Assembly (NCBI GenBank): GCA_035249365.1
Contig: DATFGP010000022.1
Location: 192,013-256,012 of the forward strand
From: Pyrinomonadaceae bacterium
Lineage (GTDB): Bacteria > Acidobacteriota > Blastocatellia > Pyrinomonadales > Pyrinomonadaceae
Direction of reading: 5' to 3'
Length of the DNA: 64,000 nt
Shown here: positions 1-64,000 of the stretch, piece by piece
Layout of the letters: each line of letters opens with the position of its first letter
Position numbering within the stretch: position 1 is the stretch's first letter
Notes under the pieces: model-generated
Seen by the model: only the letters and a program-made list of their open reading frames with translations
Told to the model about the DNA's origin: nothing
Database searches by the model: none
Translations under genes and position numbers: made by a program

Positions 1-122
1 AACGCGGCCTTCTAATATTTGTGCCGGTGAGGGAACTATTAGAAACTTAATACTTACTGTTGAACTTTAGTCACTTGTGCGAAAACCGGAGCTTTCGAGT
101 TCTGTCGGGTCTTCTTCTTCCG

Positions 123-548
123 CTAACGACGAATGTTGCCGACCGATTGTTGCAAATCGCCGGTCTCTCTTTTCTTCTCCGTCCCGCTTTCGAGCAGCGC
201 GTTGCAGGTGGCGATCAAATCTTTCAGTCCGGTCGGCTTATTCAAAAACGCGTCCGCCCCCGCTGCTATAGCATCCTCCTGTCGCAGGCTGCCGGTGAAC
301 ATGATGACTGGTGTGCGCCGACGATGTGCTAATTGACGCGCCTGCTGCACCAACTCCAACCCCGACTCGCCCGGCAGTTGCGCATCCAGGATGATCAAAT
401 CGTAATGATCTTCACCTTCGAGTTTTTTCCGCGCCGCCGTGCCGTCGCGACAAATATCAACGCGCCAACCTTCGAGTTCCAATAATTGCTTGACCGTGAA
501 GAGGACTAAGTCGTAATCCTCAACATAAAGAATACGAATTTGCTGCAA
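123..548 (-). CDS. Stand-alone response regulator receiver (CheY-like) domain protein
   Basis: 141 aa. D-D...D...T...K receiver pattern (DYDLVL...IILDAQLPGESG...MFTG). Confidence 0.75.
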   Translation of the reverse strand: MQQIRILYVEDYDLVLFTVKQLLELEGWRVDICRDGTAARKKLEGEDHYDLIILDAQLPGESGLELVQQARQLAHRRRTPVIMFTGSLRQEDAIAAGADAFLNKPTGLKDLIATCNALLESGTEKKRETGDLQQSVGNIRR

Positions 549-976
549 GTTGAGACACCTTCCTTCGCCAAAGGTGAGGTTGCTAAGAAGAACATGAGCG
601 TGACACCTAAACGTCTATACACTCGTTCGGTGGACGGGTGGCAACTACTGTTCCCCAATTTCGCGGGCTTCCCTGCCAATCATCTCAAAGGTAGGCTAAC
701 TGGCGTTTATATAGGCAATATGCCCGATTTCGAACGACGACGGGGCTAATTCCTGGCTTGAAAAAGAGACCGGCGATTGGTTCTTTGTTGAAAGATTTAC
801 ACAGCTACACTTTTCCAGAATCGCTTAAGCAGCGAAAACAGAGAGATTAACTTTGCTAGCGAGTATACTTGCAAACATATTCACTTTTGCCACAATTGGG
901 CGAGCATCGGCCAAAATGCTATACATGTCAGGCGCTACTTGAAAATGTTCGGGGTAATTGTTGATAAAGTGCATTT

Positions 977-1900
977 ATGAGGAAGATTTCAGACGCAAAC
1001 GGGCGTGTGCGGTTGGCGATATTTCTGCTGCTCGTGGGAGCGGTCGTCGGCGGTTGTTCGCCGCCACCCGAACAGAATCGCGGGCAGCGTTACGAGTTGA
1101 AAGGAAAGATCGTCTCTTTCAACAAGGCGCAGCAACAGGTAGTCATCCAGCATGAAGCCGTGCCCGATTTCATGGAAGCGATGACGATGCCCTTCACGCT
1201 CAAAGAAGACTCCGCCTACGACGTGATGCGCGCGGGCGACCGGATACAGGCAACTCTCGTCGTGGACGAAGGGCGCACGCGTCTGGAAAACCCGATCATC
1301 ACGCAGGCAATTGAAGGCGCAGCGCCCGCCAAGCCGGACGACGACGCCGCTGTAGGGCCGACCGAACCCGGAATCGGCGCGAGCGTCCCCGACGCGACGC
1401 TCGTCAATCAGGACGGCAAGCGGATCAACCTGCGCCAGTATCAAGGGCACGCGCTCGTCGTCACGTTCATTTACACGCGCTGCCCCCTGCCGGATTACTG
1501 CACGCTGATGAGCAACAATTTCGCCGCCATCAAACGCGAGCTGGACAAATCACCCGAACTCAGCGCAACGGGCGTGCATCTCTTAAGCATCACGCTCGAT
1601 CCGGCCTACGACACGCCGAAGGTCTTGCGCAGCTACGGCGCAGCGCACACGGAAAACTACGAAAGCGAAAAATTCGACGACTGGGAATTTGCGACCGGCG
1701 ATCCGAAAGAGATTCGACGCGTGGCCGCGTTTTTCGGTTTGAGCTACAAACAGGAGGGCGAGCAGATCGTCCACTCGCTCAGAACCGCCGTCATCTCGCC
1801 CGACGGCAAACTCTACAAGATGTTTCGCGGCAACGAGTGGAAGCCAGAGGAAGTTATAAGCGCGCTCAAAGAAATGCAAAGCGAGAAGCCAGCCTCTTAA
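977..1900 (+). CDS. SCO1/SenC family copper chaperone with an N-terminal Cu-binding (CusF-like) domain
   Basis: Thioredoxin-like CPLPDYC motif in the LVVTFIYTRCP context. The N-terminal region has a signal peptide, a lipobox-like GGC, and a Met/His-rich beta domain. Confidence 0.75.
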   Translation: MRKISDANGRVRLAIFLLLVGAVVGGCSPPPEQNRGQRYELKGKIVSFNKAQQQVVIQHEAVPDFMEAMTMPFTLKEDSAYDVMRAGDRIQATLVVDEGRTRLENPIITQAIEGAAPAKPDDDAAVGPTEPGIGASVPDATLVNQDGKRINLRQYQGHALVVTFIYTRCPLPDYCTLMSNNFAAIKRELDKSPELSATGVHLLSITLDPAYDTPKVLRSYGAAHTENYESEKFDDWEFATGDPKEIRRVAAFFGLSYKQEGEQIVHSLRTAVISPDGKLYKMFRGNEWKPEEVISALKEMQSEKPAS

Positions 1901-1905
1901 AATCA

Positions 1906-1938
1906 AAGTGGCGGCGCATGATGAACGCGCCGCCACTT
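1906..1938. terminator. Bidirectional hairpin terminator between convergent SCO1 and etfA
   Basis: AAGTGGCGGCGC-atgatgaa-CGCGCCGCCACTT perfect stem, seen directly in sequence. Confidence 0.55.
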
Positions 1939-1963
1939 CAATCTTCACTGAAACGATTCGCAG

Positions 1964-2944
1964 TTATCCTTTCAGTTTTTTAATTTCCTCCGTCAACACC
2001 GGAATCACTTCAAAGAGATCACCGACGATGCCGTAGTCTGCGATGTCGAAGATGGGCGCTTCGGGGTCTTTGTTGACGGCGACGATGGTGCTCGCGTTCT
2101 TCATGCCGACGAGGTGCTGGATCGCGCCGGAGATGCCGAGCGCGATGTAGAGTTTCGGCGTGACGGTCTGGCCGGACGAACCGATCTGGCGATCAATCGG
2201 CAGCCAACCTGCGTCGCAGATCGGGCGCGAGGCCGCGATCTCGCCGCCGAGCGCTGCGGCCAACCCTTCGGCGAGCGCGATGTGCTCCTGCGCCTTGATG
2301 CCGCGCCCGATGGCGATGATGGTGTCGGCTTTCGTCAGATCAACCGCCTGCTTCACCTCCTGGAAAGGCTCTTCCGGCTGCATCCTCACTTCGCCCACTT
2401 CGACCTGCAAAGATTCGACCGCTGCCGCAGCGCTTCCCTTCTCCGCCTGATCCGCGCGGTACGCGCCCGACTGAAACGTCGCGAACACTGGCGGCTCGCC
2501 CGACGCCACAACATCTGCGTCAATCTTCCCCTGAAAAATGCGTCGCGAGAACACGACCGCGCCGTCCGTTACAGTCGCGCGCACGCAATCGCTGATCAAA
2601 TCTTTTCCGAAACGCGCGGCGAGTTTCGGCGCGTAGTCGCGCACAAGATACGTGTGCGGCATGATGACGAATTGCGGGTCGAGCGCACGCACCGCAGCCT
2701 CCATCGCGTCGGCGTAACCGTCCGGCGTGTAGTCTGCCAGTTTCGCGTTTTCGACCGAGACGACCTTGTCGAGTTTGTACGCGGCGACTTCCGAAGCCAA
2801 CGCCGCGTCCGTGCCGAGCACGACGGCTGTGACTGTCTGGCCGAGCGACGCGCCGAGTTGTTGCGCGGCGGCCACGGCCTCAAACGACGTTTTATTGAAC
2901 GCACCACCACGGTGCTCTGCGAAGACTAGGATTCCGTTAGGCAT
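1964..2944 (-). CDS. etfA: Electron transfer flavoprotein alpha subunit
   Basis: 326 aa with typical EtfA C-terminal FAD motif ([33 protein letters not shown]). Confidence 0.9.
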
Positions 2945-2954
2945 ATAATTTATC

Positions 2955-3030
2955 TATCGACCATCAGCCATCAGCTATCAGCAAACTCAACCTGTTTGAC
3001 TGACCGCTGATAGCTGGCGGCTGATGGCTT
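2955..3030. repeat. Foldback element, CCATCAG/CTGATGG heptamer type
   Basis: CCATCAGCCATCAGCTATCAGC ... GCTGATAGCTGGCGGCTGATGG inverted arms, in the etfB-etfA intercistronic gap. Confidence 0.7.
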
Positions 3031-3802
3031 AAAAAATTCTGGCTTCGGTTCGTAATTTTTCCGCGAGTTGGGCGGCTCCGGCTTTGGCGTCGCCGTCGCC
3101 AAGAAATTGCGTCTGTTTGGTCTTTTGCGGGAAGTAGACTTTCGTGACGCGCTGGTGCGCGGCAGCACTCGCGGCATCTGCGGCGGGCGCGACCTCTTTG
3201 ATCTCTTTCTTCTTCGCCGCCATGATGCCCTTCAAACTCGCGTAGCGAATCTGGCTGATGCCGGACTGAATCGTTAAGAGCGCAGGTCGCGTCATCGCGT
3301 ACCATTGATACCAGCCGCTCTCCAATTCGCGCTTCACACGCAACGCGTCGCCCGATGCGTCAACTTCGATCACGATGGTCGCGTGCGGCAATCCCAAAAG
3401 CTCTGCGAGAATGACGCCCGTTTGCGCGTAGCCGTTATCGTCCGACTGCAAACCCGTCAGGACGAGATCGGCCGCTTCGTCTTTGATTGCTTCTGAAAGA
3501 ACTTTCGCCGCAGCATACGGGCCGAGTTGCACTGTGTCGTCAGAGACGACGTGTATGGCGCGGTCAGCCCCGCGTGCGAGCGCATCTTTGATGACGCTCT
3601 TGACGCGTTGCGGCCCCATCGAACAGACGACGACTTCGCCGCCGTGCTTCTCTTTCAAACGCAGAGCCTCTTCGAGCGCGTAGCCGTCCGATTCGTTGAC
3701 CTCGTAGGAGAGATCGCTCTCCTCGATCCACGTCTCGCTTTTGTTTATGCGCAGGATCGCGTCCTTGTTGGCGACCTGCTTCATGAGCACAATTATCTTC
3801 AT
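3029..3802 (-). CDS. etfB: Electron transfer flavoprotein beta subunit
   Basis: 257 aa. MKIIVLMKQV... matches the EtfB/FixA family. Confidence 0.9.
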   Translation of the reverse strand: MKIIVLMKQVANKDAILRINKSETWIEESDLSYEVNESDGYALEEALRLKEKHGGEVVVCSMGPQRVKSVIKDALARGADRAIHVVSDDTVQLGPYAAAKVLSEAIKDEAADLVLTGLQSDDNGYAQTGVILAELLGLPHATIVIEVDASGDALRVKRELESGWYQWYAMTRPALLTIQSGISQIRYASLKGIMAAKKKEIKEVAPAADAASAAAHQRVTKVYFPQKTKQTQFLGDGDAKAGAAQLAEKLRTEARIF

Positions 3803-3922
3803 AGTCAGTTGTCAGTTGTCCGTAGTCAGTTGTTTTTTGTCCTTTGTCAGTTGCTCGATTCAATCTTTAGCAACTTGCTTGTCAGTCACATGCAACGGAC
3901 AACGGACTACTGACAACGGACA
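3803..3922. repeat. Foldback element, GTCCGTT/GTCAGTT heptamer type (R2), reverse orientation
   Basis: Arms TAGTCAGTTGTCAGTTGTCCGTAGTCAGTTG / CAACGGACAACGGACTACTGACAACGGAC. The loop shares the caagttgctaaagatt core with the other R2 copies. Confidence 0.8.
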
Positions 3923-3927
3923 GTTTT

Positions 3928-5184
3928 TCATTCCTCGAAACGTTTGAATAATAGCGCGGCGTTCGTGCCGCCGAAGCCGAAGCTGTTTGAGAGCGCGTAG
4001 TTGACGTGCGCCTCGCGCGGTTCGTTAGGCACGTAGTCGAGATCGCATTCTGGATCGGGGTTGACGTAGTTGATCGTCGGCGGGAGCATGCCGCGCGTGA
4101 TGGCGAGCACGGAGAAGACTGCTTCGATGCCGCCCGCCGCGCCGAGCAAGTGTCCTGTCATGGATTTGGTCGAACTGACCGCGATGCGGTCTGCGTGTGC
4201 GCCAAAAGTTTTGCGTATGGCGAGAGTTTCAAACTTGTCGTTGTAGGGCGTCGAAGTGCCGTGCGCGTTGATGTAGTCAACTTGTTCTGGCTGCGTCTGG
4301 CCGTCACGAAGCGCCATCTGCATGACGCGCACCGCGCCGGAAGCGGTCTCGTCGGGCATCGTGATGTGGAAGGCGTCGGCGGTCATGCCGTAGCCTGTGA
4401 GTTCGGCGTAAATCTTCGCGCCGCGCGCACGCGCAAACTCCAACTCTTCGAGGATCATGATCCCCGCGCCCTCGCCGATGATGAAGCCGTCGCGGTCGCG
4501 CTCGAACGGGCGAGAGGCATGCGCCGGATCGTCGTTGCGCGTCGAGAGCGCGCGCATCGCAGCGAATCCGGCCACGCTCATCGGCGTGATGGCCGACTCC
4601 GCGCCGCCGCAGATCATCACGTCTGCGTCGCCGCGCTGGATGATCTTGAGACTGTCGCCGATGGCATGTGCTCCGGCGGCGCAGGCTGTGGCCGTTGCGG
4701 AGTTTGGCCCTTTAGCGCCCGAACGTATGGAGACTTGTCCGGCGGCCAAATTGACGATTGCCGATGGAATGAAGAAGGGCGAGACGCGACCGGGGCCGTC
4801 GTCTAAAAGTTTCGAGTGCTCGCGTTCGATTGCCCAGAAGTCGCCGATGCCGCTGCTGATGTATGTGCCTACGCGCTCCGATACGTCGTCGGCAAACTTC
4901 TGCCCGCGCTCGATGAGTCCGCTGTCGTAGATCGCCTCGTCTCCGGCGGCGATGGCGTAGTGAATGAAAGCGCCCATCTTGCGCGCTTCTTTCTTCTCGA
5001 CGAACTTGAGCGGGTCGAAATCTTTGACCTCGGCGGCGATCTTGACCGAAAACTTCTCCGTGTCGAACTTCTTGATGTAGTCCACGCCGCTGCGGCCTTC
5101 CAACAAGGCCGCCCACGTAGATTCAACTGTCAAACCGACGGGAGTGACGAGGCCGAGTCCCGTAACCACGACGCGACGTTTCAA
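3928..5184 (-). CDS. fabF: Beta-ketoacyl-ACP synthase II
   Basis: 418 aa with an unambiguous KAS II sequence (VVVTGLGLVTP...CAAGAHAIGD...HGTSTPYND...). Confidence 0.95.
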   Translation of the reverse strand: MKRRVVVTGLGLVTPVGLTVESTWAALLEGRSGVDYIKKFDTEKFSVKIAAEVKDFDPLKFVEKKEARKMGAFIHYAIAAGDEAIYDSGLIERGQKFADDVSERVGTYISSGIGDFWAIEREHSKLLDDGPGRVSPFFIPSAIVNLAAGQVSIRSGAKGPNSATATACAAGAHAIGDSLKIIQRGDADVMICGGAESAITPMSVAGFAAMRALSTRNDDPAHASRPFERDRDGFIIGEGAGIMILEELEFARARGAKIYAELTGYGMTADAFHITMPDETASGAVRVMQMALRDGQTQPEQVDYINAHGTSTPYNDKFETLAIRKTFGAHADRIAVSSTKSMTGHLLGAAGGIEAVFSVLAITRGMLPPTINYVNPDPECDLDYVPNEPREAHVNYALSNSFGFGGTNAALLFKRFEE

Positions 5185-5358
5185 AATTCCTGCTCCTCCC
5201 TAAAGGGATTGCTCGTAACGGTTGCCGCCAACGCTTGCGCGCGAGCGTTCACATCTAGCGCGCACTATCCGGCAACAGCAAATTTCCGGCAAACTTAAAA
5301 CAGCTATAAGCGAGTCAACGAAGGTCTCGCGCATCCAGCGACCCGGCGCGCGGCTGCT

Positions 5359-5610
5359 TTACGCCTTGTTCAAGTGCTGCTCGATGTATTGATAGGCGTC
5401 GCGCACGCTCTGGATTTTCTCTGCGTCCTCGTCGGGAATCTCGATGCCGAACTCTTCTTCAAAACGCATGACGAGTTCGACAGTGTCGAGCGAGTCGGCT
5501 CCCAGATCGTCTATGAAGCGCGCGTTTGGCGTCACTTCATTTTCGTCCACGCCAAGTTCGTCCACAATGATCTGCTTCACTTTATTCTCGATCTCTGCTT
5601 GATCGGGCAT
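5359..5610 (-). CDS. acpP: Acyl carrier protein
   Basis: 83 aa with the DLGADSLD phosphopantetheine attachment motif. Confidence 0.95.
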
Positions 5611-5691
5611 CGTAGTTTGTGCTCCTTCGGTCGGTTAAAAAATAGAAAAACTTATCTTGGTGTTGTGCGCAAATTAAAACACGCTCAACGC

Positions 5692-6654
5692 TTAATTGCC
5701 ACCGCTCGCGGCATCCGTCGCGGAGAGCGCGTCGCGCGCAGCCTCAAGGCTCTGAGCGTCTCCGACGTTCAAACACCGCGCGTCGGGAATAATCTGTCGA
5801 ACCAAACCGGACAGAACCTTGCCGGGGCCGACCTCCACGAACGTCTCGACGCCCGCTTGAGCCAGCGCCTCCACAGATTCAAGCCAGCGCACCGGCGACG
5901 AAACCTGCCGCACGAGCGACGCGCGCGCCTCGTTCCCACTCCGAATCGCTACGGCGTCAACGTTCGTGACGAGCGGCACGCGCAAATCCGCAAATTCCGT
6001 CTTGTCCAAATCCGCGCTCAGGCGTTCCTGCGCGGGCTGCATCAAAGCGCAATGGAAGGGCGCGCTCACTGGCAATTTCAACGCGCGTTTCGCCCCGCGC
6101 GCCTTCAACAACTCCATCGCGCGTTCGACCGCCGCCGCGTTCCCCGCGATCACGATCTGCTTCGGCGAGTTGATATTTGCAGGGCTGCACACTTCGCCAT
6201 CCTCTGCGGCTTCGCGGCACGCGTCCTCAATCGTCTGCAAGTCCGCGCCGAGTATCGCGGCCATCGCGCCAACGCCGACGGGCACAGCTTCCTGCATGTA
6301 ACGCCCGCGCGCGCGCACCGTCCGCACCGCATCCTTGAGCGAAAGCGCGCCTGCCGCGACGAGCGCAGAGTATTCGCCGAGACTATGACCGGCGACGAAC
6401 GCGGGCGACGGCAACCCTTCGGACTCCATCGCGCGCAAGGCGGCGACGGAGACGGTCAGGATCGCTGGCTGCGTGTTCTCCGTCAACTGCAACTGATCGG
6501 CAGGCCCCTCAAAACAGAGTTCGGAGAGCGCGAAGCCGAGCGCGTCGTCGGCCTCCGCGAAAACTTCGCGCGCCGACGCGAACCCTTCGGCCAACTCGCG
6601 CCCCATCCCCGCAAACTGCGAGCCTTGCCCCGGAAAAATGTATGCGACAGTCAT
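5692..6654 (-). CDS. fabD: Malonyl CoA-ACP transacylase
   Basis: 320 aa containing FPGQGSQ...GHSLGEY. Confidence 0.95.
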   Translation of the reverse strand: MTVAYIFPGQGSQFAGMGRELAEGFASAREVFAEADDALGFALSELCFEGPADQLQLTENTQPAILTVSVAALRAMESEGLPSPAFVAGHSLGEYSALVAAGALSLKDAVRTVRARGRYMQEAVPVGVGAMAAILGADLQTIEDACREAAEDGEVCSPANINSPKQIVIAGNAAAVERAMELLKARGAKRALKLPVSAPFHCALMQPAQERLSADLDKTEFADLRVPLVTNVDAVAIRSGNEARASLVRQVSSPVRWLESVEALAQAGVETFVEVGPGKVLSGLVRQIIPDARCLNVGDAQSLEAARDALSATDAASGGN

Positions 6655-6667
6655 TTGAAATCTTGGG

Positions 6668-6745
6668 CAAAGGGAAAGGGGTAAGGGGAAAAGGAAGAAA
6701 GTTATTCTTCTCCTTTTACCTTTCCCCTTTACCCTTTGCCCCTTG
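6668..6745. repeat. Foldback element, GGGGTAA/GGGGAAA heptamer type (R3)
   Basis: AGGGAAAGGGGTAAGGGGAAAAGGAAG ... CTTTTACCTTTCCCCTTTACCCTTTGCCCC, between fabD and fabH. Confidence 0.75.
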
Positions 6746-6753
6746 TCTTAAAC

Positions 6754-7746
6754 TTACCAGCGCATCAACACCGCGCCCCACGTGACGCCGCCGCCGAAGG
6801 AGGCGAGCAGTACGAGGTCGCCTTCGCTGACGCGTCCCTGTTCGACGCACTCGTCCAACGCAATCGGGATCGAGGCCGAAGAGGTGTTGCCGTGCATGGC
6901 GATGTTTGAGTAGACGATCTGGCTGTCAACTTTCAAATTGTTCGCCACCGCGTCCGTGATGCGCTGGTTGGCCTGATGCGGGATGAACAAATTCACGTCG
7001 TCGGCCTTGTAGTTCGCCTCTTCCAAAACCTCGCGCGAGATTTCGGCCATCGAACGCACGGCCACCTTGAACAGTTCGTTGCCCTTCATACGAAAATAAT
7101 GCTGGCCGCTCTCGACGTTCGCGGCGCTGATGCCGAGACGCGTGCCGCCGCCCGGGGCGTAAAGTTGTTCTGCGAAGCGACCGTCGGAGCGTATGCGCGT
7201 GGCGAGTATGCCGCGCTCGTCGCCCTCGCTTGCGCCGACGAGAGCCGCGCCCGCGCCGTCGCCGAAGATGACGCAGGTTGAGCGATCCGTGTAATCAACG
7301 TAACGTGTCAGAACTTCCGCGCCGATGACGAGCGCGTAGCGCGCCTGCCCGCCGCGTATCATCTGGTTGGCGAGCGTCAGGCCGTAGAGAAAACCGGAGC
7401 AGGCGGCGGCCAAGTCGAATGCGGCGGCGCGATGTGCGCCGAGTTCGGCCTGAATCAAACAGCCTGTCGAAGGGAGCACTTGATCGGGCGTGACGGTGGC
7501 GCAGATGAGCAGATCAATCTCAGATGGATCAATGCGCGCGCGTTCGATGGCCTGCTGCGCGGCGCGTACGGCGAACATCGAAGTGTACTCGCCTTCACCG
7601 GCCTTGTGCCGCTCTTTTATCCCTGTGCGCGAAGTGATCCACTCGTCCGACGTTTCGACCATCCGTTCGAGGTCGGCGTTCGTCAACACGCCTTCGGGAT
7701 AGGCGCGTCCGGTGCTCAAAATGCGGGCGCTTACAGTGTTCGCCAT
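6754..7746 (-). CDS. fabH: Beta-ketoacyl-ACP synthase III
   Basis: 330 aa with KAS III motifs (AACSGF..., HQANQRI, GNTSSASIP). Confidence 0.95.
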   Translation of the reverse strand: MANTVSARILSTGRAYPEGVLTNADLERMVETSDEWITSRTGIKERHKAGEGEYTSMFAVRAAQQAIERARIDPSEIDLLICATVTPDQVLPSTGCLIQAELGAHRAAAFDLAAACSGFLYGLTLANQMIRGGQARYALVIGAEVLTRYVDYTDRSTCVIFGDGAGAALVGASEGDERGILATRIRSDGRFAEQLYAPGGGTRLGISAANVESGQHYFRMKGNELFKVAVRSMAEISREVLEEANYKADDVNLFIPHQANQRITDAVANNLKVDSQIVYSNIAMHGNTSSASIPIALDECVEQGRVSEGDLVLLASFGGGVTWGAVLMRW

Positions 7747-7748
7747 CT

Positions 7749-8834
7749 CTAATCTCCAGCCTGCGTCACCTGAAACTTCACGTCCGACAAGACCAGCTCG
7801 CGCGCGTGCGTCTCGGCTATTCCTTCCTCGATGCGGTCGCTCGCGCCGTGCTCGGAAAATTCCTTGACGATGCGCACGGCGTTGCGAAGCGCACGCGCGT
7901 TTGAACTGCCGTGCCCGATGACGACCAGACGCTGCACGCCTAAGAGCGGCGCGCCGCCGTATTCCGAGTAATCGAGTTTCTTCTTCAAACGCTGAAAGGC
8001 CGGACGCGCCAGCATCGCTCCGGCCTTCGTGATGGCCGATGCGCTCAGTTCGCGTTTGATGAGCGAGATAACGGCGTCCTGCAAGCCTTCGGAGAGTTTG
8101 AGCATCACGTTGCCGGTAAAACCGTCGGTGACTATAACGTCAACCGCGCCCGTGAACACGTCGCGTCCTTCGACGTTGCCGACGAAGTTCAAACTGCTCA
8201 ACTCTCGAAGGAGCGGGAACGCTTCTTTCGTCAACTCGTTCCCCTTCGCCTCTTCCTCGCCGATGCTCATCAGGCCGACGCACGGCCTCGTCGTCCCCAA
8301 AACCGAGCGCGCGTAAGCGTCGCCCATGATAGCAAACTGCGCCATCTGGTGCGGCTTGCAATCCGAGTTCGCGCCTACGTCCAGAAGAAGCACGGGCTTT
8401 CCGGCCTTCGTCGGAATCAAGGCCGCGAGCGCGGGACGATCCACGCCCGGCAGCATGCCTATGACCATCTTCGCCGTCGCCATCGCCGCGCCCGTATTGC
8501 CCGCCGAGACGAAGCCGTCGGCCAAACCTTCCGCGACGAGTTTCGCGCCGACGCGCAGAGAGCTTTTCTTCTTGCGACGCACGGCTGTAGCGACGGGTTC
8601 GTCCATGCCGACGACTTCCGCAGCCTCGACAAACTCGATGCCGTTGTCGCCGTCCCTTCGCCAGCCGCAGCGACGCAACTCCGGCACAACCTTTTCCGGT
8701 TGGCCGACGAGAATGACGCCGATCTTGAGATCGCGCGCCGCCGCCATCGCGCCGTCAATTTCGGGATGCGGAGCGCGGTCGCTGCCCATCGCATCCAACA
8801 CGACTTTACCCGTCAGTTGGCGTCCTTGCTTCAT
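7749..8834 (-). CDS. plsX: Phosphate acyltransferase PlsX
   Basis: 361 aa, PlsX family, placed between rpmF and fabH as is usual. Confidence 0.9.
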   Translation of the reverse strand: MKQGRQLTGKVVLDAMGSDRAPHPEIDGAMAAARDLKIGVILVGQPEKVVPELRRCGWRRDGDNGIEFVEAAEVVGMDEPVATAVRRKKKSSLRVGAKLVAEGLADGFVSAGNTGAAMATAKMVIGMLPGVDRPALAALIPTKAGKPVLLLDVGANSDCKPHQMAQFAIMGDAYARSVLGTTRPCVGLMSIGEEEAKGNELTKEAFPLLRELSSLNFVGNVEGRDVFTGAVDVIVTDGFTGNVMLKLSEGLQDAVISLIKRELSASAITKAGAMLARPAFQRLKKKLDYSEYGGAPLLGVQRLVVIGHGSSNARALRNAVRIVKEFSEHGASDRIEEGIAETHARELVLSDVKFQVTQAGD

Positions 8835-8879
8835 CTTGAGGCGCGCGTCGGAAGTAAACGCAAACCGCTCCGAAATCGC

Positions 8880-9065
8880 TTAGACTTCTGTGTTGACGCG
8901 AACCACTTCACGGCCTTTGTAATGGCCGCACTTTGGACAGACGCGATGTGGCATGCGCGGCTCCTGACAGTTCGGGCAAGTCTGTGTCTGCGGCGCACGC
9001 AGCGCATCGTGCGCGCGTCTCTTTCCCGTGCGCGCCTTGGAATGTCTTCGTTTTGGATTAGGCAT
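8880..9065 (-). CDS. rpmF: 50S ribosomal protein L32
   Basis: 61 aa. MPNPKRRHSKARTGKRRAH with a CPNC...CPKCG zinc ribbon. Confidence 0.95.
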   Translation of the reverse strand: MPNPKRRHSKARTGKRRAHDALRAPQTQTCPNCQEPRMPHRVCPKCGHYKGREVVRVNTEV

Positions 9066-9095
9066 AATTATTCCTTAATTAAGTGACTTTTTTTA

Positions 9096-9179
9096 AGTGA
9101 CGAGTGACAAGTGACGAGTGACGAGCTAAAACTAAAACTTGTCTTTAGCTTGTCACTTGTCACTCGTCACTTGTCACTG
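9096..9179. repeat. Foldback element, GTGACAA/GTGACGA heptamer type (R4)
   Basis: AAGTGACGAGTGACAAGTGACGAGTGACGAG ... CTTGTCACTTGTCACTCGTCACTTGTCACTG. Its terminal TCACTG supplies the stop codon of the yceD-like gene. Confidence 0.85.
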
Positions 9180-9695
9180 TTTTTTCAACGCTGCGAGCGC
9201 AGCCCAGCGCGGGTCAATTTCCTGCTGCTCGCAACCGCATGTTTGTGAATTCAAATCCGCGCCGCACGTCGGGCACAAGCCCTTGCAATCCTCGCGGCAC
9301 AGTTGGCGCAGAGGCAGAGCCAGTAAAAGCTGCTCGTGCGCCAGTTCGTCAATATCTATAGAATCGCCTTCGTAAGTAGCGAAAATCAGTTCGTCCGCCT
9401 GTAACTCGGTCGCTTCGCGCTCCGTCTCGTCCAACTCAGCCGGAATGTATGCGACATCGAAATCCGCGTTCACGGGGACGACGACGGGCGCTAGGCAGCG
9501 GTCGCAGCGAACTTCGACCGAAGCGTTGATCGTCCCTTCTAAACGAACCTGCTCACGCCTTTTGCTCGCGCGCCCTTCGACTTTGGCCTCAGACGTGAGG
9601 CGCGTCAGTTCGTCTTCGAGTTGCAGTTCATCGGGCGCGTAGCGTGCGGCGAACGGCGTGCCCGCCTCTTTCAGTTTATCTACCTCGATCCGCAT
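9174..9695 (-). CDS. YceD/DUF177 family protein (large-subunit rRNA/ribosome maturation associated)
   Basis: 173 aa with C-terminal CxxC...CxxC. Conserved position upstream of rpmF. The last codon plus stop (CAG TGA) come from the R4 repeat. Confidence 0.8.
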   Translation of the reverse strand: MRIEVDKLKEAGTPFAARYAPDELQLEDELTRLTSEAKVEGRASKRREQVRLEGTINASVEVRCDRCLAPVVVPVNADFDVAYIPAELDETEREATELQADELIFATYEGDSIDIDELAHEQLLLALPLRQLCREDCKGLCPTCGADLNSQTCGCEQQEIDPRWAALAALKKQ

Positions 9696-9763
9696 GACTC
9701 TTCCCCAATGAACGCCCTACAGCCGCGAACATGCGGCGCACGCAAAAGGAGCAATTATAGCGG

Positions 9764-11017
9764 TCAGCGCGCGGGTGTCAACGTGCCGAAGCCGACTTGC
9801 GCCAGCGCGTCCTCGCGCAGCGCGAGCGCCAGACGCTTATCGCCCGCCGTCAGCAGGCGTTTCTGTCGATGCCGCGACGCGCCGAAAAAAGCATGCAGCA
9901 ACATTTCATCCGAGACGCCGTCTTGCTGCTTCGTCGCCCCGCGTCTCGCACTGCTGCCGTCACCCAAACCGCGTGCGGTCGCAAACGCTTTTCGCGCAGA
10001 CTTTGCCTCGCCCAGTTGCTCCTGTATGAAGCCGAGCAACTGAAACGCGGCGGCGTAGTTTTCATCCGACTCGACGGCCTTGTTGATATGCTTGAGCGCG
10101 GTGCGCAGACGCCCCAATCGCGCGAGCGCGAAACTCGACACGTAATGCGCTTCGGCGCACGGTCGCGCGGCGAGCGCCTGCTTGAAATGCGCGAGCGCGC
10201 CCGCCCAGTCGTCCTCCGCCGCGAGAAAACGCCCGAGCGCGTAATGCGCCGCATAGGACGAACCGCGCTGCGCAATCGAGTCGCCGAGCAACTTCCTGGA
10301 CTGTTCGATTTCGCCGTCGTCGCCGCAAGCGATGCCGAGCAACAAGTAAACTTGCGTGCTGGCGGGCTGTGCGTCGTGCGCGCGTTGCAGGTAGGCGTGT
10401 GCTAGCGGCAATTTGCCTTCGCGGAAGAATTGCAGGCCGAGTATGAAATTGAGCGTCGGGTGTGCGGGCGCGAGCGCGGCGGCGCGTTCCAACTCGGCTT
10501 TGGCGCGTGCCGTCTTATCGTCGGCCAGATACTCCAAGCCGCGCCGGACGAACCCCTCGAAAACTTCTTTATCCTCGCCCTGATAATCGCCGACGATAGT
10601 GTCGCGCAAAAATTCGACCGAGTTCTGCTCCTTGCCCCCGGACTTCTCGCCCGCAAGCGCCGCGCGCCACATCGCGTCCAATTTTTTGCGATCAACTAAC
10701 CCCGTCTCGTCCAGCAGATTGATCAGAGTTTCCAGCAGCGCGTGATCCGACAGAGCGATCTGCGACTGTTTCAACAACAGTTCAAAACCCTTTTCGAGCC
10801 GCTCGGCGAAGCGCAGCAGATTGTTCTCCAACAGCGAAATGCGCTCGATGAGTTGCCCTTCGTGCTGCACGCCTGCCGCCGCCTCTTCCTCAAAGCGCAA
10901 GGTCGAAGGCTCGACCACCAGCATCAGGCGCGTCCCGCAACGCTCACACAACTCCTCGCCCAGCGGGTTCGCCGCGCCGCATCTCTGGCAACGTATCTCT
11001 TGAAAACTTCTTCGCAT
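9764..11017 (-). CDS. TPR-repeat protein with N-terminal zinc-ribbon
   Basis: N-terminal CQRCG...CERCG followed by multiple TPR-like helices. I place the start at the internal Met (MRRSFQEIRCQRCG), because the upstream MSLVTVLK residues lie inside the R4 repeat. Confidence 0.65.
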   Translation of the reverse strand: MRRSFQEIRCQRCGAANPLGEELCERCGTRLMLVVEPSTLRFEEEAAAGVQHEGQLIERISLLENNLLRFAERLEKGFELLLKQSQIALSDHALLETLINLLDETGLVDRKKLDAMWRAALAGEKSGGKEQNSVEFLRDTIVGDYQGEDKEVFEGFVRRGLEYLADDKTARAKAELERAAALAPAHPTLNFILGLQFFREGKLPLAHAYLQRAHDAQPASTQVYLLLGIACGDDGEIEQSRKLLGDSIAQRGSSYAAHYALGRFLAAEDDWAGALAHFKQALAARPCAEAHYVSSFALARLGRLRTALKHINKAVESDENYAAAFQLLGFIQEQLGEAKSARKAFATARGLGDGSSARRGATKQQDGVSDEMLLHAFFGASRHRQKRLLTAGDKRLALALREDALAQVGFGTLTPAR

Positions 11018-11027
11018 CTTCAAAACA

Positions 11028-11114
11028 GTAACAAGTGACAAGTGACGAGTGACAAGATAAACGACAAGTTTTTGATTTTAACTTGTCACTTACCACTCGT
11101 CACTTGTCACTGTA
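11028..11114. repeat. Foldback element R4 (GTGACAA type), reverse orientation
   Basis: ACAAGTGACAAGTGACGAGTGACAAG ... CTTGTCACTTACCACTCGTCACTTGTCACTG. It supplies the final S-D-K-stop of the hbd-like gene. Confidence 0.85.
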
Positions 11115-11954
11115 GTCATAAAATCCGCGTCCCGATTTGCGACCGAGCCATCCGGCGTCAACGTAGCGTTTGAGCAAAGGGCAGGGACGATATTTCGGAT
11201 CGCCGAGTTCTTCGTGCAGCACGTTGAGAATGGCGAGGCACACGTCCAGGCCGATGAAGTCTGCGAGCGTCAAAGGCCCCATCGGGTGATTCATGCCGAG
11301 TTTCATAATGCCGTCAATGCTCTCACGCGTGGCAACCGATTCGTGGAGCGCGAAGATCGCCTCGTTGATCATCGGCATCAAGACGCGGTTGGAGACGAAA
11401 CCGGGCGAGTCGTTGCATTCGAGCGGAATCTTGTCTAAACGCTCCGTTAAGGCGTGCGTGCGCGCGTAAGTCTCGTCGGAGGTGGCAATGCCGCGTATGA
11501 CTTCCACGAGTTTCATCACGGGCACAGGATTCATAAAATGCATGCCGATAACTTTTTCGGGTCGGCGCGTCGCCCCGCCGAGTTTCGTGATCGAGATGGA
11601 AGAGGTGTTCGAGGCGAGTATGGCGTCTGCTCCGGTAAGTTCGTCGAGCGCGCGAAAGATTTCAGCTTTGACGGCGAAGTTTTCCGTCACGGCTTCGACG
11701 ACGAACTGCGCATCTTTCAGCGCGTCCAACTCGGTCGTCGCGCTGATGCGTCCGATGATCGCGCGCTTCTCTTCTTCCGCGAGACGCGACTTGTCAACGT
11801 CGCGTTGCAGGCTGCGGTCAATGCTCCGCATACCGCGCTCCAAAAACTCGTCTTTCACGTCGCGCATGACGACCGTGTAGCCCGCGCGCGCCGCCACCTG
11901 TGCGATGCCGTTGCCCATCGTCCCTGCGCCTATCACCCCGATTGTCTCTGTCAC
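11100..11954 (-). CDS. 3-hydroxybutyryl-CoA / 3-hydroxyacyl-CoA dehydrogenase
   Basis: 284 aa with an NAD-binding [13 protein letters not shown]-terminus in the HBD family. The C-terminal SDK and stop codon are encoded by the R4 repeat. Confidence 0.9.
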
Positions 11955-11979
11955 AATATCTGTCTCCGTCCGAAAAAAG

Positions 11980-12513
11980 TTATTCGTTACGCCAGTCAGG
12001 CGGCTGTGCGGGCGGCGCGTATTCCTGCTCGCGCCCGAAATTCGTCTGCGCGTTCCAGTCGGACGCGGGCGGCGGCGCGTCGTGCAGCGCGAATGGACGC
12101 TGCTGTTGCTGCTGCGGTCGCGCTTTATTTTTCTCGTAGAACGCCTTGCCCGCGTCGCTGAACATGAACCAGAAGGAATAGACCGCGACGGCTGTTCCGA
12201 TGGGCACGCTCATCGTCTCCATCACAGACGCGACGATGCTCGCCGTCCGCGCCCACTCTTTACGTTTCAGCATCGCGTAGCCCGCGATGAACGAGGGCAA
12301 CGTGAAGATGAGCGAATAGACGAACATGAACAGGAAGAAGAAGGGCAGGATGACGAGGGGAAAGTTTTCATCGGGCGCGCCCGGACGCGTCGGGATTGCG
12401 CTGAACACCGCCCACATGAAGCCAAACATCGCGAGCATGATCAGCGTATAAAATCCGCCGTACGCGAGATGACAGATGCCCAGAGTCTTGTTGTGTTCTT
12501 CCGGCGTCATTAT
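11980..12513 (-). CDS. Hypothetical integral membrane protein, Pro/Gln-rich C-terminus
   Basis: About four predicted TM helices. I place the start at MTPEEHNK, whose ATG overlaps the thiolase stop (ATGA). Confidence 0.55.
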
Positions 12514-13700
12514 CGCTCCACCGCCATCGCCACAGCGTTGCCACCGCCGAGACAGAGCGCGCACAAACCGCGTCGCGCGCCGCGCCGTTGCATCTCGTAC
12601 AAAATCGTCGTCAAAAGACGCGACCCCGATTGACCGATGGCGTGGCCGAGCGCGACCGCGCCGCCGTTGACGTTCACGCGCGCCGGATCGAGTTCGAGTT
12701 CGCGTATGATTGCGACGGCCTGCACTGCGAACGCTTCGTTGAGTTCGATCAAATCAACTTCGTTGAGACTCCATCCGGCCTTCTTCAAAACTTTGCGAAT
12801 CGCCTCGACCGGAGCCATCATCACGAGTTCCGGCTGGATGCCCGAAGTCGCCTGCGCCGCGATGCGCGCCATAGGCTCTACGCCGAGTACACGCGCGCGT
12901 TCGAGCGACGTGACGACGACAGCCGATGCGCCGTCGTTGACGCCGGGCGCATTGCCAGCCGTCACCGTCCCGCCTTCTTTTTTGAACGCGGGTTTGAGTT
13001 TGGCGAGTGCTTCGAGCGACGTGTCTTCGCGCACGGTCTCGTCCGTGTCGAACACGGTGGGCGCGCCCTTCTTGTTCGGGATTTCGACGGCGATGATCTC
13101 GTCTTTGAACTTGCCCGCCTTGATCGCCGCCGCAGCCTTGCGATGTGAATTCAAGGCGTACTCGTCCTGCTCTGCGCGCGTCACGTTGTAGCGTTCGGCG
13201 ACGACCTCGCCCGTGTTGCCCATGTGATAATTCTCGAACGCGCACCACAGCCCGTCGTGAATCATCGCGTCAACGAGCGTGCCGTTGCCGAGCCTGTAGC
13301 CCTCGCGCGCCTTCGGCAAGAGATACGGCGCGTTCGTCATTGACTCCATGCCGCCCGCGACGACTATTTCCGCGTCGCCGAGTTTCACACCCTGCGCCGC
13401 CATCATCACGGACTTCAAACCCGAACCGCACACCTTGTTGATCGTCACCGCAGAGACGCCGAACGGGATGCCGCCCTTGAGCGCAGCCTGCCGCGCAGGA
13501 TTCTGCCCGACGCCCGCCTGCACGACGTTTCCCATGATCACTTCGTCAACGTCTTCGGGCGCGACGCCCGCGCGCCTGACGCTCTCGCGCACGACTATCG
13601 CGCCCAGATCAGTCGCCGAAAAATTCTTCAACGCCCCCTGAAACTTCCCCGTCGGCGTACGAGCCGCGCTGATGATGACCGCTTCCCTGTTGTCCGGCAT
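12510..13700 (-). CDS. Acetyl-CoA C-acetyltransferase (thiolase)
   Basis: 396 aa with thiolase signatures ([37 protein letters not shown]). Confidence 0.95.
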
Positions 13701-13718
13701 GATTGCTCCTTAAAAAAA

Positions 13719-13803
13719 ACAGTGACAAGTGACAGGTGACGAGTGACAAGTTAGAAGAACAAGTCGGTTTCAACTTGTCACTCGTCACTTATCACTTGTC
13801 ACT
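13719..13803. repeat. Foldback element R4 (GTGACAA type)
   Basis: CAGTGACAAGTGACAGGTGACGAGTGACAAG ... CTTGTCACTCGTCACTTATCACTTGTCACTG, immediately upstream of the thiolase start. Confidence 0.85.
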
Positions 13804-13945
13804 GTAGTTACGATTATACGTTGGCACTTTGGAGAGTCAAGCAAGGGCTAGTTGCGTGCGGGATCGTCAATTGGCAAGCAAGAGGCAGGAAGGCGGGAGT
13901 GATTCGAGTGTGAATCAGCACCCGTCTTGTCTATGTTAGAGGTGG

Positions 13946-14680
13946 TTATTGCTGATGTTGCTTTCGCTTCTCTTCTAACAGTTGTCGCATCGCTTCGGCA
14001 TTTTTGGGTGCTGTCTTCTTAACATCTTCAATCTTCTTCTCGTAATGGTCGTAGCTAATCGGCAGATTCGGAGGTGTGAAGGCGAGGGACGCACGCGCCT
14101 CAGCACCATACTTTACCTCTTTGGCTTCGACGACCGTTGTTCCAAATTCGTTATGATGCACCATTTTGAGTAATTCCCACTGTAAGTCTGGCGCAGCGTA
14201 AGTCTCCGTGTAGCTCGAATCGTCATGGTTCTGTCTCACGATGAAGACACGGAAGCCGAGCACTGTTCCCTCTCCGGCGAAATTCGGTTGGCTGCGAAAC
14301 TGCGCTTCGCTGATCGGCGCGTGGCGCGACCAACCCGATACAAAACTCAAAGTTTGAGTCTTCTCGTCCACGCTGAAAACTCCACGCTCGTTTTCGGAAA
14401 AGAGCGTTTTCGTCTTGATCTGTCCGTCCGGCTCTCTGAGCTTTTTGATGTCAACGTAAGAACCGTCGGCCTTTGCCAGACGCATGTAAGTACCTTCGCT
14501 AATAATTGTGCCGCCGGATGGTGTGAATGTTCGTTCGGAGAGGATAAATATGTCCTGCGGCTTGGGCGGGCGCAGCGAGTAAGCGATGACAACCGAGACT
14601 ACGCCCAACAGCAGCACGGCGAGCGATGCTGCTCTCATTTTGTTTGACGAGATAAAATTCATCTTCGTTCCTCCTCCCAC
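13946..14680 (-). CDS. Hypothetical secreted protein in an AT-rich islet
   Basis: N-terminal signal-like segment (MRAASLAVLLLGVVSVVIAYS). No recognisable family. Local GC is clearly below the window average. Confidence 0.5.
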   Translation of the reverse strand: MGGGTKMNFISSNKMRAASLAVLLLGVVSVVIAYSLRPPKPQDIFILSERTFTPSGGTIISEGTYMRLAKADGSYVDIKKLREPDGQIKTKTLFSENERGVFSVDEKTQTLSFVSGWSRHAPISEAQFRSQPNFAGEGTVLGFRVFIVRQNHDDSSYTETYAAPDLQWELLKMVHHNEFGTTVVEAKEVKYGAEARASLAFTPPNLPISYDHYEKKIEDVKKTAPKNAEAMRQLLEEKRKQHQQ

Positions 14681-14724
14681 TTAACCTGATGGTGGCTGAG
14701 TTATGTTTGAACCTCCGCGCATCT

Positions 14725-15015
14725 TTAAAAAGAATTACACGTTCCCCGGTAGCAAGATAGGAAAGTTACAGACCAAGGCTCAAACACGCACCGCCCGTAC
14801 TCATAGTAACAACACCTGCCATAGCCAGCATCACAAGGTCTACAGGCAACCAAACAATCTTGACCATACACATCCCAGATACAAGAAGGCGATGAGTTGC
14901 AAGCGGATGCCTCGGCAGGCTTTTCCGCGACTATTAAGGTGAGAGAGATGGCGAGTAGGCACAGGCCGAGAAACATTGACAGGCTGTTAAAGATAGCCCT
15001 CATATTCTTTTTCAT
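14725..15015 (-). CDS. Small secreted cysteine-rich peptide (12 Cys in a ~58-aa mature region)
   Basis: Signal peptide MKKNMRAIFNSLSMFLGLCLLAISLTLIVA, then CNSSPSCIWDVYGQDCLVACRPCDAGYGRCCYYEYGRCVFEPWSVTFLSCYRGTCNSF. Lies in the AT-rich islet. Confidence 0.5.
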   Translation of the reverse strand: MKKNMRAIFNSLSMFLGLCLLAISLTLIVAEKPAEASACNSSPSCIWDVYGQDCLVACRPCDAGYGRCCYYEYGRCVFEPWSVTFLSCYRGTCNSF

Positions 15016-15226
15016 GGGAAGCCTCGCTTTTTGACGTAAGGTTGAGGGTTAAAGTCAAAAACCGTTGAGGTGATAATCATATTCCTGTTATTGAATTTGT
15101 CAAGGGTATCGTTGAATTGTCAACGCGGGCGCGCGGGTGTTAGACTCCGCCTCGCATTTGCTTCGTCACATTTGCCTCGACAGGCGTAAGTTTTCTCATT
15201 TCCAGTTTTTATTTATCTAAACCAAC

Positions 15227-16276
15227 ATGCAGGCACTCATACTCGCAGGCGGCAAAGGCACACGACTCCGCCCGCTGACGGTCTTTACACCGAAACCCAT
15301 CGTCCCCATCTGCAACCGCTCGTTTCTGCTCTACCAGATCGACACGTTGCGCAACGCCGGAATCACGGACATCACGCTATCGCTCTCCTACCAGCCGCAC
15401 AAGATCGAACAACTCATCGGCGACGGCTCGGCGCACGGCGTCAAGATCAAGTACACGGTCGAGCCGCAACCGATGGGCACGGCGGGCGCGTACAAGTTCG
15501 CAGAAGAGTTGATACGCGAACCGACCGTCGTATTCAACGGCGACATCCTCACAGACCTCGATCTGGAACGCGTCATACGCGAACACAACGAACGCGGCGC
15601 GGCGGCGACGCTTGTGCTCGCGCCCGTCGAAAATCCGAGCGCCTACGGACTCGTCGAAACCGAACCGGACGGGCGCGTGCGTCGCTTCCTTGAGAAGCCG
15701 AAGGCGGATGAAATCTCCGTCAACACGATCAACGCGGGCACATACGTCTTAGAACCGCGCGTGCTCGACCTGATCCCGTCGGGCGAAAACTACTCTTTCG
15801 AGTATCAACTCTTCCCAGACCTGCTCCGGCGCGGCGAAGCCTTCTACGCGCACATCCCGGACAACGCTTACTGGATAGACATCGGCACGACCGAGCGCTA
15901 CCTGCAAGTTCATCACGATCTGCTCGCGGGTCGCGTGAGCCACATCAGCCTCGCGGGTGCGCGCGAGGGCGTCTACGAGTCGGCGACGGTGGCGGAAATT
16001 GACGAACGCTCGCTCATCGCCGACGGCTGCATGATCAAACCGGGCGCGCAGATCATCAACTCCGTGCTCGGCGAGGGTTGCTACATAGACGAGCGTGCGC
16101 GGATCGAAAACTCCGTCGTGTGGGCGCACACACGCGTCTCTGCGGGCGCGCAAATCACGAACGCCATCATCGGTCGCGGTTGCCACATCGGGCGCGAGGC
16201 GCGCGTCGGCGCAGGCGTAGTGCTCGGCGATAAAACTTCGCTCACAGACTACACGCAGACGGGCGGCGCGCTATGA
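15227..16276 (+). CDS. NDP-sugar pyrophosphorylase (mannose-1-phosphate guanylyltransferase-like) with C-terminal left-handed beta-helix
   Basis: LILAGGKGTRLRPLT nucleotidyltransferase motif. Start overlaps manB by 4 nt. Confidence 0.85.
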   Translation: MQALILAGGKGTRLRPLTVFTPKPIVPICNRSFLLYQIDTLRNAGITDITLSLSYQPHKIEQLIGDGSAHGVKIKYTVEPQPMGTAGAYKFAEELIREPTVVFNGDILTDLDLERVIREHNERGAAATLVLAPVENPSAYGLVETEPDGRVRRFLEKPKADEISVNTINAGTYVLEPRVLDLIPSGENYSFEYQLFPDLLRRGEAFYAHIPDNAYWIDIGTTERYLQVHHDLLAGRVSHISLAGAREGVYESATVAEIDERSLIADGCMIKPGAQIINSVLGEGCYIDERARIENSVVWAHTRVSAGAQITNAIIGRGCHIGREARVGAGVVLGDKTSLTDYTQTGGAL

Positions 16277-17745
16277 GCGGTCGCTTGATCCCCGAACGCA
16301 TCCCGCGCACGCCAATCCTCTTTGGCACGGACGGCTGGCGCGCTGTCATCGCGCACGAATTTACATTCGCCAACCTCGAACGAGTCGCGCAAGCCTACGC
16401 GGACTTTCTCAATCAACCACAAACGTCGGCGCAAGCGACCAGAGCAAACGACAAGGCTGAGACGCCGCACGTCGTCGTCGGCTACGACCGCCGTTTTCTG
16501 TCGGAGAAGTTTGCCGCGCGCGCGGCGGAAGTGTTGGTCGGCAACGGAATCAGGGTTGCGATGTTCGCGGGCGACGTGCCGACGCCGCTCGTCTCCTGGG
16601 CGGTGCGCGAGCGCGGCGCGGCGGGCGGCGTAGTGATCACGGCCTCGCACAATCCTGCGGAGTTCAACGGCTTCAAGATCAAAGCCCCTTGGGGCGGGAG
16701 CGCGACGCGTGAGACGACCGCCGCCGTCGAAGCTCTCGTTGACGCGCAGCCTCCGCGTCTGAGCGACTTGACGGCGGCAATGCGCGGCGGGCTGGACGAT
16801 TCAGTTGAAAGTTATCGCGCGCAGATCGCGTCCTACGTTGATCTGGAAAAATTGAAGGCGGCGGAGGCGCGCGTCGTCGTCGATCCGATGCACGGGTCGG
16901 GCGGTCGCTGGGTTGAGAGTTTTTTGCGTGGCGGCGCGCTCTCGGTCGAGACGATTCGCGCCGAACGCGACACGCAATTCGGCGGCGTCAATCCCGAACC
17001 AATTGACCGTAACCTCGCGCCTTTGCGTGTACGCGTGCGCGAGACGCAGGCGCTCGTAGGTCTTGCGACGGACGGCGACGCAGACCGCGTCGGCGCGGTC
17101 AACGAACTTGGCGAGACGATGACGATGCACGAAGTCGTCCCTGTCGTGCTCCTGCATCTCGCGCGGCGTCGCGGCATGACGGGCGGCGTCGTGCGCACCT
17201 TCTCGCAATCGGTGCTCACCAAACGCATCGCCGCCGCGCACAAACTGAAACTCCACGAGACGCCCATCGGCTTCAAGTACGTCGCAGACCTCATGCTGCG
17301 CGAAGACATTCTGCTCGGCGCGGAAGAATCGGGCGGCGTCGGCGTCAAAGGCCACATCCCCGAACGCGACGGCATACTCAACTCGCTCATCTTCCTCGAA
17401 GCCATCGTCGCGGCGGGCAAAACGCCTTCGGAGTTGGTCAAAGAGATGCACCGCGAGTTCGGCGAGTTCTACTTCGGGCGGCGCGACCTGCACATCGAAG
17501 TTGCGCGTGGACTGAACCTCGTAGAAACGCTTTCCGTCTCGCCACCCGCAGACGTGGCCGGTTACACCGTACACGGCTTCTCGCAACTCGACGGCATCAA
17601 GTTCACCTTCGGCGACGAATCATGGCTGCTCTTCCGGCAATCCGGCACAGAACCCGTCCTGCGCATCTACGCCGAAGCCACGTCCGTTGCGAAGATGAAC
17701 GAGTTGCTCGACGAAGGCAGCGCGATGGCGCAAACGGTCTCTTAA
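16273..17745 (+). CDS. Phosphomannomutase/phosphoglucomutase
   Basis: TASHNPAEFNGFKIK active-site loop and GDGDADR metal-binding loop. Confidence 0.9.
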   Translation: MSGRLIPERIPRTPILFGTDGWRAVIAHEFTFANLERVAQAYADFLNQPQTSAQATRANDKAETPHVVVGYDRRFLSEKFAARAAEVLVGNGIRVAMFAGDVPTPLVSWAVRERGAAGGVVITASHNPAEFNGFKIKAPWGGSATRETTAAVEALVDAQPPRLSDLTAAMRGGLDDSVESYRAQIASYVDLEKLKAAEARVVVDPMHGSGGRWVESFLRGGALSVETIRAERDTQFGGVNPEPIDRNLAPLRVRVRETQALVGLATDGDADRVGAVNELGETMTMHEVVPVVLLHLARRRGMTGGVVRTFSQSVLTKRIAAAHKLKLHETPIGFKYVADLMLREDILLGAEESGGVGVKGHIPERDGILNSLIFLEAIVAAGKTPSELVKEMHREFGEFYFGRRDLHIEVARGLNLVETLSVSPPADVAGYTVHGFSQLDGIKFTFGDESWLLFRQSGTEPVLRIYAEATSVAKMNELLDEGSAMAQTVS

Positions 17746-17793
17746 AGGTTAAGAAAATTCAACAACATGGATCACTCACATAGTGCCATGTCT

Positions 17794-18057
17794 TTACTGT
17801 TTTACATGTGATTTTAATAGCAACCAAAATTCATCACACGCTTCTGAAACATCAGGGTAACGGCGCTCGCGCTTTTCAAAAACAACATAATCGAAATTGC
17901 GAAACCGCACATCATCGCCTTCATTTATAGAGCTACTTTTATCAGAGACGGGCATATTGAATTTGAGCAATGGTATATAACCGTCTTCCGTCTTGCGCGT
18001 AACGCCTTCTGGTTGTCGCGCCTCACTTTCAGATAACTGTATTTGCTCTTTACTCAT
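17794..18057 (-). CDS. Hypothetical small protein in an AT-rich spacer
   Basis: 87 aa with no recognisable family. Sits in an AT-rich block between manB and mutM. Confidence 0.3.
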   Translation of the reverse strand: MSKEQIQLSESEARQPEGVTRKTEDGYIPLLKFNMPVSDKSSSINEGDDVRFRNFDYVVFEKRERRYPDVSEACDEFWLLLKSHVKQ

Positions 18058-18087
18058 TTAATTATCCTATCATGATTTTATTTCAAT

Positions 18088-18921
18088 ATGCCTGAACTTC
18101 CCGAAGTCGAACTCGTCGCGCGTGCGTTAGATGGTCTCGTCAGCTCGCGCCGCATCGTCGCCGCGAGACTTTTGCGCGCGGGGCTTGCGCCGGAGACGCC
18201 GCCCGCAGTCTTCGCGCGGCGTCTGCGCGGGCGTCGCATCGAGCGCGTCACGCGACGCGGCAAGCATGTGCTGTTCGAGTTGGATCGCGAGTTGATCTTG
18301 ATCGCGCACCTGCGCATGACGGGAAGGTTTTTGCTGTTGCCGCCCGAAGCCGCGCTGCCGAAGCACACACACGCCGTCTTTTATCTCGACGACGACCGCA
18401 GGCTCGTCTTCGCAGATCAACGCCACTTCGGGATGATGAAACTCTGCGGCACAGCGGAACTCGCACACGCGAAGGAACTGCGCCTGCTCGCCCCCGAACC
18501 GTTCTCCGATGACTTCACGCCGCACTACCTGCGCGCCGTCTTCGCACGCACGCGCCGGACTTTGAAGGAGACGCTGCTCGATCAAACGAAGGTCACGGGT
18601 CTCGGCAACATCTACGCCGCAGAGGTTTTGTTTCTAGCGCGCATCAATCCTTTTCGCGTCGCCGCAGAAGTTTCCACGCGCCGCCTGCCGCGCTTGCATC
18701 GCGCCATCCTCGACGTGTTCGACGAGGCAATCGCACACGGCTCGACAATGAATGTCGATCCAGAAAATATTGACGGCAGCTACTACGACGGCGGCGAGGG
18801 TGGTCGTTGGCGCGTCTACGGACGCGAAGGCGAACCGTGTTTGAGTTGCCGCGCACGAATCCGCCGTATTACACACGCCGGACGCTCGACGTATTTTTGC
18901 CCGCGATGCCAACGAGGATAA
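18088..18921 (+). CDS. mutM: Formamidopyrimidine-DNA glycosylase
   Basis: N-terminal MPELPEVE and a C-terminal zinc finger CxxC...CPRCQ. Confidence 0.9.
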   Translation: MPELPEVELVARALDGLVSSRRIVAARLLRAGLAPETPPAVFARRLRGRRIERVTRRGKHVLFELDRELILIAHLRMTGRFLLLPPEAALPKHTHAVFYLDDDRRLVFADQRHFGMMKLCGTAELAHAKELRLLAPEPFSDDFTPHYLRAVFARTRRTLKETLLDQTKVTGLGNIYAAEVLFLARINPFRVAAEVSTRRLPRLHRAILDVFDEAIAHGSTMNVDPENIDGSYYDGGEGGRWRVYGREGEPCLSCRARIRRITHAGRSTYFCPRCQRG

Positions 18922-18926
18922 AGACG

Positions 18927-19040
18927 GGGAAAAGGAAAAGGTAAGGGGGAAAGGTTGAAGACAAAAGCGGGACGCAGCAGTTGATCGCTGCGTCCCGCTT
19001 TACGTTTTTACCTTTCCCCTTTCCCCTTACCCTTTCCCCT
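18927..19040. repeat. Foldback element R3 (GGGGAAA/GGTAAGG type) with a nested GC hairpin, between convergent mutM and the S9 peptidase
   Basis: GGGGAAAAGGAAAAGGTAAGGGGGAAAGG ... CCTTTCCCCTTTCCCCTTACCCTTTCCCC, plus an inner GCGGGACGCAGCAG-ttgat-CGCTGCGTCCCGC stem. Probably terminator-competent. Confidence 0.75.
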
Positions 19041-19043
19041 GAT

Positions 19044-21260
19044 TTAGAGGTTTTGCAAGATGAAATCGGTCATCATCTGTCGCATGTGTTTGACGAGCAG
19101 TGGGTCTGTGACGCCGTGGCGCGACTTGGGATAGAGCATGAGTTGGAAGGGCTTGCCCGCCTTCTGTAGTTCGTAGGCAAACTGTATGGTGTTCTGGACG
19201 TGTACGTTGTCGTCCATCAGGCCATGTATGAGCAGGATTTTTCCGTTCAGGTCTTTGGCGCTGTAGAGTGGCGAAGCCTTGCGATAGCCTTCGGGGTTGT
19301 TCTGCGGCGTGCCCATGTAACGCTCTGTGTAGATGCTGTCGTAATCGCGCCAGTCGGCGACCGTGCCTCCGGCAATGCCGATCTTGAAGCTCTTGCTGTG
19401 CGTCAAGGCGTAAGAGGTCATGAAGCCGCCGTAGCTCCATCCCCAGATGCCTATGCGCGAGCCGTCAACGTAGGGCTGCGACTTCAACCACGCAACGCCG
19501 TCTTCCAGATCGCGCAGTTCCAACTCGCCGAAGTTGCGATAGACAGGCCAAGCCGACTCGACGCCCTTGTTGCTCGCCGTGCGATTGTCGCAGACCCAGA
19601 TGATGTAGCCCTTCTGCGCGAGCATCTGATGCCACATGTAAGCGCCGCCGCCCCACGCGTCGCGCACCTGCGCCGCCTGCGGCCCGCTGTAGGTGAACGA
19701 CATCACCGGATATTTTTTCGACGGGTCGAAGTCGGGCGGGCGAATCATCATCGCTTCCATCGTGAAGCCGTCGCGCGTTTTGACCTGCATTAGTTCGGCC
19801 TTGCCGAGTTTGTACTGCGAGAGCGCGGCGACTTTGTTTTCCGCAAGCACGCGCACGAGTTTGCCGTTCGCATCGAAGAGACGAACTTGCTGCGGCGTGT
19901 TCAGATCGCTCCAGTAATGTACGTAGTGCGTGAAGGTCGGGTTGAAATCAACTCGATGCGAACCGTTGAGTTGTGTGAGTCGCGTGCGCTCCGTGCCGTC
20001 GAGCTTGATGCGGTAAGCGTTCGAGGCGACGTTGCTGTGCTCGGTGCCAGTGAAATAGATGAAGCCTTTCGCTTCGTCAACGCCCTGCACGGCACGAATC
20101 TCCCAAGTGCCGTCCGTCACCTGCCGGATCAACTTGCCGTCCGCCGAGTAGTGATAGAGATGCTGCCTGCCGCTGCGGTCGCTGAGCCAGAGGAACGAGC
20201 CATCTTTCAGAAAGCGCGGGTTGTCGTCCTTCGCTTCGACCCAAGCCTTCGTCTCCTCGCGGAAGAGTGTAGAGGTCTTGCCGTCGGAAGCGTTGGCGAG
20301 ATTTAGGTCGAGATACTTCTGCTCGCGATCCTGCGCGCTGAAGATGACCTTGCGACTGTCTGGCGTCCAGCCGACGCGCGTGATCAAGAGGTCTTCGGGC
20401 ATGTACTTGCTGGTGTCAACCCAGCGCGTCGCGCCGCCCGATGCGTTGACGATGCCGAGTTTGACAATCGGGTTCGGGTCGCCCGCCTTCGGGTAAGGCG
20501 TGATCTCCAATTCCTGCCTGACCGGAATGTGATCCACGACCGTGAACTCATGCACAGGAGTTTCGTCCAGACGCAGGTAAACGATCATGTCCGAATCGGG
20601 ACTCCACCAGTAGCCCTCGAAGTTGCCGCGCCCGTAGAGTTCCTCTTGATAGACCCAGTCGAGCCGACCGTTCAAAATTTTGGGCGAGCCATCGCTTGTG
20701 AGCGCGCGTTCTTTTTGCGTGGCGAGGTCAACGATGTGGATGTTGTTGCCGCGCACGTAGGAGACCATGCGCCCGTCGGGGCTGAACGTCTCGCCGACCT
20801 CTTCGTCAGGGCTGTTGGTCAGACGCCACGCGCGATCCGAGCCGAACTCGTAATAGAAGAGATCGTTGGCGTGATTGAGAAGCGCGCCCGTCTGCGCAGG
20901 ATTCAACTGGTAGTTGGTGCGATTGGCGAGGCGGCGCGCGTCGTCCTTAGACATGCCGGGGAGCGCGGCGAGCGCCGCTTCCATCTTCGCCGCGTTGAAG
21001 AAGGCTGCCGACTCGCCCGTCAGCGCGTCAACGCGCAGGAGGCGCGGCGTGTTGGGCTTCGTCGGGTCGCCCGCGACGAGATAGCTTTTGCCGTCCTTGA
21101 GCCAGCGCGGGTTCGGCGTCGAGCCGCTGAAGTTGACGCGCTTGGCTGGCGACGGGTCAAAGAGTTCGTCAATGGTCAGCAATTTCTCCTGCGCGAGCGC
21201 GGCGGAGGAAAAGCTGAGCAGAACAAAAGCGAGTGTGAAAAGTTTCTGGCGCTTAAGCAC
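19044..21260 (-). CDS. S9 family peptidase, dipeptidyl-peptidase IV-like (beta-propeller + alpha/beta hydrolase)
   Basis: Signal peptide, and a GWSYGG nucleophile elbow in the C-terminal catalytic domain. Confidence 0.9.
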   Translation of the reverse strand: MLKRQKLFTLAFVLLSFSSAALAQEKLLTIDELFDPSPAKRVNFSGSTPNPRWLKDGKSYLVAGDPTKPNTPRLLRVDALTGESAAFFNAAKMEAALAALPGMSKDDARRLANRTNYQLNPAQTGALLNHANDLFYYEFGSDRAWRLTNSPDEEVGETFSPDGRMVSYVRGNNIHIVDLATQKERALTSDGSPKILNGRLDWVYQEELYGRGNFEGYWWSPDSDMIVYLRLDETPVHEFTVVDHIPVRQELEITPYPKAGDPNPIVKLGIVNASGGATRWVDTSKYMPEDLLITRVGWTPDSRKVIFSAQDREQKYLDLNLANASDGKTSTLFREETKAWVEAKDDNPRFLKDGSFLWLSDRSGRQHLYHYSADGKLIRQVTDGTWEIRAVQGVDEAKGFIYFTGTEHSNVASNAYRIKLDGTERTRLTQLNGSHRVDFNPTFTHYVHYWSDLNTPQQVRLFDANGKLVRVLAENKVAALSQYKLGKAELMQVKTRDGFTMEAMMIRPPDFDPSKKYPVMSFTYSGPQAAQVRDAWGGGAYMWHQMLAQKGYIIWVCDNRTASNKGVESAWPVYRNFGELELRDLEDGVAWLKSQPYVDGSRIGIWGWSYGGFMTSYALTHSKSFKIGIAGGTVADWRDYDSIYTERYMGTPQNNPEGYRKASPLYSAKDLNGKILLIHGLMDDNVHVQNTIQFAYELQKAGKPFQLMLYPKSRHGVTDPLLVKHMRQMMTDFILQNL

Positions 21261-21286
21261 TATGAGATTCTCCTGAGTTAGTTATT

Positions 21287-21345
21287 AGCTTTTTGTGTCG
21301 GCTAAGAGCTAACAGCTAATAGCCAACAGCTTATTAATCGGTATC
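21287..21345. repeat. Short foldback element, AGCTAAC/AGCTAAT heptamer type
   Basis: GTTATTAGCT ... GGCTAAGAGCTAACAGCTAATAGCC arms. Confidence 0.5.
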
Positions 21346-21488
21346 ACTGAATTTGTTTTGGACGCTCTCAGCATTCAGCCAAAATCAACCGCGTCTGTCA
21401 AGACGGTGCGGGTTGATACGCGGCGCAGGCACGGTGGGTTTCACGCCAAAACGCTGGCTTCCCCGCCCTCCGTCGTCGTTTGCCGCGC

Positions 21489-21517
21489 TTGACAGTCGCC
21501 GTCTGACGCGAGTATAA
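21489..21517 (+). promoter_or_regulatory. Putative sigma70-type promoter of the metH-like leader (TTGACA-N17-GTATAA)
   Basis: Exact TTGACA, a 17-nt spacer, and a TATAAT-like hexamer, about 240 nt upstream of the metH-like start. Confidence 0.45.
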
Positions 21518-21628
21518 GCGCGTTGAGCAAAGACGTGGTGAGTTAAGGCGACTTGCGGCCACGTAAAATAAACAGCTAAACAGCACGGCTCTCCAAGAGA
21601 GCATCTCCAACTTCAAGACGCTTTTTTG

Positions 21629-21662
21629 AAGTCCCGCGTTGTTTGGCGCGGGAGTTTTTTTT
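21629..21662 (+). terminator. Rho-independent terminator/attenuator in the metH-like leader
   Basis: TCCCGCG-ttgtttgg-CGCGGGA stem followed by T8. Confidence 0.7.
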
Positions 21663-21665
21663 AAG

Positions 21666-21751
21666 TGACAAGTGACGAGTGACAAGTGACAAGTTAAATC
21701 AAAAAACTTGTCTTCCATCTTGTCACTCGTCACTTGTCACTCGTCACTGAT
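21666..21751. repeat. Foldback element R4 (GTGACAA type), ending 5 nt before the metH-like ATG
   Basis: AAGTGACAAGTGACGAGTGACAAGTGACAAG ... CTTGTCACTCGTCACTTGTCACTCGTCACTG. Confidence 0.85.
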
Positions 21752-21756
21752 TTCTT

Positions 21757-23652
21757 ATGGAAAACTTTCGAGACCTTTTGGCGAGCGATCAGATCACGGT
21801 GTTTGACGGCGCGATGGGCACGATGCTCTACGCGAAGGGCGTCTACATCAATCGCTCCTACGACGAGTTGAATTTGACGAATCCCGATCTCGTGCGCGAG
21901 GTGCATCAGGAATACGTGCGCGCGGGCGCGGACGTGATCGAGACGAACACCTTCGGCGCGACCGCACACAACTTGCAGCAGTACGGGTTGGAAGCGAACC
22001 TGCGCAAGATCAACATCATCGCCGCGCAACTCGCACGCGAGGCCGCCTGCGAGCGTTGCCACGTCGCAGGCGCAATCGGCCCTCTCGGACTCCGCATAGA
22101 GCCTTACGGCCCCACCTCTTTCGACGAAGCGAAGGAGATGTTCAAGGAACAAGTCTCCGCGCTCCTCGAAGGCGGCGTTGATCTCTTCATACTCGAAACC
22201 TTCTCCGACATCTCAGAGATACGTCAGGCGCTCCGCGCCGTGCGCGAACTGTGCGACCTGCCCGTCGTCGCGCAGATGACTATACTGTCGGACGGCAACA
22301 CCTCTTACGGCACGACGCCCGAAGTCTTCACCACGCGCCTCGACGAATGGGGCGCGGACGTGATCGGCCTCAACTGCGGCGTCGGCCCTGCCGACGTGCT
22401 GACGGCCATCGAGAAGATGCGCGCCGTGACGGACAAGAAATTGTCCGCACAACCGAACGCAGGACTTCCGCGCGACGTTCAGGGGCGGCAGTTCTACATG
22501 TGCTCGCCCGAATACATGGCGAAGTACGCGAAGCGTCTCATACAGGCGGGCGTGAAAGTCATCGGCGGCTGCTGCGGCACGACGCCCGCGCACATCAAAC
22601 TCATTTCCGACGCCGTGCGCGCCGCCTCGCCGCGTAAGCAACGCGCCGTGATGAAACCGTCGCAGCCGGTGCGCATCGAAGAGTTGCAGCCTGCCGATAT
22701 TCAAGTCGTGCCGATGGAGGAGCGTTCCAACTGGGCGCGTCGCATCTCGCGCGGCGAGTTCGTCACGACCGTCGAAGTGCTGCCGCCGAAAGGTTGCGAC
22801 GCCGCGAAGACGCTCGATCAAATTCGCCTGCTCAAAACCGCTGGCGTCAACGCCGTCAACATCCCCGACGGCCCGCGCGCGCAGACGCGCATGAGCGCAC
22901 AGGCCACAGCCCTTTTAGTCGAACGCGAAATCGGACTCGAAGCCGTGCTTCACTATTGTTGCCGCGACCGCAATCTGCTCGGCATGATGTCCGATCTTTT
23001 GGGCGCGGCGGCGCTCGGCCTGCGCAATTTGCTGCTCATCACAGGCGACCCGCCGAAGATGGGGCCGTACCCCGATGCCACAGCCGTCTTCGACATCGAC
23101 TCCATCGGCCTGACCAACATGGTCAACAAACTCAATCACGGCCTCGACCTCGGCAACAACCCCATCGGTTGCCCGACATCGTTCTGCATCGGCGTCGGCG
23201 TCAACCCCGGCGCGATCAATCTGGAAGAAGAGATCAAACGTTTCGAGTACAAGGTCGAGGCGGGCGCGGAGTACGCCATCACGCAACCCGTCTTCGACGT
23301 GGGGCAACTGCGCGACTTCCTCAAACTCATCGAGCACGTACGCATCCCCGTCATCGCAGGAATCTGGCCGCTCGTCTCCTTCCGAAACGCGGAGTTCCTG
23401 CACAACGAAGTGCCGGGCGTGCGCGTCACGCCCTCGATCATGGAGCGCATGCGCCGTGCATCCGACATCGGCAAAGAGGCGGCGCGCGACGAGGGCTTGC
23501 AGATCGCGCGCGAATCCCTGCTCGAAGTGCGCGACCTGATTCAAGGCGTCCAAGTCTCCGCCCCGTTCAACAACGTGCGTTACGCGCTCGAAGTCTTCGA
23601 GGCTTTGCCCGAGTTCAGCGCACAACGCGAAGCAACAAGAGTCGCCGGTTAA
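21757..23652 (+). CDS. Bifunctional homocysteine S-methyltransferase / 5,10-methylenetetrahydrofolate reductase (YitJ-like)
   Basis: The N-terminal Hcy-binding domain (GAMGTML, NTFGAT, GLNCG, GGCCGTTP) is followed directly by an MTHFR-like TIM barrel. There are no pterin-binding or B12 domains. Confidence 0.85.
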   Translation: MENFRDLLASDQITVFDGAMGTMLYAKGVYINRSYDELNLTNPDLVREVHQEYVRAGADVIETNTFGATAHNLQQYGLEANLRKINIIAAQLAREAACERCHVAGAIGPLGLRIEPYGPTSFDEAKEMFKEQVSALLEGGVDLFILETFSDISEIRQALRAVRELCDLPVVAQMTILSDGNTSYGTTPEVFTTRLDEWGADVIGLNCGVGPADVLTAIEKMRAVTDKKLSAQPNAGLPRDVQGRQFYMCSPEYMAKYAKRLIQAGVKVIGGCCGTTPAHIKLISDAVRAASPRKQRAVMKPSQPVRIEELQPADIQVVPMEERSNWARRISRGEFVTTVEVLPPKGCDAAKTLDQIRLLKTAGVNAVNIPDGPRAQTRMSAQATALLVEREIGLEAVLHYCCRDRNLLGMMSDLLGAAALGLRNLLLITGDPPKMGPYPDATAVFDIDSIGLTNMVNKLNHGLDLGNNPIGCPTSFCIGVGVNPGAINLEEEIKRFEYKVEAGAEYAITQPVFDVGQLRDFLKLIEHVRIPVIAGIWPLVSFRNAEFLHNEVPGVRVTPSIMERMRRASDIGKEAARDEGLQIARESLLEVRDLIQGVQVSAPFNNVRYALEVFEALPEFSAQREATRVAG

Positions 23653-23712
23653 CCGACGGCACGCGCGACTGTGATTGAACGCGGCAAGGCAATCGAAGAC
23701 TCACCGCAGAGA

Positions 23713-23800
23713 CGCAGAGGACGCAGATGGGGCGCAGAGAAAGACATTAATCTTCTCTCTGCGCCCCATCTGCGTCCTCTGCGTCTCTGCGGTGAATGTT
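23713..23800. repeat. Foldback element, CGCAGAG/ACGCAGA heptamer type, downstream of the metH-like gene
   Basis: CGCAGAGACGCAGAGGACGCAGATGGGGCGCAGAGAA ... TTCTCTCTGCGCCCCATCTGCGTCCTCTGCGTCTCTGCG. Probably terminator-competent. Confidence 0.7.
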
Positions 23801-24038
23801 TTTAACTCCCCTCCACTAACTCGCGTTCTCAACGCGCAAACTTTTCCTTGTATTTTTTACGCTTAGTTGTAGAATGCGCCGGTCAAACCCACGCTGGCGC
23901 GCTAAGGATGCGTTTCCCAATTCGCACCTGTTAATTTCAACGCGCGCACATGGCGACATCGCACACCTCAACGCGCTGTCCGCTCACACACTCGACAACA
24001 AACCCACGCGTCTCCGGTAAACATATCTTTTTATCGGC

Positions 24039-27000
24039 GTGCCTGCGCTCCGCCTGCACGCCGACAGGAGCACCTGCTTGAACTCTCACACAAGGCAGCT
24101 TGCCGCGTCTCTCTGCGCTTCGCTCGCGCTCGGTCTGTGGGTCGTCGTCGGCGTACGCTCGCAGAACGATGCGGTGCGCCGCATCACCAACACGCCCGAA
24201 CGCACACTTAACCTCAACCCCACAATCAGCGGCGACGGCCAACACATCGCTTTTGAATCAAACGCAAATTTGACGACCACGAGCGTCGCGGGCTTTCACA
24301 CTCTACGCGCCGACCTGACGGGCAACAGTGCAGCGTTCACGCAGATAGCCGCATCGCGCGCCCCCGCTCCGGCCATCTCGCGCGACGGCTCGCGTCTCGC
24401 ATTCGCCAGCCGCGAAAACCTCACGGGCGAAAATCCCGACGGCAACTCCGAGATATTTTTATTCGCCGACGGGAAGTTGCGACAAGTGACAAATACATCG
24501 CCGCATGATGCAACGCTTCGCATCGCCGACGGAAACTTTCAGCCTTCAATCTCCAACGACGGCCAGCTTGTCGCATTCGCTTCCAACCGCGATCTCACGG
24601 GCGCGAACGCGGATGCCAACCTGGAAGTGTTCATCTATGATTCGACTACTCGCATCACGACGCAGATCACCGACACGACAAACATCATCGGTTCAAGCGA
24701 CGCCAAACTTAGCGGCGACGGAGCGCGCGTCGCCTTCATACGCGACGACGGCGCGGCGGGCGACGACGTTTCAAACGCGCGCGACCTGATGTTGTTTGAG
24801 CGCGCCGCTAATTCGATGCTCACGATCGCAAAAGACGTTGACGGCCTCGCCCTTACCTATGGCCGCGCGACGAGCGACGACGGCCAGCGCGTCGTCTACG
24901 CTGCACAGACGGCGGCGCGTACGACGCAAGTATTCCTCTACGACGGGCGCAACGCTCAAACGCGCAGAATCACTTCGCTCGGCTCGCGCGCCGCAGACGT
25001 GCCGCTTCACCCGACCATCAGCGGCGACGGCTCGCGCATAGCCTTCGCCACGCGCCGCAACGTCACGGGCGGCAACTCCGACGCGAGCGTCGAGCTTTAC
25101 GTTTACGATTTGCCGTCCGACAAAATCACACGCGTCACGGGTGCGCCCGCCGCTGCAACCGCCGAAGTCGTCTCCTCGCTCAACGAAGACGGCTCGCTCG
25201 TCGCTTTCAACTTCCCGCGCGTACACGACGAAACAGTCTCCGACAGCGAGTTCGCCAACAACTCCGAAATTTATCTCGCGCGTCTCGAAGCGCGCGCCCC
25301 CTTCTCCACCAATCTGCAAATTATCAACGGCGCGTCGTTCGGCAAAGAGCCTGCAAATCCAAAATCCATCGCGCGCGGTCAAATCGCCGTTGCGACGGGC
25401 ATCAATCTCGCGCTCGGCGCGACGCGCGCAGCGCGCCTGCCCGACGGCACGTTTCCACGCAAACTCGGCGGCGCGACGCTTCAAGTCAACGGGCGCGACG
25501 CACAACTCTTTTATGCTTCGCCGACGCAGATCAATTTCGTCGTTCCGGACGAAACCGAGACGGGCACGGCGCAAGTCGTCTTGCGAAATCACGACGGACA
25601 GGAGTCGCGCGCTTCCGTCGCGGTCGTGAACGCTGCGCCCGGTGTCTTCACTGAGAAAGGCGACGGCAGCGGCGTTTGCATCGCGCTCGATGCCGATACT
25701 CTTTTGCGCAGCCCTTTCGATCCGGTTGACGCCGCGAACGGGTTGCGACGCCTCACGATTTTTTCAACCGGCGTCAGGCACGCGAAAGACGTAACGGTCA
25801 ACGTCGGGGGGCGCGAGTTGACGGTCGAAAGCGTCTTGCCATCGCCAGATTTGCCCGGCTTAGACGAGATTCACGTTTTGCTCACGCGTTCACTCGCGGG
25901 CGCGGGCGTCGTCCCGCTCGTCGTCCGCGCGGACGGGCGCGCGAGCAACCAGACGACGATCACTTTCACGGGCACGCGCCGCGCCGCGCGTCTCTCGCTT
26001 GAGCCTTCGGCGGCTTCGATTGGCGTCGGCAGGTCTCTGCGTTTCGTGGCAACCGTGCGAGACGAGGATGGTGTCGAGATCACAAACGCGCCCGTTAGTT
26101 TCGCTTCAAGTGATGAAAGCGTCGCGCCGGTTGACACGGACGGGTTGGCGCGCGGTCTGCGTGCCGGAACGGCGACGATCAAGGCCACGTCGGGCGCTGT
26201 GTCGGCGACGGCGCAACTCACAGTCTTTCCGCTCTCGCTCGTCATCAACGAGATACTGGCCGACCCGCCCGACGGCGCGGCGGGCGACGCCAATCACGAC
26301 GGCGCGCGCAGTTCGACGCAGGACGAGTTCATAGAGATCGTCAACGCCTCGACCGTCGATCTCGACATCGGCGGCTATCAACTCACCGTTCGCGCCTCCA
26401 GCGGCGCGGACACCGTGCGCCACATCTTCGCGGCACACACCATCGTCGCACCCGGAACGGCAATCGTCGTCTTCGGCGGCGCACAAGCCGCGACGTTCGA
26501 TTCAGCAAATCCCGCCTTCGCGGGCGCGTTAGTCGTGATGGCTTCGACGGGCGGTTTATCTCTCACAAATGGCGGCAGCACCGTCAAGCTGCTCGACCCG
26601 TCGGGCGCAGTTATCGAACAACTAACTTACGGCGGCGCAACTGACGCCGATGGCGACCGCAATCAATCGCTGACACGCGCGCCCGACATCACGGGCGACT
26701 TCGCCTTGCACCAAACTGCGCCTCAAAGCGGCGGGCGCGTTTTCTCTCCCGGCACGCGCATTGACGGCGCACCCTTTAGTCTCACGGTTCCCATCGCACG
26801 CATCGAAGTCGCGCCCGCGTCGGCGAGCATCGAACGCGGCGCGCGGCAACAGTTCACGGCGCGCGCTTTCGATGCGAACGAAAACGAAATTCACGGAATC
26901 ATCTTCCGCTGGCAATCAAGCGACGCGTTGGTTGCAACGATTGACGACAACGGGCTGGCGCAATCAATCGCAACAGGCGACACGCAGATCACAGCCCACG

Positions 27001-28985
27001 CGCGCGGCATGCGATCCGCGCCCGCGATGCTCCGCGTGCTACAGCCTCAACCGAAAGTTGCGCGCGTGGAGGTTACGCCCGCCGCAGCCTCTATCAATCG
27101 CGGCGGCACGATTCAATTCAACGCGCAAGCCTTCGACTTCAATAATCAACCTGTGAGCGATGCGAGTTTCACCTGGTCTTCGAGCAACGCTTCGATTGCG
27201 ACTGTTGACGCCGCAGGATTAGCGCGCGGCACGGGCATCGGCGCGGCCACGATCACGGCCACGACGAGCGACGGTGCGGGCGGCGTGGTTGCGAATGGGG
27301 CGTCGCTTGAAATACGCGTCCCCCTCGTCATCAACGAAATTTTCGCAGACGTGCCGCCCGATGATTCTTCAACCGTCGCCGTCGAAGGCGATGCGAACCG
27401 CGACGGCGCACGTAGTTCCGACGATGATGAATTTGTAGAGTTGGTGAACTACTCGCGTGCGACGGTGGACATTTCCGGCATGACCGTCTCGGACGCAACC
27501 TCCAAACGGTTCACCTTCCCCGCAGGCACGCTCCTCGCAGCGGGTCGCGCTGTCGTCATCTTCGGAGGCGGCGCGCCTCCCCGCGACGATCCGGCCTTCG
27601 GCGGCGCACAAATCTTCAACGCCGCGTCGCTCGGCCTAAATGACGCGGGCGACACCGTGACGCTCAAACTTCCGGTCGGCGACGTGGAAATCGCGTTTGC
27701 CTCGCAAAGCTATGGCACGGGCGCGGCGAGCGCGCCTCCCGCGCCAAGCGATCAATCTTTGACGCGCTCGCCCGACGCCGGTCTGGATTCGACGGGCGGC
27801 GACTTCACAGCCCACACACAGGCGACGAACGCGGCGACACGCGCTTTCTCGCCCGGCACACGCGCCGACGGTACGCCGTTCGCTTCGCCACCCATCTCGC
27901 GCATTTCGATCCTTCCAACGTCCGCCGCAATTGAGATCGGCGCGTCTCAAAGTTTCGACGCGCGTGCGTATGCGTTGCTCGACGGAGTTGAGTTTGAAGT
28001 GCCGAACGTGTCGTTCATCTGGGATTCGAGCGACGCGGGCAAAGCGTCCGTCGCGCCGACGACCGGAGCAAGTACGACAGCCCGCGCCGCATCGGCAGGC
28101 AGCACGCAGATTCGCGCACGTGCGGGAGGCAGAGATGCTACGGCGACGCTCACAGTAAATCCTCCACCGCCGCCGCCCGTCGCGCGCATCGAAGTCGCGC
28201 CGCCGTCCGCGACTATCGGCGTTGGCGCGTCGCAGCAATTCACCGCGAAGGCTTTCGACGCCAACGGACAGGAGCTATCGGGCGTCACTTTCACTTGGAC
28301 GACGAGCAACGCGAATGTCGCGGCCATTGACGCTAACGGACTGGCGACGGGCAAGGCGGCGGGGACTTGTGAAGTGCGGGCAACGTCCGCGAACACGACG
28401 AGCGCGCCCGCGATGTTGACCGTCACGCCGCCGCGCGCGCCTTCTGCGGGCGAGGTCATAATCAACGAAGCCCTCGTCGCCTTCGCATCTTCGACGACGC
28501 AAACGCGCAGAGACTTCGTAGAGCTTTTCAACACGACCAATCAAACGCTCGACATCACCGGCCTCGTCCTCACGTTCCGCCCGTCAGGCTCTGCCAACGC
28601 TCCGCAGTCCGTGATGATCGCAAACGCGTCGGGCACGAGATTCCTGATTCAGCCGCGCGGCTATTTTCTCATCGCGAACGGCGCGGACACCTTCGGCGTT
28701 CAGGCTGACTTCGACGCTGGCGATTTTGATCTTAACAACACGACGGGCGGGATCAAGATCGAGTTGAGCGGCGCGAAATTAGACGGGCTGGCATATCAGG
28801 GAGGCAGCGCGCCGCCCGCCGCACCGTTCAACGCGTTCGGCGAAGGCGCGATACTCGTCTTCACTTCTGGGACGACGAACGATCTCATACGTAGCCCGAA
28901 CGCCGTTGACACAAACAACAACGCGACCGATTTTCGTCGCAACGGCACAATCTCAAGCGTCAGCCCGAAAGCGGCAAATCCTTAA
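24039..28985 (+). CDS. Very large secreted/surface protein with WD40-like beta-propeller repeats, Big_2 Ig-like domains and three lamin-tail (LTD) domains
   Basis: 1648 aa. TolB-like repeats recur (PTISGDGxxIAF...N(L/V)TG). The LTD signature INE(I/A)LADPP...DEF(I/V)E(I/L)(V/F)N appears three times. The exact start is uncertain. Confidence 0.8.
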   Translation: MPALRLHADRSTCLNSHTRQLAASLCASLALGLWVVVGVRSQNDAVRRITNTPERTLNLNPTISGDGQHIAFESNANLTTTSVAGFHTLRADLTGNSAAFTQIAASRAPAPAISRDGSRLAFASRENLTGENPDGNSEIFLFADGKLRQVTNTSPHDATLRIADGNFQPSISNDGQLVAFASNRDLTGANADANLEVFIYDSTTRITTQITDTTNIIGSSDAKLSGDGARVAFIRDDGAAGDDVSNARDLMLFERAANSMLTIAKDVDGLALTYGRATSDDGQRVVYAAQTAARTTQVFLYDGRNAQTRRITSLGSRAADVPLHPTISGDGSRIAFATRRNVTGGNSDASVELYVYDLPSDKITRVTGAPAAATAEVVSSLNEDGSLVAFNFPRVHDETVSDSEFANNSEIYLARLEARAPFSTNLQIINGASFGKEPANPKSIARGQIAVATGINLALGATRAARLPDGTFPRKLGGATLQVNGRDAQLFYASPTQINFVVPDETETGTAQVVLRNHDGQESRASVAVVNAAPGVFTEKGDGSGVCIALDADTLLRSPFDPVDAANGLRRLTIFSTGVRHAKDVTVNVGGRELTVESVLPSPDLPGLDEIHVLLTRSLAGAGVVPLVVRADGRASNQTTITFTGTRRAARLSLEPSAASIGVGRSLRFVATVRDEDGVEITNAPVSFASSDESVAPVDTDGLARGLRAGTATIKATSGAVSATAQLTVFPLSLVINEILADPPDGAAGDANHDGARSSTQDEFIEIVNASTVDLDIGGYQLTVRASSGADTVRHIFAAHTIVAPGTAIVVFGGAQAATFDSANPAFAGALVVMASTGGLSLTNGGSTVKLLDPSGAVIEQLTYGGATDADGDRNQSLTRAPDITGDFALHQTAPQSGGRVFSPGTRIDGAPFSLTVPIARIEVAPASASIERGARQQFTARAFDANENEIHGIIFRWQSSDALVATIDDNGLAQSIATGDTQITAHARGMRSAPAMLRVLQPQPKVARVEVTPAAASINRGGTIQFNAQAFDFNNQPVSDASFTWSSSNASIATVDAAGLARGTGIGAATITATTSDGAGGVVANGASLEIRVPLVINEIFADVPPDDSSTVAVEGDANRDGARSSDDDEFVELVNYSRATVDISGMTVSDATSKRFTFPAGTLLAAGRAVVIFGGGAPPRDDPAFGGAQIFNAASLGLNDAGDTVTLKLPVGDVEIAFASQSYGTGAASAPPAPSDQSLTRSPDAGLDSTGGDFTAHTQATNAATRAFSPGTRADGTPFASPPISRISILPTSAAIEIGASQSFDARAYALLDGVEFEVPNVSFIWDSSDAGKASVAPTTGASTTARAASAGSTQIRARAGGRDATATLTVNPPPPPPVARIEVAPPSATIGVGASQQFTAKAFDANGQELSGVTFTWTTSNANVAAIDANGLATGKAAGTCEVRATSANTTSAPAMLTVTPPRAPSAGEVIINEALVAFASSTTQTRRDFVELFNTTNQTLDITGLVLTFRPSGSANAPQSVMIANASGTRFLIQPRGYFLIANGADTFGVQADFDAGDFDLNNTTGGIKIELSGAKLDGLAYQGGSAPPAAPFNAFGEGAILVFTSGTTNDLIRSPNAVDTNNNATDFRRNGTISSVSPKAANP

Positions 28986-28987
28986 GA

Positions 28988-29020
28988 ACAGTGACGAGTG
29001 ACAAGTGACAAGTGACGAGA
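28988..29020. repeat. Left arm of an R4 foldback element whose loop carries a protein gene
   Basis: CAGTGACGAGTGACAAGTGACAAGTGACGAG. Pairs with the right arm at 29384-29426. Confidence 0.8.
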
Positions 29021-29382
29021 TAAAAACAAGCGGTTATAAAGATTTGCTTGTGTGGCAAAAGGGCATTGCTTTAGTAAAGCAGGTTTATCGAATCACTGAC
29101 GTGTTTCCCTCGGAGGAAAAGTTCGGCCTTGTTTCACAAATGCGCAGAGCCGCAGTTTCAATACCTTCGAACATAGCAGAGGGACAGGCGCGCCATACCA
29201 AAGGAGAATTCGTACAATTCATTTCTCACGCGGAAGGCTCAGTTGCAGAGTTAGACACACAACTAATAATCGCTGTTCAACTGACTTATTGCACGCAAGC
29301 GCAAGCCGACAGCGCATTTGAACTTATAACGGAGTTGCGGAGAATGCTTAATGCCCTACGCAGAAAGCTCACAAGCACTTAG
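29005..29382 (+). CDS. Four-helix-bundle protein (23S rRNA intervening-sequence protein family, TIGR02436-like)
   Basis: KDLLVWQKGIALVKQVYRIT...FPSEEKFGLVSQMRRAAVSIPSNIAEG are family hallmarks. Probably starts with a GTG inside the repeat arm. Confidence 0.8.
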   Translation: MTSDEIKTSGYKDLLVWQKGIALVKQVYRITDVFPSEEKFGLVSQMRRAAVSIPSNIAEGQARHTKGEFVQFISHAEGSVAELDTQLIIAVQLTYCTQAQADSAFELITELRRMLNALRRKLTST

Positions 29383-29383
29383 T

Positions 29384-29426
29384 TCCTATGGCTTTCACTT
29401 GTCACCTGTCACTTGTCACTCGTCAT
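29384..29426. repeat. Right arm of the same R4 element
   Basis: GGCTTTCACTTGTCACCTGTCACTTGTCACTCGTCATCG. Its complement provides the D-E-stop of the zapA-like gene. Confidence 0.8.
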
Positions 29427-29940
29427 CGTCTTCAATGGTGAAGGAAGTTTCTTGCTTGGGCGGCTGGCGTAGGCTTTGGAGTTTGGCGGAGACTTTGCTG
29501 CTGAGGCGTTCGCTACGGTTTCGGGCGATGTCGGAGTCAGGCGCGTCGAAAATATCTTCAAACCAAGACCCGCGCTCTTCTGTCTTCGGCGGCTCTACGG
29601 GCGTGTTCTCTTCGATGCGCTCCGGCTCTCCCGTTTGCTCGTTTTCTTCCCCGTCATTCGTTGAAGCGTTGGCGAGTAGTTTTTGAAACTCGCGCTCGTA
29701 GTGCTCGCGCGTGTCGCTCAACTCGTCGGCGAGATTGAGCGCGGCGAAGATGGCGATCTTGGCGAGGTCGTGCGCGGTCGCGTGCGCCGAGATGAGGCGC
29801 ATGCGTTCGTCCACGAGTCCCGCGATGCGCTCGATGTGCTGTGTGTCGCGGTTCGTGCGCAGGCTGTAGACCTGGTTGAAGATTTTGACTTCAACCGATT
29901 TCAGGGATGGCTTGGGAGCGTCGCTACTCATAAGTGTCAA
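29416..29940 (-). CDS. zapA: ZapA-like cell division protein with acidic C-terminal extension
   Basis: VKIFNQVYSLR...IAGLVDERM...IAIFAALNLADEL matches the ZapA fold pattern. The stop codon lies within the R4 arm. Confidence 0.6.
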   Translation of the reverse strand: MTLMSSDAPKPSLKSVEVKIFNQVYSLRTNRDTQHIERIAGLVDERMRLISAHATAHDLAKIAIFAALNLADELSDTREHYEREFQKLLANASTNDGEENEQTGEPERIEENTPVEPPKTEERGSWFEDIFDAPDSDIARNRSERLSSKVSAKLQSLRQPPKQETSFTIEDDDE

Positions 29941-29966
29941 TCGTCAACTGACCGGCGGATGGCTGT

Positions 29967-30773
29967 TCACCTGACCACGCCCGCGAGCGGGCTGGACGCG
30001 CTGGCGTAGAGGCGTTTGGGCATGCGCCCCGCGAGATATGCGAGGCGTCCGGCGCGTATGGCGAGGCGCATGGCATCGGCCATTTGCGCTGCGTCGCGCG
30101 CTTCGGCAATCGCTGTGTTCATCAGAACTGCGTCCGCGCCGAGTTCCATCGCAATCGCCGCGTCGCTCGCCGTGCCGACGCCCGCATCGACGATGATGGT
30201 CGCATCCGGCAACTGCTCGCGCATGATCAAGAGGTTCGCGGGGTTCTGCACACCGAGCCCTGAACCGATGGGCGCGGCGAGCGGCATCACTGCGGCGCAG
30301 CCCGCGTCCAACAACTTCTTCGCCATGATCAAATCGTCGCTGAAATACGGGAGCACCGTAAAGCCTTCGCGTACGAGCACGCGCGCGGCTTCTAACGTCT
30401 GCTCGTTGTCCGGAAAGAGCGTCGTCTGGTCGCCGATGACTTCGAGTTTAACGAGATCGGTGTTCAGGGCTTCGCGCGCGAGGCGTGCGGTGCGTATGGC
30501 CTCTTCCGCCGTGTAGCATCCGGCGGTGTTCGGCAGGATTGCGAGCGCGGGGTCGAGATGATCCAGGAATGACTCGCTGCTGCGGTCGAGCGGCACGCGG
30601 CGCACGGCCACCGTCACCATCTCCGCGCCCGACGCGCGATGCGCCGCCTTCATCTCCTCGAAGCTGCGATACTTGCCCGTCCCGATAATCAAGCGCGACG
30701 TAAAAGTGCGCCCGCCGATCTCGAATGTTTCCGATTGTGTAGTTAAGGTTGTTGACATATTTAAGAGTGACAA
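29967..30773 (-). CDS. thiG: Thiazole synthase
   Basis: [19 protein letters not shown]...LPNTAGC...[10 protein letters not shown] are ThiG signatures. Confidence 0.9.
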
Positions 30774-30831
30774 ATCATCTCCGCCATGTTCGAGCGGGGA
30801 TTATAGCAACTAATCCGCTACGAACGGCAAA

Positions 30832-30862
30832 GGGAGCGGCGCACATTTAATGCGCCGCTCCC
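30832..30862. terminator. Hairpin terminator between the flotillin gene and thiG
   Basis: GGAGCGGCGCAC-atttaat-GCGCCGCTCC stem followed by a T-rich tract. Confidence 0.5.
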
Positions 30863-30886
30863 TTTGGTTTGAAAGTTGTCGAGATT

Positions 30887-33115
30887 TTATCCTTTCAACT
30901 TCGATCCGTTTTCGCCGCTCGTCAGTTTCCCGCCGTTCTCGCCGCCGCCCGCAGGCAAACGGTCGCGGAAGAGGTTGAGCAAGAGTAGCGTGCCGAGGCC
31001 GCCGCCTGCGCCGCCGTCCCCGCCTCCGCCCGTTGCCATCACGTCGGGCGTGATGCGGACGCCCTTCTCGCCGATGACTCGCAAAGTTTCGACGAGCGCG
31101 ACGCCCTGTGCGCCGAGCGCGTTGACCTGTTCGTGATAAGCGACGCCCTGCGCCTCGCCCATCAAGCGAACCTTCTCGGCTTCGGCCTTGCCGGTTGCGA
31201 GAATGTAGTGCGCCTCGCCGTCGGCTTCGGCCTTGCGTTGCTCGGAGCGTTTGCCCGCGATGTCCACGCCGACGGTCGCGGCCATCAGGTCTTTCTGGTT
31301 GTCGGCCTGCGCGCTGATGCGCTCAAGTTGAATGCGCTTCTCTTCGGCTTCGCGTTGCGCGTCGTACATGTTCTGCCGCTGCTCTGCGAGAATCTTCTCG
31401 GTCTGCGTCTTCATCAACTCGGCGGGCAGGTGTATGTGGCAGATCAAGACGTTGACGACATCCACGTGATACTTCAACAGGTGCGCGCGAACTCTGGCTT
31501 CGGCGCGTTCCTGTTCTTCGTGGCGATTCTGCAAGTAGGCCATCGCAGACGACTCTGACGCCTGATTGCGGAAGATCGAGTCAATCAGCGGGTGCATCAC
31601 GTTCTGAATCAACTTATCAATCGAACCGATCTTGGCGACCATGAAGGGCGCGTCTTCCGGTTTGACGCGGAACACGACGCGCACTTCGAGTTGCATCGTG
31701 AAGCCGTCCTTCGAGATCACCTCGAACGGGTTGAACGATTGATTGACTTCGCCCGCCGTCCACTCGACCGTCTGGTTCGTCGTCGGGATCACGATAGGCG
31801 TGATGGCGAGTGTATTGACGTAGTAGCGACCGGGGCCGACGACGGTTTCCTGTATGCCGCGATAGCCTTCGGGCACGACGTAGGCTTCGTGCGCGCCTTC
31901 ATCCAGACGCCGTTCGGCGGGATCGCCGGAGAGCAGGTCTTCCTGTATCTCCGCCACGTTGCGTTGCTCGTCCACGAGTTTGTCGAGACGCGCGGCGGCC
32001 TGTTCGACGTGCTCCTGCTCCTCGCGCTCCATACGCTCGCGCACTTTCGCAGCCATCAGACGCCGGATTTCCTCGCCCGGGTCTTTGCCGATGTTCGAGA
32101 CGATCACGGCGACCTCGCCCGGCTTCACTTCCTTCGCCGACTCTGGGATCACTTTGAAGACGAGCGGGTTGATGTAGTAAGTGCCGGGCAGCAGGATGTC
32201 CTTCTGCGGGCCGCGCTGGCCGCCGCCTGTGATGAACTCGTTGCAGTCCTGAAAATTGTCGTGGCCTTCGACGGGCGTGGCGACATAATCGCGCGGGTCG
32301 AGCGGCGCGCCGTCCAGAGCTTCGACGAGTCCGATCTGATTCTCGTTGATGATCGTCGCGTCGTAGTGGCGCACGAAGAAGAGGCCGTGCTTGGTCTCCG
32401 TGCCGTTCTCGATCGAGATGGACTGCGTGAGTATCCTGTAAGTTCCCGGCGTCAGAATCTCGACCTGCGGGCCTTTCTGCCCGCCGCTCGCGATGAACTG
32501 CTCCGCGTCCTGATAGTTGCGATGCCCCTGTATGGCCTTGCCGTGCAGACGCCCCGCGTCGAGTTGGTCGCCGTCGGCTGCCGTGACGACGCCGACCTTG
32601 CCCGGCGGGATGACGGTCGCCTTCGCCACCGAGACGCGGAAGAGATACGGGTGAATCGGCCACAAGCCGGGCGGGAGCGTGCGCAGTTGGATGCCTTTCA
32701 CGCCGCCGCGTTTGATGAACGCGATGGGGTCTTGGAAATTGTTGTGCGCGTTCTCGGCGCGGTCGGGCGCGAAGATGCGTCCCGGCGGCATCGGTTCGCC
32801 GTCAACCGCCTCGATGATGCCGAGTTCCTCCGCGCCGACTTCGATGAGCGGCACTTTGCGCACGACGTTCTCGAACGGCCACTTGATGAGGTGCAGGCCG
32901 GGCTTCAAAACGTCGGCCTGTATGCCGACTTCGCCTTCGGTGGCGACGACGCGCCCCGGCGGCATCTTCGCGCCCAGATAGCGACGCTCCTTAATGGCGA
33001 TTTCGCGCCCGCCAACGTTGACGAACATCTTGCTCAACAGTATGAGCACGATGAGCGCCACGATTCCCAGAAAAATCAGGAGTGGCATATTTGAAAAAAG
33101 ATCGTTGATGTCCAT
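30887..33115 (-). CDS. Flotillin-like SPFH/Band-7 protein with three internal tandem repeats and Gly-rich C-terminus
   Basis: N-terminal TM, then F(I/K)xxGG(Q/V)(K/R)G(P/I)Q...L(T/L)PG(T/L)(Y/W) repeated three times, then a flotillin coiled-coil tail. I place the start at MDINDL, preceded by AAGGAAG. Confidence 0.8.
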   Translation of the reverse strand: MDINDLFSNMPLLIFLGIVALIVLILLSKMFVNVGGREIAIKERRYLGAKMPPGRVVATEGEVGIQADVLKPGLHLIKWPFENVVRKVPLIEVGAEELGIIEAVDGEPMPPGRIFAPDRAENAHNNFQDPIAFIKRGGVKGIQLRTLPPGLWPIHPYLFRVSVAKATVIPPGKVGVVTAADGDQLDAGRLHGKAIQGHRNYQDAEQFIASGGQKGPQVEILTPGTYRILTQSISIENGTETKHGLFFVRHYDATIINENQIGLVEALDGAPLDPRDYVATPVEGHDNFQDCNEFITGGGQRGPQKDILLPGTYYINPLVFKVIPESAKEVKPGEVAVIVSNIGKDPGEEIRRLMAAKVRERMEREEQEHVEQAAARLDKLVDEQRNVAEIQEDLLSGDPAERRLDEGAHEAYVVPEGYRGIQETVVGPGRYYVNTLAITPIVIPTTNQTVEWTAGEVNQSFNPFEVISKDGFTMQLEVRVVFRVKPEDAPFMVAKIGSIDKLIQNVMHPLIDSIFRNQASESSAMAYLQNRHEEQERAEARVRAHLLKYHVDVVNVLICHIHLPAELMKTQTEKILAEQRQNMYDAQREAEEKRIQLERISAQADNQKDLMAATVGVDIAGKRSEQRKAEADGEAHYILATGKAEAEKVRLMGEAQGVAYHEQVNALGAQGVALVETLRVIGEKGVRITPDVMATGGGGDGGAGGGLGTLLLLNLFRDRLPAGGGENGGKLTSGENGSKLKG

Positions 33116-33229
33116 GTCGCTTCCTTTGTTGCGATGCAACGGTTGAAGTAATTGAATCCGGCGTGTGCGCATTAAACGCGCAACGTCACGCGAAACTGAC
33201 AGCCTTAGTCTCCTGGCTTGCTAATCTTT

Positions 33230-33937
33230 TTACATTCGAGTCTCCGTTTTTTTGACCTGCGCCAGTTCCTCTCGGAAAGCCGTCAACTTTTCTTTCAACA
33301 CGAAGCCCGCGCCCGCGCGCCGCGCTTCGGAACTCAAGACCCAGTATTCGCTCTCGATCAAAGTTGATAACTCTTCGGGGTTGATCCCTTCGAGACGACC
33401 GGCACGTAAAGCGTTCGACGCCGCTTCGACCGTTCGCTCGAACGTCTGCGCGTCGTCCGAGAGCGCGGCGAGATGCAGGAGTTGCGCGGTCGTCTGCCGG
33501 TCGGGCTGCTGCTGCCAGAGTTTCGTGTAAGCGGTGGCGAGGTCGGCGTTGCCGCGCAAGTCTGTATCGTTAGCGATGAACGAAGCGAGCGAGCGCAAGT
33601 CAGCTTCTGACGCTTCAGCCCAGTTCAAGAGGTTGTGCAAAACGCGCCCGTAGAGCGCGGAATCGTTTGCGCGGTGAGCTTCGGCGAGAGCCGTCAAGTC
33701 GCCTGTCGAAGCGCGCGCGAGTAGCGAAGCGTTTTTCTCCGCAGCCTCTTTGACGGCTTGCGCCGCGAGCAGACGCTGAGTTTCAGCGTGTGCATCTTTG
33801 TGGTCGAACAGGCTGCGCGGCGATACGGGTTGCGATTGAAGTTCCGCGCGGTAGTCAGGTGACGTGTGCAGCCTGCGATAAAATGTGTAAGCGGTTGCAG
33901 CGAGCAGGATGAATGCGATGATGAAAAGGGCGATCAC
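33230..33937 (-). CDS. Hypothetical membrane-anchored helical protein upstream of the flotillin gene
   Basis: Single N-terminal TM segment, then an Ala/Leu-rich helical domain. No family recognised. Confidence 0.55.
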   Translation of the reverse strand: MIALFIIAFILLAATAYTFYRRLHTSPDYRAELQSQPVSPRSLFDHKDAHAETQRLLAAQAVKEAAEKNASLLARASTGDLTALAEAHRANDSALYGRVLHNLLNWAEASEADLRSLASFIANDTDLRGNADLATAYTKLWQQQPDRQTTAQLLHLAALSDDAQTFERTVEAASNALRAGRLEGINPEELSTLIESEYWVLSSEARRAGAGFVLKEKLTAFREELAQVKKTETRM

Positions 33938-34136
33938 GTTTGACGCCTGAGCGACTCGTTTTCAAGCGACGACCACTTCGGTCGCCGCGCCGTCTACGAG
34001 CGCCAGCCAAAGTTATTATACGACAACCGGCGTGGAAGGTTCTAAAAACCGTCAGGGCGCAAAAAAATCGTCAGCGTGCAAATTTTACCCGGCGTTTTAT
34101 TCAAGGGTGCAGCTTTTGAGTTTCGACTTGCGCGCC

Positions 34137-34334
34137 TCAGACGCTTCCGCCGCCGACGAAATGCACGATTTCCACTTGATCGCCCTCGCGTACCTGCGTC
34201 TCCGGCCAGACGGCGCGGCGCACGACTTCGCGGTTGAGTTCGATGGCGACGCGTTCGGGCGCGAGCGAGAGTTGGCTGACGAGTTGGCCGAGCGTGAGCT
34301 CGTCGGGCACTTCGCGGATTTCCCCGTTGACTTG
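34137..34334 (-). CDS. thiS: Sulfur-carrier protein ThiS
   Basis: About 65 aa ending in VGGG(SV). Ubiquitin-like ThiS pattern (VNGE...L..LV..L). Confidence 0.65.
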   Translation of the reverse strand, partial: QVNGEIREVPDELTLGQLVSQLSLAPERVAIELNREVVRRAVWPETQVREGDQVEIVHFVGGGSV

Positions 34335-34354
34335 AACGCGCAAAATTTCCCTCT

Positions 34355-35239
34355 TCAAGGCTGGTGTATGACGCGGCGCAGTTCGGCTGTGAAGCCGTCG
34401 GCGGCGGCGCGCATGAGCACTGCGGCGCGTCCCTTCGTGAAGCGCGGCAGCCAAGCGTGAATCGTTGCCACGCCGTCGCGGTCGGAGCGCGTGGTCAAGA
34501 TCAGCGGGCGAAACTCCGTGCCGAGAATTTTGACCGTCACGGGCACGTCAACCGCCGCGACGCGCGTGTCGCCCGCGCCGCGACTGACGCGCACGCGAAT
34601 AGTCACCACTTCGCCCGCGTGAAAATCTCTCTCTTCGAGCAAACTCAAATGCAGCGCGTCTTCCGCCTCGACCTGTATGAACTCGTCGTTCTGTTTCCCG
34701 ATGAGCCGGACGGGTTCAGCGGGTTGTTCCGCACGCTGCGGCTCGCTCCTCGTCGGCGCAGTCGGTACAACTTCTGCCGGAACGTCGTCGAGCGCGAGTA
34801 TGTCCGCGCCATCGTCAATCGGTGGCGCTTTGGTTTGCGGCGCTTTGGTTTTCGCTGTAACGGCTGGCTGAACGTCGGGCGCTTTCGTCGGCGGAACTTT
34901 CGCGCTGACCGTTGACGGGGGCGCGGACTTGGGCGTGGACTTGGGCGCGGCTGGTTGTTCGGCGGGTTCACGCTGCGTCAGGCGTTTGAGGTCGTCAATG
35001 CGTCCGGCCTTGACGGCGGCGCAGATGAGCGTGTGCTGGCGTTGGAGTCGCTCGCCGAGCACGAGCGGGTCGAAGCCCGTCTTGATGAGATCGTTGTAGG
35101 GCGAACGCTTGCTCGCCAAAATCGCGCCGCCGACATAGACGAGCGTTAAGATCAGAGGCGTGTCGAGTCCCTTATCTTCCGTCTGCACGTGGTACACGAC
35201 GCCGTCAAACTCTATGTCTGTGTTGAAGCCGGTTATCAC
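34355..35239 (-). CDS. Hypothetical protein with Pro/Ala/Lys-rich linker
   Basis: 294 aa. Conserved-looking N-terminal domain, a long PAxKxP low-complexity linker, and a C-terminal beta-rich domain. No family recognised. Confidence 0.55.
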   Translation of the reverse strand: MITGFNTDIEFDGVVYHVQTEDKGLDTPLILTLVYVGGAILASKRSPYNDLIKTGFDPLVLGERLQRQHTLICAAVKAGRIDDLKRLTQREPAEQPAAPKSTPKSAPPSTVSAKVPPTKAPDVQPAVTAKTKAPQTKAPPIDDGADILALDDVPAEVVPTAPTRSEPQRAEQPAEPVRLIGKQNDEFIQVEAEDALHLSLLEERDFHAGEVVTIRVRVSRGAGDTRVAAVDVPVTVKILGTEFRPLILTTRSDRDGVATIHAWLPRFTKGRAAVLMRAAADGFTAELRRVIHQP

Positions 35240-35387
35240 GACCGTTTACGGGAAAGCGCCGGGCGCATTGGAGGTAAAATGTTGTTCAAGAGTTGTCGGC
35301 GGCAGTGCCGCTTGAAACAGTAACATAGCCCTCGAATGAGGGTCAATCTCCTTGTAAACGCGGCTTTTGCGCCGCACCGCGTCTCCC

Positions 35388-35416
35388 TTGACACCCTTTA
35401 GACCTTGCACTACCAT
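35388..35416 (+). promoter_or_regulatory. Putative sigma70-type promoter of the nuo operon (TTGACA-N17-TACCAT)
   Basis: Exact -35 hexamer, 17-nt spacer, and a TAnnAT -10, about 80 nt upstream of nuoA. Confidence 0.45.
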
Positions 35417-35493
35417 GACTTTGTGCCATCATTCTCAATCTAAGTTTAGAGCAGCTTTACGCTCTTTTCAGCAGAAGCTGACGGGAGGCCGGT

Positions 35494-35973
35494 GTGCGTA
35501 ATTTCGACCTGAAAGATTACTTGCCGATCCTGCTCATGTTCCTCGTCGCAGGGGGATTTGCGGGCGGCAACATACTGCTCTCTCAACTCGTCGGGCAGCG
35601 TAAGCAGACGCGCACGAAGTTGATGCCCTACGAGTGTGGCAAAGACCCTGTGGGTTCTGCGCGCGAACGCTTCTCGGTTAAGTTCTACTTGATCGCGATG
35701 ATCTTCATACTCTTCGACATCGAGTTGATCTTCCTGATGCCATGGGCGGTGGTCTTCAAATCGCTCGCGGCGCAAGGCGCGGCGATGCGCAATTTGATCT
35801 TCGTAGAGATGATGCTGTTCGTCGTGCTGCTGCTCGTGGGCTACGTCTACGTGTTGAAGAAGGGTCTGTTTGATTGGAACGAGCGGGCGCGGACTGAGGC
35901 GATAGGCGAAGCGCACGCGCTGGCTTTGAAGGAAGCGCGCAGGGCTGACGTGGAGCATCGCGCCGCAGCCTGA
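35494..35973 (+). CDS. nuoA: NADH-quinone oxidoreductase subunit A (extended C-terminus)
   Basis: Three TM helices and the conserved YECG motif. Has about 40 extra C-terminal residues. Confidence 0.9.
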   Translation: MRNFDLKDYLPILLMFLVAGGFAGGNILLSQLVGQRKQTRTKLMPYECGKDPVGSARERFSVKFYLIAMIFILFDIELIFLMPWAVVFKSLAAQGAAMRNLIFVEMMLFVVLLLVGYVYVLKKGLFDWNERARTEAIGEAHALALKEARRADVEHRAAA

Positions 35974-36005
35974 CCAATGTCTAAGCCCACGCGGGAGTTT
36001 TAATT

Positions 36006-36656
36006 ATGGGTCTCGAAAATAAGATCGCGGAAGCACTGCCGGAAGTGTTGACGACGACGCTCGACTCAATCGTCAACTGGGCGCGCAAGTCCAGCCTGTG
36101 GCCTGCGACTTTCGGCCTCGCCTGCTGCGCCATCGAAATGATGAACGCGACGAGCGCACGAAACGATCTGGCGCGCTTCGGCTCGGAAGTGTTTCGTGCA
36201 AGCCCGCGTCAGGCCGACGTGATGATCGTCTCAGGCCGCGTCTCGCGCAAGATGGCTCCCGTGCTGCGTCGCATCTACGACCAGATGCCCGAACCGAAGT
36301 GGGTTATCTCTATGGGCGCGTGCGCGACGTCGGGAGGCGTGTTCGACAACTACGCCATCGTGCAGGGCGTGGACAAGATCGTGCCGGTTGACGTGTACAT
36401 TCCGGGCTGCCCGCCGCGCCCTGAAATGCTCATCAACGCCGTGATGATGTTGCAGGACAAGGTGATGAAAGAATCTCTGCGCGACCGCCGCGACATTCCC
36501 GCCGCAGATGCGCGCGAAGCCGTCCCGCCGGGCACGCTGCCGGGCTCCGGCGTCTCCGCGCTCAACGAAGCGGCGGCGCAAAACGCAGACGAGAAGGCAA
36601 ACGTCTCGCGTCCATACACGATTCCCTCGCGGCACGAACGCCGAAGGTCTTCATAA
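36006..36656 (+). CDS. nuoB: NADH-quinone oxidoreductase subunit B
   Basis: CCAIEMM ... GCPPRPE N2-cluster motifs. Confidence 0.95.
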
Positions 36657-36660
36657 AAGC

Positions 36661-36760
36661 TGTCCGTTGTCAGTGGTCAGTTGTCCGTTGTTTATGTGAA
36701 ACGAGCAAGTGACTAAAGATTAGAGCGAACAACTGACAACGGACGACGGACAACGGACAA
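36661..36760. repeat. Foldback element R2 (GTCCGTT/GTCAGTT type), ending at the nuoC ATG
   Basis: TGTCCGTTGTCAGTGGTCAGTTGTCCGTTG ... CAACTGACAACGGACGACGGACAACGGACAA, immediately followed by ATG. Confidence 0.85.
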
Positions 36761-37306
36761 ATGAGCAAAGATATTGAGCGCGAACAGGCGATAGCCGAGC
36801 AAGCGGCGGGTGAGCCGTTGAAGGATCAGGCGGGCGCGGGGTTGATCGCCGCGCTGCAAGGGTCGCACGCAGACGCTGTTGTTGAGGTGATTCAGGCGTT
36901 CGGCGAGATCACGATTGTTGTGCCGCGCGAGCGCATCGTCGAGTTGTGCGAGTATTTGAAGACGACGCCGGAGTTCGAGTTCAACATGCTGGCAGACATC
37001 TGCGGCGTGGATCGTGGGCCGGAGGAAGACCCGCGATTTGAAGTCAACTATCATCTTTTTTCTACGACCAAATTCCATCGCTTACGACTCAAAGTTGTCG
37101 TCAGCGAAGAAGACGCGCGCGTGCCGACCGTGACGGGCGTGTGGCGCACGGCCAACTGGCACGAGCGCGAAACTTTCGATCTATTCGGCGTGCGTTTCGA
37201 CGGCCATCCCGATTTGCGTCGCATACTCCTGCCCGACGATTGGCAGGGGCACGCGCTCCGCAAAGACTTCCCGCTGCGCGGCTACGAGCCGTACAGCCTT
37301 AGCTAA
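36761..37306 (+). CDS. nuoC: NADH-quinone oxidoreductase subunit C
   Basis: 30-kDa subunit family. Separate from nuoD. Confidence 0.9.
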   Translation: MSKDIEREQAIAEQAAGEPLKDQAGAGLIAALQGSHADAVVEVIQAFGEITIVVPRERIVELCEYLKTTPEFEFNMLADICGVDRGPEEDPRFEVNYHLFSTTKFHRLRLKVVVSEEDARVPTVTGVWRTANWHERETFDLFGVRFDGHPDLRRILLPDDWQGHALRKDFPLRGYEPYSLS

Positions 37307-37415
37307 GTGACAAGTGACAAGTGACGAGTGACAAGTTAAAGACAAAAACAGTCTTCGCTCGCCACATGTCTTTATCTTATCTTGTCTCGTCACTTGTCAC
37401 CTATCACTCGTCACT
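37306..37415. repeat. Foldback element R4 (GTGACAA type) between nuoC and nuoD
   Basis: AAGTGACAAGTGACAAGTGACGAGTGACAAG ... CTTGTCTCGTCACTTGTCACCTATCACTCGTCACTG. Confidence 0.85.
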
Positions 37416-37423
37416 GATTACTT

Positions 37424-38635
37424 ATGGTCGCAAATCTTCCGCCGCAGTTCGAGGTTGTTGACCAACCGCTCGACACGCAGATGACGATCTCGATGGGGCC
37501 GCAGCACCCTTCGACGCACGGCGTCCTGCGTCTCGAACTCGTCCTCGACGGCGAGATGGTCATCAAATGCACGCCCGACATCGGCTATCTCCACACGGGG
37601 ATGGAGAAGCTGTTCGAGTACAAGAAATACCAGCAAGGCATCGTCATCACAGACCGTATGGATTACCTGAATCCGCTCGGCAACAATCTTTGTTATGTGA
37701 TGGCGGTGGAGAAATTGCTCGGCCTCGAAATACCGGAACGCGCGCAGGTGATTCGCGTCTTGATGTGCGAGTTGCAGCGCATCGCCTCGCACATGGTCTG
37801 GTTGGGGACGCACGCGCTCGACATCGGCGCAATGAGCGTTTTCTTCTACGCCTTCCGCGAGCGCGAGAAGATTTTGAACTTGATCGAAGCCGCGTCGGGC
37901 GGTCGCCTGACGCCGTCCTACTTCCGCATCGGCGGTTTGATGATGGACTTGCCTGCGGGTTTCGAGAGTCGCGTCAAGCAGTTCATAGACAAGTTTCCGA
38001 AGGCGGTTGACGAGTTCGAGACGCTGCTTTCGGGCAACCGGATTTTCCAGTCGCGCACGAAGGGCATCGGCATCATCACTGCCGAAGACGCGATTGACAT
38101 GGGCGTCACGGGGCCGTGCCTGCGCGGGAGCGGCGTCGCCGTTGACGTGCGGCGTACGAATCCTTACACGGGCTACGAGACTTACGATTTCGACGTTCCG
38201 GTCGAACAGAGTTGCGATGTGTGGGGGCGCTACCTTGTACGTATGCGCGAACTGCGCGAGTCTCTGAAGATCGCGCGGCAGGCTCTCGGTCGTTTGAAGC
38301 CGGGGCCGGTCAAGGCCGACGCGCCGAAAGTTGTCTTGCCGGATCGCGAGGCGATGAAGACGCACATGGATGCGCTCATACACCACTTTTTGATCGTGGC
38401 CGAAGGCTTCAACGTTCCGGCGGGCGAAATTTATCACCCGATTGAAGGCTCGAAGGGCGAACTCGGCTGCTACGTGAAATCGGACGGCGGCCCGAAGCCC
38501 GCGCGCGTACACTTTCGCGGCCCCTCGTTCGTCAACCTCTCCGCCCTGCCGCACATGTCGGAAGGCGAGATGGTCGCAGACGTGGTCGCCATCATCGGCT
38601 CACTCGACATCGTGCTCGGCGAAATAGACAGGTAA
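37424..38635 (+). CDS. nuoD: NADH-quinone oxidoreductase subunit D
   Basis: 49-kDa subunit (GPQHPSTHGVLRL...). Confidence 0.95.
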   Translation: MVANLPPQFEVVDQPLDTQMTISMGPQHPSTHGVLRLELVLDGEMVIKCTPDIGYLHTGMEKLFEYKKYQQGIVITDRMDYLNPLGNNLCYVMAVEKLLGLEIPERAQVIRVLMCELQRIASHMVWLGTHALDIGAMSVFFYAFREREKILNLIEAASGGRLTPSYFRIGGLMMDLPAGFESRVKQFIDKFPKAVDEFETLLSGNRIFQSRTKGIGIITAEDAIDMGVTGPCLRGSGVAVDVRRTNPYTGYETYDFDVPVEQSCDVWGRYLVRMRELRESLKIARQALGRLKPGPVKADAPKVVLPDREAMKTHMDALIHHFLIVAEGFNVPAGEIYHPIEGSKGELGCYVKSDGGPKPARVHFRGPSFVNLSALPHMSEGEMVADVVAIIGSLDIVLGEIDR

Positions 38636-38640
38636 AACGT

Positions 38641-38732
38641 CCGTTGTCAGTAGTCAGTCGTCCGTTGCATGTGACAACCGCACAAGTTGCTAAAGATTTG
38701 GATTGAACAACTGACAATGGACTACGGACAGT
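38641..38732. repeat. Foldback element R2 between nuoD and nuoE
   Basis: GTCCGTTGTCAGTAGTCAGTCGTCCGTTG ... CAACTGACAATGGACTACGGACAG. Confidence 0.85.
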
Positions 38733-38738
38733 TTCTTT

Positions 38739-39299
38739 ATGAGTAAACAGTTCACGCCCAACAATCCTTTGCCGCAGGAAGCGCCCGTGCCTGATGAGGT
38801 CGCGAAGTTTTCGGCGGCGGTCGAGGCGGAGATTGACGCGCATCTAGCGAAGTATCCGGTGAAGCGTTCGGCGATCTTGCCGATCATGTTCGTCGTGCAG
38901 CGCGAGCGCGGCGGCTATCTGGACAAGCCGGGTGTGGCATATCTCGCGGATCGTCTGGGCGTGCGCGTCACGGACATCTGGGAAGTGGCGACCTTCTACT
39001 CGATGATCAACACAGAGCCGGTCGGCAAGTATCACTTGCAAGTTTGCCGCACGCTCTCGTGCAAGATTTTAGGCGCGGACAAGATCACAGAGCAGTGCGC
39101 GAGCCGTCTCGGCATCAAGCCGGGCGAGACGAGCGCGGACGGGCAGTTCTCGCTCTCCGAAGTGGAGTGCCTCGGCTCTTGCGGCACAGCCCCTATGTTG
39201 CAGATCGGTTTCGACTACTACGAAAACCTGACGCCGGAGAAGGTTGACGAACTCATAGAGAAGTGTCGCAACAATCAACTCCCGAACGGCGTCCGCTGA
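38739..39299 (+). CDS. nuoE: NADH-quinone oxidoreductase subunit E
   Basis: 24-kDa subunit with Cx4C...CxxxC 2Fe-2S motifs. Confidence 0.9.
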   Translation: MSKQFTPNNPLPQEAPVPDEVAKFSAAVEAEIDAHLAKYPVKRSAILPIMFVVQRERGGYLDKPGVAYLADRLGVRVTDIWEVATFYSMINTEPVGKYHLQVCRTLSCKILGADKITEQCASRLGIKPGETSADGQFSLSEVECLGSCGTAPMLQIGFDYYENLTPEKVDELIEKCRNNQLPNGVR

Positions 39300-39371
39300 A
39301 ATTTACAGAAGTTTTGCCGGTCGCAAGTTACGGAGTTTAACTAGATCAAGTTTTCGTCTCCTGTAAAGAAT

Positions 39372-40697
39372 ATGTTTATCGGTGCAATCGGTTGCGAACC
39401 GCTACAACTCGCCCGCGTCAGTTTAGAGCGTTCGCAGTCGCTCGAAACTTATCAGCGGCACGGTGGCTACGAGGCGCTGCGCAAAGTGCTGAATGGTATG
39501 TCGCCTGACGATGTGATCGCGGAGATGAAGAAGTCTGCGTTGCGCGGTCGCGGCGGCGCGGGTTTTCCGACGGGCATGAAGTGGAGTTTCGTGCCGAAGC
39601 TGAAGCAGGGCGAGACGCGGGAATCGCACCCGCGTTACGTCGTCTGCAACGCAGACGAGTCTGAGCCGGGCACTTTTAAGGATCGCTACATCATGGAGCG
39701 CGATCCGCACATGCTCATCGAAGGCATGTTGATTGCCGCCTACGCGCTCGACTCGAAGGCCACTTACATCTACACGCGCGGCGAGTATCGCTACCTGATC
39801 GAGATCATGGATCGCGCGATCGAAGAAGCACGCGCCGCCGGTTTGGTCGGCGATAAGATTTTGAAAACAGACTTCTCGTGCGAGGTCTACACGCACACGG
39901 GCGCGGGCGCGTACATCTGCGGCGAAGAGACGGCGCTCCTTAATTCACTCGAAGGCTTGCGCGGACACCCGCGCATGAAGCCGCCCTTCCCCGCAGTCGC
40001 AGGTCTCTATGGTTGCCCGACGGTCGTGAACAACGTCGAGACGCTGACCGCCGTGCCCGACATCATCAAGATGGGCGGCGAGGCTTACCAGAAGTTGGGG
40101 ACGGAAAAAAGCGGCGGCACGAAACTCTGGTCTGTCTCAGGCCACGTGAACCGACCCGGCGTGTACGAACTCCCGATGGGCTACTCCGACATGGAAAAGT
40201 TCATCATGGAAGACTGTCAGGGCATCTCGAACGGGCGCAAGCTCAAGGCCGTGATTCCGGGCGGGTCGAGCGTCTACATCATGCCCGCGTCCGACATCGA
40301 AGGCAAGAAAGTTACGATGGATTACGAGGGTCTGGTCGCCGCCGGTTCGTCGGTCGGCTCGGGCGGCTTCATCGTGATGGACGACACGGTTGACATCTTC
40401 GAATCGACGAAGAACCTGACGGAGTTTTACAAGCACGAATCCTGCGGCTGGTGTACGCCCTGCCGCGAAGGCACGGACTGGCTCGTCAAAGTTTTCAAAC
40501 GCATCGCGCGCGGCGAAGGCAAAGCCGACGACGCGCAACTTCTACTGGACTTGTGCGACAACATCGAGGGCAAATCCTTTTGCCCGCTCGGCGACGCCGC
40601 CTCCTGGCCGATCCAGTCGGCCATCAAGAAGTTTCCCGAAGACTTCAAGAAGCACCTTTCGTCACTGATACAAGTGAAGGGGGCACCGGGGAGTTGA
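39372..40697 (+). CDS. nuoF: NADH-quinone oxidoreductase subunit F
   Basis: 51-kDa subunit. GRGGAGFPTG FMN site, CGESEPG..., and a C-terminal 4Fe-4S motif. Confidence 0.95.
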   Translation: MFIGAIGCEPLQLARVSLERSQSLETYQRHGGYEALRKVLNGMSPDDVIAEMKKSALRGRGGAGFPTGMKWSFVPKLKQGETRESHPRYVVCNADESEPGTFKDRYIMERDPHMLIEGMLIAAYALDSKATYIYTRGEYRYLIEIMDRAIEEARAAGLVGDKILKTDFSCEVYTHTGAGAYICGEETALLNSLEGLRGHPRMKPPFPAVAGLYGCPTVVNNVETLTAVPDIIKMGGEAYQKLGTEKSGGTKLWSVSGHVNRPGVYELPMGYSDMEKFIMEDCQGISNGRKLKAVIPGGSSVYIMPASDIEGKKVTMDYEGLVAAGSSVGSGGFIVMDDTVDIFESTKNLTEFYKHESCGWCTPCREGTDWLVKVFKRIARGEGKADDAQLLLDLCDNIEGKSFCPLGDAASWPIQSAIKKFPEDFKKHLSSLIQVKGAPGS

Positions 40698-40722
40698 ACT
40701 TCATAAGCGAGGTAGTCTTATT

Positions 40723-41253
40723 GTGAGAACCATAAGTGAAGAGATCATCCATGAAGGAAAACATTTCAAGGTGATTCACGAGACTGTTGAGATTGAAGGG
40801 AAAATTAGGGTATGGGAATATGTTAAACGCAAAGACGGGACGCGGACAATAGCAATTGATCAAAACAATAATATTCTTTTAACAAGAGAATACCGGCATG
40901 AGTTGCGAGCTGAAGATTGGCGCTTGCCCGGCGGCAGATTGGATGATGAGAGTGAGCCGATAGCAGAAGCTGCTAAAAGGGAGTTTCGAGAAGAAACCGG
41001 CTTTATCGCCGACAAGTGGGAATATCTATGGTCAACCACGCCGGAATCAACGGTTAGATATTTCAGGCATTTTTTTTTGGCGACCGAACTTAAGCAAGGA
41101 CAGAGCGAACCTGAAGAGGGGACAAAGATCACTGTTCACTGGATACCACTTCCTCAAGCATATGAGATGGCACTGCGCGGCGATATTAAAGAAGAGATTG
41201 CCGCGCTTGCGATTATCAGGTTCTTTCATAAAGCTGAAATGAGAGGAAGGTAA
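40723..41253 (+). CDS. NUDIX hydrolase (ADP-ribose pyrophosphatase-like) in AT-rich island
   Basis: Nudix box GGRLDDESEPIAEAAKREFREETG. Local GC is much lower than in the flanking nuo genes. Confidence 0.8.
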   Translation: MRTISEEIIHEGKHFKVIHETVEIEGKIRVWEYVKRKDGTRTIAIDQNNNILLTREYRHELRAEDWRLPGGRLDDESEPIAEAAKREFREETGFIADKWEYLWSTTPESTVRYFRHFFLATELKQGQSEPEEGTKITVHWIPLPQAYEMALRGDIKEEIAALAIIRFFHKAEMRGR

Positions 41254-41369
41254 TATCTGAATTCTTCAACTTTGATAAAGTATGTTGAGTCTGAAAGTTT
41301 TTTGGTAAACGCATTGGATTTTGGCTAAGGCGCCGCGATCTAATAATTTATATTTTTGGCCTTTGCCTG

Positions 41370-42386
41370 TTGCAATCGTTCTTCTTCACATGTCAAGGAC
41401 ACATAGCGATGCAACCACCGTCGAACTTGAATAACAATAAGCCGGGTAAAGATAATGAATCGTTATTAAAGAAAGTCCTCAGATTACTCGGCATTCTAGG
41501 CTTGGGCGTTTTAGGTAGTTGGCTGGCTGGTAAAATTCCAACCTCAGACCACTTGCCTAATTTGCAGCGGTTTCAGATGGCTATTCCTTGGATATTGGCT
41601 ATCTTTTTCTTTATAACAACGTCGCTCTTGTATTTGAAATCGCGCGGGCATAAAGAGCTGGAAGGCAGAAAGAACGCACTGGAAAGCAGAAAAACCGAAT
41701 TAGATGCGGAATGCAAACGCTTACAAGAAGATTACTCGTCATTAGAGATCGAAGTCAAAAGATTACAGGAGGAGAACTTAAAGCTTCAAATCGAACTGCC
41801 ACGGGAGTGGGTAGGCATTCAGGAGCGGACTGGACTTCAAGGTTACGATCCTGACTTGAGTGATAGCCCGTTTCATCCTGAAAGGTGCTTGCCGACAATC
41901 GGTAAGAGTTTAAGTTTTATGGGTCACGGCGCAAGCAAATGGACGGCGCATGTCCCACCGCTGGAAGATATGCTTGAAAGAATCCGGGGTGAAAGAAACA
42001 AGAATAACTCAAAGGCAGTAGTAAAATTTCTTATTCTTAATCCGGCTCACGAAAAGAATACAAAACAACAGCGCCGCAGAATTGCAGTCAGTTTGATGAA
42101 TCTCAAATTTTTGCAGAATGAATTTCCGGAAGTGTTAATGATAAGGGTTTTCAATCACCTCCCACAGTTCAGATTAATTTTTATTGATGGTAAAAAACTC
42201 GTTGTTGGACATTACGGGGGCGAACAAAGAAAAGAGAGCGACAATACTCCTTTGCATGTTTATAGTATCGAAGGTGAATGGAGTTTCTTTCATCCTTTCG
42301 AGGAACATTTCAATACTGAATGGGCTGCCGCCAAGGTTCCAGAGTGGACGGAAATCGACACCATTGCAAACCAACCGGTCAACTGA
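41370..42386 (+). CDS. Hypothetical membrane protein with coiled-coil and an uncharacterised C-terminal domain (AT-rich island)
   Basis: Two TM segments, then a heptad-rich region (ELEGRKNALESRKTELDAECKRLQEDYSSLEIEVKRLQEENLKLQ), then an about 170-aa C-terminal domain. No family recognised. Confidence 0.55.
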   Translation: MQSFFFTCQGHIAMQPPSNLNNNKPGKDNESLLKKVLRLLGILGLGVLGSWLAGKIPTSDHLPNLQRFQMAIPWILAIFFFITTSLLYLKSRGHKELEGRKNALESRKTELDAECKRLQEDYSSLEIEVKRLQEENLKLQIELPREWVGIQERTGLQGYDPDLSDSPFHPERCLPTIGKSLSFMGHGASKWTAHVPPLEDMLERIRGERNKNNSKAVVKFLILNPAHEKNTKQQRRRIAVSLMNLKFLQNEFPEVLMIRVFNHLPQFRLIFIDGKKLVVGHYGGEQRKESDNTPLHVYSIEGEWSFFHPFEEHFNTEWAAAKVPEWTEIDTIANQPVN

Positions 42387-42409
42387 CAAGAAGACAGTGA
42401 GAAATCATT

Positions 42410-43465
42410 ATGAGTTCCAAGACAAGATTTCTTGATCTAGCCATGCACGGCGGATGCTCGAAGAAGGTTGGCGGCAAGGATTTACAAAGACTGCTTTCCA
42501 ATTTAGCTGACTCCGAAACGGATCACCAATTTTCTGAAATTAAAGGCTGGCTGGATTTTGGCCTTTATGAGCGTAAAGATGAGGCTCTAATAAGTAATGT
42601 TGATATTGTTCTGCCGATGGTTCCTAATCCTGCCGACTTCGGGGAAATTGTTGTTGCACATGTCTTGAGCGACATTTACACATCTGGAGCAAAGCCGCTT
42701 TTCGGGCTTAACATCCTCGGCGTTCAACAAACCATTGATTTAAGCAGTAACGGCAATGACATAAAGTTAATGCTGGCATCTGCTGCTAAAAAGCTACACA
42801 GCGCAGGAGCGCAACTCGTCGGCGGGCACTCGATTGGAAATCAATCTGACCTTTATTACGGTCTAGCAGTGTTCGGGATAATTAACAAAGATTCGTTAGT
42901 AACGAACAAAGGGGCCAAAACAGGTGATGCTTTAGTCCTAACAAAACCGCTTGGAACCAGCATCGCCTCAAAACTATGGAAGAGTAATCATCACCTTGAG
43001 AACGATTTCCAAGATGTGTTAACAGGTATGAAGCAACTCAATGACATAGCAGCAGAAGAAATGCTTAAAGGCCAAGCTCACGCTTGTACTGACATCACAG
43101 GTTTTGGCTTGCTCGGCCATACACATAATCTGCTTCGTGCGAGTGAGGCAGCTTGCGTCATCAACGTCGAGAACTTGCCCATTTATGATTCGGTGCAAGA
43201 CTTCGGCGGAGCTGAGTATCAAACGATGATTTTCGATAAGAATAAAGAATACGTCGTTGACTACGTAAATGACGATGATGTAGAGCTAACTTCATTGCTT
43301 GATGTTGTTATTTATGATGCTCAGGTTTCCGGCGGTCTACTCGTAAGTCTTACTCATGAGGAAGCTGGCAAATATGTCGAACGATTGAGAGACAGAGGAG
43401 TTACAGCATCTATTATTGGCGAGGTAGTAGAAGGTCAAGCGGGGTATATAACGCTTTTGCCATAA
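42410..43465 (+). CDS. selD: Selenide, water dikinase (selenophosphate synthetase), Cys-type, in AT-rich island
   Basis: Collinear with E. coli SelD throughout. N-terminal HGGCSKK loop corresponds to the catalytic Cys/Lys. Also PMVPNPADFGEI, GGHSIG, DITGFGLLGH. Confidence 0.8.
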   Translation: MSSKTRFLDLAMHGGCSKKVGGKDLQRLLSNLADSETDHQFSEIKGWLDFGLYERKDEALISNVDIVLPMVPNPADFGEIVVAHVLSDIYTSGAKPLFGLNILGVQQTIDLSSNGNDIKLMLASAAKKLHSAGAQLVGGHSIGNQSDLYYGLAVFGIINKDSLVTNKGAKTGDALVLTKPLGTSIASKLWKSNHHLENDFQDVLTGMKQLNDIAAEEMLKGQAHACTDITGFGLLGHTHNLLRASEAACVINVENLPIYDSVQDFGGAEYQTMIFDKNKEYVVDYVNDDDVELTSLLDVVIYDAQVSGGLLVSLTHEEAGKYVERLRDRGVTASIIGEVVEGQAGYITLLP

Positions 43466-43477
43466 ACGGATTTATAA

Positions 43478-45787
43478 ATGACTACAGAACTAATCAAAGT
43501 TACGATCAATGGCAACCTCTACGAAGTGGAGAAGGGTGCGCGCCTCATTGATGTGTGCCGCGAGCGTGGGCACGCCGTTCCCTCTTTCTGTTATTACGCA
43601 GACCTCGCGCTGCAAGCCTCTTGCCGTATGTGCCTTGTGCGCATCGAGAAGATGCCGAAGCTGCAAACGTCCTGCACGATCACCTGCACGGACGGCATGA
43701 GCGTCACGACGGAAAGCGAAGAGATCGAGAAGGCGCAGCGCGGGATGGTCGAATTTTTGCTCGCCAACCATCCGCTCGATTGTCCCGTCTGTGATCGCGG
43801 CGGCGAGTGCGAGTTGCAGGAGATGGTCTTCGACTGGGGCGGCCTCGAAGAACGCTTTCGGGAGAAGAAGAACTACTACCCCGAAAAATTCCTGTCGCCT
43901 ATCGTCGCTAACGATCCGCAGCGTTGCATTTTGTGTAAACGCTGCACGCGCGTCTGCGATGAGTGGATGGGCGAGGACGCTATCGAAGCGGGTGGGCGCG
44001 GCGCGAACACAGTCATCGGCACGTTTGACGGCTGGCTCAATTGCTCACAGTGCGGCAACTGCATCGAAGTCTGCCCGACGGGCACGCTGCTAGATGCTAC
44101 ATACCGACATCAAGCGCGGCCTTGGGAACTCTCGCAGACGATCACGACATGCAATTTTTGCTCGGACGGCTGCCAGATGTCGCTCGGTTCGCGCGCCGGA
44201 GAAGTAATGCGTTCCGTCGCGCGCGACCGTTACGTCAACGGCATCAACGGCGAGTTTCTATGCATCAAAGGCCGCTTCGCGCACCCCTTTATCAATCACG
44301 ACGAGCGCATCAAGACGCCGCTCATACGCTACAAAAAGGGCGGCAAGCTAATTCCGGCGACGTGGGACGAAGCCATACGCCACACCGCCGCGAAACTGCA
44401 AGAGATCAAAACGGCACACGGCGGCGACTCGATCGGCGTCGTCGGCAGCCCGCGCATCACGAACGAGGCAAACTACGCGCTCTTGAAGTTCGCGCGCGAA
44501 GTCGTCGGCACAGAGAACTACACCGCGACGGACGCCTTCTCGCTCGTGCCCTTCTTCGCGAATTTGAGCGCGCCGCTGGCGACGCATCGAGACATTCGCC
44601 ATGCCAAGACGATCATACTCATCGGCGGCGAGCCGGAAGAGTTGCAGCCGCTCACGGGTCGGCAGATCAGGCAGGCCGTCCGAAACGGCGGCGCAAAACT
44701 CGTCGTCGTGGGCAGCGTGCCGATTCGTTTGAAACAAGCGGCGACGCAGTTCATACACATCAATCCGGGCGCGGAAGATGCCGCCGTGCTCGCTTTCGCT
44801 GGCAGCGAATACGCGACTGCCGCGCACAAGTCGGGCGTAGAAGCGCGTGAGTTTGAAGATGCGCGGCGCATCGTAGAAGAGACGACGGGCGATGTCGTCG
44901 TCATGTTCGGCGAGTTGAGCGCGGCGGCGCAAACGGCGCTCGCAAACATTCCTTCAAATTACGGCGAGCAAACCGGCCGACGCTTTTTGTTTCACCCGCT
45001 CCCGCTCTACAACAACAGCGTCGGTGTACACGATCTCGGCTTGATGGGGGGCGCGCTCGACGCCGCAGGCATGCTCGATGCGGCGGGCACGAGGCTTCGC
45101 GCGCTTTACGTCGCGGGTAGTTTCTTGCCACGGCATCTCGCGGGGCGCGAGGACGCGCTCTCGAAGCTGGACTTCCTCGTCGTGCAGGAAATGTTCGAGA
45201 CGGAGACGACCGCGCACGCCGACGTGATCTTTCCCGCCGCGTCCTACGCGGAGACGGACGGGACGTTTACGAACAACGACGGGTTAGTGCAGCGCGTGCG
45301 CCAGTCAATTCCGCCCGTTCATCAATCGAGACCGGACTGGATGATCACTGACGCGCTCGCGCAGGGGCTAGGCGCAAACTTCGACTTCCAGTGGTCGGCC
45401 GGAAAAGTCTTCCTCGAGCTTGCGCGCAGCACGGCGGCATATGCGGGCATGAAGTTCGCGCTTTTGAAAGACGAGACGCAGCCTGTTCAAGCGAGGCACG
45501 CGGTTGCAGGTAGCGGCGCGAGCGATGCCGTGTCAGGTGCGCTGGCAAGTTTACGCGAGACGGTCGAGGCGTTGAGCTATACGGGCGAGAAGATCACGGA
45601 GACGCCGCCCGTCGGGCATGAACTGTTTAAGCCGGGGACGCTGACGGGCAAGACGCCGCAGTTCCCTCTGCTCGACGCCGGAAACCCGAAACCGCCCACA
45701 GTGCTCGTGTCGCCGCTTTATCAAATTTCCGTTGACCCCGCGCTGCGCCGCGCGACTGTGAACGCCGCAGCCGCCGCAGGAGACTAG
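43478..45787 (+). CDS. nuoG: NADH-quinone oxidoreductase subunit G
   Basis: 75-kDa subunit. N-terminal 2Fe-2S ferredoxin, and CPxC.../CxxCxxxCP clusters. Confidence 0.95.
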   Translation: MTTELIKVTINGNLYEVEKGARLIDVCRERGHAVPSFCYYADLALQASCRMCLVRIEKMPKLQTSCTITCTDGMSVTTESEEIEKAQRGMVEFLLANHPLDCPVCDRGGECELQEMVFDWGGLEERFREKKNYYPEKFLSPIVANDPQRCILCKRCTRVCDEWMGEDAIEAGGRGANTVIGTFDGWLNCSQCGNCIEVCPTGTLLDATYRHQARPWELSQTITTCNFCSDGCQMSLGSRAGEVMRSVARDRYVNGINGEFLCIKGRFAHPFINHDERIKTPLIRYKKGGKLIPATWDEAIRHTAAKLQEIKTAHGGDSIGVVGSPRITNEANYALLKFAREVVGTENYTATDAFSLVPFFANLSAPLATHRDIRHAKTIILIGGEPEELQPLTGRQIRQAVRNGGAKLVVVGSVPIRLKQAATQFIHINPGAEDAAVLAFAGSEYATAAHKSGVEAREFEDARRIVEETTGDVVVMFGELSAAAQTALANIPSNYGEQTGRRFLFHPLPLYNNSVGVHDLGLMGGALDAAGMLDAAGTRLRALYVAGSFLPRHLAGREDALSKLDFLVVQEMFETETTAHADVIFPAASYAETDGTFTNNDGLVQRVRQSIPPVHQSRPDWMITDALAQGLGANFDFQWSAGKVFLELARSTAAYAGMKFALLKDETQPVQARHAVAGSGASDAVSGALASLRETVEALSYTGEKITETPPVGHELFKPGTLTGKTPQFPLLDAGNPKPPTVLVSPLYQISVDPALRRATVNAAAAAGD

Positions 45788-45789
45788 AA

Positions 45790-45882
45790 GGAGGGATGAG
45801 GGCGGAGGGATGAGGGATGAATAAGAGATGTTCTTAAGCTCTTAGTTATTCCTGTTCATCCCTCATCCCTTATCCTTCATCT
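45790..45882. repeat. Foldback element, GGGATGA heptamer type, between nuoG and nuoH
   Basis: GGAGGGATGAGGGCGGAGGGATGAGGGATGA ... TCATCCCTCATCCCTTATCCTTCATCTC. Confidence 0.8.
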
Positions 45883-45892
45883 CTTGATCGTT

Positions 45893-46975
45893 ATGGACTG
45901 GAACACAATCACATACGTCGGCTTGAAAATGCTGGGCATCAACATCGCCTTCGTGGTGGTCTTGATGATCGTGGCCTATACGGTGCTGGCGGAGCGGCGC
46001 ATTCTCGCGCTGATTCAGGGGCGCTTGGGGCCAAACCGCGTCGGGCCGGGCGGGCTTCTGCAACCGTTCGCAGACCTTTTGAAGTTTATCTTCAAAGAAG
46101 AGATCGTGCCCGATAAGGCGACGAAGTTCGTCTATTTTCTCGCACCCTTCATCGCCATCGTCGGCGCGCTGATGACGATCATAGTCTACCCGTTCGGGCC
46201 GGAAGTGAACCTTCCGTTCCTCGGCACGATCAAACTCGTCGTCGCGCAGTTCGATGTAGGACTCCTGTATGTGTTGGCGATCACTTCCATAGGCGTCTAC
46301 GGTATCGCGCTTGCCGGTTGGTCTTCCAACAACAAGTACAGTCTGATGGGCGGCCTGCGCGCGGCGGCTCAACTCATCTCTTATGAGCTTTCGCTGGGGC
46401 TGGGGCTGGTCGGCGTCGTGTTGTTGTCGGGCACGCTTGACCTCTACCAGATCGTCGAGCATCAATCCGGCTATTGGTGGGTGGCGGGCGTCGTGCCAAT
46501 TCCGCGCTGGAATATTTTCCCGCAATTCATAGGCTTCGTCGTCTACCTGATCTCCGCGATTGCAGAGACGAACCGCGTGCCGTTCGACTTGCCGGAGGCG
46601 GAGACGGAACTCGTCGCGGGCTTCCACACGGAATACAGTGCCTTGAAGTTCGCGCTCTTCTTCATGGCCGAGTACGTCAACATGTTCACGGTCTCGATGC
46701 TGGCGGCCACGCTCTTCTTCGGCGGCTGGAATTTCCCCTGGCTCGATCTCCTCGTCGCACGCGGCGGGTTTCTGTTCGGGCTGTTGAGCCTCGTCGCGTT
46801 TCTCTTGAAAGTTTTGTTCTTTCTCTTTTTGTATATCTGGCTGCGCGGGACGCTGCCGCGTTTTCGCTTCGACCAGTTGATGAACTTCGGTTGGAAATTT
46901 TTGCTGCCGGTGGCGATCCTGAACGTCGTTTTGACGGCGACGGTCGTGTTCGTCTTGATGAGTTTACGACCCTAG
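45893..46975 (+). CDS. nuoH: NADH-quinone oxidoreductase subunit H
   Basis: ND1 family (LAERRILALIQGRLGPNRVGP...). Confidence 0.95.
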   Translation: MDWNTITYVGLKMLGINIAFVVVLMIVAYTVLAERRILALIQGRLGPNRVGPGGLLQPFADLLKFIFKEEIVPDKATKFVYFLAPFIAIVGALMTIIVYPFGPEVNLPFLGTIKLVVAQFDVGLLYVLAITSIGVYGIALAGWSSNNKYSLMGGLRAAAQLISYELSLGLGLVGVVLLSGTLDLYQIVEHQSGYWWVAGVVPIPRWNIFPQFIGFVVYLISAIAETNRVPFDLPEAETELVAGFHTEYSALKFALFFMAEYVNMFTVSMLAATLFFGGWNFPWLDLLVARGGFLFGLLSLVAFLLKVLFFLFLYIWLRGTLPRFRFDQLMNFGWKFLLPVAILNVVLTATVVFVLMSLRP

Positions 46976-47055
46976 CGCGCGGGGCGTGGACGCAGGCAGG
47001 CATCTTTGTAAACATCGCCTGCTGCGGTCGGCTTTCGCTCGATAGTTTTTCACTT

Positions 47056-47730
47056 ATGACGACTTTTCTCTTCGTGCTGTTGGCTGGTCTCGCGGTCGGT
47101 TCTGCCGTCGCGATGGTAGTGCAGCGCAATCCGCTCTACAGCGCGATCTCTCTGATCGGCGTCTTCATCGCGCTCGCAGGGTTGTACCTGACGCTCGCCG
47201 CGCCCTTCCTCGCTGCCATACAGATCATCGTCTACGCGGGCGCGATCATGGTGCTCGTCGTCTTCGTCATCATGCTGTTGAACGTCGAAGAAGAGGAGCG
47301 CAAACCCGTGCGGCTCGGTTATCTGACCGCCGCCGCCATCCTGCTCGCGGCGATTCTCTTCGGCGAGGCCGGATTCATACTCTATTTCATGGGGCAGTCG
47401 AGCCTCGAACCGCTCGACCCGAACGCCATCGGCGACCCCTCGAACGTCGGCCTGACCACATCCATCGGGACGGGACTTTTCACGAACTACCTGCTGCCCT
47501 TCGAGATCACGTCCGTGCTGCTCTTGATGGCGATTGTCGGCGCGTTGACGCTCGCGCGTCGCGTCGGGTTGCGACCGACCGATCTAGTGATCCCCGGCGC
47601 GCAGGTGCTGACGCGACAGACGCTCGACCCGAAAGCGATTGGCGACGCAACAGAAGTTGTGACTTCGACGACCGCAGAGGCCGAACGCGTGCTCGGACTC
47701 GAAGGCGCGCGGCACAGGCGCGAACAGTAG
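47056..47730 (+). CDS. nuoJ: NADH-quinone oxidoreductase subunit J (extended C-terminus)
   Basis: ND6 family N-terminus MTTFLFVLLAGLAVGSAVAMVV. Follows nuoH directly, with no nuoI between them. Confidence 0.85.
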   Translation: MTTFLFVLLAGLAVGSAVAMVVQRNPLYSAISLIGVFIALAGLYLTLAAPFLAAIQIIVYAGAIMVLVVFVIMLLNVEEEERKPVRLGYLTAAAILLAAILFGEAGFILYFMGQSSLEPLDPNAIGDPSNVGLTTSIGTGLFTNYLLPFEITSVLLLMAIVGALTLARRVGLRPTDLVIPGAQVLTRQTLDPKAIGDATEVVTSTTAEAERVLGLEGARHRREQ

Positions 47731-47745
47731 AGGGGAAAAGTGTCT

Positions 47746-48054
47746 ATGCCCGGTGTATCTCTTTCATGGTATCTCGCGCTCTCGGCGGTGTTGTTCACCA
47801 TCGGCGTGGCGGGCGTCATCATCAAGCGCAACGCCATCGCCATGTTCATGTGCATCGAGTTGATGTTGAACGCCGTCAATTTAACCTTCGTCGCCTTCTC
47901 AAGTTACTTCCGAGATGCTAGCGGCCAACTCTTCGTCTTCATCGTGATGACGGTGGCGGCGGCTGAAGCGGCGGTCGGACTCGGCATCATCCTCGCCGTC
48001 TTTCGCAACCGCGAATCGCTCGACGTGGACGATTCCAGCGTGTTGAGGAACTGA
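47746..48054 (+). CDS. nuoK: NADH-quinone oxidoreductase subunit K
   Basis: ND4L family. Confidence 0.9.
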
Positions 48055-48058
48055 AGAT

Positions 48059-48179
48059 TGTCCGTTGTCAGTAGTCAGTTGTCCGTTGCTTGTGGTTACG
48101 ACACAAGTTGCTGAAGATTGAGTAGATCAACTGACAATGAACAAAGAACAACTGACAACGGACTACTGACAACGGACAG
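48059..48179. repeat. Foldback element R2 between nuoK and nuoL
   Basis: TGTCCGTTGTCAGTAGTCAGTTGTCCGTTG ... CAACTGACAACGGACTACTGACAACGGACAG, with 5 nt to the nuoL ATG. Confidence 0.85.
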
Positions 48180-48184
48180 CCCTT

Positions 48185-50599
<2,415 letters not shown>

Positions 50600-50606
50600 A
50601 CAACTT

Positions 50607-52175
50607 ATGTCGCGTCACCTGTTAACCATCCTGATTCTGTTGCCCGTCGCGGGCGCGCTCACAGCCGTCGTCTACGGCATGGCCGCGCGCCACAGCGAGA
50701 CGGCATCCAAGTGGATCGCGCTCGCCTTCTCGACGGCGACCTTCGTGCTCTCGCTACTGCTTTTGACTGGCGGCGGCTACGCCGACTCGGCGGCGTTTCG
50801 TTTTGAAATTAATGAAGCGTGGATCGGGGCTATCGGCGCGCGTTATCACGTCGGCGTTGACGGCATTAGCCTGTGGCTCGTCATACTCACGACGCTGCTC
50901 GTGCCCATCTCTATCATCTCAAGTTGGCATGCTGTAGAGCGTCGCCCGCTCGCTTTCTACACCTTCATCCTGCTCCTTGAGAGCGCGATGCTCGGCGTCT
51001 TCGTCTCGCTCGATCTGCTCGTCTTCTACCTCTTCTTCGAGGCGTCGCTCGTGCCGATGTTTTTCCTCATCGGCGTGTGGGGAGGCGAGCGGCGTATTTA
51101 CGCGGCGGCGAAATTTTTCATCTTCACGGCGATCGGCAGTCTCCTGATGCTCGTCGGCATCATCGCGCTTTACTACATACATGCCAATCCGGATCAGGCG
51201 GGCTTCGGAACATTCGACTACGTGACCCTGCTCGAATCGCTTCGCAACGGTAAGTTGAAGCTCGGCGAGGACGCGCAGTTCTGGCTCTTCCTCGCCTTCG
51301 CCATCGCCTTCGCGATCAAAGTGCCGCTCTTCCCGTTTCACACTTGGCTACCCGACGCGCACACGGAAGCGCCGACCGCAGGCTCAGTCATTCTCGCGGG
51401 CGTGCTCTTGAAGATGGGCACTTACGGATTGATGCGCTTCAACCTCGTGCTCTTCCCCGATGCCTCGCGCAAGTTCGCATGGCTGATGATCACGCTCGCC
51501 GTCATCGGCATCATCTACGGCGCGCTCGTCGCGATGGTGCAACCGGACGTGAAACGGCTCGTCGCCTACTCGTCGGTCAGCCACATGGGATTCGTCATGC
51601 TCGGCCTGTTCTCTTTCACCGAACAGGGCATGCAAGGTTCGCTCTACCAGATGCTCAATCACGGCGTCTCGACGGGCGCGCTCTTTCTGCTCGTCGGCAT
51701 GATCTACGAGCGACGGCACACGCGCATGATCTCCGAGTTCGGGGGCTTGGCGAAACCGATGCCCTGGTTTGCGACGCTTTTTGTTTTCGCATCGTTGTCA
51801 TCTGTCGGCTTGCCGATTTTGAACGGCTTCGTGGGCGAGTTTTTGATCATGCTCGGCATGTGGACTTCGCCTGCGCTCTCGCAGACGTGGTCGCGCGTGG
51901 TGACGATGCTCGCGGCAACGGGCGTCATCTGGGCGGCGGTCTACATGCTCTGGATGTTGCAGCGCGTACTCTTCGGGCGCGTGAAAAACGAGAAGAACAA
52001 ACGCTTGACTGACCTCAACTGGCGCGAACTCGGCTTGCTCCTGCCGCTGCTCTTGTTGATGATCTACATGGGCGTCTACCCGCGCCCGTTCCTGAATCGC
52101 TCGCGCGCCGCAGTCGAACTCGTACGCTCGCGCGTCGTGGCAACGGAGAGCGGCGGCGTGATCGCCGAAAAGTAG
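50607..52175 (+). CDS. nuoM: NADH-quinone oxidoreductase subunit M
   Basis: ND4 family. Confidence 0.95.
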   Translation: MSRHLLTILILLPVAGALTAVVYGMAARHSETASKWIALAFSTATFVLSLLLLTGGGYADSAAFRFEINEAWIGAIGARYHVGVDGISLWLVILTTLLVPISIISSWHAVERRPLAFYTFILLLESAMLGVFVSLDLLVFYLFFEASLVPMFFLIGVWGGERRIYAAAKFFIFTAIGSLLMLVGIIALYYIHANPDQAGFGTFDYVTLLESLRNGKLKLGEDAQFWLFLAFAIAFAIKVPLFPFHTWLPDAHTEAPTAGSVILAGVLLKMGTYGLMRFNLVLFPDASRKFAWLMITLAVIGIIYGALVAMVQPDVKRLVAYSSVSHMGFVMLGLFSFTEQGMQGSLYQMLNHGVSTGALFLLVGMIYERRHTRMISEFGGLAKPMPWFATLFVFASLSSVGLPILNGFVGEFLIMLGMWTSPALSQTWSRVVTMLAATGVIWAAVYMLWMLQRVLFGRVKNEKNKRLTDLNWRELGLLLPLLLLMIYMGVYPRPFLNRSRAAVELVRSRVVATESGGVIAEK

Positions 52176-52222
52176 TAAGCGCATATTTCAACTTTGAAAG
52201 CGGCAGATTTGATAGTGGAATT

Positions 52223-52825
52223 TTGAAGTTGGTCGGATTTGAAGTAAGTATGTTGAAACTAAGCAAGAGGTTTTATCTCGCTACGGCGTTGCTGCTCGCT
52301 TTGCTCTGCGGCGCATTGCCGCTCGCGGGGTCGCCGCACGCTAATTCAAACGAACGCGTTAGTATTAAGCTCAAGGGCGTTGACGGGAAGACTTACGATG
52401 TGGCCGCGATGCGCGGCGAAGTGGTGCTCGTCTCTTTCGGCGCGACGTGGTGCAAGCCGTGCGCGTGGGAGTTGGAAGCCCTCGAAGAGTTGAAGCGTGA
52501 GTATGCGGGGCGCGGCGTCAAGTTTTTGTGGGTGAGCATTGAGAATGACGATCAAACTTCAAACGAGTTGCTGCGCGATTACGCGAAGTCTCTGAAGATG
52601 ACGATTCCCGTCCTGCGCGATCCTGAAAAGACCGCCTTCGCGCAGTTCAGCGAGCGCGTGCGTCTGCCGATGGTCGTCTTCTTCGACCGCGAAGGGAATT
52701 TCATCCCGCCCAAGCACACGGGCATGACTTCGCAAGCAGAGGATTACAAGAAACTGATCCGCAGCCGTCTCGACCAGATACTCCGCGCCGAAGAGGATGC
52801 GGGCGGCGCGCCCCCGCTGCCGTAA
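52223..52825 (+). CDS. TlpA/ResA-like thiol-disulfide oxidoreductase (thioredoxin fold, WCKPC) inserted between nuoM and nuoN
   Basis: Signal/lipoprotein-like N-terminus, and SFGATWCKPC in a TlpA-like context. Confidence 0.8.
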   Translation: MKLVGFEVSMLKLSKRFYLATALLLALLCGALPLAGSPHANSNERVSIKLKGVDGKTYDVAAMRGEVVLVSFGATWCKPCAWELEALEELKREYAGRGVKFLWVSIENDDQTSNELLRDYAKSLKMTIPVLRDPEKTAFAQFSERVRLPMVVFFDREGNFIPPKHTGMTSQAEDYKKLIRSRLDQILRAEEDAGGAPPLP

Positions 52826-52886
52826 TCATTGTTGCTGTCACCGCTCGCCGTTTGAATTTGACGGCTGTTAGTGCTGAGTTAAAAAG

Positions 52887-54464
52887 ATGAACTTGTGTCT
52901 CGCATTTCAAATTGCTCAGGCCGCGTCGCCTGACATCAATTTCATGCTCATCCTGCCGGAGACGATCATCTCCGTCGTGGGCGTGCTGGTCATGCTCGTC
53001 GATGCGTTCACGCGCCGCTCGAGCCAGCGCTGGGTGACGGGACTGCTCTCGCTCGCGGGACTCGTCGCCGCCGCAGCCGTCTGCATCCTCATGTGGAACG
53101 ATCAGACGACAGCGCGCGAAGCCTTCAACGGAATGATCGTGCTCGATCGCATGCGGCTCTCCTTCACGCTCGTCTTCCTCGTCGTCTCAGCACTCACGGT
53201 GCTCATCTCGATGATCTGGGTCGAATGGGAACACTTGCCTGCGGGCGAGTTTCATTCGCTCCTGATGTTCGCCACCGTCGGCATGACGCTGATGGCTTCG
53301 GGCGGCGACCTCGTGATCATCTTTCTCGGTCTCGAACTACTCTCCATCGCCACCTACGTCATGGCCGGATTCCGACGCACGGATGTGCGCTCGAACGAGT
53401 CCTCGATGAAGTATTTCATACTGGGCGCGTTCTCGTCTGCGTTCCTGCTCTACGGCATCGCGCTCGTCTACGGCGGCACGTCACTCGCAAACGGCGGCGC
53501 GGGCACGACCAACATTAAAGAACTCGCGCTCAGAGTCGGTGCGGAGAACGCTCTGGCCTACCCCGCGCTCCTTTACGCGGGCGCGGCGTTGATGCTCGTC
53601 GGCTTCGGATTCAAGATCGCGACCGCGCCGTTCCACGTCTGGACGCCCGACGTGTACGAGGGCGCGCCTACGCCCGTCACGGCTTTCATGGCCGCCGGGC
53701 CGAAGGCTTCCGGCTTCGCAGCCTTCATGCGCGTCTTCCTCTTCGGCTTCCCCTTCATCGCTGCAACGACGAACGCCGCGCAACTCCATTCCGCATGGAT
53801 GAACGCCCTCTGGCTGCTCGCGATCCTAACGATGTCGGTCGGCAACCTCGCTGCGCTCGTGCAGACGAACGTCAAACGCATGCTCGCCTATTCGTCCATC
53901 GCGCACGCGGGCTACGCGCTAGTCGGCTTCGTCGCGGCGGGACAGGCGCGCGATGAGGCGTTGCAAAATGAAGCCATCGCCGCCGTCGCCTTCTACCTTC
54001 TGGCCTACGCGGTGATGAACCTCGGCGCGTTCGCCGTCGTCACGCTCATCGCGCGCAGCGGCGACCGACGCACGGAGATCGAAGACTACAACGGCATCGG
54101 ATTTACCGCGCCCGCGCTCTCCTTCGCGCTCACGCTTTTTCTACTGAGTTTGCTCGGTATCCCTCTCACCGCAGGATTCATGGGCAAGGTGATGGTCTTC
54201 CGCGCCGCGCTCGATCAAGGCTTCGTCGCGCTCGTCGTCATCGGCGTTCTCAACACTGCGATTTCGGTATACTATTATTTGCGGCTCGTCGTCGTGATGT
54301 TCTTCCGCGAACGCTCGACCGCTTGGAGCGCACCCGCCGTGCCCGTCAGCGTCGCGCTGGCGATCATCATCACGGCGCTCGGCGTGTTTTATCTGGGAAT
54401 TTTTCCGGGTCATGTGTTGGACGCCTTCCGCGACTCGCAACAAGCTGTCAGCCAATTGAAGTGA
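52887..54464 (+). CDS. nuoN: NADH-quinone oxidoreductase subunit N
   Basis: ND2 family. Its TGA stop is the first TGA of the following R4 element. Confidence 0.9.
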   Translation: MNLCLAFQIAQAASPDINFMLILPETIISVVGVLVMLVDAFTRRSSQRWVTGLLSLAGLVAAAAVCILMWNDQTTAREAFNGMIVLDRMRLSFTLVFLVVSALTVLISMIWVEWEHLPAGEFHSLLMFATVGMTLMASGGDLVIIFLGLELLSIATYVMAGFRRTDVRSNESSMKYFILGAFSSAFLLYGIALVYGGTSLANGGAGTTNIKELALRVGAENALAYPALLYAGAALMLVGFGFKIATAPFHVWTPDVYEGAPTPVTAFMAAGPKASGFAAFMRVFLFGFPFIAATTNAAQLHSAWMNALWLLAILTMSVGNLAALVQTNVKRMLAYSSIAHAGYALVGFVAAGQARDEALQNEAIAAVAFYLLAYAVMNLGAFAVVTLIARSGDRRTEIEDYNGIGFTAPALSFALTLFLLSLLGIPLTAGFMGKVMVFRAALDQGFVALVVIGVLNTAISVYYYLRLVVVMFFRERSTAWSAPAVPVSVALAIIITALGVFYLGIFPGHVLDAFRDSQQAVSQLK

Positions 54465-54550
54465 CGAGTGACAGGTGACAAGTGACAAGTTAAAGCAAAA
54501 AACTTGTTTTGTTCTTGCTTGTCACTCGTCACTCGTCACTCGTCACTTCT
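54463..54550. repeat. Foldback element R4 following nuoN
   Basis: AGTGACGAGTGACAGGTGACAAGTGACAAG ... CTTGTCACTCGTCACTCGTCACTCGTCAC. Confidence 0.85.
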
Positions 54551-54551
54551 T

Positions 54552-55124
54552 ATGTCGTCTGCGACGAAGAGAGTTGATCAGTCGAGCGCACCCGTACAGG
54601 CGGGGGCTGCGGAGACGACTCGCGCGGCCAATTCCCTCGAAGCGTTGGCCGCGCAGATTAAAGAGATGCTTGGCGAATCATGGCTGCCGCGTTATTATCG
54701 TGAACGGATTTTGACTCTGCGCACGCGTGCTCACCAATTGCAAGCCGCATCAACGAAACCCGAACAAGTCAACGTGCAGCACACGCTGCTCGGCGTCGAA
54801 TTAAAGATCGGACGCCGCCGCATCAGTTGCCCCGATCTGGCGACCGCCCGTTACCTCGCGACATTCGCACGAGCGGGCTGCACGGGCGTGGCCGTCCCCT
54901 ACGACATCTCACGGATTTCCCTGCTCGCAGACGAACTCGAATCCGGTTGGCAACGCATGTTGTTGCTCGTAGAACATCTGGCGGGCGGGCGCAGCAAGGC
55001 TTACCGCACGCGCCTGCGCAACGCTCTCATCGCGCAGGCGCGCCGCGAAATTGCGGAGGCCGGAATTGGCACACTTATTCCACAATTCAACCAGAATACG
55101 AAACAACGACGGCGCGGCGTTTGA
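54552..55124 (+). CDS. Hypothetical protein
   Basis: Start MSSATKRV sits directly after the R4 element (…TCACTTCTTATG). No family recognised. Confidence 0.5.
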   Translation: MSSATKRVDQSSAPVQAGAAETTRAANSLEALAAQIKEMLGESWLPRYYRERILTLRTRAHQLQAASTKPEQVNVQHTLLGVELKIGRRRISCPDLATARYLATFARAGCTGVAVPYDISRISLLADELESGWQRMLLLVEHLAGGRSKAYRTRLRNALIAQARREIAEAGIGTLIPQFNQNTKQRRRGV

Positions 55125-55154
55125 ACATCTAATCCCGAACTGGTAAATTATTTT

Positions 55155-56087
55155 TTGATGATGCAAGAAGTTAAAGAGAAAATCACGCCCATTGATCAAG
55201 AGGAACCGCTCCCCTTCCCTTTCAACCAACGCAGCTTTTGCCGCTTCGAGTCGATTGAAAAGCGCATCGAGGCGATTCGCGTGCTCGTCATAGATGATCT
55301 GCTGCGCGACGAAAGCGATCTCTCCGAACTGGCGGTGCGCGAGTGGGGGCGGCGCGCCAAGTCGCACCTGCAACGCGAGCGTCAGATCGCGGATCTCGCC
55401 GTCTCGAACATTCGCAACAACATTTCGCGTCTCGTGCGCGAGCCGGAAACGCGCGTTGCGCACGTCTCGGAAATTGCCGAGGTGGCCGACGAGTTCGAGC
55501 CGCAGGCGATAGTTTTGAGCGGTACGCTGCGCGACTTCGACTACTATCACCCGCGCGTCATCGAAAACTTCGGCCAGTTCATACGCACTACGAAGATTCC
55601 CGTGCTCGGCATTTGCGGTGGGCATCAACTCGTGGGACTCGGCTTCGGTGCGCGCGTCGTCACGCTCGACAACCGCGAGCAGCACGAGCGCCGCGACGGG
55701 CGACCCTTCGAGTACCAGTATCGCTTCATACGCATCACCGACCCCGAAGACCCGATCTTCGAGGGCGTGAGCGACCGCGAATCAGGCATCTGGCAGGACT
55801 ACACTATCGAAGCCTGCATCCTGCGCGTCTGGCAGAATCACGGCCTCCAACTCGATCACGTCCCGGAAGGTTTCAAACTCCTCGCCACCGCCTACTTCTG
55901 TCGCAATCAGATGATGGTCAAACGCAATGAGGGGCAACTCATCTATACCGTGCAATTCCACCTCGAAAAATCTTTCGAGGACTGGGACAAGACGCGCGCC
56001 ACGCGCTGGGAACACCCGAACGAGTCGCGCGACGGGCGCATCATCTTCGAGAACTTCCTGCGTGAATCGCTCAAACACGCGGCGTAA
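55155..56087 (+). CDS. Class I glutamine amidotransferase-like protein
   Basis: GICGGHQLVG nucleophile-elbow context and a distal His region. Has an N-terminal extension. Confidence 0.75.
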   Translation: MMMQEVKEKITPIDQEEPLPFPFNQRSFCRFESIEKRIEAIRVLVIDDLLRDESDLSELAVREWGRRAKSHLQRERQIADLAVSNIRNNISRLVREPETRVAHVSEIAEVADEFEPQAIVLSGTLRDFDYYHPRVIENFGQFIRTTKIPVLGICGGHQLVGLGFGARVVTLDNREQHERRDGRPFEYQYRFIRITDPEDPIFEGVSDRESGIWQDYTIEACILRVWQNHGLQLDHVPEGFKLLATAYFCRNQMMVKRNEGQLIYTVQFHLEKSFEDWDKTRATRWEHPNESRDGRIIFENFLRESLKHAA

Positions 56088-56110
56088 ACATTTCGAGTTA
56101 GCGAGAGACG

Positions 56111-56148
56111 CAAAAAAGCCTCCGGCGCGATTGCCGGAGGCTTTTTTG
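56111..56148. terminator. Bidirectional rho-independent terminator
   Basis: A6-GCCTCCGGC-gcgatt-GCCGGAGGC-T6. Confidence 0.8.
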
Positions 56149-56180
56149 CGTTTCTGGAAATTCAGGAGACGCGCCCTCGG

Positions 56181-57290
56181 TCAGATGGTGGGAACGTTTT
56201 CCATTGTGAGTTGGATGAGGCGATCAACCACGTCTTTGAGATCGCCCGTCTCGGCGAACACACGCAGTTGCTCATCGGCTGACGTGCCGCGTTCGAGGAT
56301 TGTGTGGATGTGTTCGACCTCCTTGCGCGAGCCGAGATCGTCGAGCACCTCGTCAACGAAGTCGAGCAGTTCGAGTATGAGATCGCGTACGGGCACTTCC
56401 TTCTGCTTGCCGAAGTCGATCATCTTGCCCTCCAAGCCCCAGCGCACCGCGCGCCACTTGTTTTCTTGAATCAATGCGCGGCGATAGAGGCGGAAGCCGA
56501 GATTTTTCTCGATCAATCTATCGAGCCGGGCGACGATGGCTTGGAAGAGCGCGGCGATGGCAATCGTGTCGTCAACACGCGTCGGGATGTCGCAGACGCG
56601 AAACTCAAGCGTCTCAAAATATGGATGCGGGCGCACGTCCCACCAGATTTTTTTCGGGTTGCTGATGCAGTTCGTGTCGAGCAGGAGTTTGATGTAACGC
56701 TGAAACGAAGCGTAGGAATCGAAATGGTCTGGAATATCCGTGCGCGGAAACTTCTTGAAGACTTCGGAGCGGTAAGACTTCAATCCCGTGTTGATGCCGA
56801 GCCAGAAGGGCGACGAAGTGGTCAGCGCCAACACGTGCGGCAGGAAATAGCGCGCGGCGTTCATAATGTGAATCTGCCGCTCGCGGTCTGTGATGCCGAC
56901 GTGGACGTGCAGGCCGAAGATGAGAAGCGAGCGTGCGACCATCTGTAGTTCTTCGATGAGGAGCGTGTAGTGCGGGTCGTCGTAAATCTTTTGCTCGCGC
57001 CACTGCGAGATCGGGTGGGTCGAGGCAGCGACGACTTCGAGGCCGTTTTTGCGCGCAAGCGAAGAGACGATGGCGCGCAAATTTGTGATATCGGTGCGCG
57101 CCTCCTGAATGTTGTGACAGATGCCCGTGCCGACTTCGATCATTGACTGGATCATCTCCGGCTTGATCTTCTCGCCGAGCAGCATCTTCCCTTCCTCAAG
57201 CATTTCCGAGACGTGCGAACGCAACTCGCGCGTCTGCGGGTCAACGATCTGGAATTCTTCTTCGATGCCAAGTGTGTATTGCTCGAACAT
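56181..57290 (-). CDS. YbdK-type carboxylate-amine ligase (glutamate-cysteine ligase family 2)
   Basis: LGIEEEFQIVD ... FGLHVHVGI ... WWDVRPHPYFETLEFRVCD matches GCS2/YbdK. Confidence 0.85.
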   Translation of the reverse strand: MFEQYTLGIEEEFQIVDPQTRELRSHVSEMLEEGKMLLGEKIKPEMIQSMIEVGTGICHNIQEARTDITNLRAIVSSLARKNGLEVVAASTHPISQWREQKIYDDPHYTLLIEELQMVARSLLIFGLHVHVGITDRERQIHIMNAARYFLPHVLALTTSSPFWLGINTGLKSYRSEVFKKFPRTDIPDHFDSYASFQRYIKLLLDTNCISNPKKIWWDVRPHPYFETLEFRVCDIPTRVDDTIAIAALFQAIVARLDRLIEKNLGFRLYRRALIQENKWRAVRWGLEGKMIDFGKQKEVPVRDLILELLDFVDEVLDDLGSRKEVEHIHTILERGTSADEQLRVFAETGDLKDVVDRLIQLTMENVPTI

Positions 57291-57403
57291 ATGTTTACGC
57301 TCTCCTTGCAAGACCCGACATGAGTTGAGCTATTGGGGGAAGAAACGGAAAACTTCAAACGCAGCCTGCCGCTAACGGCGTCGCCCCGCCCGCATGGGTG
57401 GCT

Positions 57404-57934
57404 CTAAGCGAGCGTCGCCTTGATCGCGCGCCAGTCCGGCGTCTCGCCGCGCACCATCTCACGCCACAAATGGCGGAGCGCGCTGAGCGGGCTGGCGAGG
57501 GGCGAGTACACATCGAAATGAACCCCCCAGAGCGGAGCGACAGTTCGCATCTTCAAAAAATGCAGCACGGCGCGCGAGCGGCCAGTCTCGTAAAAGCCTT
57601 CTGCGGTATTGCGGTGCGCGGCGAAGCGCGAAGTAAAGTTGCGACTTTTAGCCAACGTCGCGGTAAGGTTACCGCGCGCGCGAAAATCCATGCCGACGCC
57701 GCCGAGACCGTACACGTTCCCGATGCTTTCGATCTCGCGCCACAGATTCAACTCTTTCAGGCGACGGACGAAGAGCAACAACGCTTGTTGCTTGTCCACG
57801 TCGAGCACGTCGAACGCGTCGCGGGCATCCGCGTGCCCGTACAAGCCTGCGACCTTTTGAGCCAAATCGTCGCGCAAGTCTTCGGGCAATTCGTCCCAGC
57901 GCAGCTTCGCGTCGTCAATCGCCTCGCCCATCAA
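57404..57934 (-). CDS. Hypothetical protein co-transcribed with PilZ and YbdK-like genes
   Basis: 176 aa. Its start overlaps the PilZ stop. No family recognised. Confidence 0.5.
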   Translation of the reverse strand: MMGEAIDDAKLRWDELPEDLRDDLAQKVAGLYGHADARDAFDVLDVDKQQALLLFVRRLKELNLWREIESIGNVYGLGGVGMDFRARGNLTATLAKSRNFTSRFAAHRNTAEGFYETGRSRAVLHFLKMRTVAPLWGVHFDVYSPLASPLSALRHLWREMVRGETPDWRAIKATLA

Positions 57935-58269
57935 CTTTGGCGCTGTAGAGCGCGCATCATCGTCGCGCGATCCTTCTCCGACAGTCCTTGAAAACGCACA
58001 CCCACGCCGAGGCCGGGATTGCTGTAAACCACTTCGGCGTTAACGATCACGTCGCCTTCCGCAAACGGGAGGCGAAGCGTGAGCAAGCCGCCTTCGGGCA
58101 ACTCGGTCTGCGTGTTCATGTAGAGGCCACCGGGGCTGATGTCTTTGGTGCTGGCGATGGCCGTGCCGTCAGCGCCGTCGAAGAACACGTCAACGATCAG
58201 GCGCGAGCGGTCGTACTGGCGTCGCTCGTCCGCTGGCAAATTCGACTCCGCATCAAACTCTTCGCTCAT
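57931..58269 (-). CDS. PilZ domain protein (c-di-GMP binding)
   Basis: RRQYDRSR ... DISPGGLYM matches the RxxxR / D-x-S-x-x-G PilZ motifs. Confidence 0.75.
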   Translation of the reverse strand: MSEEFDAESNLPADERRQYDRSRLIVDVFFDGADGTAIASTKDISPGGLYMNTQTELPEGGLLTLRLPFAEGDVIVNAEVVYSNPGLGVGVRFQGLSEKDRATMMRALQRQS

Positions 58270-58408
58270 GCTCTCACTCTCCGTGCCGGATGAGTCTAAA
58301 GGTGAAGAACATCTGTATCTTACTCAAAGCCGAACAAAAGCGCGTCGCCCATTTTTCCTCATCGAAACAAAGCAAGCCGAATGTTAGACAATGTGTCAGA
58401 CGATGGCC

Positions 58409-59764
58409 TCACGTCTTCTCGCTGATGATGAACGTCGGAACCATGCCGCCGCCCGACGAGACGTTGGCGAGTTCTGTAAACGAAAGACGCGTGAAGGCCG
58501 AGCCGACCTTGCCGAAGAACAAAAGCGGGTCGAGGTCAACGAGTTGCTCCGCAAACTCAAACGTGCCGTCCGGCTGCAAGGCCGGAAACGCTTCGCGCGC
58601 AGTGCTCACGCGTTCCTGCAACAAGTAGTCGCCGTTGGAGAGCGCGTGGCGCAGTGCTGTGTCCCAACCGATCTCGTCTGTGTTCCAACCGATGTAGATG
58701 CCATGCCCGCCGTAGTCGTCGTTGGGTTTGAGGACGAGCCGGTCGCGCGAGTTGGCGGCAAATTCGAGCAGGTCTATTTGTTCGCCGTAGTGGTCTGTGC
58801 GTTCGGCGCGCACCTTGCGCGTCCAGGGGACGTGCGCGCGAATGGCAGCACGCTCCTCTTCGCTGAAGAGATGCGCGTAGCGTTCGTTCGTAAGCACGGC
58901 GAAGAGTGCTTTCTTGTGAATCAACTTGGAGCGGAAACTGTTGACCATGCAGATCGCGCCCGCGCGGTAAGCGTCGAGGAGCGCGGGAAACTCCGCCATG
59001 ATCGGGATGTACTCGTTGACGAGAAGACGCTTGTAGACGATGTCGATTTCATCCGCGCCGCAACGCAGGCGACCACCGCTAAACTCCAACTCCTGCGGCG
59101 AGCAGACGATTGACCTGTAGCCTTCCGACTCGAAATACTCCTGAAATAACTCGAACTCTTTTTGCGTCGGCAGGTCTTTCAAATCAATGATGGCGATGAG
59201 CGGTTTGCGTTCCGGCTCGCGCCCCAGATATTCCGTGTAGGCGCGCAGCAACACTTCGAGCATGAGATGGCGTCCGTAGAGCGGGCGCACGTTATAACGC
59301 TCGCCGAAGCGTTTCATCACGGGCAACTCGGAGAAGATCGAGAAGGCTGCATCGACGTAAGCGATGCCTGCGGGGCTTTCGCCGTTGAGTTCGACGAAGC
59401 TGTAGGCGTCGTCGGTCAGGAACGAATCGAGGCGCGCGGTCGGCGAGACGGCATCGTAGCCGGGGTCAATGCTGACGAGATCGCGCTCTAGTTCGGTGAT
59501 ACCGAGTTCATCCAACAATTCGTCGTTGCCGACCGCCGCGTCCTTCACCTTCTGGATCGCGCCCCAGACCACCTCGCAGACGCGCTCGATGCGCGCGAAG
59601 TCGGTTTCGGTGACGAAGTGCGGGCGCAGGTAGGGCGACAGACGACGACCGCCGAAGATCAGTTTAGCGCGCTCCAAACCCTCGTCGAGCATCTTGCGCG
59701 ACGCCTCGGCCAGATCATTATCCGCCAACAACTGGTGATAGTGCTCAACAGCTTCGTGTAGCAT
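58409..59764 (-). CDS. Circularly permuted ATP-grasp family protein (COG2308-like amidoligase)
   Basis: 451 aa. LKPNDDYGGHGIYIGW and surrounding conservation are typical of the circularly permuted type-2 ATP-grasp family. Confidence 0.7.
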   Translation of the reverse strand: MLHEAVEHYHQLLADNDLAEASRKMLDEGLERAKLIFGGRRLSPYLRPHFVTETDFARIERVCEVVWGAIQKVKDAAVGNDELLDELGITELERDLVSIDPGYDAVSPTARLDSFLTDDAYSFVELNGESPAGIAYVDAAFSIFSELPVMKRFGERYNVRPLYGRHLMLEVLLRAYTEYLGREPERKPLIAIIDLKDLPTQKEFELFQEYFESEGYRSIVCSPQELEFSGGRLRCGADEIDIVYKRLLVNEYIPIMAEFPALLDAYRAGAICMVNSFRSKLIHKKALFAVLTNERYAHLFSEEERAAIRAHVPWTRKVRAERTDHYGEQIDLLEFAANSRDRLVLKPNDDYGGHGIYIGWNTDEIGWDTALRHALSNGDYLLQERVSTAREAFPALQPDGTFEFAEQLVDLDPLLFFGKVGSAFTRLSFTELANVSSGGGMVPTFIISEKT

Positions 59765-59950
59765 GCCGCTCCCGTAGGAAACTTTTGCGAAAGCGATTTG
59801 TAAATCAAGAGCAAGTGTGCCGCTAGAGTATCACAATCGGGAAGGCAAAGGTAAAAAGGAACGAAAGAAAGGGTGGCGATTTGGTTTGAATTCAAGTGAA
59901 ACCGTCATATAAACTTCGGAGCGTTGAGGATGTGGCACACCTAAGATAAA

Positions 59951-60520
59951 ATGCTCAACATAATGACGCTTGACATATGGCTAAAGATTATCTCGACGTT
60001 CTTCACCGCCGTCATAGGTGTAGCAGCTTGGCTTATAGCTTATCAACAACTCAGGCTTAACAAAACGCTTTCTTCACAACAAATCAGACTTGCTTCCGAG
60101 CAACTCAGACTTAGCGAGGCTAAGTTAAAGTTTGACTTGTACGAACGGCGTCTAAAACTATTTGAGATAGTTAAAGAATTCAATGGTGGCTTCGCTATGA
60201 GTGGGAAAGCCGACACAGGCAAGTTTTATCACGATACAATTGAACGGCACTTTTTGTTTGATGACGATGTATCCGCTTATATTGGTGAGGTGTATCAAAG
60301 GGCGCTTAAGGCAAAGCGTACTATACTAAAACTCGACAGCCCAAATCTCACCGAAGCTGATAGAGAAACACTTAATGCACAACATGTAGCACAGATGCAG
60401 TGGTTCTACGATCAGGCGGAAAATGCACCTAAGGTCTTTTCTAAAGATTTATCTATCAATACTCTTAAACAGTCTGGTTTGTTGCCTGTGAAATCCTCAT
60501 ACCCTCAGCTTTCAAACTGA
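59951..60520 (+). CDS. Hypothetical protein with N-terminal TM helix, in an AT-rich islet
   Basis: 189 aa with low GC. No family recognised. Confidence 0.45.
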   Translation: MLNIMTLDIWLKIISTFFTAVIGVAAWLIAYQQLRLNKTLSSQQIRLASEQLRLSEAKLKFDLYERRLKLFEIVKEFNGGFAMSGKADTGKFYHDTIERHFLFDDDVSAYIGEVYQRALKAKRTILKLDSPNLTEADRETLNAQHVAQMQWFYDQAENAPKVFSKDLSINTLKQSGLLPVKSSYPQLSN

Positions 60521-60597
60521 ATCACTACCAAAGAAAGCGGATGCCGATCAGCCTCCCGTCATCTCTTTCGCCTTTCAGCGTATTAAGTTCGCAGATG

Positions 60598-62577
60598 CTA
60601 CTGCGGGAGGTTCTGGCGTGATAAGTTGAACGAGAATTTTTCGCCCGCGCGGAGCACGCCGAGCGAGAGGTCTGTGTCGAAATCGGCTGGGAGATTCCAA
60701 CTCGTGTCGGAAAAGAGTTGGCCGTTGATTGATTCGATGATGTCGCCCGGCTGGATTTTGTTTCGCGCCGCCGCGCTCCCCGGGCGCACGGACATGACGA
60801 GCAAGCCGTTCTTCTGATTTGCTCCCAACAAATGTGTCGCCGCAGGTGAAATTCGCACGGCTTCCAGCCCGAAAGTCAGGAGCGGCTTGACGGCCAAACC
60901 GTTGTAAGCCTCGCTCGCCGCGCGATAACGCGCTTCGGCTTCGGCCACACGCGCGCGCATGAGTTCGTAGTCGGCGGAAAGTTTTTGCGCTTGCTCCGAC
61001 GCCTCTCTGTGCTGCGCCCGCACGCGCTTCAACTCTTCCTCTAGCTTCATCAGCTTGGCCTGCGGCTCGCTGTCCTGTAGTCGCTTGCTTTCAGTTTCAA
61101 ACTGGCGTAAGGCCGTCTCGAAGCGGCGCACATTTTCCTCAGTCGTGCGGAGGCTAAACTGTTTCGTGCGTAAATCCGACTGCGCGGCGCGAAGCTCGGC
61201 GCGCGCCGTGTCCAGCCCCGGACTCGGCGATTCGCTGAGACGCACGGACAAGTTGAGCGGCGCGCTCTGCGCGCGGAGCACTGTGAAGTTAGCGAGCGAG
61301 TTGCCGCCGAGTTCTTTGATCATCGAAGACATATCTTCGATGCTGCGCACGTCGTGTCGCCCGATGCGCGAGACGACATCGCCCGGGCGCAGGCCAGCGC
61401 TTGCGGCGGGCGTGCCGGGCGCAACCGAAGTCAAGAGCACGCCGCGCTGTTGACTCATCAGCAGGCGCGCTTGTTCGAGCGGCCAGCCGCGCGCGAGCAA
61501 CTGTTCGAGCGGCGCACGTGCGAGCGCGTCGCCGCGCGCACCGAGCCAGGGCTGCGGCACGCTCGCGCGTCGCGCCCTCACACGACGAGCCGCGCCGCGC
61601 ACAGTCTCAGCGGACATCAGACGCGCCCCTTCCGCGTCCGATTCTTCGACGATGCCGACGAGCGTTCCCGTCTCGCTCAAAGCGACGCCGCCCGCCCATT
61701 CCGGCGAGACGCCGTCAACTTTCACCGTCACCTCCAAAGCCCTGCCGGACGGCGAACGCTTCACCTCGCGCAGATGCCCCGCCTCTTCGTCCATGTTCAT
61801 GTAGATGAAGCCTGTCTCTCCGACGGGCGCATCATCCGGTCGCGCTGGCGTGGCCGCAGGTGTCGGCGCAGGTGGAGTTGGTGCGGGTGGCGTCGTCGCC
61901 GCAGCGACAGGAGTTGCCGCACGCACGGGCGCGATCACGCGCACGCGCTGGCCGACGACGGGCTGGACGTTTGCGGCTTCCGCGAAGGGCGCGAACAGAG
62001 GCTTGTCCGATTCGAGGAGCGAGAGGCCGGTGCTGGCGTCGAGTCCGATGAAGCGCGCGCCGAACTGCGCGCCGTCGGGACGCACGAGCAGCAACTCTGT
62101 GGCGTCGCCGTTCGTGGCGAGCAATTTGGGATTGCGGAAGGCGGTCGAGAGGTTCAACATCTCGGCTTCGGCCTGCGGCAGGCGCGCGATGACCGAGCGA
62201 CCGTCGGGCATGATGAAGCCTGCGACGATGTTGGTGCGTACGAAATTCTCGTCGAAGGCGGACGCGGCGGGCGCGTCTGCGGGCATGAGCAGCGTGCGCA
62301 GTTTCCATCCGCTCATCCGATGGACGACGGCGATCACTGGCAGCGCGTCCGTTTGAACTTTAGCCTGCGCACGTGCGATAGGCTTCGCCGGAGTCGCGGC
62401 GACGGGAACTTGCGGGCGATGCGGCGGCCTCGTCTCTTGCGCGCGAACAACAGCGGCGGCATGCGCGCCGAACGTGCAGAGCGCGAACAAGGCGACGGCG
62501 GGCACGCGTCCCGTCCTGCCGTGCGCGGCAAAAATTTCACCACCTTGTTGTCTCAAAAGTTTCAGCACAACTACCAC
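60598..62577 (-). CDS. Periplasmic PDZ-domain protein with coiled-coil and Pro-rich linker (sigma-E regulon partner)
   Basis: Two PDZ-like segments (GLRPGDVVSRIG..., IQPGDIIESING), a long coiled coil, and a TTPPAPTPPAPTPAATP linker. Its start overlaps the anti-sigma gene. Confidence 0.7.
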   Translation of the reverse strand: MVVVLKLLRQQGGEIFAAHGRTGRVPAVALFALCTFGAHAAAVVRAQETRPPHRPQVPVAATPAKPIARAQAKVQTDALPVIAVVHRMSGWKLRTLLMPADAPAASAFDENFVRTNIVAGFIMPDGRSVIARLPQAEAEMLNLSTAFRNPKLLATNGDATELLLVRPDGAQFGARFIGLDASTGLSLLESDKPLFAPFAEAANVQPVVGQRVRVIAPVRAATPVAAATTPPAPTPPAPTPAATPARPDDAPVGETGFIYMNMDEEAGHLREVKRSPSGRALEVTVKVDGVSPEWAGGVALSETGTLVGIVEESDAEGARLMSAETVRGAARRVRARRASVPQPWLGARGDALARAPLEQLLARGWPLEQARLLMSQQRGVLLTSVAPGTPAASAGLRPGDVVSRIGRHDVRSIEDMSSMIKELGGNSLANFTVLRAQSAPLNLSVRLSESPSPGLDTARAELRAAQSDLRTKQFSLRTTEENVRRFETALRQFETESKRLQDSEPQAKLMKLEEELKRVRAQHREASEQAQKLSADYELMRARVAEAEARYRAASEAYNGLAVKPLLTFGLEAVRISPAATHLLGANQKNGLLVMSVRPGSAAARNKIQPGDIIESINGQLFSDTSWNLPADFDTDLSLGVLRAGEKFSFNLSRQNLPQ

Positions 62578-63446
62578 ACACCTTGATTCGACGAAAGCGA
62601 CGCTTTGGCGAATGACGCGGGGCGTCCGATGACATCGCGCGAGCCGAAGGAGACCGAGTCAACCGAGATGGTGCGCGCCTCGCCGCTCCTGTCGCGGAGC
62701 ACAACGTTCAACGGTCGCTCCGACGCGCCGAGTTGCACGGGGATGAGCGCGCCCTCGCCCCGCCGCGCGTTGGTCGCGTCGAATCTCACGGTCGAACCCA
62801 TCAAGCCCGCAGAACTGGAATCCTCAACTCGCGTCCCTGCCGTCTCAAGCGTCGCCTCGCGCACAGCGGCTGCGACTGCGCGCTCAGGCAAAACGCGCCG
62901 ACGCTGTGCGGTCTGATTCTTCGAATGCGTCGCGGCGTCGTCCTGCCCTGTGTTGACGACAACTTTCGCTTCCTCTCTCGCTTGATCACCTGCTACCTCA
63001 CCCACTTGATCGCTCGTTTGAGCATTCGCTTGCTCATTGATAGCAGTCGCTTCTGCTACGCGAGACAGTGGCGAGGCGTTGCTCGCGTGTTCAGACAGCG
63101 TGGCATCCGGCTGCTGTTGTTGAAAGTAGAGCGCGGCGGAGACGACGAGCGCGAGGCAGGCGGCGAGCGGCCAGGAGAGCGCGGCGGGCGCGAAATTAAA
63201 CAGGCGCGTGCGCGGCGCGCGTCGTGCGGCGAGCTCTGCGGCCATGCGTGCTCGCACGCGGAAGTCGAAATCTGCGGGGGCGGAAACTTTTTCCAGCCCG
63301 CTGATCAACTGACGCAGCGCGAGACGTTCTTCACCGAACGCGCGGCAACTCGCGCACGCCGCCAGATGCGCCTCTGCTGCGCCGCTCAGATGCTCGCGTC
63401 GTAAGTCCTGCTCCTCGATCTCGTTTTTGCACTTCTGACAATTCAT
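62571..63446 (-). CDS. Anti-sigma factor with zf-HC2 putative zinc finger
   Basis: N-terminal H...C...CxxC pattern (HLSGAAEAHLAACASC), then a TM segment and a periplasmic domain. Confidence 0.7.
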   Translation of the reverse strand: MNCQKCKNEIEEQDLRREHLSGAAEAHLAACASCRAFGEERLALRQLISGLEKVSAPADFDFRVRARMAAELAARRAPRTRLFNFAPAALSWPLAACLALVVSAALYFQQQQPDATLSEHASNASPLSRVAEATAINEQANAQTSDQVGEVAGDQAREEAKVVVNTGQDDAATHSKNQTAQRRRVLPERAVAAAVREATLETAGTRVEDSSSAGLMGSTVRFDATNARRGEGALIPVQLGASERPLNVVLRDRSGEARTISVDSVSFGSRDVIGRPASFAKASLSSNQGVW

Positions 63447-63485
63447 TTTTTTTTACACCACCAAATGTCGCCTTCTAAAACGCGA

Positions 63486-64000
63486 CTATAAATAGTCCTG
63501 CAACTTGTCGCGCAAAAATGTGCGTGCGCGGCTGATGCGCGATTTCACAGTGCCCTCACTCATCTCAAGGATGCGCCCGATCTCTTCGTAGCTGCGTTCT
63601 TCTATGTCGCGCAGGACGAGCGGCGCGCGATACTTCTCCGGCAGCGTCGCAATAGCGCGTGCCACCGCCGCGCGGCGTTCGTCTGCAACGAGCGCGGCGT
63701 CCTGCAAAGGCCGCCTGTCCGCAGGGTCTAACTCTGTCGGCTCGCCCGACCCGTCTTTCGTCTGGAAGAAGCCCGTCAGCGAGACGAGACGGCGACGCTT
63801 GCGCTGTCGAAGCTCGCTGATCGCGAGGTTGGTCGCGATGCGGTAGATGTAGGTCGAGAAAGCGTAGGTCGCCTGATAGCGATCCGCCGCGCGAAAGACG
63901 CGCATGAAAGTCTCCTGCGCCAGATCAACCGCCGACTCGTAATCGTTCGTCAGGCGATAGACGTAGTTCGTGATCTGGTTGCGATAGCGCCTGACGAGTT
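63486..64000 (-). CDS. ECF (sigma-24 type) RNA polymerase sigma factor, N-terminus beyond window edge
   Basis: Region-2 (YIYRIATNLAISELRQRKRR) and region-4 HTH (RSYEEIGRILEMSEGTVKSRISRAR). Partial gene. Confidence 0.8.
   Translation of the reverse strand, partial: LVRRYRNQITNYVYRLTNDYESAVDLAQETFMRVFRAADRYQATYAFSTYIYRIATNLAISELRQRKRRRLVSLTGFFQTKDGSGEPTELDPADRRPLQDAALVADERRAAVARAIATLPEKYRAPLVLRDIEERSYEEIGRILEMSEGTVKSRISRARTFLRDKLQDYL

Follow-up and report, generated by a model that had tools for sequence, protein, structure and literature searches.

A predicted two-ligase operon with a lineage-specific PilZ insert in Blastocatellia

Organization of the locus

The window analyzed here is a 64-kb stretch of DNA (64,000 nucleotides) from a soil acidobacterium (Pyrinomonadaceae; Acidobacteriota, Blastocatellia). 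Its minus strand carries a four-gene operon encoding, in order, a circularly permuted ATP-grasp (cpATP-grasp) protein, a PilZ protein, the orphan protein U176 and a YbdK/GCS2 protein, and this operon is closed by a strong terminator. The features are as follows:

58409..59764, minus strand: cpATP-grasp amide ligase, 451 aa, first gene of the operon, assigned from its ORF, its predicted fold and the PF14403 matches of its relatives
57931..58269, minus strand: single-domain PilZ, 112 aa, putative c-di-GMP receptor (PF07238, 52 bits)
57404..57934, minus strand: U176, orphan protein of 175/176 aa, an ORF with no family match
56181..57311, minus strand: YbdK/GCS2 carboxylate-amine ligase, 376 aa (TTG start) or 369 aa (ATG start at 57290), last gene of the operon (PF04107, 207 bits)
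56104..56155 (about), both strands: bidirectional intrinsic terminator, a 19-23 bp G+C-rich hairpin with A6 and T6 flanks
55155-56087, plus strand: GATase1 (PF00117, 67 bits)

All five ORFs of an earlier note on this DNA are present at the coordinates it gave, and family searches matched its GATase1, GCS2 and PilZ proteins and left U176 unmatched. The spacing that it described was also recovered: 139 nt separate the ATP-grasp and PilZ genes; the overlap of PilZ with U176 is 4 nt if U176 starts at TTG and 1 nt if it starts at the ATG of the public annotation (175 aa); and U176 is followed by GCS2 after 92 nt (GCS2 TTG start) or 113 nt (GCS2 ATG start). The hairpin beyond GCS2 was missed by a simple terminator scan and was read from the sequence and then folded, giving −48.2 kcal/mol (z −10.0) on the plus strand and −39.1 kcal/mol (z −8.4) on the minus strand, in line with the strong bidirectional terminator already claimed. 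It ends the ligase operon on the minus strand and, on the plus strand, a unit consisting of the gene for a 206-aa protein (U206) and GATase1. The three intergenic spacers of the operon showed no significant structure on folding (z +0.4, +1.2 and −1.4), and neither an internal terminator nor a structured RNA was seen between the operon genes by terminator scan, Rfam search and folding. An Rfam search of positions 54400-60700 at permissive E-values found no riboswitch, c-di-GMP riboswitches included; the sole matches there were miRNA-like and fell on two long hairpins. Defence-system models gave no match among the six proteins of the locus. The arrangement of the operon recurs in dozens of genomes, as found by the neighbourhood comparison that had been proposed, and is thus not a product of chance.

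The ATP-grasp protein

The 451-aa protein belongs to the circularly permuted ATP-grasp ligases, in a divergent branch that lies nearest to Pfam CP_ATPgrasp_2 (PF14403, type 2). It had been labelled COG2308-like, which did not hold: both permuted families score below their gathering thresholds, with 21.9 bits against 32 for PF14403 and 16.2 bits against 23.1 for PF04174 (type 1, equivalent to COG2308), and PF14403 is matched by 41 of 45 diverse full-length relatives (E ≤ 1e-3; best E 3e-17). A precomputed PF14403 match is also present on many proteins 90-98% identical to the window protein. A homologue search yielded 3,731 cluster representatives (E ≤ 1e-3).

The AlphaFold model (pLDDT 95.2, pTM 0.93) was found by Foldseek to be most similar to the glutathione synthetases of human, plant and yeast (TM 0.70, E 1e-17), followed by 3n6x, YjfC/YgiC, GspS and Cp1B, with homoglutathione synthetase also among the matches; the top matches are all permuted ATP-grasp ligases. 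The order of the motifs is likewise that of the permuted topology, the E-x-N metal motif lying N-terminal to the ATP-binding Lys and the Gly-rich loop. Conserved in the family are E125-x-N127 and K346-P-N-D-D-Y-G-G, of which E125, N127, K346 and G352-G353 are invariant or nearly so. A PDB search with the single sequence returned chance matches only, and a family profile was required before PDB entries were matched (3n6x at 5e-15, Cp1B at 3e-12). The Pfam glutathione-synthetase family is not matched by the protein.

Two other assignments were considered and rejected. Glutathionylspermidine synthase (GspS), the housekeeping enzyme that had been named as a possible identity, is not supported, as PF03738 has no match in the 451-aa protein; it is matched by 11 of the 45 relatives, and the family profile reaches GspS at E 1e-4 only. 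Against a COG2308/CP_ATPgrasp_1 system stand the sub-threshold PF04174 score and the failure to find alpha-E and transglutaminase genes in the window region or in annotated related loci. The earlier note was thus right that these two partners are absent from the locus, but their absence is no anomaly: since the protein is nearest to type 2 and not to COG2308, it is to be expected. A literature search found no paper that characterizes an enzyme of this branch.

The YbdK/GCS2 ligase and conservation of the pair

The GCS2 protein is a YbdK-type carboxylate-amine ligase by family, for which ATP-dependent ligation is predicted. Besides its PF04107 match, it exceeds the NF010039 cut-off of 371 bits with a score of 540.6, and it matches the YbdK structures 1R8G and 1TT4 over its full length (residues 7-360; E about 1e-50). 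It belongs to the 'carboxylate-amine ligase' equivalog and, at 391 bits against a cut-off of 409, falls outside the glutamate-cysteine ligase equivalogs. The substrates of GCS2/YbdK enzymes are poorly defined.

The ATP-grasp and YbdK/GCS2 proteins constitute a genuine and widely conserved amide-ligase pair, which bears out the earlier view of the two genes as one system. Among 54 distant loci, whose ATP-grasp shares 38-61% identity with the window protein, GCS2 lies immediately downstream on the same strand with a gap of 5-270 nt in 30, no farther than about 4 kb away on that strand in 6 more, and not nearby in 18. The two genes are adjacent in 5 of 6 Pfam-annotated loci (Acidobacteriota, Chloroflexota, Terriglobia). 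Within Blastocatellia, where both ligases are highly conserved (mean identity 76% for the ATP-grasp and 83% for GCS2), the divergences of the two proteins co-vary (r = 0.90, 50 genomes). These samples differ in origin: the genome scan kept the best 80 matches and therefore returned only Blastocatellia species genomes, the distant contexts came from a metagenome scan and contig look-ups, and the first alignment of 45 ATP-grasp sequences was too diverse for the locus scan. About 20-25 of the best 80 Blastocatellia genomes have a lone ATP-grasp orthologue (67-75% identical) among housekeeping genes, with neither GCS2 nor PilZ within 6-8 kb; physical linkage is therefore dispensable.

Among loci of other phyla, accessory genes were found encoding an alpha/beta-hydrolase (esterase), RimK-like and ATP-grasp_4 proteins, and M29 or C26 peptidases. 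Homologues of these five kinds of partner were found nowhere in the 64-kb window.

Comparison with known systems

The ligase pair is of a kind already predicted; what is new is the presence of a PilZ gene and an orphan gene between the ligases in Blastocatellia. A pairing of cpATP-grasp with GCS2 was reportedly predicted in the amidoligase survey of Iyer, Abhiman, Burroughs and Aravind, Mol Biosyst 2009. We take PF14403, from its Pfam description, to be the RoseRS_2616-type circularly permuted ATP-grasp, which together with a GCS2-like ligase presumably forms predicted small-peptide synthesis systems. As in those systems, both ligase families are adjacent on one strand here, and the accessory genes expected of them (esterase, extra ATP-grasps, M29/C26 peptidases) are seen in other phyla. 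However, esterase, RimK-like and peptidase genes have been lost from the neighbourhood in the Blastocatellia version, which has gained PilZ and the orphan 175-aa gene, and the window ATP-grasp represents a divergent branch that stays under the gathering score of PF14403.

A second likeness is to the two-step synthesis of glutathione. Plant-type gamma-glutamylcysteine ligase (GshA/GSH1) belongs to the GCS2 family, and eukaryotic-type glutathione synthetase is the archetypal permuted ATP-grasp. The window pair likewise combines a GCS2-family ligase with a predicted glutathione-synthetase-like fold, and both enzymes of each pair are ATP-dependent carboxylate-amine ligases, in the window by family. 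Unlike glutathione synthetases, however, the window ATP-grasp is only about 15% identical to them and lacks their Pfam match, and the GCS2 protein lies outside the equivalogs for the first step.

The link to c-di-GMP had been called undescribed. No paper describing a PilZ gene inside such an amide-ligase operon was found in a literature search, so that the specific statement stands, but a broader precedent for c-di-GMP acting on an ATP-grasp ligase exists in rimABK of Pseudomonas. There, the activity of RimK, an ATP-grasp amide ligase, is modulated by c-di-GMP, RimK was recovered in a biotinylated c-di-GMP pull-down, and rimA (EAL domain, c-di-GMP-related) and rimB (a small accessory regulator) are lineage-specific additions to the operon (PMC4741518). 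Both operons thus join an ATP-grasp ligase gene with a lineage-specific c-di-GMP gene and a small accessory gene. They differ in that RimK, whose substrate is ribosomal protein S6, is an ATP-grasp of the classical, non-permuted type, and in that the c-di-GMP component of rimABK is a phosphodiesterase rather than a PilZ receptor and a GCS2 partner is absent.

The nearest experimentally characterized relatives of the ATP-grasp by profile and fold are Cp1B (a ligase of the fungal E-64 pathway; PDB 9CJN; PMC12568646), E. coli YgiC/YjfC and GspS, all of them ATP-grasp enzymes joining a carboxylate to an amino acid or polyamine. The sequence relationship is very distant (profile E 3e-12 for Cp1B and 1e-6 to 1e-4 for the others), and their gene contexts differ, none being paired with GCS2 or PilZ.

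The PilZ and U176 insert

The 112-aa PilZ protein scores well above the PF07238 gathering score of 22.5 bits and has both ligand motifs intact, R17-QYD-R21 (RxxxR) and D43-I-S45-PG-G48 (D/NxSxxG), making it a putative c-di-GMP receptor. Of 66 orthologues, 59 retain the first motif and 61 the second; six of the seven orthologues without RxxxR are incomplete tblastn alignments. A PilZ gene lies between the ligase genes in at least 50 of the best 80 Blastocatellia species genomes: PilZ and U176 are both present there in 39 and PilZ only in 11, and U176 occurs without PilZ in 2-3.

The start of U176 overlaps the PilZ stop codon, an overlap that is kept in divergent genomes and is consistent with translational coupling. 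U176 has no family match, its single-sequence PDB search gave chance matches only, and no fold match was detected. Among the loci sampled (genomes, metagenome loci and annotated loci), PilZ and U176 between ATP-grasp and GCS2 are restricted to Blastocatellia. Together they are a lineage-specific insert in the ligase operon of Blastocatellia (Pyrinomonadaceae).

Proposed function and alternative explanations

Gene order, family and fold assignments, conservation of the pair, the lineage restriction of PilZ and U176 and the intact PilZ motifs are what the present analysis establishes. We consider it probable that the operon encodes a two-step small-peptide synthetase, possibly glutathione-like, with a lineage-specific c-di-GMP regulatory insert. 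Its core is an ancient, widespread two-gene module of a YbdK/GCS2 ligase and a cpATP-grasp ligase of glutathione-synthetase fold, which would act one after the other by analogy with GshA/GshB. Each ligase would use ATP to make an acyl-phosphate from a carboxylate and then join an amine, and the product might be a small peptide of gamma-glutamyl type, two or three residues long, or a conjugate of a peptide with an amine. This product identity is a guess by analogy, because the ATP-grasp branch is uncharacterized and the substrates of its partner family are ill-defined. In Blastocatellia, where the single-domain PilZ and the 175-aa protein are inserted between the ligase genes, c-di-GMP-bound PilZ may serve as an adaptor that tunes a ligase or U176 via protein-protein contact, and synthesis of the product would thereby be coupled to the c-di-GMP state of the cell. 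The fuller form of this proposal is held more tentatively, as a possibility somewhat on the doubtful side: that the stand-alone PilZ, perhaps with U176, gates a non-ribosomal two-ligase pathway by c-di-GMP, placing a glutathione-like peptide or thiol under second-messenger control in Pyrinomonadaceae.

The insert could instead be an unrelated passenger cassette that entered the ATP-grasp/GCS2 spacer of the Blastocatellia ancestor by chance and is co-transcribed, with the PilZ target elsewhere in the cell. The ligase pair does without PilZ and U176 in all other phyla sampled, each of the two has been lost in some sublineages, and U176 evolves fast (42-68% identity where the ligases hold 69-95%). 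Nevertheless, PilZ stays in the exact slot with conserved motifs even in lineages whose ATP-grasp is down to about 70% identity, the 151 U176 homologues are all from the Blastocatellia lineage with every one checked occupying the slot between the ligases, and the two clades with a broken-up operon retain no PilZ beside the ATP-grasp. A passenger origin is judged unlikely.

In the earlier note's model, GATase1 was the amidotransferase or peptidase partner of both ligases in a five-gene amide-ligation system. The protein does have an intact nucleophile motif (GICGGHQ) and H-x-E motif in addition to its Pfam match, a C26 peptidase (GATase1 fold) directly follows GCS2 on the same strand in 3 of the 54 distant loci, and the gene keeps the same neighbourhood in most cluster-bearing genomes. 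However, it is convergent to GCS2 and lies beyond the strong terminator, and among 46 related genomes its distance to GCS2 ranges from 102 to 5359 nt; it is 200 nt or less in 7, and the remaining gaps are 0.7-5.4 kb, mostly with intervening genes. The distance to U206, which itself abuts nuoN, is a steady 24-200 nt with one exception of 627 nt. GATase1 thus travels with U206 and nuoN rather than with GCS2. Nor does it specifically resemble the operonic C26 peptidases (E 0.008, from the catalytic Cys motif alone); its nearest relatives are GuaA-type GATase domains. GATase1 is a bystander outside the ligase system, and the five-gene model is highly improbable. An apparent GATase beside one distant ATP-grasp proved to be carA/carB.

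Least probable, by a slight further step, is protein or peptide tagging like that of Pup/PafA or RimK, in which a ligase would add amino acids to U176, or U176 to targets: PafA and RimK are protein-modifying GCS2-like and ATP-grasp ligases (PMC2588565, PMC4741518) and U176 is small and exclusive to this operon, but the C-termini of 33 homologues differ in both length and sequence, lack a conserved terminal Glu, Gln, Gly or Lys, and are therefore not those of a tag or of the conserved-tailed substrate once suggested, and U176 is absent from all other ligase-pair lineages sampled and from 11 Blastocatellia genomes in which PilZ and both ligases persist. The prediction for U176 is a folded alpha+beta domain; the protein has His, Asp and Glu residues conserved at internal positions as well as a Gly-rich motif, and looks more like an enzyme or binding module than a tag.

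Implications

The two-step synthetase with a c-di-GMP insert, the preferred reading, corrects the previous one: GATase1 and the 'missing alpha-E/transglutaminase' drop out. The cpATP-grasp-2/GCS2 pair is common in soil phyla, and the ATP-grasp fold together with the GCS2 partner points to a glutathione-like two-step synthesis. For most PilZ proteins, targets are the main gap in knowledge, and the Blastocatellia variant offers a candidate physical target for a single-domain orphan PilZ. If the proposal is true, the operon would encode the first amidoligase under PilZ control, and the uncharacterized cpATP-grasp-2/GCS2 module would gain a function. The reach of c-di-GMP control would then also include small-peptide metabolism in Acidobacteria, a soil group that is dominant yet poorly studied.

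Layout of the locus

The five open reading frames that the earlier note had combined into an amidoligase cluster are all present exactly as described there. Their source is a metagenome-assembled genome of Pyrinomonadaceae (Acidobacteriota, Blastocatellia), and NCBI lists the ATP-grasp protein, identical in sequence, under locus tag VJ842_08740. The features are as follows.

55155–56087, plus strand: class-I glutamine amidotransferase (GATase1; PF00117/Pfam GATase, 67 bits)
56181–57311, minus strand: YbdK/GCS2 ligase (GCS2; 369 aa when started at the ATG of 57290; Pfam, 207 bits; NF010039, 540 bits with the cut-off at 371)
57404–57934, minus strand: U176, open reading frame of 176 aa (175 aa from the ATG of the public annotation), no match in Pfam or NCBIfam
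57931–58269, minus strand: PilZ protein, 112 aa (Pfam, 52 bits)
58409–59764, minus strand: ATP-grasp protein, 451 aa (sub-threshold Pfam CP_ATPgrasp matches)

The ATP-grasp and PilZ genes are separated by 139 nt, PilZ and U176 overlap by 1–4 nt, and GCS2 follows U176 after 92–113 nt. No terminator, Rfam family or significant fold was found in the three operon spacers by terminator scan, Rfam search and folding, so that the four minus-strand genes look like a single transcription unit. The interval between GCS2 and the convergent GATase1 gene contains a perfect 19–23 bp hairpin with A6 and T6 on its flanks, which folds far better than shuffled sequence (z −10.0 and −8.4 on the two strands).

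Upstream of the operon, on the same strand (60598–63905), are genes for an ECF sigma factor, a putative anti-sigma protein and a large PDZ-domain protein, syntenic with the operon in most cluster-bearing genomes (loci L001, L003–L009 and L167–L169 of those compared). Divergent from the ATP-grasp gene is a 189-aa open reading frame without family match (59951–60520, plus strand), which tblastn finds on its own contig only; none of the related loci has it, and it was probably inserted recently between the gene for the PDZ protein and the ligase operon.

A circularly permuted ATP-grasp ligase

The ATP-grasp protein scores 21.9 bits against CP_ATPgrasp_2 (type 2, PF14403), below the Pfam threshold of 32, and a likewise sub-threshold 16.2 bits against CP_ATPgrasp_1 (type 1, PF04174, COG2308). 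Its family is large, with 3,731 cluster representatives recovered by sequence search at E ≤ 1e-3, mostly as full-length matches of 440–480 aa and down to 27% identity. The family profile matched the type-1 structure 3N6X at 5e-15 and the recently characterised fungal ligase Cp1B at 3e-12, and YgiC/YjfC and GspS more weakly than either. An AlphaFold model built from the family alignment was very confident (pLDDT 95.2, pTM 0.93); its best PDB matches were the glutathione synthetases of human, soybean and yeast (E 1e-17, TM ~0.70), followed by 3N6X, YjfC/YgiC, GspS, trypanothione synthetase and Cp1B, every one of them a circularly permuted ATP-grasp carboxylate-amine ligase. Conserved E125-x-N127 lies N-terminal to the conserved Gly-rich loop K346-PNDDYGG, an order of motifs that would fit a permuted topology. 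Fold matches, profile and motif order together uphold the designation as a circularly permuted ATP-grasp. The likeness to COG2308 proposed along with it fails, PF14403 being matched in 41 of 45 diverse relatives, PF04174 in 21 and the GspS family in 11. Alpha-E and transglutaminase partners go with type 1, so their absence, which had been remarked upon, is no anomaly.

The ligase pair within and outside Blastocatellia

The Blastocatellia sample comprised the best 80 matches of a scan of species-representative genomes, with ATP-grasp proteins 67–94% identical to that of the window. The order ATP-grasp–PilZ–U176–GCS2 was observed in 39 of the 80, the same order lacking U176 in 11 and lacking PilZ in 2, a few loci being interrupted by contig ends. 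The ATP-grasp gene was found alone in 20 loci (and 5 truncated ones), with no PilZ, U176 or GCS2 within 6–8 kb; two of the solitary cases, OY970060.1 and OZ244585.1, are complete chromosomes. These solitary genes occupy two distinct housekeeping contexts, one with an EVE-domain gene, a carboxyltransferase and LpxC, and the other with SerA, KdsB and PyrG, and no genome among the 80 loci is represented by two ATP-grasp copies. Both types form coherent subclades in a neighbour-joining tree, one nested within the cluster-bearing clade and the other having L066, a PilZ–U176–GCS2 locus, at its base; from these positions the solitary genes are read as a secondary break-up of an ancestral operon. ATP-grasp and GCS2 both show very strong conservation across Blastocatellia, and the two diverge in close step (r = 0.90, 50 genomes).

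Outside Blastocatellia, 56 loci were collected from metagenomes and contig look-ups (ATP-grasp 38–61% identical to the window protein), 54 of them with downstream sequence sufficient for judging linkage to GCS2. GCS2 lies immediately downstream on the same strand in 30 of the 54 (gaps 5–270 nt) and on the same strand within ~4 kb in 6 more; none was found near the ATP-grasp gene in 18. The pairing recurs in two more annotated loci, of which one is from Terriglobia. These counts show two ATP-dependent carboxylate-amine ligases of different fold co-inherited as neighbours across phyla.

Neither a PilZ nor a U176 gene was found in the outside loci by tblastn or with HMMs from the Blastocatellia orthologues. 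Upstream genes there encode an esterase-type alpha/beta-hydrolase (20 loci) and a RimK-like ATP-grasp (19 loci), and some loci have downstream an ATP-grasp_4 protein, an M29 aminopeptidase or a C26 peptidase (the last in 3 loci); the window holds no homologue of any of these accessory genes. Permuted ATP-grasps accompanied by a GCS2-like ligase and hydrolases are reportedly treated as predicted makers of small peptides by Iyer et al. 2009 and in the Pfam PF14403 entry, and the outside loci are systems of this kind; the association itself rests on the present locus counts and not on citation.

In the Terriglobia locus L171 (8562–10343), the ligase pair is followed, ~2.4 kb further downstream, by two genes, one for a pyruvoyl arginine decarboxylase and one for a protein resembling deoxyhypusine/homospermidine synthases; these neighbours hint at a polyamine substrate. 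L085 and L170 share an S8 peptidase with a CBM48 domain, encoded upstream of their esterase genes.

The PilZ and orphan insert

Both of the canonical motifs for c-di-GMP binding are present in the PilZ protein, as R17xxxR21 and D43xS45xxG48. RxxxR is kept in 59 of 66 orthologues, six of the seven failures being truncated tblastn alignments that begin past the motif, and D/NxSxxG is kept in 61 of 66, the remaining five having Gly in place of Ser. Identity of 56–88% across the clade shows purifying selection on PilZ, with weaker constraint than on the ligases.

U176 has 151 detectable homologues, all from Pyrinomonadaceae or other Acidobacteria, and evolves fast (42–68% identity); the most divergent (50–53% identical) occupy the same slot, usually with the 4-nt PilZ overlap kept. 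Alignment revealed conserved internal motifs (NVYGxGGVG, FTxRFAxH, EGF, HFD, RHLWxE and PDW). The C-terminus, conservation of which would have suited the tag or substrate role earlier considered for this protein, is variable, and a Pup-like tag is thereby ruled out. Judged by these alignments, U176 is a genuine lineage-specific orphan, its place in the ligase operon being its sole established property.

Literature searches returned no account of a PilZ and orphan insert in such a ligase operon. The insert is a new, lineage-wide variant of a ligase pair whose core had already been predicted computationally.

GATase1 and the nuo neighbourhood

GATase1 had been counted as a member of the system. 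Its GICGGHQ nucleophile motif and FHLE make it look catalytically competent, and it is closest to amidotransferase domains of the GuaA type. Among 46 genomes, its distance from GCS2 ranges from 102 to 5359 nt and is at most 200 nt in only 7; one or more genes intervene in most, and in one complete genome five unrelated genes do. The gap between GATase1 and U206, a 206-aa protein without family match (54504–55124, plus strand) that adjoins nuoN, is 24–200 nt in all of these genomes but one. No specific similarity was found between GATase1 and the C26 peptidases downstream of GCS2 in three distant loci. From this loose linkage to GCS2, the constant linkage to U206 and nuoN and the lack of C26 likeness, we conclude that GATase1 closes a small U206–GATase unit that follows the nuo genes, and that only synteny makes it a neighbour of the ligases.

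In related genomes, U206 is always immediately upstream of GATase1 and downstream of nuoN, and the two genes form a conserved unit that adjoins the nuo cluster at its end. A long hairpin (54458–54549; ~40 bp near-perfect stem, −58.4 kcal/mol, z −10.4), composed of tandem GTGAC(A/G)(A/G) heptamers and their complements, begins inside the nuoN stop region and overlaps the start of the U206 reading frame. It may be a terminator or repeat element dividing nuoN from the U206–GATase unit; its matches to miRNA precursors in Rfam are spurious.

The nuo operon is split between nuoF (39372–40697) and nuoG (43478–45787) by a low-GC block (40723–43465; GC 0.47–0.49 vs ~0.59 elsewhere) encoding a NUDIX hydrolase, a 338-aa protein without Pfam match and an AIR-synthase-related (PurM/ThiL/SelD-like) protein, which looks like a horizontally acquired insert. 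A thioredoxin/redoxin-fold gene (52223–52825, plus strand) lies between nuoM and nuoN, and the 804-aa NuoL (48185–50599, plus strand) carries a long His/Ala/Ser-rich low-complexity insertion.

Proposed role of the operon

GCS2 members of known activity produce gamma-glutamyl-cysteine or gamma-Glu-X, and the nearest folds of the ATP-grasp protein couple the carboxylate of a (gamma-glutamyl) peptide to Gly, an amine or a polyamine. Cp1B joins a dicarboxylic acid to an amino acid (PMC12568646). From this family chemistry we infer that GCS2 and ATP-grasp would catalyse two successive amide-bond formations, yielding a small glutathione-like peptide or a peptide-amine conjugate, to which, in other phyla, the larger operons would contribute extra ligation and trimming steps. 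The ligase pair is very probably functional; a glutathione-like product in particular is rather doubtful.

In Blastocatellia, c-di-GMP-loaded PilZ might, more tentatively, modulate one of the ligases or U176 through direct contact, the way in which single-domain PilZ adaptors act elsewhere. A partial precedent for such control of an ATP-grasp ligase is rimABK, in which RimK is stimulated by c-di-GMP and whose operon encodes lineage-specific regulators, an EAL protein among them (PMC4741518). An action of PilZ on the ligase pathway is given slightly less than an even chance.

The five-gene signature of the earlier note is accordingly narrowed: the GCS2/ATP-grasp pair and the locus layout stand, and GATase1, the COG2308 comparison and the idea of the 176-aa protein as a tag fall away. 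The ligase core belongs to a known kind, predicted by computation and untouched by experiment, and nothing in the locus is mechanistically unprecedented. What the finding offers is twofold: for an orphan PilZ, a target that can be tested, and for a ligase pair of wide occurrence, a concrete hypothesis about its biochemistry.
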